In this document: positions 1 to 38,185 of the stretch, piece by piece
Layout: each line of letters opens with the position of its first letter
How positions within the stretch are numbered: position 1 is the first letter of the stretch
Assembly (NCBI GenBank): GCA_002254545.1
Contig: NJEA01000002.1
Location: forward strand, 1-38,185
Direction: 5' to 3'
Length of the DNA stretch: 38,185 nucleotides
Source: Candidatus Aenigmarchaeota archaeon ex4484_224
GTDB lineage: Archaea > Aenigmatarchaeota > Aenigmatarchaeia > CG10238-14 > EX4484-224
Translations under genes and position numbers: made by a program
Notes under the pieces: generated by a model
Seen by the model: only the letters and a program-made list of their open reading frames with translations
Databases searched by the model: none
Told to the model about the DNA's origin: nothing

Positions 1-431
1 TTTTCAACACCCGCAGGAATTTTTGCTTTTGCAAAATCGCTAATAGCTGGTCCAGCAGGAATTTTTGTTGGTCCAGCAGGAATTATTATATCGTCCTCAG
101 CTATATCTCCTTCTCTTCCAAACCTAAAAGTTTCTATACTCATTAATTTTTTAAAAGCCAAAAAAGGATCTCCCTTTCCAAAAGCTAACATTATTTGATT
201 TGGCAAAATTTCTTTTATTTTTTCAATTCCTTCTCTATCACTTTTTTCCAAAGCTTTTAAAAGCAAAGATTTTTTCACAAACTTAAACTCAAAATCATCC
301 ATCAATTTTTTCTTAATTTCTTTGAATTCTCTTGTTGGCATTCTTTCCATATCTATAACTGCAATTAATTCATTCTTCTCTAACATTTCTCTTATTTTTT
401 CAGCTTCTCTTATCTTCCATTCCTTTACCAT
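1..431 (-). CDS. rplP0: 50S ribosomal protein L10/P0, N-terminal part; the gene runs off the left window edge
   Basis: My minus-strand translation from ATG at 431-429 gives MVKEWKIREAEKIREMLEKNELIAVIDMERMPTREFKEIKKKL...IPAGPTKIPAGPAISDF. This matches the archaeal P0 N-terminus and its PAGP motifs. The start overlaps the L1 stop as TAATG. Canonical order L11-L1-P0. Not in the ORF track because it is open at the edge. Confidence 0.8.
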   Translation of the reverse strand, partial: MVKEWKIREAEKIREMLEKNELIAVIDMERMPTREFKEIKKKLMDDFEFKFVKKSLLLKALEKSDREGIEKIKEILPNQIMLAFGKGDPFLAFKKLMSIETFRFGREGDIAEDDIIIPAGPTKIPAGPAISDFAKAKIPAGVE

Positions 432-1054
432 TAGATCACCTTAACTTTAACGGGTTTGCTCATAGTAAACTTAATTAACACATTTTTAATGTTAGCCCTT
501 TCTTTTGGCAATTTAGATATAACAAATTTCAAAACTTCTTCTATATTTCTAGCGATTTTCTCATCTTCCATATTCTCTTTACCAACTAAACATTGAATTA
601 CAGGGGCATTTTTCATTCTAATATTTATACTTTTCTTATAGGCATCTACCATTTTTTGAGGATCCCCTCTTATAGGTCTTGGCATTTTTCCTCTAGGAGC
701 AAAATATTTTCCAAAATATTTTCCAATTAATGGCATAAGTTGAGGCTCAGCTAAGAAAAAATCATATTTTTTAGCCAGTTTTTTAATTTCTCTTTTATTT
801 TTAGCTATTTCTTCAATATCCTTACTTGTATAGATATCTACTCCTTTCAAATTCCTAAAAGTATCAGTAAAAACAGCAATTTTTGCATCCTCTCCTCTTC
901 CAAAAGGTAAAATTAAATCTTCGTTTATTCTATTTTCTGGTCTTTTAACATCAATTCCCTTTAAGTTAATTATTAAATCTACACTTTGGACAAAATTTCT
1001 CTTCTTAGAATTTTTTCTTAGCTCTTCTAATGCTTTTAAAATTTCTTCTCTCAT
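431..1054 (-). CDS. rpl1: 50S ribosomal protein L1
   Basis: 207 aa. NFVQSVDLIINLKGIDVKRPENRI, LPFGRGEDAKIAV and APRGKMPRPI match archaeal L1 along the full length. Lies between L11 and P0. Confidence 0.93.
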   Translation of the reverse strand: MREEILKALEELRKNSKKRNFVQSVDLIINLKGIDVKRPENRINEDLILPFGRGEDAKIAVFTDTFRNLKGVDIYTSKDIEEIAKNKREIKKLAKKYDFFLAEPQLMPLIGKYFGKYFAPRGKMPRPIRGDPQKMVDAYKKSINIRMKNAPVIQCLVGKENMEDEKIARNIEEVLKFVISKLPKERANIKNVLIKFTMSKPVKVKVI

Positions 1055-1060
1055 TAAAAA

Positions 1061-1087
1061 CCCTCCTGCCGAAGCAGTGCTCGGGTT
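1061..1087 (-). promoter_or_regulatory. GC-rich stem-loop in the L1 5' leader; candidate L1 autoregulatory site that includes the SD
   Basis: Minus-strand RNA reads AACCC-GAGCA-CUGC-UUCG-GCAG-GA-GGGUU. This gives an outer 5-bp stem, an asymmetric internal loop and an inner 4-bp stem capped by a UUCG tetraloop. It ends 4-6 nt before the L1 ATG (1054), and GGAGGG doubles as the SD. It is the only GC-rich patch in this intergenic spacer. Confidence 0.45.
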
Positions 1088-1101
1088 AATCTAAATTTAT
1101 T

Positions 1102-1590
1102 TCAAACATTTAAAAAGCTATCCCATTTCCCTTCATCAATTTCTTTCAAAATTTCTTTAGGATTTTTACCTTCAATAGTTATTGGCATAGATAAGCAAGC
1201 ACTAACAATTTGTTTAACAACTTTCTTAAAATCTTTAGCAAAAATTTCATGCCTTTTAATTTTTGCAATTTTTACAACTTGTTCAAATTTAAGATCTCCA
1301 ACACTTGTAATTCCTTTTGCTTTATCTTCTTCACTAATTTTCAACTTTTCCACTTTCAATTCTTTCTTCACTAATTCTCCAACACTTGGAGTTTCAATTA
1401 AAATATTATATCCATTTTCACTTACCATAATTCTAATTTCAACTTCAACATCATCCAAATCTTTAACCGTTTCTTTTAATTCTTTCAAAATTTCATCAAT
1501 ATTTACATTTTTAATTTTCAAGTCTTCAATTTTCTTTCTAATTTGATTTTCATCAATTTTACTCGCAATAAAATTAAACCTCACTTCCAT
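1102..1590 (-). CDS. rpl11: 50S ribosomal protein L11 with a divergent N-terminal domain
   Basis: 162 aa. The C-terminal domain is canonical (VGDLKFEQVVKIAKIK...ACLSMPITIEGKNPKEILKEIDEGKW). It is collinear with Methanocaldococcus L11 as I recall it. The start overlaps the Spt5 stop (TAATG). Confidence 0.85.
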   Translation of the reverse strand: MEVRFNFIASKIDENQIRKKIEDLKIKNVNIDEILKELKETVKDLDDVEVEIRIMVSENGYNILIETPSVGELVKKELKVEKLKISEEDKAKGITSVGDLKFEQVVKIAKIKRHEIFAKDFKKVVKQIVSACLSMPITIEGKNPKEILKEIDEGKWDSFLNV

Positions 1591-2033
1591 TATTCTCCCT
1601 TTTTCTCAATTACTCTTACTAAATCAGCTGCTACAGTTATAGGAATTGGAACTGTAGCTTCTAACAATTCAATAGTAACTTCTCTTTTTGCTTTATCATA
1701 TCTTTTAACTTTTCCTCTTTCACCTTTAAAAGGACCACCTATAACTTCAACCAAATCTCCAACATTAAGCTCGATTTCAACTTTCTTTGGAATTAAAAAT
1801 TTCTTAATTTCTTCTACACTTATTGGTTTTCTTATAATTCCTCTAACATTAGGCATGTTAGCTACAGCTTTTTCGATTTCATCAATTTCTCCTTCAATAA
1901 ATATATATCCTTTTAATTCTTCTGGATGAACGATTGCTTTAATATCTAAATTTTCCTCAATAACCCTACCTTTAATTCCTTTCATTGTTACTCTTTCTCT
2001 TCCAACAATCGTTTTAATTGCATAGATTGGCAT
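1590..2033 (-). CDS. spt5: Transcription elongation factor Spt5 (archaeal NusG)
   Basis: 147 aa. NGN domain (YAIKTIVGRE...GYIFIE) plus KOW motif (GDLVEVIGGPFKGERGKV). Position between secE and L11. Confidence 0.92.
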   Translation of the reverse strand: MPIYAIKTIVGRERVTMKGIKGRVIEENLDIKAIVHPEELKGYIFIEGEIDEIEKAVANMPNVRGIIRKPISVEEIKKFLIPKKVEIELNVGDLVEVIGGPFKGERGKVKRYDKAKREVTIELLEATVPIPITVAADLVRVIEKKGE

Positions 2034-2042
2034 TTTTTCACT

Positions 2043-2231
2043 TTACAAAAATAATGCTGAAATTAAATATAAAATAAATCCTATTAAACCAACTGCAAAC
2101 ATTCCTATGGCACATATCTTTGATATAAAAACAAAATCTTCATAGCTAGGTTTTTTAGCTAATCTTAAAACTCTTATATAGCTTTTGATAGTTTCTTTTA
2201 GATTTAGCTTAAAGAATTTCATTAAATTCAC
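2043..2231 (-). CDS. secE: Preprotein translocase subunit SecE/Sec61-gamma
   Basis: 62 aa, with a single C-terminal TM (ICAIGMFAVGLIGFILYLI) after a basic amphipathic N-terminus. Conserved position upstream of spt5. Confidence 0.85.
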   Translation of the reverse strand: MNLMKFFKLNLKETIKSYIRVLRLAKKPSYEDFVFISKICAIGMFAVGLIGFILYLISALFL

Positions 2232-2232
2232 C

Positions 2233-3330
2233 TTATTCTATAAATTCTACTCCTAAGATTTTCTCGATTTGCTTTTTTTCCTCTTCTCCCCATTTCTTTT
2301 CAGGACCAAAAATTTGTGGAGATTTAACTCCAGTAACTACAACTAGCGTTCTAACAGTTTCTCCCAAGCTTCTGTCTACTTGAGCACCCCAAATTATTTT
2401 AGCATCTGGAGATAGCCTATTTGAAATCGTTTCAACTATTTGCTGAGCTTCTCTTACAGTTAGATCAGGACCACCAGTTATATTGATCAAAGCTCCCTTT
2501 CCATCGGTTATATCAACATCTAGCAAAGGATTGCTCAAAGCTTTTTCTACGCTTTCGAAAGCTCTATTTTCACTATCGCTCTCTCCCATTCCAATCATTG
2601 CTAATCCTCCTTCATTCATTACTGCTCTTACATCAGCAAAATCTAAATTAACTAATCCTGGTTTTGTAACCATTTCGGCAATTCCTTTTACAGCATTAAC
2701 TAACAATTCATCTGCAATTTTAAATGCTGTAGTAATAGAAACATCAGGAACGATTTCCAAAAGCTTATCATTTGGAATAACTATCAAAGTATCAACAACA
2801 TCTTCTAGCAGCTCTAATCCCCATCTTGCATTTTCCATCCTTCTTCTTCCTTCCATAGAAAATGGTAAAGTAACAATAGCTACTGTTAATGCTCCTAACT
2901 TCTTAGAAACCTCACCAATAATTGGTAAACTTCCAGTTCCTGTACCCCCTCCTAAACCTGCAGTTAAAAATACCATATCTGCTCCTTGCAAAGCTTTTTT
3001 AATTTCATCTTTACTTTCTTTGGCAGCTTCCATTCCAATCTTTGGATCGCTTCCAGCTCCTAGACCGGCTGTAAGCTCTCTTCCAATCAAAATTTTTCTA
3101 TCAGCATCTGTATAAAGCAAATCCATAGCATCGGTATTAACAGCAATTGTTTCTGCACCAACAATACCAACTTGCATTAATCTTGTTATTGTATTGTTTC
3201 CAGCTCCTCCAGCACCAACTACTTTTATTTGCGTTTTCCTTTTTTCGAGTAATTCTCTTAATTCTTCGTCCACTTCTTTAGTTTTAGAAGATTCAACAGC
3301 AGTTTTCTTAACTAGATGCTTAAGTCCCAT
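2233..3330 (-). CDS. ftsZ: Cell division GTPase FtsZ
   Basis: 365 aa. GAGGAGNNTI plus the tubulin signature GLGGGTGTGSLP and NLDFADV. Confidence 0.95.
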   Translation of the reverse strand: MGLKHLVKKTAVESSKTKEVDEELRELLEKRKTQIKVVGAGGAGNNTITRLMQVGIVGAETIAVNTDAMDLLYTDADRKILIGRELTAGLGAGSDPKIGMEAAKESKDEIKKALQGADMVFLTAGLGGGTGTGSLPIIGEVSKKLGALTVAIVTLPFSMEGRRRMENARWGLELLEDVVDTLIVIPNDKLLEIVPDVSITTAFKIADELLVNAVKGIAEMVTKPGLVNLDFADVRAVMNEGGLAMIGMGESDSENRAFESVEKALSNPLLDVDITDGKGALINITGGPDLTVREAQQIVETISNRLSPDAKIIWGAQVDRSLGETVRTLVVVTGVKSPQIFGPEKKWGEEEKKQIEKILGVEFIE

Positions 3331-3394
3331 GTTTTACCCATATATTTTTTCATTAATAATCGATATATAGATTTTGAAAATCCATTTTTTAATT

Positions 3395-4183
3395 TTATTG
3401 GTTTATTTTTATTTCTCTTAAAATTTTCTCAAGTCTCTCTAACTCTTTTTGTGTATTTACAGGATACCAAATTCCATGAGGTATTATCATTGAATACATT
3501 TTCCCTCTTCTTGCGATTTCAGGCCAAATAACTTTTTCCAATTCTACGGCATTTTCTGCATTCATATCTATCAATTTATCTACCAAATCAAAAACTTCAG
3601 GCTCGATTATGGATAAACCAGTATTTGTATATTTTGTAATGAAAGGTTTTTCTTCAAATTTCCTAACTATTCCACTTTCATTTAATTCAGCAACACCAAA
3701 TGGATATTCTGTTCCAGTTGTTAGAACTACAGTAGCTTCTATGTCAAATATTCTTTTTCCTTCTATATGATGAAGTAAAACTCTTATGAACAATGATTTA
3801 TCTAAGAAGAAATCATCAGGATATACTATTAAAGCTCTTTTCTTTTTATCAACTATGCCATTTTCTAAAGCATACTTAAGAGCTTTTCCTTTTCCAACTT
3901 TAATTCCTTCTGGATCTATTGAATATTTTGCATTTATTCCATATTTTTCAAAATTATTTGTATATTTCAAAATTTTTTCATGCAAATGACCAATTAAAAA
4001 AACAAAATTATAAAATCCATTCTCTTTCAATCTTTCGACACAATAATCTAGCAATGTTTTTCCACCAACTTTAACTAAAGGCTTAGGAATATCACTTCTT
4101 CCCATTCTCTTTCCAGCACCCCCAGCAAAAACAATTACTTGTGTATTATATGTCTCTTTGTCTAATCTATCTATCAAATTCAT
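3395..4183 (-). CDS. Sugar-1-phosphate nucleotidylyltransferase (NTP_transferase family); substrate unknown
   Basis: 262 aa. N-terminal FAGGAGKRMG...PKPLVKVGGK signature of RmlA/GlmU-like nucleotidyltransferases. Confidence 0.8.
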   Translation of the reverse strand: MNLIDRLDKETYNTQVIVFAGGAGKRMGRSDIPKPLVKVGGKTLLDYCVERLKENGFYNFVFLIGHLHEKILKYTNNFEKYGINAKYSIDPEGIKVGKGKALKYALENGIVDKKKRALIVYPDDFFLDKSLFIRVLLHHIEGKRIFDIEATVVLTTGTEYPFGVAELNESGIVRKFEEKPFITKYTNTGLSIIEPEVFDLVDKLIDMNAENAVELEKVIWPEIARRGKMYSMIIPHGIWYPVNTQKELERLEKILREIKINQ

Positions 4184-5070
4184 TTTCTAACCTTTATATC
4201 AATTCTTACTTTCCATTTTCTTGGAGCATATAAGCTTATTTTTCTTCTTTCAACAATTTCAAATTTAACATTTAAATTCTTAGCTATCTTTTCAATTCTT
4301 TCTTCAATATCCTTAAATAAATTTTCTTCTTTGCTTATCCCATATAAATGAATAATGCCATCTTTCTTAAGCAATTTTATTGCAATTTCCAAATATTCCA
4401 AAGCTTTTAAAGGCAAAGGCATTATAATCCTATCAAATTTTTTTTCAATTTTTTTCCAAACATCTTCTACTTTTCCTTCAATCAAAACAACTTTTTCTGA
4501 AACTTTATTAATTTTAACATTTTCTTTAGCATATTCATTTGCAATTTTATTCAATTCGATACAATAAATTTTGTTATATTCATTTGCAATTTTATTCAAT
4601 TCGATACAATAAATTTTGTTAACTTTTGGTTGAAACTTTGCTATTGCAATAGCAAATGGTGCAACACCACTAAACATAACTAAAACATTTTCATTTTCTT
4701 TAACTTTCAAAGCAATTCTTTTTCTTTCTTCTCCTTCTTTTGCAGAAAAATAAACTTTTGTAGGATCAACTTTTATTAGATATCCATTTTCTTTGTGAAT
4801 AACCTCAGTATTTTCATTTCCATAAATTCTCTTAAACTTTCTAATTCTTTCTTCTCCAATTCTTTCGCTTAATTTTCTTAAAACAACGTTAACATTCTTG
4901 TGCAATTCAGCGATAGCTTTACCAATTTCTTTTTCAAATTCGTTCAAATTTTCATCAATTTCAACTATTGCAATGGCTTTTTCTCTAGACCCAATTATTT
5001 CGAAAGAAGAAGGTAAATATTTCCATTTTTCTTTTGGTATAATTTCTTTTAATTTATCCTTTAATCTCAT
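4180..5070 (-). CDS. trm5: tRNA (guanine37-N1)-methyltransferase, Trm5/Taw22 (Met-10+) family, carrying an in-frame 15-aa tandem duplication
   Basis: LPSSFEIIGSREKAIAIVEI, then the SAM-fold motif VLVMFSGVAPFAIAIAK...IYCIELN. I place the start at ATG 5070 (MRLKDKLKEI). The ORF-track start at 5145 would overlap the divergent phosphatase gene. Confidence 0.8.
   Translation of the reverse strand: MRLKDKLKEIIPKEKWKYLPSSFEIIGSREKAIAIVEIDENLNEFEKEIGKAIAELHKNVNVVLRKLSERIGEERIRKFKRIYGNENTEVIHKENGYLIKVDPTKVYFSAKEGEERKRIALKVKENENVLVMFSGVAPFAIAIAKFQPKVNKIYCIELNKIANEYNKIYCIELNKIANEYAKENVKINKVSEKVVLIEGKVEDVWKKIEKKFDRIIMPLPLKALEYLEIAIKLLKKDGIIHLYGISKEENLFKDIEERIEKIAKNLNVKFEIVERRKISLYAPRKWKVRIDIKVRK
4531..4620. 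repeat. Perfect 2 x 45-bp direct tandem repeat inside trm5
   Basis: Positions 4531-4575 and 4576-4620 are identical (atattcatttgcaattttattcaattcgatacaataaattttgtt). Each copy encodes NKIYCIELNKIANEY. Confidence 0.97.
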
Positions 5071-5078
5071 AATTTTAT

Positions 5079-5861
5079 TTGATGATAAATTTGGATAAAT
5101 TTTTTGATTTGCTGGAAAATGTCTTAAAAATAAAGCAAAAACCATTGGAATTTTTAGAATTTGAAAGCGTTTATGTTATTGGGGATATCCATGGAGATTT
5201 TCAAACTTTTTCAAAAATTCTTTCAAAAATTGATTTGAAAAATTCAGCTTTAATTTTTTTAGGAGATTATGGAGATAGAGGAAATGAACAAATAGAAGTA
5301 TATCAAAAAATTTTTGAATTAAAATTAAATTTTGAAGAAAGAGTTTTTCTTTTAAGAGGAAATCATGAGTTTGTTGATGAGGTAGATGTATATCCACATG
5401 ATCTTCCATTTCATCTCTCTTCTTATTTTGGAGAAAACTATGAAGAAATTTATTTTAAAATAAGAAAATTTTGGGAAAATCTTTCTTTTTCAATAATTTT
5501 GAATGAAAAATTCTTTTTAGTTCATGGTGGAATTCCCGTTGAAAAAATTTCTATAGATTTACTTGAAAATCCAATTTTTAGAATTAAAGCTCAATTAGTT
5601 TGGAACGATCCTTTTGAAGGGTTTGGCTATTTAAATTCTCCTAGAGGAATGGGATATCTTTTTGGAATAGATATAACAGAAAGTTTTCTTTCTCAATTCA
5701 ATTTAGAGAAAATTATAAGAGGGCATGAAGTCTGCAATGGATTTAAAGAAAATCATAAGGGAAAAGTTTTAACAGTTTTCTCAAGCAAATTTCCATACAA
5801 TTTACAAAAAGTTGGATTTCTTGAAATTTTAAAAGAGAAGTTAATTAAAAGGTATATATGA
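5079..5861 (+). CDS. PPP-family Ser/Thr protein phosphatase / metallophosphoesterase
   Basis: GDIHGD, GDYGDRG, RGNHE and VHGG motifs in canonical order. The true start is probably ATG 5082 (5079 is TTG). Confidence 0.85.
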   Translation: MMINLDKFFDLLENVLKIKQKPLEFLEFESVYVIGDIHGDFQTFSKILSKIDLKNSALIFLGDYGDRGNEQIEVYQKIFELKLNFEERVFLLRGNHEFVDEVDVYPHDLPFHLSSYFGENYEEIYFKIRKFWENLSFSIILNEKFFLVHGGIPVEKISIDLLENPIFRIKAQLVWNDPFEGFGYLNSPRGMGYLFGIDITESFLSQFNLEKIIRGHEVCNGFKENHKGKVLTVFSSKFPYNLQKVGFLEILKEKLIKRYI

Positions 5862-6619
5862 TTGTTTTGGTTGGTTTAGGTTTGTATGATGAAAGGGATG
5901 TATCCCTTAAAGGCTTGGAAGAAATAAAATCTTCAGATAAAGTTTATTGCGAACTTTATACTAGTTTTTGGAATGGAAGTCTTGAAAATCTTGAGAAATT
6001 AGCAAATAAAAAAATTATTTTGGTTAAAAGAAAAGATTTGGAAGATAGTTTAGAAAAAATAGTTGAAGAAGCTAAAGATAAAAAAATTTCAATTTTAGTT
6101 CCTGGAGACCCCTTAGTTGCAACAACTCATTCTTCGATAATTCAGGAAGCAAGAAAAAGAAAAATTAAAACAAAAATAATTCATTCATCTTCCATAGTTT
6201 CAGCTATAGCTGAAACTGGCTTACATATATACAAATTTGGGAAAGTTGTTAGCATTCCTTTTTTAGAAAAAGTTTCAGAGTTGCCAAAATCTGTTTATGA
6301 TTCAATTTTATCGAATAAGAAAAATAATTTGCATACTTTATGCCTTTTGGATATTGATTTTGAAAATAGGAGATATATGAGTGTTAAAGAAGCTTTGGAG
6401 ATTCTTTTAAAAATAAATGAAAAATATGGAGGAGAAATTTTGAATGAAGAGGAAAAAATATTAGTTGTTTGTAGGCTTGGAAGCGAAAATCCCAAAATTG
6501 TTTATGGTAAAATTAAAAATTTGATAAAAAAAGAATTTGGATATCCCTGTTCTTTAATTTTACTTTCACCTTTACATTTTTCAGAAAAAGAATTTATTGA
6601 GTTATTTGCTGAGGAGTAG
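5858..6619 (+). CDS. dph5: Diphthine synthase
   Basis: 253 aa. Tetrapyrrole-methylase fold with LVGLGLYDERDVSLKGLE...VYCELYTS and VPGDPLVATTH. ATGA overlap with the upstream gene. Confidence 0.9.
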   Translation: MIVLVGLGLYDERDVSLKGLEEIKSSDKVYCELYTSFWNGSLENLEKLANKKIILVKRKDLEDSLEKIVEEAKDKKISILVPGDPLVATTHSSIIQEARKRKIKTKIIHSSSIVSAIAETGLHIYKFGKVVSIPFLEKVSELPKSVYDSILSNKKNNLHTLCLLDIDFENRRYMSVKEALEILLKINEKYGGEILNEEEKILVVCRLGSENPKIVYGKIKNLIKKEFGYPCSLILLSPLHFSEKEFIELFAEE

Positions 6620-7151
6620 ATTTAGATGGCCAAAAAGCAATAGCCATAAGGACAATAATAATGATTATAACTGCTATTAATCCTTGAATATCTTCCCAAC
6701 TTGCTCCAGGAACAGGACCAAAAATAGTTGGAATTAATCCCGATGAAATCAAAATACCAAAACCTATTAGCAAGCCAATTCCTAAAATTCCACCCCAAAA
6801 AGTCTTTCCCATTTTAACTTCTAAATATTCTCCAACACCTTTTGATAAAAACATCCCTAAAATCATTAATCCAATTGAAATTGTTAAAATAGAAATTGTT
6901 CCATAAAAGAAAAACATTGAAAGTTGAGTTTCAATGTTTACTCCAGCTAATATAGGATATGCCCAAACCATAAAAGCTGCAACTAAAGCAACGGTTGCAT
7001 TTACAACCATATTTTTTTCAGGCTCGCCAAAAATTTTTGATTTTCTTAATAATCCATAAAAAATTGCTGCAGTTAACATAAATGGAAATAGAAATTGAAA
7101 TGCTCCAAAATTTTTCAAAGCAATAATTGCATTTTCCATTGGAGTAGCCAT
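6594..7151 (-). CDS. Polytopic membrane protein, unknown family (paralog of 7156-7674)
   Basis: 185 aa with about 5 hydrophobic segments. Shares an N-terminal pattern (AI..L...G....L.PF.L..AI.Y.LL+K) and a C-terminal GP.PG...IIIIIVLMAI tail with its neighbour. Confidence 0.7.
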   Translation of the reverse strand: MATPMENAIIALKNFGAFQFLFPFMLTAAIFYGLLRKSKIFGEPEKNMVVNATVALVAAFMVWAYPILAGVNIETQLSMFFFYGTISILTISIGLMILGMFLSKGVGEYLEVKMGKTFWGGILGIGLLIGFGILISSGLIPTIFGPVPGASWEDIQGLIAVIIIIIVLMAIAFWPSKSTPQQITQ

Positions 7152-7155
7152 TTTC

Positions 7156-7674
7156 TCACTTTTGTGTAGCTGAAATTGCCATTAAAATAATAATTACAAT
7201 TATACTAGCAACGATAATTGAAACTGTTGTTGGATCAGGTCCTAGTCCAGGTGCTCCTAAAGGCGCTGTCCAAAAAACACTAATTAAACTTGAAGATATA
7301 GCTATAGCTAAAACTAAAGCAACTAGTGCAAATAAAGTTCTTCTACTTTTCATCGTTTCTGCCAAAAGTTTCATCAAATCTGGATAAAAAATGCTTGCTA
7401 AAAGGGATCCAAAAAAGAAAATTAGACCAAAAACAAAAATCTGCATAAAAAATCCAGTTAAAGGGGTAACAATGCTTAAACCATACAAAACTTTATAGGC
7501 TAAAAGAGAAAAACCAACTGACAAGGAAATTATTCCATCGATAATTCTACTTTTTGTAATATCAAATTTTTTAAGCAAAACATAAATGAAAGCTGTTCCT
7601 AAAATGAAAACTAGCAAATCATAGAATCCATAGCTTAAAAGTTCTCTAATCGCATATTCAATATAATTTACCAT
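7156..7674 (-). CDS. Polytopic membrane protein, unknown family (paralog of 6594-7151)
   Basis: 172 aa with the same architecture and conserved termini as the adjacent gene. The gap between them is 4 nt. Confidence 0.7.
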   Translation of the reverse strand: MVNYIEYAIRELLSYGFYDLLVFILGTAFIYVLLKKFDITKSRIIDGIISLSVGFSLLAYKVLYGLSIVTPLTGFFMQIFVFGLIFFFGSLLASIFYPDLMKLLAETMKSRRTLFALVALVLAIAISSSLISVFWTAPLGAPGLGPDPTTVSIIVASIIVIIILMAISATQK

Positions 7675-7723
7675 TTTTCTCTAAAATTAATTTCAAAATT
7701 AAAGAATTTATTTTTTGTAAAAT

Positions 7724-8353
7724 CTAAACTTTTAACTTATTAACTAAATCTGTTAAAGCTTTAACAGATTCTATTAAAGCTGGCAAGGCCTCTTTAAAAA
7801 CTCTTTCTAAGCTCTCAACTTTTGCTATCAATCTTCTTATATCTTCTTTCAATTCACTTATTCTATTTTCCAAATTAATTTTTTCATTTTCTTTTTCGGC
7901 TTCGATTTCTTTTAAAAGATTTGATATTGCTTCAATTTTTGCTTCAATTTCTTTGTATCTTAAGTTCATTTCTGAAATTTTTTTATTTATTTCAGAAACT
8001 CTATCCTCGATTAAAGTTTCGATATATGTGTCGTCTGGAGAAGATTTAGAAATTTCTCTATAATAGCTTTCTGGAACCGGTTCTTCAGGAATTTCAAAGT
8101 CTTCTTGTGGTTTTTTCAAATCTTCTATTGTTGGAAGTTCCTCTCTTCTTTCTTCTTTTCCAGCAACAACATCTCTAATTGCTTGAGACATAGCACTATC
8201 TATTTCAGCTTGAGAAAATCCTTCTTTTTTAAGAATATTAACAATTTCATTATCTGGAATTCCCTTAGAAGAAAGTTCTTTAACTCTTTCTATAGGTATA
8301 TAACCTCTTCCAATAGGCTCTTCAACTTTCTTTTTTTTCTTAAAGAAGAGCAT
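7724..8353 (-). CDS. Coiled-coil protein with a small helical N-terminal domain; function unknown
   Basis: 209 aa. N-terminus GYIPIERVKELSSKGIPDNEIVNILKKEGFSQAEIDSAM, then an acidic linker, then a heptad-rich C-terminal half (EINKKISEMNLRYKEIEAKIEAISNLLKEIEAEKE...). Confidence 0.65.
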   Translation of the reverse strand: MLFFKKKKKVEEPIGRGYIPIERVKELSSKGIPDNEIVNILKKEGFSQAEIDSAMSQAIRDVVAGKEERREELPTIEDLKKPQEDFEIPEEPVPESYYREISKSSPDDTYIETLIEDRVSEINKKISEMNLRYKEIEAKIEAISNLLKEIEAEKENEKINLENRISELKEDIRRLIAKVESLERVFKEALPALIESVKALTDLVNKLKV

Positions 8354-8391
8354 TTTCTCTTATTAATTTTTCTCTTATAAAGAAATAAAAA

Positions 8392-8787
8392 TTATCCTTT
8401 AACTTTTTCTTCTAACAGATCTTCCAAAATTCTTTTAACTTCTTCTCTAGTAACAAATTTTGATTTCAATGGATTGAAAAGTTCAACATAATTATATAAA
8501 CTTTCAAATTCCTCTCTTCTAACAAAATTTTCTAAATCTTTTTCAATTCTTTCTATCCTCTCTTCTAAATCTTTTAAATCATTTTTAAGTCTTTGAATTC
8601 CGTCCAAAATTCTATCAAGTTTTAGCTTTACTTCATCAATTTTCTCCATAGCTTCTCTTTGCAAACTTATTTGACTTTCTTCAATTTTATCATTTCTTTC
8701 TTCCAAAATTCTAATTCTTCTTTCAATTTCATTTAACCTTCTTATAATTTCCTTTAAAATTTCACCAACTTTTACTTTTTCTGCCAT
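8392..8787 (-). CDS. Coiled-coil protein; function unknown
   Basis: 131 aa, almost entirely heptad-like charged repeats (RLNEIERRIRILEERNDKIEE...LKDLEERIERIEKDLE). Divergent from the pilus ATPase gene. Confidence 0.6.
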   Translation of the reverse strand: MAEKVKVGEILKEIIRRLNEIERRIRILEERNDKIEESQISLQREAMEKIDEVKLKLDRILDGIQRLKNDLKDLEERIERIEKDLENFVRREEFESLYNYVELFNPLKSKFVTREEVKRILEDLLEEKVKG

Positions 8788-8834
8788 AATAAAACATTTG
8801 TTTTGAAAAAGATAAATTAATAGTAGGTGTAATC

Positions 8835-11051
8835 TTGGTTAATTATGAAATTAAAGAAGGAGTTCTTAGAATAGATTGTAGGAATTGGGTAATTCCTACT
8901 AGTATTGAAGATTCTGGAGCTACAATGGCTACAATTATAGACATACTTACGAAAGAAGTAGGAATTGAAAGAATAATTCTGGAAGAAGAAAGAGAAATTG
9001 AGTATGATTACGAACAAACAAAAATGCTTTTGGAGTTAGCTAATCTTTACAAAAAAGTTTCATCAGAGCAATTTCTTTCTTTGTATAGAATTGTTCCAAA
9101 AGGAAAAGAGAAGCTTTTGGGAAAAAGGATATCCGAAATGGAATTTATAATTACTCAATTGATAAGGAAAGATCCAATAGCTGCTTATGTTAGAGTTAAT
9201 CAGTTGATCGAGCAATTTAAAAGAAGTAGTTTAAAAGAAGATATACATTTTTTAACAAAAATTTTGATTCCATTAAAAAATTTACTTGAAAATTTATCTT
9301 TAATAAAACATGCTAAACCCTATTTAAAGAATTATGTTTTTGGAGATAGATCAATCTATAGAAAAATTTTTTCTCCAATTATTAGACCAAAGTTTATGCT
9401 AACTAGATTTATTTTAAAATTGCCGAAAGATTCTAGGTTAATAGAAAGATATAGAATTGGATATGAAACGGAAGTTGAAATTTATAAACTTCCAAATTCG
9501 ACAAGACTTTTTTACAAAGTAATTCCTCCCGAGCTTAAGTTAAAAGAAGATGAAAATGAAATTTTGCAAAGAGCTAGAGAGTATTTAGCAGAGCATAGGC
9601 CTAGAGAAGAAGAAGTTTCTGATTTTGAAAGAGCTAGAGAGTTGTTTACTTCGCTAGGAAGAAGTTTAATAAGAAGTTTGGCTAAAGAAAAAAATTTAAA
9701 ACTTTCTTTGGAAGAAATTGAGCTTTTAACAAAAATTTTAGTTAGATATACAGTTGGATTTGGAATTTTGGAAGTTTTAATAAGTGATGAAAGATTACAA
9801 GATGTTTATGTAAATGCTCCTATAGGAACAACACCAATTTTTGTTAATCATTCTGATTATGGAGAATGCGAAACAAATGTTATTCCGACAAGAAGTGAAG
9901 CAGAAGCTTGGGCAACAAGGTTTAGACTTTATTCTGGAAGACCATTAGATGAAAGCAACCCAGTTTTAGATACAGAAATAACTTTGCCTGAAGGAAGAGC
10001 AAGAGTAGCTATTATTACTAAAAATTTGTCTTTGAAAGGATTAGCATTTGCTTTTAGAAGACATAGGCAAAATCCATGGACATATCCTCTTTTCATAAAA
10101 GTAAAATACTTTAATCCTTTGTATGCTGGTATAATGAGTTTTTTAGTAGATGGGGGAAGAGCGATTTTAATAGCTGGAAGCAGAGGTTCTGGAAAAACAT
10201 CTTTATTAAATGCAACTATGCTTGAACTAATGAGAAATACTAGAATTGTTGTTGTTGAAGATACTCCTGAGTTAGGGATTGATTTGATGAGAAAGTTAGG
10301 TTATAATATTGTTAGCATGAAATCTAGATCAGTAATTACTCAAGTTCAAACTGAATTGCCTCCTGAAGAAGCTTTAAGAACTGCTTTAAGACTTGGAGAT
10401 TCTGTTTTAATAGTTGGAGAAGTAAGAAGTAAAGAATCTTTAGCTTTATTTGAAGCTATGAGAATTGGTGCTTTATCTAATTTAGTAGCTGGTACAATTC
10501 ATGGAGAATCTGCTTATGGTGTTTATGATAGAGTTGTTAATGATTTAGGTGTAGTTCCAACAAGCTTTAAAGCTTTAGATATAATTACAATTGCAACTTT
10601 CATAAAAACACCAGATGGTTTAAGAAGGTTTAGAAGAGTTGTTGAGTTAACAGAAGTTAGAAAGGACTGGAAAGAAGATCCCTTGCAAGAAGAAGGATTT
10701 GTTAAGCTAATGGAATATTCGGCAAAGGAAGATAGCTTAAAACCTACAGATGTTTTGCTTGAAGGAGAAAGCCAAGTTTTGAATGAAATTGCTAAAAGAA
10801 TAAGAGAATTTAGAGGGAATTGGGATGCTGTTTGGGATAATATTTTGTTAAGAGCAAAAATTAAACAAACTTTAGTTGATTATTCTTTAAAATTAAATAG
10901 GCCAGAAATTTTAGAAGCAAAATTTACAGTTGAAGCTAATGAAGCTTTTCATTTAATTACAAACAAAGTTTATGAAGAAGTTGGTTTGGATAATAAAAGA
11001 ATTTATGAAGAATGGCTTAAATGGCTGAAAGAAAAACTTAGATTAAGGTGA
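8835..11051 (+). CDS. Type IV pilus/archaellum-type secretion ATPase (FlaI/VirB11/TadA superfamily) with a long N-terminal extension
   Basis: 738 aa. Walker A AGSRGSGKTSLLNA (nt about 10171-10210), Asp box VVVEDTPEL, Walker B VLIVGEVRSKES and His-box-like AGTIHGES. TTG start at 8835, preceded by AGGTG 5 nt upstream. The next in-frame ATG is at 8925. Confidence 0.88.
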   Translation: MVNYEIKEGVLRIDCRNWVIPTSIEDSGATMATIIDILTKEVGIERIILEEEREIEYDYEQTKMLLELANLYKKVSSEQFLSLYRIVPKGKEKLLGKRISEMEFIITQLIRKDPIAAYVRVNQLIEQFKRSSLKEDIHFLTKILIPLKNLLENLSLIKHAKPYLKNYVFGDRSIYRKIFSPIIRPKFMLTRFILKLPKDSRLIERYRIGYETEVEIYKLPNSTRLFYKVIPPELKLKEDENEILQRAREYLAEHRPREEEVSDFERARELFTSLGRSLIRSLAKEKNLKLSLEEIELLTKILVRYTVGFGILEVLISDERLQDVYVNAPIGTTPIFVNHSDYGECETNVIPTRSEAEAWATRFRLYSGRPLDESNPVLDTEITLPEGRARVAIITKNLSLKGLAFAFRRHRQNPWTYPLFIKVKYFNPLYAGIMSFLVDGGRAILIAGSRGSGKTSLLNATMLELMRNTRIVVVEDTPELGIDLMRKLGYNIVSMKSRSVITQVQTELPPEEALRTALRLGDSVLIVGEVRSKESLALFEAMRIGALSNLVAGTIHGESAYGVYDRVVNDLGVVPTSFKALDIITIATFIKTPDGLRRFRRVVELTEVRKDWKEDPLQEEGFVKLMEYSAKEDSLKPTDVLLEGESQVLNEIAKRIREFRGNWDAVWDNILLRAKIKQTLVDYSLKLNRPEILEAKFTVEANEAFHLITNKVYEEVGLDNKRIYEEWLKWLKEKLRLR

Positions 11052-11069
11052 AATTTAAAAATTAAATTA

Positions 11070-12998
11070 ATGAATATTTTGGAAGAAATAAAAGATTTTG
11101 AAGAAGAAAAACCTTCTATTTATGAAAGATTTTGCAAAATTTTTTCTTTTTTGAAATATCCAGTTCCGACTAATTGGAAAAAAGAATGGAAGAAAGAAAT
11201 AGAATTTACTCATCTTAAAGTTTTGCCTTCAGAAATTTTTTCATCAGCTATTAATTTTTCTATATTGATTTTCTTCTTTCTTCTTCTCTTTTACTATTTA
11301 ACAAACTATCTTGGAATTTTAGTAATGGGAAGCTTACTTATTCCTTTAATTTTCTATTTTCTAATTTCATATCCGAAGTTTTACTCTTACTGGTTTAGAG
11401 CTAAAGCTTCTTCAGAAATGGTAAATTCAATAATTTATTTAGCAATTTCTTTAAGAGCTTATAAAAATTTAGAAGCAGCTTATGTTTTTACTTCTAAAAA
11501 TCTTACTGGTCCGTTAGGAAAAGATTTTAGAAAGGGATTATGGGAAATTTATTCAGGAAAAGCTAGAAACATAGAAGAAGTAATAGATAAAATTTCTGAA
11601 AAATGGAGTGTGGAAAGTGAAGAGTTTTCTCAGGCACTTCTTTTGATAAAAAATAGCATAAGATCAGAAAACATGGAAAAAGTGCTAGATAAAGCTGTTA
11701 ACTTAATTTTCTCTTCCACTCTTTCTAGAATGGAAAGATATGTAATTGAAACCAAAACACCCTTAGTTTTAATAAATATGTTTGGTATAATGTTACCATT
11801 GCTTGGTTTAATAATTTTGCCAATATTATTCTTAATGATGCCAAATGTTTCAGACCCATTTTTGATAGGATTTTTCTATGATGTATTTTTGTTTGTAATA
11901 GTATATCTTTTGATTAAACAAAGAGTTTGTTTGACTGCATTTTCTTTTAATCAACCAGAGTTGTTTAAAATTGAAAAATTTAGAAAATTTAAGAAAAAAA
12001 TTAAAATTTTTTCTTTAGCTTTAGGAATAGCATTGGTTTCATTTTTTTCTTATCTTCTATTTTCTTCTGAGTTAGTTTTGTTTAGTGAATATCAACTATT
12101 TCTTTCTTTAGCTTTAATTTTTTCTATTTCTTTGTCTTTTGTAATTTATAATGGAGTTGTTGGATGGTTTTTTTTCGAAAAAAATAAAGAAATAGTGGCT
12201 GCAGAAAACGAATTGCCTACTGCGCTAAGAGAATTTAGCATAGAATTAAGTTTAGGAAAACCAATAGAAGATGTAATTTATTCTTCTTTAGGGAGATTGG
12301 GAAATTTTAAAATTAAAAGATTTTTTGAAAAAGTAATTTCCAACATAAAGCAAATTGGCTTAGGACTTTCCGATGCAATTTTCCACAAAAAATATGGAGC
12401 TATAAACGAGTTTAAATCAAAAGTAATTTCTACAACAATGCTTTTAGTGGTAGAAATTTCAAAAAAAGGACCATTTTATTTATCAAAAGCTCTTGACTTT
12501 ATTTCAAAGTATTTAGAAAATGCAAAAAGAACAAGTGAAAAATCTTTAAGCATATTGGAAGAAATAACTTCTAACATAAAAATGCAATCTACAGTCATTG
12601 CACCAATAACTTCTGGAATTATTGTTGGATTAACTGTATTTACTCTTGCTATTTTCTTTTATTTAGGAGGTACCATTCAACAAGCTTCAAAAATTTTTGA
12701 ACAAAAATCTTTTTCAAACTTTTTAGATTTTGGATATTTTTCAATTTTAAGTATAACTTCTCTTACTCCAGTTCCAATTTTTCAAATTATTGTTGGAATT
12801 TATCTTTTAGAAATTACATATTTGTTAACATACCTATATGGAGAAATTGTTTATGGTAATGATGAAGTTTCAAAAGCAAGACTTTTTGCTAAAAATATTT
12901 TGATAAGTACTTTAATTTACATCATTTTGGTTCTATTAATTTATTTTGGAATAAAAGTAATGATAAATATAGAAGAACTTGCGAAAGGATTGGGATAA
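11070..12998 (+). CDS. FlaJ/TadC/PilC-like polytopic platform membrane protein
   Basis: 642 aa. Two soluble helical blocks alternate with clusters of TM helices. It sits immediately downstream of the ATPase, as in archaeal pilus and archaellum operons. Confidence 0.75.
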   Translation: MNILEEIKDFEEEKPSIYERFCKIFSFLKYPVPTNWKKEWKKEIEFTHLKVLPSEIFSSAINFSILIFFFLLLFYYLTNYLGILVMGSLLIPLIFYFLISYPKFYSYWFRAKASSEMVNSIIYLAISLRAYKNLEAAYVFTSKNLTGPLGKDFRKGLWEIYSGKARNIEEVIDKISEKWSVESEEFSQALLLIKNSIRSENMEKVLDKAVNLIFSSTLSRMERYVIETKTPLVLINMFGIMLPLLGLIILPILFLMMPNVSDPFLIGFFYDVFLFVIVYLLIKQRVCLTAFSFNQPELFKIEKFRKFKKKIKIFSLALGIALVSFFSYLLFSSELVLFSEYQLFLSLALIFSISLSFVIYNGVVGWFFFEKNKEIVAAENELPTALREFSIELSLGKPIEDVIYSSLGRLGNFKIKRFFEKVISNIKQIGLGLSDAIFHKKYGAINEFKSKVISTTMLLVVEISKKGPFYLSKALDFISKYLENAKRTSEKSLSILEEITSNIKMQSTVIAPITSGIIVGLTVFTLAIFFYLGGTIQQASKIFEQKSFSNFLDFGYFSILSITSLTPVPIFQIIVGIYLLEITYLLTYLYGEIVYGNDEVSKARLFAKNILISTLIYIILVLLIYFGIKVMINIEELAKGLG

Positions 12999-13108
12999 TG
13001 GGAAAAACTTTACTTTTTGTAGGATTTTTAATTATCTTATTTTTACTTTTAGCTATTTTCTTTTATTTTGCATATTATAAAATCCCAATGGAAATTTTGG
13101 GGATTTAA
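12998..13108 (+). CDS. 36-aa single-TM micro-protein (candidate)
   Basis: My translation: MGKTLLFVGFLIILFLLLAIFFYFAYYKIPMEILGI. Its ATG overlaps the platform gene stop (TAATG), and its stop overlaps the next ATG (TAATG). This double coupling argues that it is translated. It is below the ORF-track size cutoff. Confidence 0.45.
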   Translation: MGKTLLFVGFLIILFLLLAIFFYFAYYKIPMEILGI

Positions 13109-13344
13109 TGAAAGGACAAGTTATTTCAGCAATATTAGTAGTAATTGGGATAATTTTAATTTTTATCTTGGTAATGTCATTTCTGAAGAATGTTAATTTT
13201 GGGGATTTTTGGAGGAATGTTAAGTATGGATTTTGTTGTTATGTTTTACATTGCCAACCAGCTTTTACAAATGTTTGGAAAAATATTAATCCTTTGTGTT
13301 GGTCAATGTGTTGGGGCTGTGCATGTGGAGAAGAATGTAAATGA
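13108..13344 (+). CDS. Small pilin-like protein with a class III-type signal and a Cys/Trp-rich C-terminus
   Basis: 78 aa. MKG|QVISAILVVIGIILIFILV resembles an archaeal prepilin signal. The tail GFCCYVLHCQPAFTNVWKNINPLCWSMCWGCACGEECK contains 9 Cys. Confidence 0.7.
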   Translation: MKGQVISAILVVIGIILIFILVMSFLKNVNFGDFWRNVKYGFCCYVLHCQPAFTNVWKNINPLCWSMCWGCACGEECK

Positions 13345-13372
13345 TAAATCTACTTTTTTTAAAATTTAATTT

Positions 13373-14719
13373 ATGGAAGTTCCCGGACTTATTCTTAAAG
13401 TGGTTGTAATGATTATTATTCTTGCACTAGTTTTTAGCGTGTCCTCAAAAGTTAAAAATTTAATAAATGAAGTTTTTGGATCTATCTTTGGTTCTCCTTC
13501 TTATTCGAAAGCAGAAAAAGCAATTTTATGTGCTTATTATAGATGTGAAGAAGGCTGTGATTCTCCAATAACAGATCAATATTGTGATGAATGGTACGAG
13601 AATGTTTGTAAAATTCCTATTAAATTAGGATTTGCCGAGGGAAGTGAAAAGAAGATATGTAATGATAATTCTGCTCAATGGCCTGTAGAAATTCCTCTAG
13701 AAGAAAGCTATTCTATAGATAAAAATAAACTATCTTCTGAAATCGAAAATTTAGAATGTATAAAAGATGAATTTTCATCAAATTCAATTTATGTTAACAA
13801 AAAATTAATTCAAAGTGTTGAAGGAAAAAGTGATTGTTATGATAAAGTTACTTTAATAAAGGATTCTTCAAAGAGAGCATATGTAGATTATTTAGAAGTA
13901 TTTGAAAGTCCACAATATATTAGTTTACTTCCACATAGCACTTTAAGTAATGTTCAACTTTCTTCACAAAAGAAAGCACGAATCTACTTTTCTGACGAAA
14001 ATGATGTAAATGGAAAAACAGTATTTTATGCTAAAGAGAATAATTATTGCATTTTCAGCTTTTTTTACCTTAACGAAACGCAGAATAAAATTATAGGAGG
14101 ATATTTTATACTAAAAGAAAATGAAAATTTTTTAATTCCTCTTTGGAAAAGATCTGGATATATTTCTCATCTAGAAGTAAAAGATGAGAAATGTGGAGAT
14201 TATTCATCTGTTCTCTCTTTTTCCTGGAAAGATGAATATACATCAAAAATTGGAATGGATATGGTTACAGAAAAAGAGGATTATAGAAAGTGTTGGAGTG
14301 TTGAGAATGGAAAAATTGAATTAGTGGATAGTGAATCAGTTTTGGGTAAAAAAAGTATTAAAGTTAGTTTTGCTGGAGGCAATATTTTAACTTCTGAAGA
14401 AAAATTTTCTCTTGATCTAGCTTGTGTTTCTCAGAACCTTAATCTTAAGTATATTTTCTTATTTGTTAAGATACCAACGTCAGTAGAAGAAGGAGCAAAT
14501 ATTATAGTAGATATTTATGACAAGAATAAAAACATTTGTGGATATTCTCAAAGTTTCTTACTTAGTAAAGTTCCTAATGAATGGATCATGATAGAAGTTG
14601 GAAATCAACAAAAATGTGCCTCAATTTCTTCTATTAATTTTACCATTTCTACCCCTCATGCTATTTCTTTGCCAGACATTATTTATGTAGATGGAATAAC
14701 ATTTTTGGAAAAATCTTAA
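13373..14719 (+). CDS. N-terminally anchored extracellular protein with a Cys-rich stalk and a C-terminal beta-sandwich-like domain (candidate adhesin)
   Basis: 448 aa. Hydrophobic N-terminus LILKVVVMIIILALVF, then CAYYRCEEGCDSPITDQYCDEWYENVC. The C-terminus ends ...WIMIEVGNQQKCASISSINFTIS...IIYVDGITFLEKS, typical of jelly-roll binding modules. Confidence 0.7.
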   Translation: MEVPGLILKVVVMIIILALVFSVSSKVKNLINEVFGSIFGSPSYSKAEKAILCAYYRCEEGCDSPITDQYCDEWYENVCKIPIKLGFAEGSEKKICNDNSAQWPVEIPLEESYSIDKNKLSSEIENLECIKDEFSSNSIYVNKKLIQSVEGKSDCYDKVTLIKDSSKRAYVDYLEVFESPQYISLLPHSTLSNVQLSSQKKARIYFSDENDVNGKTVFYAKENNYCIFSFFYLNETQNKIIGGYFILKENENFLIPLWKRSGYISHLEVKDEKCGDYSSVLSFSWKDEYTSKIGMDMVTEKEDYRKCWSVENGKIELVDSESVLGKKSIKVSFAGGNILTSEEKFSLDLACVSQNLNLKYIFLFVKIPTSVEEGANIIVDIYDKNKNICGYSQSFLLSKVPNEWIMIEVGNQQKCASISSINFTISTPHAISLPDIIYVDGITFLEKS

Positions 14720-14735
14720 TCAAAAGTGAAAAAAT

Positions 14736-15008
14736 ATGATAAAAGGTGTTGGTTGGTACATTTTGTTTGTAATTTTTTTAATAGGATTATTTTTACTTGC
14801 TTTATCTATAGTTTTTCCTCAAATTTTTCCTCATTTTTCAAATTATAGCTTAAGATATGCTTGTGTGAGAAAACTTCAAAGCTTTTGTTATAAATGGATA
14901 ACAACTGGAATAAAAGAAGATTGGAATTCTATTCCACCTTTTGATTGTAGTAAAGTTGGAATTTCTGAGCCAAAAAGAGAAGAATGTGAAAATTTAATCT
15001 CAAAATAA
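14736..15008 (+). CDS. Small pilin-like protein
   Basis: 90 aa. MIKG|VGWYILFVIFLIGLFLLALSIVF, followed by a 4-Cys soluble tail. Confidence 0.65.
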   Translation: MIKGVGWYILFVIFLIGLFLLALSIVFPQIFPHFSNYSLRYACVRKLQSFCYKWITTGIKEDWNSIPPFDCSKVGISEPKREECENLISK

Positions 15009-15022
15009 CAAATATTTAATTA

Positions 15023-15430
15023 ATGCCAGCTGTAAGCGTAGAAATTTTAGGTATTTTACTCCTCGCAGCAATTTTGATAGCTGGTAGTGCTTTGTATTTT
15101 ACAAAATTTAATGAAATTTTGATAGGAAAATTGACAAATACATCTTCTGAAATTACTGCAAGAAAAATTTCTACAACAATAGGAATTTTAGGCTCTTCTA
15201 TTTCTCCAATTTCTTATAAGCTAGATCTTTACTCAGATTATATGATTGAAATTAGAGAAGGTAAAGAATTGTTTGTTGAAAAAAAAGCTAAAGATCATAA
15301 AGGATATAAAGCTTTAGAAACTCTTCCATTTAGTTGTAGTAATAGAAGGATAGAAGCTAATAAGCTAAAAATTGAAATTGAAAGAAGTAGCTTAGGAAAT
15401 GTAATTTGTAGAATAAGTGCTCTTGAATGA
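15023..15430 (+). CDS. Pilin-like protein
   Basis: 135 aa. MPA|VSVEILGILLLAAILIAGSALYF has a short leader, an acidic residue near +4 and a hydrophobic helix. Confidence 0.65.
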   Translation: MPAVSVEILGILLLAAILIAGSALYFTKFNEILIGKLTNTSSEITARKISTTIGILGSSISPISYKLDLYSDYMIEIREGKELFVEKKAKDHKGYKALETLPFSCSNRRIEANKLKIEIERSSLGNVICRISALE

Positions 15431-15434
15431 GAAA

Positions 15435-16223
15435 ATGAAAGGAATAAGTTTAACTTTCATAGGTATAATAGTAGCTTTGATGTTTATTACTATCCTTATC
15501 GGAACTTACTTTCTTGTTCAAAAATATTTTTTTGAAGTCCATGTAATTGTTAGAGAAAATGAATTAGAAAGAAAATCAATAATTCTAGCAGAGAATTTAC
15601 TTTCTAGTCCAAGATTTGTAGAATATCCTGTTAAAAATTCAAAAGTTTTGCTAGGGTATCCTTATAACAAAGGTGTTGTAAATGCTACTCTTTTAGATAG
15701 ATGGGTTGAAATGGGATATGCTTCTAGAGTTACAAGTAAAGCTGATTTAGAAAATTTAAATTGGCAACAATTATTCCAAAATGCAAGAACGTGGGAGATA
15801 GGATATCCCAATACTTTTAGTATAGTATATGTTGTAGATCTTGATAATTGTGATAAGAATTCAAAATTTTGTAAAGGGTGGATATTTGCTTTGAAAGGGC
15901 CCACTTCATTTCCATCAGAAAAAATTAAGAAATTTTTAACTTGTTTAGCAACAAATTGGAATGTTGAAAATCCTATTGAAGTAATTTCAGCAATTTTTGG
16001 TTTGTCTCACTTTCTTTCAAATCCATTAGTTTCATCTCTTTTTATAGAGAATGTTTGGACGCCTTTTAGAGTTGCTGAATGTATAAACAATGCCTTTGGA
16101 AGCAATACTTACTTTTCCCAATCTTCAACACAACTTTCGTCTTTAGGTTTACCAGTATTAATAAGCTATGGAAATGATTTACATATAGGAAGATTAGTTG
16201 TTGGAATAGTTGAATGGGGCTAA
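15435..16223 (+). CDS. Pilin-like protein with a class III-type signal
   Basis: Start moved to ATG 15435, 4 nt after the upstream stop, giving MKG|ISLTFIGIIVALMFITILIG. The ORF-track start at 15417 is GTG and overlaps the previous gene. Confidence 0.7.
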   Translation: MKGISLTFIGIIVALMFITILIGTYFLVQKYFFEVHVIVRENELERKSIILAENLLSSPRFVEYPVKNSKVLLGYPYNKGVVNATLLDRWVEMGYASRVTSKADLENLNWQQLFQNARTWEIGYPNTFSIVYVVDLDNCDKNSKFCKGWIFALKGPTSFPSEKIKKFLTCLATNWNVENPIEVISAIFGLSHFLSNPLVSSLFIENVWTPFRVAECINNAFGSNTYFSQSSTQLSSLGLPVLISYGNDLHIGRLVVGIVEWG

Positions 16224-16224
16224 T

Positions 16225-16710
16225 ATGAAGAAAGGGATTGTTCAGTTTATAACAGTTAGCGGAATGATAATAGTATTTGGAATAATTTTATTGCTATTTG
16301 TTTCTTGGTTTTTTCTTTCTAATTTGAAATATAATTTATGGGTGGAAACAAATATAAACTATCAATTTAATTTAGTTAGTGATGCTTTTTTAGAATTTTT
16401 TGAAATTATTCCGAACTATAGAATGATTGCTGAATATTTTGTTATAGGTTTGCATGATTTGAAATCGTTTGAAAAGTATTGGGGTAGAGATTGTTTAAGC
16501 TTTCAAGGAAAAGTAGTAGGAGAATTGCATAAGTTAACAGCCTCTTCTTGCTTTAAAGTAAGTATTCCATCTTGCAATCCTAAAGAGGGATTAATGGGAG
16601 AATACAATTGTAAAGAATCATTGCCATATATACAAAAAGAAACTTTTACAATTGTTCTTCCTTATAATCCAGAAAGTTTGATTAAAAAAGTTGGAATAGA
16701 GGTGCAATGA
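16225..16710 (+). CDS. Pilin-like protein with a class III-type signal
   Basis: Start moved to ATG 16225, 1 nt after the upstream stop, giving MKKG|IVQFITVSGMIIVFGIILLL. The ORF-track start at 16210 is TTG. Confidence 0.7.
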   Translation: MKKGIVQFITVSGMIIVFGIILLLFVSWFFLSNLKYNLWVETNINYQFNLVSDAFLEFFEIIPNYRMIAEYFVIGLHDLKSFEKYWGRDCLSFQGKVVGELHKLTASSCFKVSIPSCNPKEGLMGEYNCKESLPYIQKETFTIVLPYNPESLIKKVGIEVQ

Positions 16711-18110
16711 TGAAATCACAAGCAAGCATTGTTATTTTAATTGTAATGGCTGCAATTTCCTTTGCATCTATATATGGAATAATTTCAGGAAGTTTAATTC
16801 AAAAGATTGAAAATGAAATTTCTTTGGTTCATGCAAGCAGAATTATTTCTTCAATTAATAATTTTGAAATGATTAAAATTGGAGCAAAAGTAGCTTGTAA
16901 TTATTCTGCATTTCAAGGAATCTATCATGTAGGAATTAATGGTGGATATGAGGAAGTGCCATCCAATCTTAATTTTAATAGTTATTCTATTTGGAGGAAT
17001 TATTCTAAAACTTTCTTCCCAACTCTTTATCATTACAATATAACGAATAAAACACAAAAAATTATGAAAGAATATGCAGATCAAATTAAATCAGAAAAAG
17101 AAGTAAAAAATCTTGTACTTAAACTTAAAGGAATGGAAGAAGAAAATGATAGATTTAATTTTTCATTGGAAGTAAATAACTTATTATTTTGTAAAGAAGG
17201 ATGTCTTAATGAATTAGGATTTGCCTTTAATTCAACTATTTTAACAAAGTTTAAAGAAATGATGGAGCATGCAAATGAAACTTTTTTAAACAAAGATTTT
17301 TTGAATGAAAGCTTAAAAAATGCATATAAAAATTTACCTAAAAATTGTACTTTAATTGAGATTGGAAATATTTGTGAAAATAAAATTAAGCCACTTGAAT
17401 ATTATATTGAAAATTGTTCAGAATACGAGTTTGGAATTAATTGTGAGAATAAAGAAATTGAAGAATGCATTAATGAAACTTTGCTTTTGGTAAATCAATC
17501 TTTTATAGAATTTATTAAAGGAGTAAAGATTGAAGAAAATGACTTTTCTGCAAGAATGAAACCTCTTAAATCTATAATAAATTTTGAGTATGAGGTTAAA
17601 TATTCCTCAAGGGAGGATTCAAAAGAATGTGGTTGTAAGCGATGGAAAATTGTTTTGAAACCAAAATGGTCAAAACCCCCATCAAATGTAATTGGTTGTG
17701 TAGATACTGATAACGGTAAAGATTATTTTACAATCGGATATTGTGAAAATGAAACAGATAGCTTTGTTGATGTAAGAATTGATGAAGAAAATTATAAAGA
17801 ATATTATTGTGAAAATAATCTTTGCAAGTATGAGAAAGTTAATTGTAATGATGTTTGTTTAAGTTTGGGATATGATAAGGGATTTGTTAGTAATATGGGA
17901 GGGGGTTGTGTTTGTGAAATTTGCGAAGATTGGTATGATGTGCTAAAAAATACTAAGTATGTTTATAAATATCCAGGAGCAATGGCAGCTTTAGTAGAGT
18001 ATCAAGATATCTATAAGTATCCAGTTTATAACTATAGATGGAGGCAAACAAATTATTTTAATACAACAATAGATTTTGTTTCAATAACTGGAAGTAAAAA
18101 AGTTATTTGA
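16707..18110 (+). CDS. Large pilin-like/N-anchored extracellular protein with a Cys-rich C-terminal region
   Basis: 467 aa. MMKSQASIVILIVMAAISFASIYG, with an ATGA overlap to the upstream gene. The C-terminal roughly 170 aa carry many Cys (ECGCKRW...GCVDTDNG...YCENNLCKYEKVNCNDVC...GGGCVCEICEDW). Confidence 0.7.
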   Translation: MMKSQASIVILIVMAAISFASIYGIISGSLIQKIENEISLVHASRIISSINNFEMIKIGAKVACNYSAFQGIYHVGINGGYEEVPSNLNFNSYSIWRNYSKTFFPTLYHYNITNKTQKIMKEYADQIKSEKEVKNLVLKLKGMEEENDRFNFSLEVNNLLFCKEGCLNELGFAFNSTILTKFKEMMEHANETFLNKDFLNESLKNAYKNLPKNCTLIEIGNICENKIKPLEYYIENCSEYEFGINCENKEIEECINETLLLVNQSFIEFIKGVKIEENDFSARMKPLKSIINFEYEVKYSSREDSKECGCKRWKIVLKPKWSKPPSNVIGCVDTDNGKDYFTIGYCENETDSFVDVRIDEENYKEYYCENNLCKYEKVNCNDVCLSLGYDKGFVSNMGGGCVCEICEDWYDVLKNTKYVYKYPGAMAALVEYQDIYKYPVYNYRWRQTNYFNTTIDFVSITGSKKVI

Positions 18111-18375
18111 GAGAAGAGCAACAAGAAGAACAATCACCACCTTCTTTGCAAGTTTGGCAAGCAGATTTTAAATCTTCTGGAAGATGATCCCAACATTCTT
18201 CAAGTTTTTCCCGCAAACCAGGATATCCATTTTCTGAACAAATTTTCATTATTTCGGCTCTACATATTCCTTCTTTAGAAAATCCATAGAGAGGGTTTAA
18301 TCCATATCTAAATGCAACAAAAAGAAGAACAAGAACTACAGAAATTGCAAGAATTAAATAAATAATTTTTTCCAT
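18103..18375 (-). CDS. Small N-anchored Cys-rich protein
   Basis: 90 aa. TM IIYLILAISVVLVLLFVAF, then 9 Cys, ending CQTCKEGGDCSSCCSSLK. Its 3' end overlaps the convergent gene by 8 nt. Confidence 0.6.
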   Translation of the reverse strand: MEKIIYLILAISVVLVLLFVAFRYGLNPLYGFSKEGICRAEIMKICSENGYPGLREKLEECWDHLPEDLKSACQTCKEGGDCSSCCSSLK

Positions 18376-18408
18376 GAAATTAAATTATTTTTACTTGTTA
18401 AAATAATT

Positions 18409-18792
18409 TTATGAATATCCATTTGGATAATCCCTTATTAAAGTACAAAAGTTTTCATCAAACTTTTCTTTTCCAGTTTCTTCCTCAATTTCGATAAATC
18501 CAGACCAAAAGTTTTTAGTACAAGAAATTAATTTTTGTGTTTCTATGGGATTTCCTACTGATACTTGGTCTAATGTTTGATTATTTATTCTAGTAGGATC
18601 TTCGTTACATTTCTGAAGTATAAAATTCCAACATTCTCCTACTGACATTGTTGTCGAAAAAGTTCCGTACTTTGTAAATAATACAACAATTACAAGTGCT
18701 GCTGCTATTAGTACAATTATTAATGGAACCAAAACTGAAATACCTTTCATAATTTTTTCTATTATTTTTCTATTATTTAAACTATTGTGCAT
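18409..18792 (-). CDS. Pilin-like protein with a class III-type signal
   Basis: 127 aa containing MKG|ISVLVPLIIVLIAAALVIVVLF. The start is either ATG 18792 (17-aa leader, 11-nt overlap with the upstream gene) or ATG 18750 (MKG). Confidence 0.65.
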   Translation of the reverse strand: MHNSLNNRKIIEKIMKGISVLVPLIIVLIAAALVIVVLFTKYGTFSTTMSVGECWNFILQKCNEDPTRINNQTLDQVSVGNPIETQKLISCTKNFWSGFIEIEEETGKEKFDENFCTLIRDYPNGYS

Positions 18793-20986
18793 AAGGGATT
18801 ATTGGAGATGAAAAACTTTCTTCTATCGTATAATTCAAAGAAATTTTTACAGAAGATTCTCTTAATTCATTCAAAATATCTTTGTAAGATAAAAGTTCAC
18901 AAATATAACTATCTTTTATAAAATCTTCAAAGGTTTTTTCTCCAACTTCGCTTTTTACATAATTTTGCCAATTTTTTCTAATTTTCTCTATTTCATCTTT
19001 TTGCCAAGAAGGAATTAGTTTTGAACATTCTTCCCATTCTTGCAAAGTATTGTTTTTATAGCAAGCTTCACAATACCTAGCAAGTACATAGAATGGTAAA
19101 TCTTTGAAAGAAATAGTTCTTGCTTCTATTTCTTCGGGTGTTAGCTCTTCGAACTTTTTATTTCCTAAGTAAGTTAGATTTATTTCTATAGAGGAAACAT
19201 TAAATTCACAAATTTTTTGTGGATTAATTATTTTTTCTTTTTCAAAACTTTTCCAAATTTCGTCATTAGGATCTTCTTTACAATCAATTTTTTCTAATCC
19301 CAAAGCTTCTCTTACCAAAATTTTTTTGGAAGGTATATATACAGAAGAAATGGTTTTAATCGGCTCAATTTTAATATCGTGTATTTCTAAGTTTTTACCT
19401 CTATATTTTCCACTAATAATCATTTCTACACTTCTTCTAAATTTTAAATCTTCTAAATTGAAAGGATTTGGGGAAAATGAAAAGTTTAAAGTTAATGGTC
19501 CTTCTTTAAACTTTTGAACAATTTTTGTAGGCTTTGTTAAAGTTTCTGAATAAGTTAAATTTGTAATAGCTACAAAATTTCCAGTATGGTTAAAGATTGT
19601 TTTTATTCTTAATGGAATTCTTGATAAAATTGTCTTATTCCAATCTAAACACTTACAAACAGCAAATTTAATTTTTACACATTTTTTATTATTTTCACAA
19701 GGTAAATTATCTGCGCATTCTACTTCCTTTAAACCTGTATAAGGAAGATTTCTTTCGATTGTCTCTTGAGAATAAGGACATTTCTTCCATTTATAAATTC
19801 CTATTTTATGTCTATCAAATTCTAACAAGAGTTTAATAGAAGATTTTGGAGGTAGTGTTTCTGTATTGTGAAACTCCTTAGACGGAAGAACTATGTTTCC
19901 ATTTTCCTTATTTCCAAATATTATTTCTGGATTTTCAGAATAAATATAGTAAATGAGTGGTGAAAAAATAGTTATGTTTTTGTTATAAAGATTTGTAATA
20001 GTTAAAATTGTATAATAGTTACTTTCTAATGCTAATAATCTATTTTGAACATCATATTCTACTTTAATTCCAACTTTTTTTGGAATTTCTTCAACTTTTG
20101 TTTTAGTTATTGTAACTTGTGGAGCTAGTGGAGGGGCTCCACAAAAAAAGGCATAATACTCTGGATATTTTTGATATAAAGTTTGAAAGAAAGAAGAAGA
20201 GCAAAGAGTAACAGAAGCTCCTTTAACATAAATTGGTATACCAACAAAAATAGAAAGCAAAAGTAAAAGATAGAAGGAAAATGTTGGAAGAAATATATTT
20301 GAAATTTTTGGAGATCTAATTTGAAATAAATTAATTAAAGTTACTATAAAAACTACTATCCAGATAGATAGTTCGACAATTCTTGCTATTCTGTAATTTT
20401 GGCTAATTTCTAAAAGCTTATATACAGAAAAGTCGCTTGGTAGATTTAACCAAGTAACCGAATATTCAGAAACAAAAATTATTATGGAGAGTAATAAAAA
20501 GAGAATTGAGAGATAGAGAAAAATTTTGCTTATGCTAAATCCCACTAAGCTTGAAATGGTATCTAAAACCTTAAGCTTTGGACCCCCAATAATTTGAATT
20601 AGAGCTAAAAGAACAATTGAAATAACAAATCCAACTATAGAAAGAAGGAAGAAAGGAAAAAGAGATGAAGGATTGTGATAGGCAATTGAAATAATCCAAC
20701 CAACTGCTAAGTTAAAAATAACTACTATTAAAGCGATGAAGAGAAAAGCAAAAATAGGAAGTCCTTTAAATCCAATATTTTTGAATTGTGAAGGGACTGA
20801 TGAAAAAGCATTTGAGATTTTATCTCTCATAATACTTTTAAATTTTGATTGTTTTGTTCTTTCTTCCAACCATTTGGAAAACGGAAGCTTTGTTCTCCCA
20901 CTGGTATATTCTTTCATCCATTCAATGTAGAGTGGATTTAATTTATTTTTCTTTGTCATTTTATCTAAAATTATTTTTACTTCCAA
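18782..20986 (-). CDS. Large polytopic membrane protein with a roughly 450-aa extracytoplasmic C-terminal domain; unknown family
   Basis: 734 aa. A basic cytoplasmic N-terminus, about 6-7 TM segments between roughly residues 75 and 255, then a Cys-containing soluble region (KKCPYSQ...ECADNLPCENNKKCVKIKFAVCKC). Confidence 0.7.
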   Translation of the reverse strand: MEVKIILDKMTKKNKLNPLYIEWMKEYTSGRTKLPFSKWLEERTKQSKFKSIMRDKISNAFSSVPSQFKNIGFKGLPIFAFLFIALIVVIFNLAVGWIISIAYHNPSSLFPFFLLSIVGFVISIVLLALIQIIGGPKLKVLDTISSLVGFSISKIFLYLSILFLLLSIIIFVSEYSVTWLNLPSDFSVYKLLEISQNYRIARIVELSIWIVVFIVTLINLFQIRSPKISNIFLPTFSFYLLLLLSIFVGIPIYVKGASVTLCSSSFFQTLYQKYPEYYAFFCGAPPLAPQVTITKTKVEEIPKKVGIKVEYDVQNRLLALESNYYTILTITNLYNKNITIFSPLIYYIYSENPEIIFGNKENGNIVLPSKEFHNTETLPPKSSIKLLLEFDRHKIGIYKWKKCPYSQETIERNLPYTGLKEVECADNLPCENNKKCVKIKFAVCKCLDWNKTILSRIPLRIKTIFNHTGNFVAITNLTYSETLTKPTKIVQKFKEGPLTLNFSFSPNPFNLEDLKFRRSVEMIISGKYRGKNLEIHDIKIEPIKTISSVYIPSKKILVREALGLEKIDCKEDPNDEIWKSFEKEKIINPQKICEFNVSSIEINLTYLGNKKFEELTPEEIEARTISFKDLPFYVLARYCEACYKNNTLQEWEECSKLIPSWQKDEIEKIRKNWQNYVKSEVGEKTFEDFIKDSYICELLSYKDILNELRESSVKISLNYTIEESFSSPIIPYAQ

Positions 20987-21153
20987 AAATTAATAGAAAA
21001 ATCTATACAGCTATTGAAATAAGGAGGAATATTGTAGATAGAAATCTTTATATAGCTTGCTATAAGTGCTATTTTTCCAAAAAATTTAAATATTACCATC
21101 TAAATAACATTTACAAGCAATAAGCTTAAAAAAGCCAAGAAAAAGGTGGAAAA

Positions 21154-21435
21154 ATGGCTGAACAACAAGCAGAAAATATAGTATATGTTGGTAAAAAGCC
21201 AAGCATGAGCTATGTACTAGCAGTAATAACTCAATTCACAAACGGGCAAAAAGAAGTGATAGTAAAAGCAAGAGGAAGAGCAATAAGCAAGGCAGTTGAT
21301 GTAGCTGAAGTAGTAAGAAGAAAGTTTATGAAGGATGTTAAAATAAAGAAAATAGAGACTGATACAGAAGAAAGAGAACTAGAAGATGGAAGAAAAGTAA
21401 ATGTTTCAACCATCACAATAGTACTAACAAAATAA
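21154..21435 (+). CDS. albA: DNA/RNA-binding protein Alba
   Basis: 93 aa. [21 protein letters not shown]...[33 protein letters not shown] upstream. Confidence 0.92.
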
Positions 21436-21449
21436 ATCTAAACTAGCAA

Positions 21450-21470
21450 CTTTTTCTTTTTTATTTTTTT
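21450..21470 (+). terminator. Oligo-T tract, a likely archaeal terminator after albA
   Basis: ctttttcttttttattttttt lies directly after the albA stop, in a convergent spacer. Confidence 0.4.
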
Positions 21471-21475
21471 GAAAA

Positions 21476-23020
21476 TTATCTTTCAAGGATAAACTGTTTT
21501 TTATGTTCAAATCCATCTTTAACTTTACTTATTAACATTTCAGCTTTTTTTCCAATTCCAAAAATTCTACTTTCTTCAACAATTTTTTCAATTCTATCTA
21601 ATTTATTTTCATGCTCAGCAAAAACAGAAAAAATCTTTTGTCCTTTCTTAACTTTATCTCCAATTTTTTTGTAAATTAAAATTCCAGATCCTTTTTCTTT
21701 TGGGGCTCCAGCCATTCTAGCAATTTCAACCAATTTTTTACTGTCAATCCAAAAAACTTTTCCATCTTCCTTTGCATAAACATCAAGCTTATATCTTCCA
21801 ATAGGTATATCTTCTGGTTTAATTTTTCCATTCCCTCCTTGCTCTTCAATAATTTCCCTAAGCTTTTTTTCAGCTTTTCCAGACTTCCAAGCTTTATAAG
21901 CTAATTCTTTTCCGTCTTTTCTTCCAACCATTGATAGCAAAATCCCAGCTAACTCTAAAACTTTATCTAATTGATCATCAACAATTTTCTTTCTCATTAA
22001 AATTTCCAAAGCTTCCTTAGCTTCTAAAGCTGGACCAATTGTATATCCAATTGGTTGCTCTCCATAAGTTATTGCTACATTAACTTTAATTCCTAGCATT
22101 CTTCCAAGTTCTATAAAATCTTTAGCTAATAAAGTAGCATCTCCAATAGTTTTTACTTTTGTTCCTCTTCCAGTTGGTATATCTATAACTAAATGTGTTG
22201 CACCAACAGCTTTTTTCTTACTCATTATAGAAGGAAATAGCAAAGGATCTATTCCTAAAGGATATTCAACTTGTATAAAAATATCATCAGCAGGAGCTAA
22301 ATGTAAAGCTCCTCCCCAAATCAAACAACCATTAGTTTTTTCAACAACTCTTTTCATTTCTTCTAACTCTAACTCAACATTAGTCAAAACCTCAACTTTA
22401 TCAGCTGTTCCAGCAGCACTTGTAATTGCTCTTGAACTGGTTTTTGGAATTGTATACCCTAAACTTGCAATTATAGGAACTAAAATAATTGAAGTTTTAT
22501 CTCCAAAGGCTCCTCCAATTGAATGTTTATCCAAAATATACTTTCTATCTAGCTTCAAAACTTCTCCAGTTTTTACCATAGCTAAGCTTAAGTTTGCAGC
22601 TTCCTCTAAGCTTAATCCATAACTATGCAAAGCAACAACAAATCCAGTAATTTCAATTTCACTCAAATTTCCTTTAACAACATCTTTAACAATTTGGTAA
22701 ATTTTTTCTTTGCTCAACCTTCTTCCTCTTAACTTTTCTCTTATGTATTCAACAGAAACGGGAAAGGGAGCTTCATTAACTTCAATGCTTTCATTTTCTT
22801 TAACTTTTAATCTTCTTTCTACTTCTTCTGAAAAACCAATTTCCCCTTTCTTTACCAAAGATTTTGATAAATTGACAATTCCAACAATCTTTTTATTACC
22901 ATAAGAAATTTCAACTCTCGAAGATCCTCTTACTCCAATTTCTCTTGCATCATCTTCATTCAAAATAACAACTGGTTTTCTTCCAGCTGACAAACCTAAA
23001 ATTCTAACTTTTAGTTTCAT
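21476..23020 (-). CDS. deoA: AMP phosphorylase (thymidine phosphorylase family, archaeal DeoA)
   Basis: 514 aa. An N-terminal extra domain plus the glycosyltransferase-family-3 core (DKHSIGGAFGDKTS, TSSRAITSAAGTAD). Its length and its linkage to rbcL and e2b2 fit AMPpase rather than TPase. Confidence 0.88.
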   Translation of the reverse strand: MKLKVRILGLSAGRKPVVILNEDDAREIGVRGSSRVEISYGNKKIVGIVNLSKSLVKKGEIGFSEEVERRLKVKENESIEVNEAPFPVSVEYIREKLRGRRLSKEKIYQIVKDVVKGNLSEIEITGFVVALHSYGLSLEEAANLSLAMVKTGEVLKLDRKYILDKHSIGGAFGDKTSIILVPIIASLGYTIPKTSSRAITSAAGTADKVEVLTNVELELEEMKRVVEKTNGCLIWGGALHLAPADDIFIQVEYPLGIDPLLFPSIMSKKKAVGATHLVIDIPTGRGTKVKTIGDATLLAKDFIELGRMLGIKVNVAITYGEQPIGYTIGPALEAKEALEILMRKKIVDDQLDKVLELAGILLSMVGRKDGKELAYKAWKSGKAEKKLREIIEEQGGNGKIKPEDIPIGRYKLDVYAKEDGKVFWIDSKKLVEIARMAGAPKEKGSGILIYKKIGDKVKKGQKIFSVFAEHENKLDRIEKIVEESRIFGIGKKAEMLISKVKDGFEHKKQFILER

Positions 23021-23280
23021 TTAACAACACACCTCCCATTTTCATAAACACAACTTTTATTTGGTTTTGGTGTTTTTACATTTGGACATAATACAAATTT
23101 TGAACAATTTTCCTTAAAATTTCTTATATCTACACAAGCCCAAATTGCTCCATATTCATAACAACAATTTATAGATCTCCATTCACATGGATTAAAAAAG
23201 AATTTTTGGTATATCCAATAAGCTAAACTCACAATCAATATTAAGATAAAAATGATTAGAAAAACTTTTTTGTAATTCAT
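23017..23280 (-). CDS. Small N-anchored Cys-rich protein embedded in the AMP-salvage operon
   Basis: 87 aa. TM VFLIIFILILIVSLAYWIY, then 8 Cys (NPCEWRSINCCYEYGAIWACV...CSKFVLCP...SCVYENGRCVVK). It has 4-nt overlaps with both rbcL (upstream) and deoA (downstream). Confidence 0.65.
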   Translation of the reverse strand: MNYKKVFLIIFILILIVSLAYWIYQKFFFNPCEWRSINCCYEYGAIWACVDIRNFKENCSKFVLCPNVKTPKPNKSCVYENGRCVVK

Positions 23281-24515
23281 TTAACTCTCCTATATCCCCA
23301 TTTTTTAATAGCTAATCTAACTTCTTCACTTTTTTTAGCAATTTCTTTAGTTGTATATCCTTCAATTAATCCTTCAACAACTTCTCTCATAGCTTTAGCC
23401 CCTGCAAAAGTTCCTTTTGGATGGGCATGAATTCCTCCCCCAGCTTGTATAACAATATCATTTCCTAGCTTTTTTACTAAAGCTGGAATTAAACCAGGAT
23501 GTAACCCACCACTAGCTACAGGCAAAACTTTTCTAACTCTAAACCATTCACTTCTCAAAAATTCATTGCACAATTCTGTTTCATTCTCCAAAGCTTTCAT
23601 TTTTCCAATTCCTGCAGTTCCTGTATGAATTTGATCAACTCCAACCAATCTAGAAATTTTTGCTATAAAATACATAGAAATTCCATGCTTAGGATTTCTT
23701 GTAATAGCTGCATGCATTGCTCGATGAGCATGTAAAGCTAAATTAAATTCTTGATTTCTCAAAGTTTGTAAGGCGGAAAATCCTATAGTCAAAATATCAA
23801 CCATCATATAATTATTCCCAAATTCTTCTAACAAATAAGCTCTTTTAATCATTTCAAAAGTTTCACTAGTAACATTAGCTAGATATCCTTTAACTTCTCC
23901 AGTTTCTTTTTCAGCTTTCTCTTTTGCTTTTAAAACCAATTCAATTCTTTTCTCAAATTTGTTAAAATTTTGCGAAGCTAAATTTTCATCATCTTTTACA
24001 ATATCTATACCACCTTTCCAAGCTTCGTAAGCAACTTTTGCAAAATCTTTGGTATTTAAACCAACTTTTGGTTTAACAATAGTTCCAATCAAAGGTCTTT
24101 TTTTAATTTTCAACATTTTTCTAATTCCTTTAATTCCAAATTTTGGCCCCCTAAAACTTTTCACATACTTTCTAGGAAACTGTACATCTAACAATTTCAA
24201 ATTCTTAACTATTTTCATTCCAAAAATATTTCCAGCAATACTAGAAAGTAAATTTGGTAAATTTCCAAGTTCAAAAAGTTCTAAAGGATATGCAATTTTC
24301 ACAAAGTTTTTCTTCAATTCAAAAACTTTTGCAGAAATTTTTTTAACATAAGAATTTTCTTTTACTTCAGACCATGTTCCAGTAGAACTTTCAGCAGCTA
24401 TAGCTCCAGCAACTTTCTTTAAGTTTTTATCATTAGGTTCAAAATAAAAACTTGCAATTATTTCTTTCTTTGGATTTGGTTTATAGTTTAAATCAACATA
24501 ATCTTCATATTTCAT
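23277..24515 (-). CDS. rbcL: RuBisCO large subunit, form III type
   Basis: AAESSTGTW, AGNIFG, IVKPKVGL, GGIDIVKDDENL, LHAHRAMHAA, IHTGT, GKM, ASGG and AGGGIHAHP: all catalytic-site motifs are present. I place the start at ATG 24515 (MKYEDYVDLNYKP), which overlaps the e2b2 stop as ATGA. This gives 412 aa. Confidence 0.92.
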   Translation of the reverse strand: MKYEDYVDLNYKPNPKKEIIASFYFEPNDKNLKKVAGAIAAESSTGTWSEVKENSYVKKISAKVFELKKNFVKIAYPLELFELGNLPNLLSSIAGNIFGMKIVKNLKLLDVQFPRKYVKSFRGPKFGIKGIRKMLKIKKRPLIGTIVKPKVGLNTKDFAKVAYEAWKGGIDIVKDDENLASQNFNKFEKRIELVLKAKEKAEKETGEVKGYLANVTSETFEMIKRAYLLEEFGNNYMMVDILTIGFSALQTLRNQEFNLALHAHRAMHAAITRNPKHGISMYFIAKISRLVGVDQIHTGTAGIGKMKALENETELCNEFLRSEWFRVRKVLPVASGGLHPGLIPALVKKLGNDIVIQAGGGIHAHPKGTFAGAKAMREVVEGLIEGYTTKEIAKKSEEVRLAIKKWGYRRVK

Positions 24516-25342
24516 TTTTTCACCAAATATTTCATAACATCTTTCTTTTTCAAAATTCCAAAATCTGTTATTAAAGCAGTTATATTTTCCCAAGGAACTA
24601 TGTCAAAAGCAGGATTTCTTACTTTAACTCCTTTAATTTTCTTTCCAACTAACTTCCAAATTTCATTTTCACTTCTTTCTTCAATCACAAATTTTTTTCT
24701 TTTATCAAACTTGAAATGATTTCCAACCATATAGAACTTTTTACCTTCTTTCTTAGCAGCTAATGAAATTAAATAAGTTCCAATTTTATTTACTATACCT
24801 TCCTTTCTAATAGCATCACTTCCAACAATAACCATATCAACATCTTTCATAAAATAGCCAGCTGCAGAATCAGCAATTAAATTAACTTTTATTCCAACTT
24901 CTTTTAACTCTTTTACTGTTTTAATTCCTTGGAATAGTGGCTCAGTAACTGTTGCAAAAACTTCAATTTTCTTTCTCTTTTCTTTCGCTTTTTTAATTAC
25001 AGCCAAAGCCTCTCCACTATGACAATGAGTCATTATTTTAGCTTTTTTAGGAATTATTTTTTGACCAATTTCTGCCAATTTTTTTGTTGAATTTTCTAAT
25101 TCTTTTATCAATTCATCAAAAGTTTCAACTCTTTTTTCTTTTTTTACAATTTCCAAAACATTATGCAAAACAACTGCGGTAGGCCTAACTTTCTCTAGCT
25201 TTTCACAAGCAGTTTCAAACTTTTTTCCAAACCCATATTTTTTGCTATATTCTTTCAGAAATTTTAATCCGAAAATTGCAATTTCTTTAGCTCCTTGAAC
25301 TTTGACATCTTTGATTTGCTTTAAAGCAAATTTTAAATTCAT
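24512..25342 (-). CDS. e2b2: Ribose-1,5-bisphosphate isomerase (eIF-2B alpha/beta/delta-like, e2b2)
   Basis: 276 aa. THCHSGEA (catalytic Cys context) and VGSDAIRKEGIVNKIGT (catalytic Asp context). Operon partner of rbcL and deoA. Confidence 0.82.
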   Translation of the reverse strand: MNLKFALKQIKDVKVQGAKEIAIFGLKFLKEYSKKYGFGKKFETACEKLEKVRPTAVVLHNVLEIVKKEKRVETFDELIKELENSTKKLAEIGQKIIPKKAKIMTHCHSGEALAVIKKAKEKRKKIEVFATVTEPLFQGIKTVKELKEVGIKVNLIADSAAGYFMKDVDMVIVGSDAIRKEGIVNKIGTYLISLAAKKEGKKFYMVGNHFKFDKRKKFVIEERSENEIWKLVGKKIKGVKVRNPAFDIVPWENITALITDFGILKKKDVMKYLVKK

Positions 25343-25378
25343 AATTACAAATTTGTTTTTCCAAATTAAATTTTCATT

Positions 25379-26026
25379 ATGAAGAATAACAAAGAAATGA
25401 TTGAATATTTGAAAAGATTTGGTTATTTAAAATCTAAAAAAGTTGAAAAAGCTTTTTTAGCTTGTGACAGGAAAAATTTTGTTCCTGAAATTTTCAAAGA
25501 AGAAGCTTATGAAGATTATCCTTTACCAATAGGAAAAGATTCAACAATTTCAGCTCCTCACATGGTTGCTATGATGACTGAATTATTAGAAGTTAAAAGA
25601 GGGCAAAAAATTTTAGAAATCGGAACTGGATCTGGCTGGCAAGCTTGTATTTTATCTAGGCTTGTAGGAAAGAAAGGTTTAATTGTTACAGTTGAAATCG
25701 ATAAAGAGGTTTATGAATTTGGTAAGATCAATTTAGAAAAATTTTGTTTGAAAAATGTTAAGATAATTTTAGGAGATGGAAGTTTGGGATATAAAGAGCT
25801 AGCACCTTATGATAGAGTTTTAGTTACTGCAGCAGTTCCAAGCAATATACCTAAACCATTTTTAGACCAATTGAAAGTTAATGGAATAATAGTTTTACCA
25901 ATAGATTATGGAATTTCACAAGAATTAATAAAAGCAAAAAAATTGAAATCTGGAAAAATTAAAATGGAAAGAGTTGTTTCAGTAGCTTTTGTTAGGCTTA
26001 AAGGAAAATATGGATTTTCTTTCTAA
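25379..26026 (+). CDS. pcm: Protein-L-isoaspartate O-methyltransferase
   Basis: 215 aa. TISAPHMVAMMTELL and ILEIGTGSGWQACILS motifs. Confidence 0.92.
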   Translation: MKNNKEMIEYLKRFGYLKSKKVEKAFLACDRKNFVPEIFKEEAYEDYPLPIGKDSTISAPHMVAMMTELLEVKRGQKILEIGTGSGWQACILSRLVGKKGLIVTVEIDKEVYEFGKINLEKFCLKNVKIILGDGSLGYKELAPYDRVLVTAAVPSNIPKPFLDQLKVNGIIVLPIDYGISQELIKAKKLKSGKIKMERVVSVAFVRLKGKYGFSF

Positions 26027-26313
26027 TCTTTTAAAAATTTTGAAATTAGAACGATTGCAAATATTGCAAAAATCGAAACAAAGATTGCAATTAAGAATTT
26101 TGTTATCAAAATTCCTTGAAATGGTATAAAATTTTCAATTGCCTTTCTATAAACATTTATTAATTCTTGAATAGCATCTCTCCAAAGCAATGCTGCTACA
26201 AAAGAAAATGCACCAATTATAAATTCTGCTAAATGTTTTTTAAACAATAAAGAGAATTCCTTAATTTGTTTGCTTGTTTTTCTAGTAATTTTCTTAATCA
26301 TTTTATATTTCAA
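26023..26313 (-). CDS. Small two-TM membrane protein; unknown function
   Basis: 96 aa. Basic N-terminus, FIIGAFSFVAALLWRDAIQ, then a second TM FLIAIFVSIFAIFAIVLI. Confidence 0.6.
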   Translation of the reverse strand: MKYKMIKKITRKTSKQIKEFSLLFKKHLAEFIIGAFSFVAALLWRDAIQELINVYRKAIENFIPFQGILITKFLIAIFVSIFAIFAIVLISKFLKD

Positions 26314-27238
26314 TTTTTTCTACACTAAATGGATAAGATTTTTCTTCTTGGAAAGTGTAAGATAATTTAATAGAAAAACCTACTACTTTTTTAGATTCTG
26401 TAAATTCTGGAGGATCAAAATAGCAAGTAACTGTTTTATGCCTATAAATGGTTAAATCAACTTCCTTTATTTCCTTTCCATCTTGATCAACACATGGTTT
26501 ACCATTTATTTTTGCATCTAGCTTTACTTTGTTTATATTACCATCTACAAGAATATGTCCTCTATCTCCCAACGACAAGTCAAATACTAATTTTTCTTTT
26601 CTTGGTTGATCCTTTCTATAAAAGTATGGGAGATATCCGGCTCGTTCTTTGCTTTTGAACTTCTTAAGATGGAAAGAAACAACAAGAGGTGCATTTTGCA
26701 TTAAGTTAATTTTTATAGGAGGTGTCTTTAAAGCTTCTTCTCTTATATTTTGATCCTTTTTATAATATTCATAATTAAAGAAAGCAATGCTTCCTTCAAT
26801 TTGTTGTTCAACATCATAACTAACTTTTGCTATTAACGAATCTTCTCCCTCTTTATCCTTTGCTGTGGTTATTGTTCCTGTAAGTTCAACTTCATTTTCT
26901 AAAGAAGATGAAGGAATAGTCATTGGCGGATTATCTATTGATATTGTAAGTAATCCATAATCTTCATTTTCTTCTTCTATAGAAAGGTCAAAATTTTTTG
27001 CATCTACATCCATCTGATTTTCAATTTGAATGGTAATAGGATATTCCATATCAGTTTCCATTTTATCTGGGAAATCTACAAGACTAACTTCTACAAACTT
27101 CTCTTGAGAAGAAAGAGATGGAGTAGTTTTAGGTTGAGTAGTTTTTGATGCTTGTATTAAAGGAAGTTGTTCACATCCCGAAAATGAAATAACTAAAGCT
27201 ATAAGAAGAAGTGGAACTAGAAATAACTTGTAATTCAT
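26303..27238 (-). CDS. Putative secreted lipoprotein; unknown function
   Basis: 311 aa. Signal peptide with a lipobox-like LIALVISFSGC, then a Ser/Thr/Pro-rich linker and a beta-rich body. Confidence 0.65.
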   Translation of the reverse strand: MNYKLFLVPLLLIALVISFSGCEQLPLIQASKTTQPKTTPSLSSQEKFVEVSLVDFPDKMETDMEYPITIQIENQMDVDAKNFDLSIEEENEDYGLLTISIDNPPMTIPSSSLENEVELTGTITTAKDKEGEDSLIAKVSYDVEQQIEGSIAFFNYEYYKKDQNIREEALKTPPIKINLMQNAPLVVSFHLKKFKSKERAGYLPYFYRKDQPRKEKLVFDLSLGDRGHILVDGNINKVKLDAKINGKPCVDQDGKEIKEVDLTIYRHKTVTCYFDPPEFTESKKVVGFSIKLSYTFQEEKSYPFSVEKIEI

Positions 27239-27280
27239 TATTCTCTAAAATAAACTTTATCGGTAAAAAATTTAAAGGTT

Positions 27281-27833
27281 TTAACTTGATTGACAAAGTA
27301 TTTTTAATCTTCTTTTCTTTTTAGGATGTTTAAAACCAATAAATTTTTCAAAAATTTTGAGATATTTACTTCCAATTCTTAACCTAGAAATTTTTCCATA
27401 TGTTTTAAGAGTAGAATCGATACCAAAATCTTTTAGTAACTTCTTAACTTGTAAGAGTCCAAATCTATTTACTGAATTTATTTCTATATCTCTTCCATTT
27501 ATTGATACTGTTGTTTCATCATCAAAAAATGCTCTTATCCATTCCTTCTTAACTTCAATGCTAGAGATAAATATCTCTTTTGGGATGAACCAAGTATATG
27601 AATTGAAAGGAAGTGAAATTTTAAGAGATTGAAGAATATGTTTAACACCATTGACTTTAAGTTCTTTTCCATCATGGATTTTTGTTGCTTTTCTTCCAAA
27701 TGCAATTTTCATGTCATTTTCAAATTCTTTCAATTTTTCTTCTTTTATGTTTTTTTAAATCTCCTGGAGATCTTTTTTCTTTAGAAATCCATACAGAACC
27801 ATCTCCACATAAATGTGCATGAATCCTAGCCAT
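27281..27833 (-). pseudogene. Two-motif LAGLIDADG homing-endonuclease-like gene, split by one frameshift at a homopolymer
   Basis: Motif 1 is MARIHAHLCGDGSVWIS (frame of ORF 27720-27956, ATG at 27833). Motif 2 is WIRAFFDDETTVSINGRDI (ORF 27281-27733). The frames switch at a T7/A7 run at 27750-27756. A 1-nt correction there gives a roughly 183-aa protein of normal length for this family. Confidence 0.7.
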
Positions 27834-27847
27834 TTCTTTTGTAAAAA

Positions 27848-27935
27848 TGGGACCGGTGGGATTTGAACCCACGACACACCGGTCTTCAGCCGGTCGCTTT
27901 CGGGAATGATTTCTCCCGGGCTGAGCTACGGTCCC
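27848..27935 (-). tRNA. tRNA-Phe (GAA) with a 14-nt insertion (candidate non-canonical intron) in the 3' half of the D-stem
   Basis: Minus strand: GGGACCG-TA-GCTC-AGCCCGGGA-GA[AATCATTCCCGAAA]GC-G-ACCGG-CTGAAGA-CCGGT-GTGTC-GTGGG-TTCAAAT-CCCAC-CGGTCCC-A. Removing the bracketed 14 nt leaves a perfect 74-nt cloverleaf. No encoded CCA. Followed by T5. Confidence 0.85.
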
Positions 27936-28071
27936 ACTTTTTAGATTAGTCAACATAATATTATTTATTCCATTTTAAATAGGTTTTAAGTTTTTCGGTA
28001 GCATTTTTCACAATTAGGCTTTGAATATAATGACTAACCTTTTAATTCTCTTTTTTCCAAATTCAAAATTA

Positions 28072-28605
28072 ATGATTCTTAAAATTGTTCCTTTAGGAGA
28101 AATTGATCAAGAAATAATTGATTTCATTGAAAATGAAATTAAGAAAACATTTAAACTAACAGTAGATTCTTTATTTCCAAGAGAAATTCCTGAAGAAGCT
28201 TATAATCCGTTTAGAATGCAATATGATGCAACAAAAATTTTAATTTGGCTTAGAAATAAGTTCACTTCAAAGGTTTTGGGAATAATTGAAAAAGATATCT
28301 ATGCTGATAATTTGAATTTCATTTTTGGAGAAGCAGAATTTAATGGAAAAATTGCAGTTGTTTCTTTAGCAAGATTAAATCCGGAGTTTTACAGAGAGAA
28401 GTTTGATGAGAAGTTGTTTAAAGAAAGAATTGTAAAAGAAGTTTTCCATGAGCTTGGACATTTGTTTGGGCTAGAGCATTGTAAAAATCCCAAATGTGTT
28501 ATGTCATTTTCAAATACAATTCTTGATGTTGATAGAAAATCTAAATATTTTTGTGAAAGTTGTAAGAAAAAACTTCAGGAAAAGAATGTAATTTTTAGAA
28601 TTTAA
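28072..28605 (+). CDS. amzA: Archaemetzincin (zinc metalloprotease AmzA)
   Basis: HELGHLFGLEHCKNPKCVMSFSN...CESCKKKL (HExxHxxGxxH plus a Cys4 zinc site). Start set to ATG 28072 (MILKIVPLGEI); the ORF-track start at 28021 is TTG. Confidence 0.9.
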   Translation: MILKIVPLGEIDQEIIDFIENEIKKTFKLTVDSLFPREIPEEAYNPFRMQYDATKILIWLRNKFTSKVLGIIEKDIYADNLNFIFGEAEFNGKIAVVSLARLNPEFYREKFDEKLFKERIVKEVFHELGHLFGLEHCKNPKCVMSFSNTILDVDRKSKYFCESCKKKLQEKNVIFRI

Positions 28606-28664
28606 TTGCTCTAAAAGATTTAAAAATAATTAAAATTAAGTATTACTTTAGCTTTGGTGATGGG

Positions 28665-28874
28665 ATGGGAAGAATAAAGACAGAATTTATTAAAAAAATA
28701 GGTCAAAAGATTTACTTACAATATAGAGATAGAATTACGACTGATTTTGATAAAAATAAAGAGTTAGTTAAGGAAGTCCTGAAAATAGAATCAAAAAAAG
28801 TTAGGAATATTGTAACTGGATATATTACAAGGCTTAAAAGAAAAGAATTAGAAGGAAAGCTAGAGATTGCATAA
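28665..28874 (+). CDS. rps17e: 30S ribosomal protein S17e
   Basis: 69 aa. MGRIKTEFIKKIGQKIY...DFDKNKELV...SKKVRNIVTGYITRL. Confidence 0.9.
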   Translation: MGRIKTEFIKKIGQKIYLQYRDRITTDFDKNKELVKEVLKIESKKVRNIVTGYITRLKRKELEGKLEIA

Positions 28875-28909
28875 ATGTTTAATGCTTTAAGTTATAATTA
28901 TTTTTTAGG

Positions 28910-30010
28910 ATGAAAGGTCAAAAACTTGATGAATTTGCATTTATTTTGTTAGCAGGAATTATTTTCATTGCTATTATTGTTTTAACTTTGCCTCCGGCGG
29001 TAGAATCAAAACCTGTAGTAAATCCAAGAAAAATTGTTTTAAATGGTTTAAATGGGACATCTAGAGGTGTTAGTTTAGAAATTATTGGAAACAATACAAA
29101 TATAAGTTTAAGTGCAGATGGAGAAATAGCAAAATTTGTTGATTTTTCAGATAATTATTTTGATGTTTTCATTAAAAAGAATGTTTTGATTTATTTTGAC
29201 CTTCCAAATAGAGTTGGAAAATTTTTAGGAAATATTTATGTAAATTATAAAGGAGGAAAAATAAAAATCCCAGTTGAAGTTAATGTTGTGAGCAGTAAAG
29301 AAAAAATTTTAAGCTTTTCTGAGATTGGACCTTTTGATCCATTTATTTTAGAATATGGAGAAAATGAGAAAATTTTAAGAAATGAAACTCAATTTGAAAT
29401 TTCAAGAGGATTTTTTGGTTCTAAAATTAAAGCAATTTCTGCAGAAATTAATAATTTAAATAAAGTTGAAAAAATTGTTTTGAAATTTGAAGTTATTGAA
29501 AGCAATAAGCTTGGAGATTTAATTATCAGATATAACGGAAATGTAATTTACAAAGGAAAGCCATCTTTAGGAATCGTTGAATTGGAAATTCCTTTAAACA
29601 AAATTGTAAACATAGAATTTGATTGTGAAAAACCAAGCTATCAATTTTGGACTTCTACTTATTATAAGCTTAAAAATGTTAGATTAATTGAAAAGTTAAA
29701 AACAAATGCAATTAAAACTTTTAACTTTACTTTATCAAATGATCAAATTTCAAATTTTGATCATTTTAAAATTGCTTTATATTTTGATTCATCCCAAAGC
29801 AAAGGAAGATCTTTGTTAGAAATTAAGGTTAATGGAAAGGTAGTTTATGAAGGAAGACCACATACAATTTATGAAGAAATTGAATTTAGCAAAGATATAT
29901 TTGGAAATCCAATTTATCTTTCTAAAGAAAACAAAATTGAATTTAAGATTTTAGAACAAGGAAAATGGGTTGTAAAATCTTGGAGTTTTTATGTGTATTA
30001 TTTGTCTTAA
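28910..30010 (+). CDS. N-anchored extracellular protein with a pilin-like N-terminus; unknown function
   Basis: 366 aa. MKG|QKLDEFAFILLAGIIFIAIIVLTL has Gly-Gln at the putative cleavage site and an acidic residue at +5. The body is beta-rich with several N-x-S/T sequons. Confidence 0.65.
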   Translation: MKGQKLDEFAFILLAGIIFIAIIVLTLPPAVESKPVVNPRKIVLNGLNGTSRGVSLEIIGNNTNISLSADGEIAKFVDFSDNYFDVFIKKNVLIYFDLPNRVGKFLGNIYVNYKGGKIKIPVEVNVVSSKEKILSFSEIGPFDPFILEYGENEKILRNETQFEISRGFFGSKIKAISAEINNLNKVEKIVLKFEVIESNKLGDLIIRYNGNVIYKGKPSLGIVELEIPLNKIVNIEFDCEKPSYQFWTSTYYKLKNVRLIEKLKTNAIKTFNFTLSNDQISNFDHFKIALYFDSSQSKGRSLLEIKVNGKVVYEGRPHTIYEEIEFSKDIFGNPIYLSKENKIEFKILEQGKWVVKSWSFYVYYLS

Positions 30011-30765
30011 ATTAAACATAGAAGGTTTAACAAATTTCTTGTACCTTGAGCAATTCCAATTATTGTAATTATCATTTTTAGGTATTTGTTTAAATCTTTT
30101 TGTTTGATGTAATAATCAAGAAGGATTATCGATAAAATTGCAATTAAAGGTTTAATTATTAAAAAGGTTTCTAGAGGAGCTAGTGAAAAAAGAATGTTAG
30201 GTAAAACATGTTGTTCTTTATATCCAAAAAATTTCATTGCTGTATAGCTTATAGAGGCATCATAGGCTTGAGAAAAAATTAAGATTTTATTTTCAATTTT
30301 TGTATTTGAATTAAAAACTAATAGAAAGAAGAAAGTTAAAAGAGGAATGAGATATATTAATGCTTTGAAATAGTAGATTGGTAATGTTAATAACAAAAAA
30401 ATTTCTACTATAATACCACTTATAAATGAAATTTTTTCGTAAGGAATGAAAAATTTTTGTTCAATTGTTTTTGAAATAAAAAGAATTGTTAAAGTTAAGA
30501 GTGAGATTAAAAAATAAATTTGAGGGGTAACAAACACCAAAGAAGTTAAAATTAAAGCATCTCTCATTGTTCGAAGAGTAGAGCCAATTAATATGAAAGG
30601 GAAAATAGCAAAAGCTAGTTTATAATCAATTTTTATTTTCAATTTCTTAAGAATTTTGAAAATTATGTAAATTCCAAGAAAAAATAAGAGTGAATAAGTT
30701 AAAGTTGTATACCAAGTATATCCATATTTTTTTGGATATATCCATTTAAGAAGTTCTTCATTCAT
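30007..30765 (-). CDS. Polytopic membrane protein, possibly DUF63 family
   Basis: 252 aa, about 7 TM segments. The motif AYDASISYTAMKFFGYKEQHVLPN resembles archaeal DUF63 proteins as I recall them. Confidence 0.55.
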   Translation of the reverse strand: MNEELLKWIYPKKYGYTWYTTLTYSLLFFLGIYIIFKILKKLKIKIDYKLAFAIFPFILIGSTLRTMRDALILTSLVFVTPQIYFLISLLTLTILFISKTIEQKFFIPYEKISFISGIIVEIFLLLTLPIYYFKALIYLIPLLTFFFLLVFNSNTKIENKILIFSQAYDASISYTAMKFFGYKEQHVLPNILFSLAPLETFLIIKPLIAILSIILLDYYIKQKDLNKYLKMIITIIGIAQGTRNLLNLLCLI

Positions 30766-30900
30766 TGAATACCCTCTATTAGTATGTAGAAAGAAGCTTT
30801 ATATGTTTGTTTGCTTGTATTTAGTTTTTTGTATAGGAATTCTCGGTATGAAACTTCGTATAGAAAGAATTAGGTCATAAACATTTAAGATTTTTAAATT

Positions 30901-30973
30901 TGGGCCCGCTGGGATTCGAACCCAGACCAGGAGCTCCGCAAGCTCCCGTTCTATCCGATTAAACTACGGGCCC
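30901..30973 (-). tRNA. tRNA-Arg (GCG)
   Basis: Minus strand: GGGCCCG-TA-GTTT-AATCGGATA-GAAC-G-GGAGC-TTGCGGA-GCTCC-TGGT-CTGGG-TTCGAAT-CCCAG-CGGGCCC-A. 73 nt, canonical cloverleaf, no encoded CCA. Confidence 0.93.
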
Positions 30974-31011
30974 CAAAAACAATTAATATTTGAATTTAAA
31001 TAAAAGTTGGT

Positions 31012-31188
31012 ATGGAATATCCAGAGAAATTAATTTGCATTTCATGTGGGACTCATGTATTAACAAAGAAATATTTCTCAGCATTTAAATGCCCTAATTG
31101 TGGAAAAGAATGGATAGTTAGATGTTCAACTTGTAAAGCTTTATCTAGAGAATATAAATGTCCATCTTGTGGATTTGTTGGGCCGTAG
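31012..31188 (+). CDS. Small zinc-ribbon protein with four CxxC pairs
   Basis: My translation, 58 aa: MEYPEKLICISCGTHVLTKKYFSAFKCPNCGKEWIVRCSTCKALSREYKCPSCGFVGP. A small Zn-finger gene directly upstream of aEF-1beta is a recurrent archaeal arrangement. It is below the ORF-track cutoff. Confidence 0.75.
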   Translation: MEYPEKLICISCGTHVLTKKYFSAFKCPNCGKEWIVRCSTCKALSREYKCPSCGFVGP

Positions 31189-31196
31189 GTGATTGA

Positions 31197-31454
31197 ATGG
31201 GAAATGTTTTGGTTAAAATAAGAGTTATGTCGGAAAATGTTGAAATAAATTTGGATGAATTGGAAAATGAGATAAAAGAAAAAATCAATCCAGAGAAAGT
31301 TGAAAGAGAACCAATAGCTTTTGGTTTAGTGGCTTTAATAATTTATAAAATAATTCCAGATGATGCAAAATATTTAGAAGAAATTGAAAATAAATTGAAA
31401 GAAATTGAAGGAATTAAAAATTTAGAAGTGTTGCAAGTCTCAAGAACTCTTTAA
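31197..31454 (+). CDS. ef1b: Elongation factor 1-beta (aEF-1beta)
   Basis: 85 aa. MGNVLVKIRVMSE...EPIAFGLVALIIYKIIPDD...IENKLKEIEGI. Confidence 0.9.
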   Translation: MGNVLVKIRVMSENVEINLDELENEIKEKINPEKVEREPIAFGLVALIIYKIIPDDAKYLEEIENKLKEIEGIKNLEVLQVSRTL

Positions 31455-31997
31455 AAAAGGAGCACCGACAATTAACCTATATCTATCCTTTCCTTCCAAT
31501 TCTTCTAAAATTCTTTTTATAATTACTTTTTTAGGGTTTGGCATCATTTCAACTCTTTTTTTCAAATCTTCAAAACTTTCAAATGGTTTTTTCTTTCTTT
31601 CCTCAATTATTTTCCACAAATGCTTTTTTCCAATTCCAGGCAAAATTTCTAAAGAATGCAATCTGGTGCTTATTGGTCCTGCAATATTGAAAAAATTAAC
31701 CAATTGCTTTTCTTTCTTAGAAACAAGTTCTTCTAAAACTTCATTTAAAGTATCTTTTGCTAAAGAAGTTAATTGGTTGTATCTAATTTTTCCTCTTATA
31801 TACTTTACCTTTTCTCTTTTATCTGGACCAATATATATTCTTTCTTTTGGCTTAAGAAAAATTCCTTCTTTTATAACAACTTCTAATAAGTTAAAGTAAT
31901 CTTCTCCTAAAACTTGAGCTAGAGGTTCAGCTTTTCTATCTGTAGGTTTTCCTCTTGGTAAAAAATCTAACACTATTGCATATTCATCTTTTTGCAC
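31440..31997 (-). CDS. DUF655-family RNA/nucleotide-binding protein (OB fold plus HhH)
   Basis: 185 aa. EYAIVLDFLPRGKP...LSLEILPGIGKKHLWKIIEER. Conserved position downstream of rpoF-L21e. Confidence 0.8.
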   Translation of the reverse strand: MQKDEYAIVLDFLPRGKPTDRKAEPLAQVLGEDYFNLLEVVIKEGIFLKPKERIYIGPDKREKVKYIRGKIRYNQLTSLAKDTLNEVLEELVSKKEKQLVNFFNIAGPISTRLHSLEILPGIGKKHLWKIIEERKKKPFESFEDLKKRVEMMPNPKKVIIKRILEELEGKDRYRLIVGAPFLKSS

Positions 31998-32009
31998 GAA
32001 ATCACCTCT

Positions 32010-32336
32010 TCACTTAAATTTTTTAACTAATTCTAGAATTTGTTTCACTTCATCTTCACTTAACAAAGAATAATCCTTTTGAAGAATTGTTCTCAAATCA
32101 TCATTATCCTCTGGCAAAAGATTAACTATTTGAACAATTTGAAATTCTCTCAGCTTTTTATTTTTCTTTAATTCTTCAAATAATTGCCTAGCTTTTTTTT
32201 CGTCTATTTTCTTAAATTTCCTTAAAATTTCTAAGCTTTTCTTTTGTTCATAAGTCATTTCCCCCTCTTTAGCTCTTTTTTCAAGTATTTCTCTAGCTTC
32301 TTCATTCGTTATTATTCTTTCTTCTAAAATTTCCAT
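32010..32336 (-). CDS. rpoF: DNA-directed RNA polymerase subunit F (Rpo4)
   Basis: 108 aa. ITNEEAREILEKR...QIVQIVNLLPED. Conserved neighbourhood with L21e. Confidence 0.82.
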   Translation of the reverse strand: MEILEERIITNEEAREILEKRAKEGEMTYEQKKSLEILRKFKKIDEKKARQLFEELKKNKKLREFQIVQIVNLLPEDNDDLRTILQKDYSLLSEDEVKQILELVKKFK

Positions 32337-32378
32337 AATATTTTTGTTGAAATTGCTCTTTAAATTGATTTAGAAAAA

Positions 32379-32660
32379 TCAAAATGGTTTTAAATGCTCA
32401 GGCATAGAAATAACTTTCTTAATTTTTTTACCATTTTTAATTTCAACTATATAAGCTTTCCCTCTTTTTCCAACAATTTTTCCAATTTTTCCTTTAAATC
32501 TATGATGAGGCATTCCTCTATGGCTAGAAGGGTCTGGATATATTACAACTCTTTGACCAATATCAAATTTTCTTAAGAACCTAGTAATTCCTTTTCTTCT
32601 TATTTCTGCTTTTAACTTTTTTCTACTTCTTGTTCTAAATCCTCTACTTTTTTTAACCAT
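32379..32660 (-). CDS. rpl21e: 50S ribosomal protein L21e
   Basis: 93 aa. KSRGFRTRSRKKL...GQRVVIYPDPSSHRGMPHHRFKGKIGKIVGKRGKAYIVEI. Confidence 0.92.
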   Translation of the reverse strand: MVKKSRGFRTRSRKKLKAEIRRKGITRFLRKFDIGQRVVIYPDPSSHRGMPHHRFKGKIGKIVGKRGKAYIVEIKNGKKIKKVISMPEHLKPF

Positions 32661-32668
32661 TTTCTCAC

Positions 32669-33904
32669 TTAAAGCTTTGAATGAATTTTAATTACATCTA
32701 TTAAAATATTTATTGGTTTTTTTCCTGTTAATTGGTAAATTGAAGGAGTGGTATCTTTTCCTGTTATAAAATTTTTAATGTTTAATTCATTTTCTGCAAG
32801 AAGTTTTAAAGTAATTATATTTTCTTCAACTTTTTCAATTTCGACTCTAAGGAGTTTAATTTTTTTAATTTTATTGTTTAATTTTTGCTCTATTATTTTT
32901 CCGCTTAATACCTTAATTTTTTCTGGATTTTGAACTTTTTCCTCAAATTCAATTTCAATTCTATATTCTTTTCTACTTCTTTCAGTTTTTACTTTTTTTA
33001 CAAAATCTTTTTCAACAATTTTTAGATCAGAAACTTCAATTTTTTTACTTTCATTAATTTCTCTCCTAATTTCTTCTAAGTTAATTTCTCTAGTTTTTGG
33101 TTTAGTCAATTCTAAAACAAAAGGTCTCCAATCTAAACATAAGGAATTAACATCTTCTTCACCACTAGCATAAAATTTTGCTTTTTTGCTTTGTGTAGCT
33201 TTAATTAAAGGATTTCCGATTAATTCTTCAATAGAAGTAGGATATAGCTTTCCTTTTCCTCTACAATACAAACAACCCTTCCCTCTACAATAAGGGCAAA
33301 TTGCTTTTAATTGTGGAAATCCTCTTTCAATTTTTTTATATTTTCCAAAGATGTAAAGACTTTTAAATTGAACAGATGTTTTGTTTATTTTCAAATTAAC
33401 TATTACAACTATGTCTGCATTTTTCTTATCTATTTCTTTTTTCAAAACTTCACTAACTTTTTTCCCTATTTCTCTGTTAATTTCATCTTTTATGCTTTCT
33501 CCATAATTTTTTTCCAAAATTTTCAGAATAATTTTTTCTCTTTCCAAAATTTCTTTTGGCAATTTTGTTTCTATTAGAAATTTTTCGAATTTTGTTTTTC
33601 TTAATTTTTCAATAGTATTTTCAACAAACACATTAATTTTTTCTTCAAAAAAATTTTCACAAATAAAGCATTTTGGTTTTGAAACGGTTTTTTCAAAATT
33701 CTTCTTCAATGCTATTGATAAATTTTCCTCTCTAATTTTAACTATTCCAATTTCATGCATTAAAGTAAAGAAGTTTCTTATAATTTTGCCTTTCTCTTCA
33801 TTTGTTATTTCAGGTAAACTTTGAGAAAAAAGCCTTCCTAAACAATTGTTGCACAAATAATAGTTCTTCAATATTTTCTCAAGATTTTCAAGAAGTTTTT
33901 TCAT
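32669..33904 (-). CDS. pus10: tRNA pseudouridine(54/55) synthase Pus10
   Basis: 411 aa. N-terminal Zn-ribbon cysteines (CNNCLGR, CFICENF) and CPYCRGKGCLYCRGKG. Its size and its position upstream of L21e-rpoF are typical of archaeal Pus10. Confidence 0.82.
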   Translation of the reverse strand: MKKLLENLEKILKNYYLCNNCLGRLFSQSLPEITNEEKGKIIRNFFTLMHEIGIVKIREENLSIALKKNFEKTVSKPKCFICENFFEEKINVFVENTIEKLRKTKFEKFLIETKLPKEILEREKIILKILEKNYGESIKDEINREIGKKVSEVLKKEIDKKNADIVVIVNLKINKTSVQFKSLYIFGKYKKIERGFPQLKAICPYCRGKGCLYCRGKGKLYPTSIEELIGNPLIKATQSKKAKFYASGEEDVNSLCLDWRPFVLELTKPKTREINLEEIRREINESKKIEVSDLKIVEKDFVKKVKTERSRKEYRIEIEFEEKVQNPEKIKVLSGKIIEQKLNNKIKKIKLLRVEIEKVEENIITLKLLAENELNIKNFITGKDTTPSIYQLTGKKPINILIDVIKIHSKL

Positions 33905-33920
33905 AATTAGAATTTGAGAA

Positions 33921-34511
33921 TTAAAATTTGAATTTGTTATCTAAAATAAAATGAATGATAGAGACTACTTGAGAACTAAGATAAGAAATTCTTCCTAAAG
34001 AAACAAAAGGAATTTTCAACCTTTTTAAAAACAGTTCTCTCTTTTTATCCAAACCTACATGATCACCAATTATAAAGCAGGAATTTTCTTCAAATTGGAA
34101 TTGTTTAAACAAAATTCCCTTTCTTGAAAGATATACCAATTTTTTATGATTTTCTAGAAATTCTTTTATCAGTCTTTCAAAACTTTTCTTTTGAATAAAA
34201 ATTCCGGGTTCACTTTCAATAATTTGATTTTCTTTATATTTTTTCAATGCATTGTTAATTTTTTCGGCAATTTTTATTTCTGAAGGATATATCCTTTTAA
34301 TTAAATTCGAATCGAAAGTTATTAGTTTCGGAGGATTTGGAGGACCTTCTAGCACAACATAAACTTTAACATTCTCTCTCAATTTTTCAGAAATAAAAAT
34401 TGAAGATAGGATAAATCTAGAAACTAAATCAATTCTTCCAGCTTTTGGTAAATCGTTAATATCAAAAGGTTTTGTATATCCTCTTCTTGATAACAAAATA
34501 AATTCTCTCAT
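33921..34511 (-). CDS. trmY: tRNA (pseudouridine54-N1)-methyltransferase TrmY (SPOUT, DUF358)
   Basis: 196 aa. MREFILLSRRGYT...DLPKAGRIDLVSRFILSSIF...FIIGDHVGL. Confidence 0.8.
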   Translation of the reverse strand: MREFILLSRRGYTKPFDINDLPKAGRIDLVSRFILSSIFISEKLRENVKVYVVLEGPPNPPKLITFDSNLIKRIYPSEIKIAEKINNALKKYKENQIIESEPGIFIQKKSFERLIKEFLENHKKLVYLSRKGILFKQFQFEENSCFIIGDHVGLDKKRELFLKRLKIPFVSLGRISYLSSQVVSIIHFILDNKFKF

Positions 34512-34906
34512 TAAATTTTAGATTTAATTTTTAATTTTTCAAACTTTTTTCTTTCAATTACAAATCTCCCTCTTTTTAAAATTTCTATATAAAATCTTTT
34601 CGGTTTAAATTCTTCCAAAATTATTTTAATTCCTTTTTCAAACTTTGATTTTCTATCGCATGTATACAAATCAATTGCAACATATCCATGTTCTGGCCAA
34701 GTATGTACAGAAAAATGAGAAGAAGCGATTAAAGCAACAGAAGTTAAACCTTGTGGCTTAAATTTATGATATTTTTCACCAACAATTTCAAACTTTGCTT
34801 CAACTTTCAATCTTTTTACTAAATTTTTAACAAACCTTATATCATCTAACTTTTTTCTATCAATTCCTTCCATTTCTATTATTGCATGATATCCAACGGT
34901 CTTCAT
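34511..34906 (-). CDS. speH: S-adenosylmethionine decarboxylase proenzyme (small archaeal/bacterial SpeH type)
   Basis: 131 aa. GYHAIIEMEG...GLTSVALIASSHFSVHTWPEHGYVAIDLYTC (self-cleavage Ser context and HTWPE motif). Confidence 0.88.
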   Translation of the reverse strand: MKTVGYHAIIEMEGIDRKKLDDIRFVKNLVKRLKVEAKFEIVGEKYHKFKPQGLTSVALIASSHFSVHTWPEHGYVAIDLYTCDRKSKFEKGIKIILEEFKPKRFYIEILKRGRFVIERKKFEKLKIKSKI

Positions 34907-34923
34907 CTTCCATAACTATCATC

Positions 34924-34939
34924 GGGGTTTTTTAACCCC
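34924..34939 (-). other. Short GC hairpin in the SRP54-speH spacer
   Basis: GGGGTT-TTTT-AACCCC, a perfect 6-bp stem in an otherwise AT-rich 92-nt spacer. It could be a terminator/processing element or part of the speH leader. Confidence 0.3.
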
Positions 34940-34998
34940 AAATTTAATTTTGTTTTTGTAAAATTTAAATTAAATTTAATTTTTAAAAAGTTTTTGCT

Positions 34999-36321
34999 TT
35001 AAAATCCAAATTTGAATCCAAATCTTTTCAAAATTTTTTGCAAGCTTGAAAAATCTTTTTCTCTAATTCCTTTGAACATTTTACTAAACTTTTTCAATTT
35101 TTTATAAGTTGCTAACAATTCTCTTACTTCTTCTTCTTTAGTCCCAGAACCTTTTGCAATTCTTCTAATTCTTGATTGATTAATTATTTCTGGATTTTCT
35201 CTTTCTTCTTTTGTCATACTTTGAATTATAACTTTCCATTTTTTCATTTTCTTTTCTTGAATTTTCAAAATATCTTCTGGCAAGCTTAAACTTAATCCTG
35301 GAAGCATTTGTGCAATTTTTGTTAATGGTCCCAATTTTGAAATTCCTTCGATCTGTTCCATAAAATCGTTCAAAGTGAATTTTCCTTCTATTATTTTTTC
35401 TGCAGTTTCTTTCTTAATTTCAGCTTCTTTTGCTTTTTCTAACAAAGTTTCTAAATCACCGAACCCAAGCAATCTAGAAACAAATCTTTTTGGATTATAT
35501 TGTTCTAAATCTTCAATTTTTTCACCAATTCCTAAAAATTTAACCTTTGCTTTTGTTGTAGAGCAAGCTGCTAAAGCTCCTCCCCCCTTAGCTGTACCAT
35601 CAAATTTTGTAATTATAATTCCAGTAATTTTAGCTAATTTATGAAAACCTTCAGCTTGTTCTTTAGCAACTTTTCCGATATCAGCTGGAATTACTAACAA
35701 AACTTCTGTTGGTTTAATTATTTCTGCTAATTTTTTTAATTCATTTGCTAGTTCTTCATCTAAAGAATTTCTTCCTGCAGTATCAAAAATTATTGAATCA
35801 TACTTTGAAAAAAGTTCTAAAGATTTTTTTGCTGCATTGTATGGATCATTATTTGGATCGATATAATATTTAACATGAATTTTTTCAGCTAGTTGTTTTA
35901 ATTGTTCTGGAGCTGCAGGTCTATGATAATCTAAGCAAACTAAAGCAACTTTTTTTCCTTTTTTCTTTAAATAATATGCTATTTTGCTAGCTGTTGTTGT
36001 TTTACCAGAGCCAAATAATCCAACTAACATTATTCTTTTTTCATTTAAAGGAGAAAATTCCTTTCCAAGCAAACTTACTAATTCATCATAAATTGTTTTG
36101 ATTAAATGTTCTCTCAAAGTTAAGCCAGAAGGAATTTTTTCTTTTAAAACTTTTTTCCTTATATTTTCAATCAATTGATTTGTTAAGTCTATAGGAACAT
36201 CGCTAGCAATCAAAATTTTTCTAATTTCTTTTAAAGTTTCTTCTACTGATTTTTCATCTAGGGTTGGTTTTCCAAGCAAAGATTTTATTAAATTTTTAAG
36301 TTTCGATGAAAGGAAATTCAT
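34999..36321 (-). CDS. srp54: Signal recognition particle protein SRP54
   Basis: 440 aa. GLFGSGKTTTASKIA, DTAGR and TKFDG motifs, then a Met-rich M domain. Confidence 0.95.
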   Translation of the reverse strand: MNFLSSKLKNLIKSLLGKPTLDEKSVEETLKEIRKILIASDVPIDLTNQLIENIRKKVLKEKIPSGLTLREHLIKTIYDELVSLLGKEFSPLNEKRIMLVGLFGSGKTTTASKIAYYLKKKGKKVALVCLDYHRPAAPEQLKQLAEKIHVKYYIDPNNDPYNAAKKSLELFSKYDSIIFDTAGRNSLDEELANELKKLAEIIKPTEVLLVIPADIGKVAKEQAEGFHKLAKITGIIITKFDGTAKGGGALAACSTTKAKVKFLGIGEKIEDLEQYNPKRFVSRLLGFGDLETLLEKAKEAEIKKETAEKIIEGKFTLNDFMEQIEGISKLGPLTKIAQMLPGLSLSLPEDILKIQEKKMKKWKVIIQSMTKEERENPEIINQSRIRRIAKGSGTKEEEVRELLATYKKLKKFSKMFKGIREKDFSSLQKILKRFGFKFGF

Positions 36322-36401
36322 AATCTAGAATTAATTTTTAAAGGTTTATATTTGATTATTTAAATTTTAATTATAGATATATCCAAATTCGAGTGAAAAT
36401 T

Positions 36402-37052
36402 ATGATGAAAAAAAGCATTCTTATTTTGCTTACAGTTTTGTTAACAGTTTTATTAGTCAGCATAATCCTTTATAGATTTTGGTATATGATAAAAATGAAA
36501 AGTAATGAAAAACTTTATGAAAATGGATGGGAGTATGTTAAATTTGAAAAAATAGATAATGAGAGTTTTAGAATTGTGGAAGATTTTGCTAAAAGAACAT
36601 ACGTCTCTGAAAAAGGAATGATAATTTATCCTGATGAAGTAGATAGAAGAGAACATCTTACATTTATTGGAAATGGTTGGATAAAAGAATTGAAAATTTT
36701 CAATAATTCTAGTGTCTATTTGGAATTTGTAATAAATGGAAAGGATATACCAGCAGTTTATTTATTCTTTAAAAATCCTGAAGATGTTTATACTTGGAAC
36801 GATTACTTTTTTATAGCTATATTGAATTGTTCAGAAGAGAAAGATTGGACAATTTGTAAAAAAGAATGGTCTTCTTTCAAATTACAACAAATGTTTAGTT
36901 TAGAAAGAAATACGACTGAAATTCCATATGTTTATGATGTTTATCTTTATATCTCTCCCATTGGATTGGATTATAAACTTTCTAATCCAGTATATCTAAA
37001 AAGTTTGGTATTAAAATATAACAATAAAATAATTAACGAGAGTTATCCGTAA
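36402..37052 (+). CDS. N-anchored hypothetical protein
   Basis: Single TM ILILLTVLLTVLLVSIILY, then a soluble domain with no recognisable motifs. ATG 36402 is preferred over the GTG at 36393. Confidence 0.55.
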   Translation: MMKKSILILLTVLLTVLLVSIILYRFWYMIKMKSNEKLYENGWEYVKFEKIDNESFRIVEDFAKRTYVSEKGMIIYPDEVDRREHLTFIGNGWIKELKIFNNSSVYLEFVINGKDIPAVYLFFKNPEDVYTWNDYFFIAILNCSEEKDWTICKKEWSSFKLQQMFSLERNTTEIPYVYDVYLYISPIGLDYKLSNPVYLKSLVLKYNNKIINESYP

Positions 37053-37063
37053 GTTTATTATAT

Positions 37064-37807
37064 ATGAAAAATAAAGAGCAAACAAAGGAAATTGAAAGAT
37101 TAGTATACAATTATTTTTCTAGTAAAAAAATAATTGAGTTTTACTCTAGACCAAGACTTCACACAACAGAAGGAAAAATAATAGGAAAGTTCTTTAAAAA
37201 AAGAGGGAAGATCTTAGATGTTTGTTGTGGTGCAGCAAGAGCATCTATAGCTTTGGGAAAAAGAGGATTCAAAGTTTATGGAGTAGATATTAATAAAATC
37301 CTAATCAAGAAAGGAATCGAAAATATAAAGAAGGAAAAAATAAATAACGTAAAATGTATATTGATGAACGCAAAAGATATGGAATTTAAAAAAGAATCTT
37401 TCGATTATGTTGTAATTTTTGAAAATTCATTAGAACACATTCCCAAAAAAGTAAATAGGTTTTTAATTTTTAAAAAAGCCTATACAAGCTTAAAAAAAGG
37501 AGGAATCATGATAGTAACATTTCACCCTTTCTTATATCCACCAATTTTTTTAAGAGCAATTTTTTTTAATTTTATGGATAAGCTTAGAAGAAAGCTAAAA
37601 TTTGGTGATATACTCTTCTATAATAAAATTTATTATCATATTTTCCCGTCCTGGGAAAAAATTTTGTTAATAAAAATGTTTAAATTTAAATTTTTTAGAA
37701 TTTTTCCACACAATGTGCTTTATACACGAAACAATAAAATTCCATATAGGAAATTTTACATGATGCTTTTTCCATTTATTTATCAATATTGGGTACTTAG
37801 AAAATAA
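37064..37807 (+). CDS. Class I SAM-dependent methyltransferase; substrate unknown
   Basis: 247 aa. Motif I ILDVCCGAARASIALGKRGFKVYGVDIN and post-I/II spacing typical of the Methyltransf_11/25 fold. Unusually hydrophobic and aromatic C-terminal third. Confidence 0.75.
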   Translation: MKNKEQTKEIERLVYNYFSSKKIIEFYSRPRLHTTEGKIIGKFFKKRGKILDVCCGAARASIALGKRGFKVYGVDINKILIKKGIENIKKEKINNVKCILMNAKDMEFKKESFDYVVIFENSLEHIPKKVNRFLIFKKAYTSLKKGGIMIVTFHPFLYPPIFLRAIFFNFMDKLRRKLKFGDILFYNKIYYHIFPSWEKILLIKMFKFKFFRIFPHNVLYTRNNKIPYRKFYMMLFPFIYQYWVLRK

Positions 37808-37843
37808 TAATAGTTATTCACTTATGAAAATAATACAAATTTT

Positions 37844-38155
37844 TTATGTTGGTGTAATTAGATTTGTAATAATCCCGTTAGCTAAGAATATTGATTGAAC
37901 TGGATAAATATTTCTATTGATATCTTCCTTTTCTGGAGCTCCGAGTGGAGCAACCTTAACTTCTAATAAATTAGGTAGGAAAATATCTTTAATTTTGGAA
38001 AAAAAGAATTTTCTAGAAACAAATCCAGTAAATAATGCCACTAATCCAATTTTTCTGAGTTTTGGATTTGATAAGGTTATCTTTATCAATTTTATAACTT
38101 TAACCATTCTACTTTTCTGTTTTTCAATTTTTTCTAACTCTTGAGTGATTTTCAT
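37844..38155 (-). CDS. Hypothetical protein; the reading frame stays open to the right window edge, so the start is uncertain
   Basis: 103 aa from ATG 38155. The frame continues upstream without a stop (IEPYFSLDEV-MKITQ...) to nt 38185. Confidence 0.45.
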   Translation of the reverse strand: MKITQELEKIEKQKSRMVKVIKLIKITLSNPKLRKIGLVALFTGFVSRKFFFSKIKDIFLPNLLEVKVAPLGAPEKEDINRNIYPVQSIFLANGIITNLITPT

Positions 38156-38185
38156 AACTTCATCAAGAGAAAAATATGGTTCGAT

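Follow-up and report, generated by a model that had tools for sequence, protein, structure and literature searches.

An Aenigmatarchaeota-type locus that probably encodes a type IV filament with cysteine-rich, pilin-like proteins

Among the DPANN archaea, Makarova, Wolf and Koonin (2019, Biochem Soc Trans 47:389, Fig. 2A, PMC6393860) described genomic islands of "dark matter" in which an ATPase and a TadC protein are followed by signal-peptide proteins in which no likeness to known pilins is detectable and which the authors read as diverse, fast-evolving (divergent) pilins. Hamm et al. (2024, Nat Commun 15:6449, PMC11291902) report that a type IV pilus-like locus of ATPase, TadC and coiled-coil protein is conserved across cluster-2 DPANN, with examples in Aenigmarchaeota and in Woese-, Pace-, Nano- and Nanohaloarchaeota, and that proteomics showed several of the locus proteins, including the coiled-coil proteins, to be made in Ca. 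Nanohaloarchaeum antarcticus. Here we describe a locus of this kind on a stretch of DNA of 38,185 nucleotides, referred to as the window. The original prediction for this DNA called the composition of the locus undescribed, which is not supported: the locus type already appears in Hamm et al., and the reading of such downstream proteins as divergent pilins in Makarova et al. (2019). What is new here is a linked family of four-helix membrane proteins, a recurrent mini-ORF and a structural model of one conserved pilin-like protein. We consider it likely that the locus represents, in an Aenigmatarchaeota-type form, the type IV filament (pilus-like) system found conserved throughout cluster-2 DPANN.

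The locus comprises thirteen genes at 8835-20986, ten of them tightly coupled on the plus strand, led by a FlaI/CpaF-type ATPase and then a TadC/FlaJ-type platform, and three convergent on the minus strand. This layout had been predicted and was borne out; the plus-strand count of ten includes a 36-aa ORF (g02b) that an independent gene caller called too and that has a TAATG overlap at each end. At the other plus-strand junctions the genes either overlap, once, by ATGA or stand 1-28 nt apart, and the minus-strand genes converge on the last plus-strand gene, g09, with an overlap of 8 nt. The loci closest to this one come from Aenigmatarchaeota metagenome-assembled genomes, in which the gene order and the families of g04, g05, g07, g09 and g12 recur. 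That the source organism is a DPANN archaeon is supported; it is tiny and probably symbiotic. The conserved unit reaches further upstream in the window, to 6594, so that the predicted extent of 8835-20986 holds for the motor and the genes behind it and misses four conserved upstream genes.

The first plus-strand gene, g01 (8835..11051, 738 aa), starts with TTG, with AGGTG just before it, and encodes a secretion ATPase of the FlaI/CpaF/TadA/VirB11 type carrying N- and C-terminal extensions. It matches Pfam T2SSE (2e-17), the NCBIfam models FlaI (6.5e-42) and TadA (3.1e-35), both under their cutoffs, and in the PDB afGspE (2OAP, 3.3e-28), CpaF (1.8e-21) and FlaI (4e-21), with its Walker A motif GSRGSGKTS aligned in the PDB matches; these hits confirm the FlaI/VirB11-type ATPase originally proposed. 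Its identity to the copies in 80 DPANN loci is 47-62%. The following gene, g02 (11070..12998, plus strand), encodes a polytopic protein of 642 aa with about nine TM helices, of the TadC/FlaJ/PilC type. Although g02 itself matches no HMM in Pfam or NCBIfam, it is identified as the platform because its orthologues (23-36% identical) match Pfam T2SSF (11 of 30, best 1e-7), and the FlaJ/TadC-like assignment of the prediction therefore holds by way of the orthologues and not by a direct match. The platform gene lies directly 3' of the ATPase gene in 63 of the 80 loci. A hexameric-type secretion ATPase and a polytopic platform protein are encoded together.

In most metagenome-assembled genomes of Aenigmarchaeota, Li et al. 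(2021) list FlaG, FlaI and FlaJ with archaellum homologues beside them, and FlaI is the best NCBIfam name for g01, both of which would suit a degenerate or reduced archaellum. We nevertheless hold that origin to be very improbable, as g01 reaches only 144 bits against the equivalog cutoff of 550 for FlaI, has long extra N- and C-terminal regions and matches to afGspE and CpaF that equal or exceed the one to FlaI, and as about 60 kb of sequence, made up of the window and some 20 kb of extra flank, gave no Pfam match to KaiC/FlaH, archaellin or FlaF/G. The prediction had likewise set the archaellum aside.

The four upstream genes all lie on the minus strand. Nearest to the motor is u1 (8392..8787, 131 aa), a coiled-coil protein encoded divergently from g01 across a 47-nt spacer and a paralogue of u2 (7724..8353, 209 aa), a cytoplasmic coiled-coil protein (CCP) in which, by alignment, a variable linker separates a small helical domain at the N-terminus from a coiled coil at the C-terminus. 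Iterative profiles seeded with either u1 or u2 retrieve one and the same set of 116 proteins, in most cases two to a locus. Of the 80 loci, 55 have enough flank for upstream counts, and 50 of these encode such proteins no more than 5 kb upstream of the ATPase. Nine of 30 u2 orthologues weakly match the haloarchaeal family DUF7310, under the Pfam threshold, and the u2 profile matches reovirus sigma-1 (PDB 6GAO, 4.9e-6), a structure cited for DPANN CCPs by Hamm et al. (2024, PMC11291902). Further out are u3 (7156..7674, 172 aa) and its paralogue u4 (6594..7151, 185 aa, 30% identity to u3), a membrane protein with about four TM helices. Their family shares the N-terminal motif ...LG(F)FxFLLPFLLTxAIFYGLLRKSKIFG, has no consistent sequence match in Pfam, NCBIfam or the PDB, and in 44 of the 55 loci has one to five tandem copies, in either orientation, within the 5 kb upstream of the ATPase. 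This ATPase-linked family of four-helix membrane proteins (6594-7674) is a new detail of the present analysis. The upstream set consists, then, of two pairs of paralogues, one of cytoplasmic coiled-coil proteins and one of four-helix membrane proteins.

Downstream of the motor lies a translationally coupled run of genes whose products have a short leader, usually ending in K/R-G, followed by one long hydrophobic helix. The whole window, scanned in every reading frame of both strands, holds a strict motif (ATG, a basic leader of at most 14 residues, K/R-G/A, then the uncharged hydrophobic stretch of the helix) six times, five times inside the locus and once at 28910. A looser rule, which also takes Ser before the helix, was matched among called ORFs by 6 of 10 in the locus versus 1 of 42 elsewhere in the window, and in 63 related loci by 87 of 428 ORFs lying downstream of the platform versus 12 of 596 upstream. 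The enrichment upholds the prediction of class III-like pre-proteins, and all six short basic leaders that it named are present, except that one of them, the MPA leader of g06, has no basic residue. In the present genome g02b, g04, g06 and g10 lack a canonical K/R-G leader.

The smaller plus-strand products are mostly pilin-like (a slash marks the end of the leader). Directly behind the platform, g02b (12998..13108) encodes a single-helix mini-protein with the degenerate leader MGK/T. In 24 of 53 loci a single-TM ORF of 35-67 aa, in most cases with a K/R-G leader, starts at the platform stop codon or no more than a few nucleotides from it, and this recurrent platform-coupled mini-ORF is another new detail of the present analysis. 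Next comes g03 (13108..13344, 78 aa, MKG/QVISAIL), which has eight cysteines within a 40-residue tail and, once its helix is removed, no sequence relatives in the 80 loci. The head of g05 (14736..15008, 90 aa, MIKG/V) is about 50 residues long with four cysteines, three of whose four columns are invariant in a family found at the same position in 7-9 loci. Two products are orphans at the sequence level among the related loci compared: g06 (15023..15430, 135 aa, MPA/V), which has an N-terminal hydrophobic helix and is pilin-like by position only, and the pilin-like g08 (16225..16710, 161 aa, MKKG/I). The best conserved of the downstream set is g07 (15435..16223, 262 aa from ATG, MKG/I). Among 1.84 billion proteins its family numbers 49 cluster representatives, and nearly all of these carry a basic leader ending in K/R-G before the helix; the leader may be as short as 2 or as long as about 20 residues, yet K/R-G keeps its place right next to the helix. 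The g07 AlphaFold model (pLDDT 84.9, pTM 0.78) has a helix at residues 2-57 and then an alpha/beta head, a predicted arrangement that resembles the pilin "lollipop" of a 56-residue N-terminal helix and a globular head. Foldseek searches of the PDB and BFVD gave no match below E = 0.1, and no structural relative of the head was found among solved pilins.

The modular Cys-rich protein g04 (13373..14719, plus strand, 448 aa, MEVPG/L) belongs to a family present in 12 loci, with orthologue leaders MKG or MRG, and has a conserved N-terminal module (the helix, a QYPV motif and invariant C53, C58, C62, C79 and C96) ahead of a C-terminal region that varies; its AlphaFold model (pLDDT 35) was unusable. 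The Cys-rich g09 (16707..18110, plus strand, 467 aa, MMKS/Q) has 19 cysteines and 14 N-x-S/T sequons and aligns over its full length with an orthologue in locus L009 that starts MKG/T; its family occurs in four loci. On the minus strand, g10 (18103..18375, 90 aa, eight cysteines) has an N-terminal helix behind the leader MEK/I, with no G/A/S before the helix, and is weakly similar (3e-3) to an MKG-led 104-aa protein of locus L001, and g11 (18409..18792, 127 aa, ...KIMKG/ISVLV) is pilin-like. The minus-strand operon is headed by g12 (18782..20986), a membrane protein of 734 aa from TTG or 725 aa from the ATG at 20959 chosen in an independent gene call. Residues 69-262 hold about five TM helices, and behind them lies a Cys-containing ectodomain of some 470 residues, which is 26% identical to that of an L001 orthologue encoded at the same convergent position.

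As predicted, the products are rich in cysteine, at 3.1% in the locus proteins versus 0.72% in the rest of the window, and Pfam and NCBIfam assign a family to none of the downstream proteins. No downstream window protein matches a pilin HMM in either collection, none of 130 positional counterparts from related loci matches a Pfam pilin model, and DUF361/Class_IIIsignal gave no match in Pfam searches of the window proteins and these counterparts. The downstream pilin-like proteins are fast-evolving, Cys-rich and outside catalogued families. The window yielded no prepilin peptidase, as the prediction had stated, and neither did the extra flank or the 80 related loci, so prepilin processing is inferred. 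The missing peptidase and pilin matches, together with the degenerate leaders MPA, MEVPG and MEK, are what would be expected of ordinary Sec-dependent proteins, signal-anchor or secreted, whose only tie to the ATPase/TadC pair is that they lie beside it, with K/R-G incidental in an AT-rich, Lys-rich proteome. This we think improbable: the motif is nearly missing from every frame of the rest of the AT-rich window, and likewise from the region upstream of the ATPase in 63 related loci, the g07 family keeps K/R-G beside the helix despite its varying leader length, translation of the downstream genes is coupled to that of the platform gene, and the 56-residue helix in the g07 model would be far longer than a membrane anchor.

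Class III signals also occur on archaeal proteins that form no filament. Sivabalasarma and Albers (2026) describe substrate-binding proteins with class III signals as widespread in archaea, the Sulfolobus bindosome being one example of such use. With the same motor and class III processing, the locus could encode a bindosome- or pseudopilus-like apparatus for display or secretion, in which large Cys-rich proteins are anchored or pushed out in a short surface structure and not in a long adhesive pilus. The coding capacity lies mostly in the large or modular g04, g09 and g12, with no single abundant small pilin, and no major pilin can be picked out among the locus products. We regard this arrangement as unlikely, though less so than either alternative above, since the locus holds no substrate-binding-protein domain or ABC transporter, the BasE model scores only 61 bits against a cutoff of 1000, and the positionally conserved, helix-dominated proteins of 36, 78 and 90 aa fit filament cores.

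On the filament reading that we prefer, the leader-bearing downstream proteins would be prepilins. An unlinked A24 prepilin peptidase would cut them after G/A, and the motor would extract the cleaved prepilins from the membrane into a surface filament. The small conserved mini-protein, g03 and g05 are candidates for the bulk subunit and g07 may be a conserved minor pilin, while the large modular Cys-rich g04 and g09 and the membrane-anchored ectodomain of g12 could act as disulfide-stabilised adhesin or specificity modules. Such a filament would most likely serve attachment to a host cell or surface, with uptake of DNA or other material as a possible extra role; the cell-cell attachment or uptake proposed in the original prediction is likewise an inference.

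How does this locus compare with known systems? It shares with the bacterial Tad/Flp pilus the match of g01 to CpaF, a T2SSF-type platform and very short, helix-only candidate subunits of 35-55 aa encoded beside the DPANN platform; Flp pilins are similar in size to these mini-proteins. It differs from that system in that the window lacks TadZ, the RcpA secretin, TadD/E/F/G and the G/xxxxEY Flp motif, that its platform is one long protein and not a TadB and TadC pair, and that the envelope is archaeal. Like the archaeal Aap, Ups and Epd pili and the bindosome Bas it combines a FlaI-like ATPase, a FlaJ/TadC-like platform and subunits with class III signal peptides, but unlike them it offers no HMM or structural match that would place any downstream protein of the window in those families, and equivalents of the accessory genes AapX and UpsX were not detected in the locus. 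The euryarchaeal/haloarchaeal type IV pilus system of clade 4F has an intracellular coiled-coil partner, arCOG07564 (Makarova et al. 2016), to which the CCPs, with their weak DUF7310 matches, may be comparable. The closest counterparts are the DPANN loci already reported. The islands of Makarova et al. (2019, PMC6393860) are described in generic terms, and families, structures and conserved upstream partners were not defined for them. In the loci of Hamm et al. (2024, PMC11291902), of which there are two types, a CpaF/FlaI-type ATPase and TadC adjoin one or two CCPs, a pattern that u1, u2, g01 and g02 fit, whereas the filament proteins FlaF and PilA are named, in the available parts of that paper, for "Locus 1" only. 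To what is described there, the window adds a ten-gene run of unrecognised Cys-rich class III-like proteins, the platform-coupled mini-ORF and the four-helix family.

[quoted passage not shown] The type IV pilus-like character claimed in the original prediction stands: it is carried by a T2SSE-family ATPase, a T2SSF-type platform recognised via its orthologues, and class III-like leaders. The ATPase (g01, 8835-11051, plus strand) matches Pfam T2SSE above cutoff (2e-17), and its best solved relatives are the Archaeoglobus GspE-like protein afGspE (2OAP, 3e-28), CpaF (2e-21) and FlaI (4e-21), with the Walker A motif aligned; it provides the secretion ATPase of the PilB/FlaI/TadA/VirB11 family by which members of the type IV filament (TFF) superfamily are known. 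The next gene (g02, 11070-12998, plus strand) encodes a protein with about nine transmembrane (TM) helices that has no direct HMM match itself, and a PDB sequence-profile search with the platform family gave nothing meaningful. Among 30 orthologues, taken from the same position in related loci and 23-36% identical to g02, 11 match Pfam T2SSF (best 1e-7), which argues that g02 is a polytopic platform of the TadC/FlaJ type, its place in the TFF superfamily being reached transitively through these orthologues.

The gene layout first proposed agrees with an ORF listing and with inspection of the junctions. Ten plus-strand genes occupy 8835-18110; among them a 36-aa ORF (12998-13108), predicted by an independent gene caller too, shares TAATG overlaps with both neighbours, while at the remaining plus-strand junctions the genes lie 1-28 nt apart or, in one case, share an ATGA overlap. 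A minus-strand trio running from 20986 down to 18103 is convergent with the last plus-strand gene. The G+C content of the window is about 28%, and a metagenome scaffold in ENA matches the region 6501-21100 at 100% identity. A scan for sigma-70 promoters and terminators did no better than on shuffled sequence; the sigma-70 model is not applicable to archaea.

Relatives of the ATPase at 47-62% identity define 80 retrieved loci from Aenigmatarchaeota, Woesearchaeota, Nanoarchaeia and Nanohaloarchaea, and the four minus-strand genes directly upstream (6594-8787) are conserved along with it. The locus is therefore larger than the 8835-20986 originally delimited, and the conserved unit includes 6594-8787. 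Profiles seeded with the two coiled-coil proteins (u1 and u2, 7724-8787, minus strand) converge on one family, mostly with two copies per locus. Of the 55 loci with sufficient flanking sequence (Aenigm-, Woese-, Nano- and Nanohaloarchaeota), 50 have the family no more than 5 kb from the ATPase, and its profile matches reovirus sigma-1 (6GAO, 4.9e-6) as well as other trimeric coiled coils. The other pair (u3 and u4, 6594-7674, minus strand) represents a family of membrane proteins with four helices and a length of about 180 aa. It is found in 44/55 loci as one to five tandem copies in either orientation (for example L080:7236-8920, L074:6507-8349 and L022:6982-8746 among the relatives), and near the N terminus the motif LG-F-F-x-F-LLPFLLT-x-AIFYGLLRKSKIFG is conserved. 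Its members have no Pfam, NCBIfam or PDB match in common, two of 31 weakly match DUF350, and a PDB sequence-profile search with the family gave nothing meaningful.

A further linked element sits at the platform gene itself. In 24 of 53 loci, from Aenigmatarchaeota and Woese/Nanoarchaeia, an ORF of 35-67 aa encoding a single helix begins on the platform stop codon or only a few nucleotides away from it (L001:14163, L008:9704 and L080:14462 are examples), usually with a leader ending in Lys/Arg-Gly. The 36-aa ORF at 12998-13108 is its positional counterpart in the window, with a degenerate leader. Such platform-coupled ORFs are shorter than the usual gene-calling length. Flp-type mini-pilins are of similar size, and the product might serve either as a mini-pilin made of a helix alone or as a helix associated with the platform.

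The original prediction read archaeal class III (prepilin) signals in the products of the locus. We applied a FlaFind-like rule of our own (ATG, at most 14 further residues, Lys or Arg followed by Gly or Ala, then an uncharged hydrophobic stretch) to all six frames of the 38-kb window, and five of its six matches fall inside the locus, in agreement with that reading; the sixth is at 28910. When Ser before the helix was also accepted, 6/10 called ORFs in the locus matched as against 1/42 elsewhere, and across 63 related loci 87 of 428 ORFs downstream of the platform matched compared to 12 of 596 upstream of the ATPase. Putative class III-like leaders are thus commoner in the locus than elsewhere in the window, five of them with a canonical Lys/Arg-Gly end, and cleavage is predicted there. 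Every product from the mini-ORF through g11 has exactly one N-terminal hydrophobic helix; in g12, the product of the first gene of the minus-strand trio, about five TM helices precede a large ectodomain. Cysteine makes up 3.1% of the locus proteins, compared to 0.72% in the rest of the window.

For the peptidase that would process such leaders, no match to Pfam Peptidase_A24 (A24 prepilin peptidase) was found in the window plus about 20 kb of extra flank (about 60 kb around the locus), and a search for the motif GxGD[VIL][K/R] across the 80 related loci yielded no membrane-peptidase candidate. The N-terminal TM region of g12 was considered for this role and rejected, as it has no GxGD motif. 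The window's only class III-like leader outside the locus, MKG/QKLDEFAFILLAG (the slash marks the end of the leader), belongs to a stand-alone 366-aa protein at 28910-30010 on the plus strand, which has no family match and one Cys only; this protein might be handled by the same machinery as a substrate encoded away from the locus.

What follows the platform lies outside the catalogued families. None of g03-g12 (plus strand 13108-18110, then minus strand 18103-20986) matches Pfam or NCBIfam, as had been anticipated of the downstream products, and 130 positional counterparts from related loci match no archaeal pilin model in Pfam. Adhesion-type domains are scattered in single counterpart proteins only (for example TSP_3, a galactose-binding domain, Big_9 and cadherin-like domains). 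Families could be defined by local iterative profiles once the N-terminal helix had been removed. The g04 family (12 loci) joins a conserved N-terminal Cys module to a variable C-terminal part of about 100-700 residues, and the g05 family (7-9 loci) has a head of about 50 residues with four Cys, of which three occupy columns that are invariant in the alignment. The g07 family was recovered in 15 loci by the same helix-free iterative profiles, the g09 family in four, where an orthologue begins MKG/, and the g12 family in five, where the conserved part is the ectodomain. At the depth of these profiles g03, g06, g08, g10 and g11 are orphans. The original prediction left it to related genomes to show whether the gene order is kept: the ATPase and upstream genes stay together in 44-50 of 55 loci, and the g04, g05, g07, g09 and g12 families recur in 4-15. 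Identity to the closest locus is 62% for the ATPase, 37% for the platform and 26-34% or undetectable for the pilin-like genes, whose products are probably fast-evolving surface components.

The g07 family offers the clearest view of such a product. Searched exhaustively with HMMER, g07 yielded 49 cluster representatives. Their leaders vary from two to about 20 residues in length, and in nearly all of them Lys/Arg-Gly stands directly before the helix, as expected of a processing site. An AlphaFold model of g07 from a 41-sequence alignment (pLDDT 84.9, pTM 0.78) predicts a helix over residues 2-57 and then an alpha/beta head, a structure that would match the pilin "lollipop" layout. A pilin fold was looked for in this one confident model only: the long helix and head are present, and Foldseek against PDB and BFVD gave nothing below E = 0.1 and retrieved no solved pilin. 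The PDB sequence-profile search with the g07 family likewise returned nothing meaningful. In word-indexed homologue searches, g07 by itself and the alignments of the g07 and g04 families each gave the query plus one relative, so g07 and g04 proteins are barely represented in that database; the g04 AlphaFold model, from a two-sequence alignment, reached a pLDDT of 35 and was discarded.

Besides archaeal housekeeping genes, the window encodes a set of AMP phosphorylase, form III RuBisCO and ribose-1,5-bisphosphate isomerase. This cluster (21476-25342), a nucleoside salvage pathway typical of DPANN, directly adjoins the pilus locus. A role in DNA uptake might be read from this neighbourhood; the adjacency occurs in only two of the 80 related loci and is not conserved, and it therefore gives no support to such a role. 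Within the cluster, an 87-aa protein (23017-23280, minus strand) has an N-terminal helix and eight Cys, overlaps the flanking form III RuBisCO and AMP phosphorylase genes by 4 nt and resembles the small Cys-rich g03 and g10 in style; no relatives were found in the 80 loci. Elsewhere, a TYW2/Trm5-type methyltransferase gene contains a perfect in-frame tandem duplication of 45 bp (15 aa, two copies, 4531-4621); the unit is single-copy in L082 and L083, two independent assemblies of the same region, and the duplication reflects either variation between strains or an artefact of assembly. An ORF of 150 aa for a LAGLIDADG-type homing endonuclease (27281-27956, minus strand) has a weak Pfam match in the contig annotation. 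The translation of a short ORF preceding it (…VVGSNPTGP…) looks like read-through of a tRNA-like sequence, and ARAGORN found no tRNA at that site. ENA scaffold_726 stops about 2 kb short of the window's end, and the sequence carries on in scaffold_12478 from the same sample, the two sharing about 55 nt (~36132-36186); the window therefore derives from an assembly, longer or different, in which both are joined. The source assemblies in ENA are ERZ23491052, to which both scaffolds belong, and ERZ2433807.

DPANN archaea rely on physical contact with their hosts' cells and, to our knowledge, the molecular apparatus of this contact is still unknown. Family logic and the DPANN lifestyle together suggest a pilus-like function for the locus. 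The conserved module as a whole has a motor and a platform, a putative mini-subunit consisting of a helix only, a pair of coiled-coil proteins, four-helix membrane proteins in tandem, and a hypervariable set of class III-like proteins predicted to be rich in disulfides. We speculate, and consider it improbable, that instead of a plain adhesive pilus it is a DPANN machine dedicated to host contact. It might then form or control a bridge between cells by which host material reaches the symbiont, and the modular Cys-rich proteins would be determinants of host specificity that evolve rapidly. Among the candidates for a surface machine in DPANN this locus type is the most widely conserved, and the window gives a clean and complete example with defined gene boundaries. 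It makes pilin-like families definable (the g04 Cys module, the four-Cys g05 and g07) and adds two linked components, the platform-coupled mini-ORF and the four-helix membrane family, which together could guide HMM building, metaproteomic searches and cryo-ET.

Several known systems can be set beside this locus. That it is not an archaellum was claimed at the outset and is upheld: g01 scores 144 bits against the NCBIfam FlaI equivalog, whose cutoff is 550, and the contig has no Pfam match to ArlH/FlaH (KaiC-like), archaellin or ArlF/G, so the archaellum reading was rejected. A bindosome (Bas) finds as little correspondence, with BasE at 60.6 bits against a cutoff of 1000 and no substrate-binding-protein domains found. 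For Epd-type pili, built of DUF361 pilins, there is no Class_IIIsignal/DUF361 Pfam match; Epd pilins have Gln at +1, whereas here Gln follows Lys-Gly only in g03 (MKG/Q) and in the unlinked 366-aa protein (MKG/QKLDEF, 28910), and in g09 (MMKS/Q) it is preceded by Ser. Clade 4F of the archaeal type IV pili, with its coiled-coil partner arCOG07564 (Makarova 2016), is approached only by weak, below-threshold DUF7310 matches in 9 of 30 coiled-coil proteins.

The closest likeness is to the DPANN type IV pilus-like locus associated with coiled-coil proteins. Hamm et al. 2024 (PMC11291902) describe two conserved loci with type IV pilus homologues (CpaF, TadC) and coiled-coil proteins resembling sigma-1 (6GAO), spanning Nanohalo-, Woese-, Pace-, Nano- and Aenigmarchaeota, with expression shown by proteomics in Ca. 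Nanohaloarchaeum antarcticus. In the window u1 and u2 likewise lie beside an ATPase and a TadC-type platform, and the 6GAO match is alike. Makarova, Wolf and Koonin (2019, PMC6393860) described DPANN islands in which an ATPase and TadC precede signal-peptide proteins without detectable similarity, read as diverse pilins; Makarova et al. (2016) noted a nanoarchaeal ATPase clade with pilins that could not be identified; and Li et al. (2021) reported FlaI, FlaJ, FlaG and adjacent homologues in most Aenigmarchaeota genomes. The supposition that the composition is undescribed thus falls, as Hamm et al. 2024 have the locus type and Makarova 2019 the divergent-pilin reading; the kind of system and its "unrecognisable pilins" are already in the literature, and the window overturns nothing. 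Compared to the literature found, what appears to be new is the platform-coupled ORF of 35-67 aa, the linkage of the u3/u4 family to the ATPase, and a g07 head without a solved relative.
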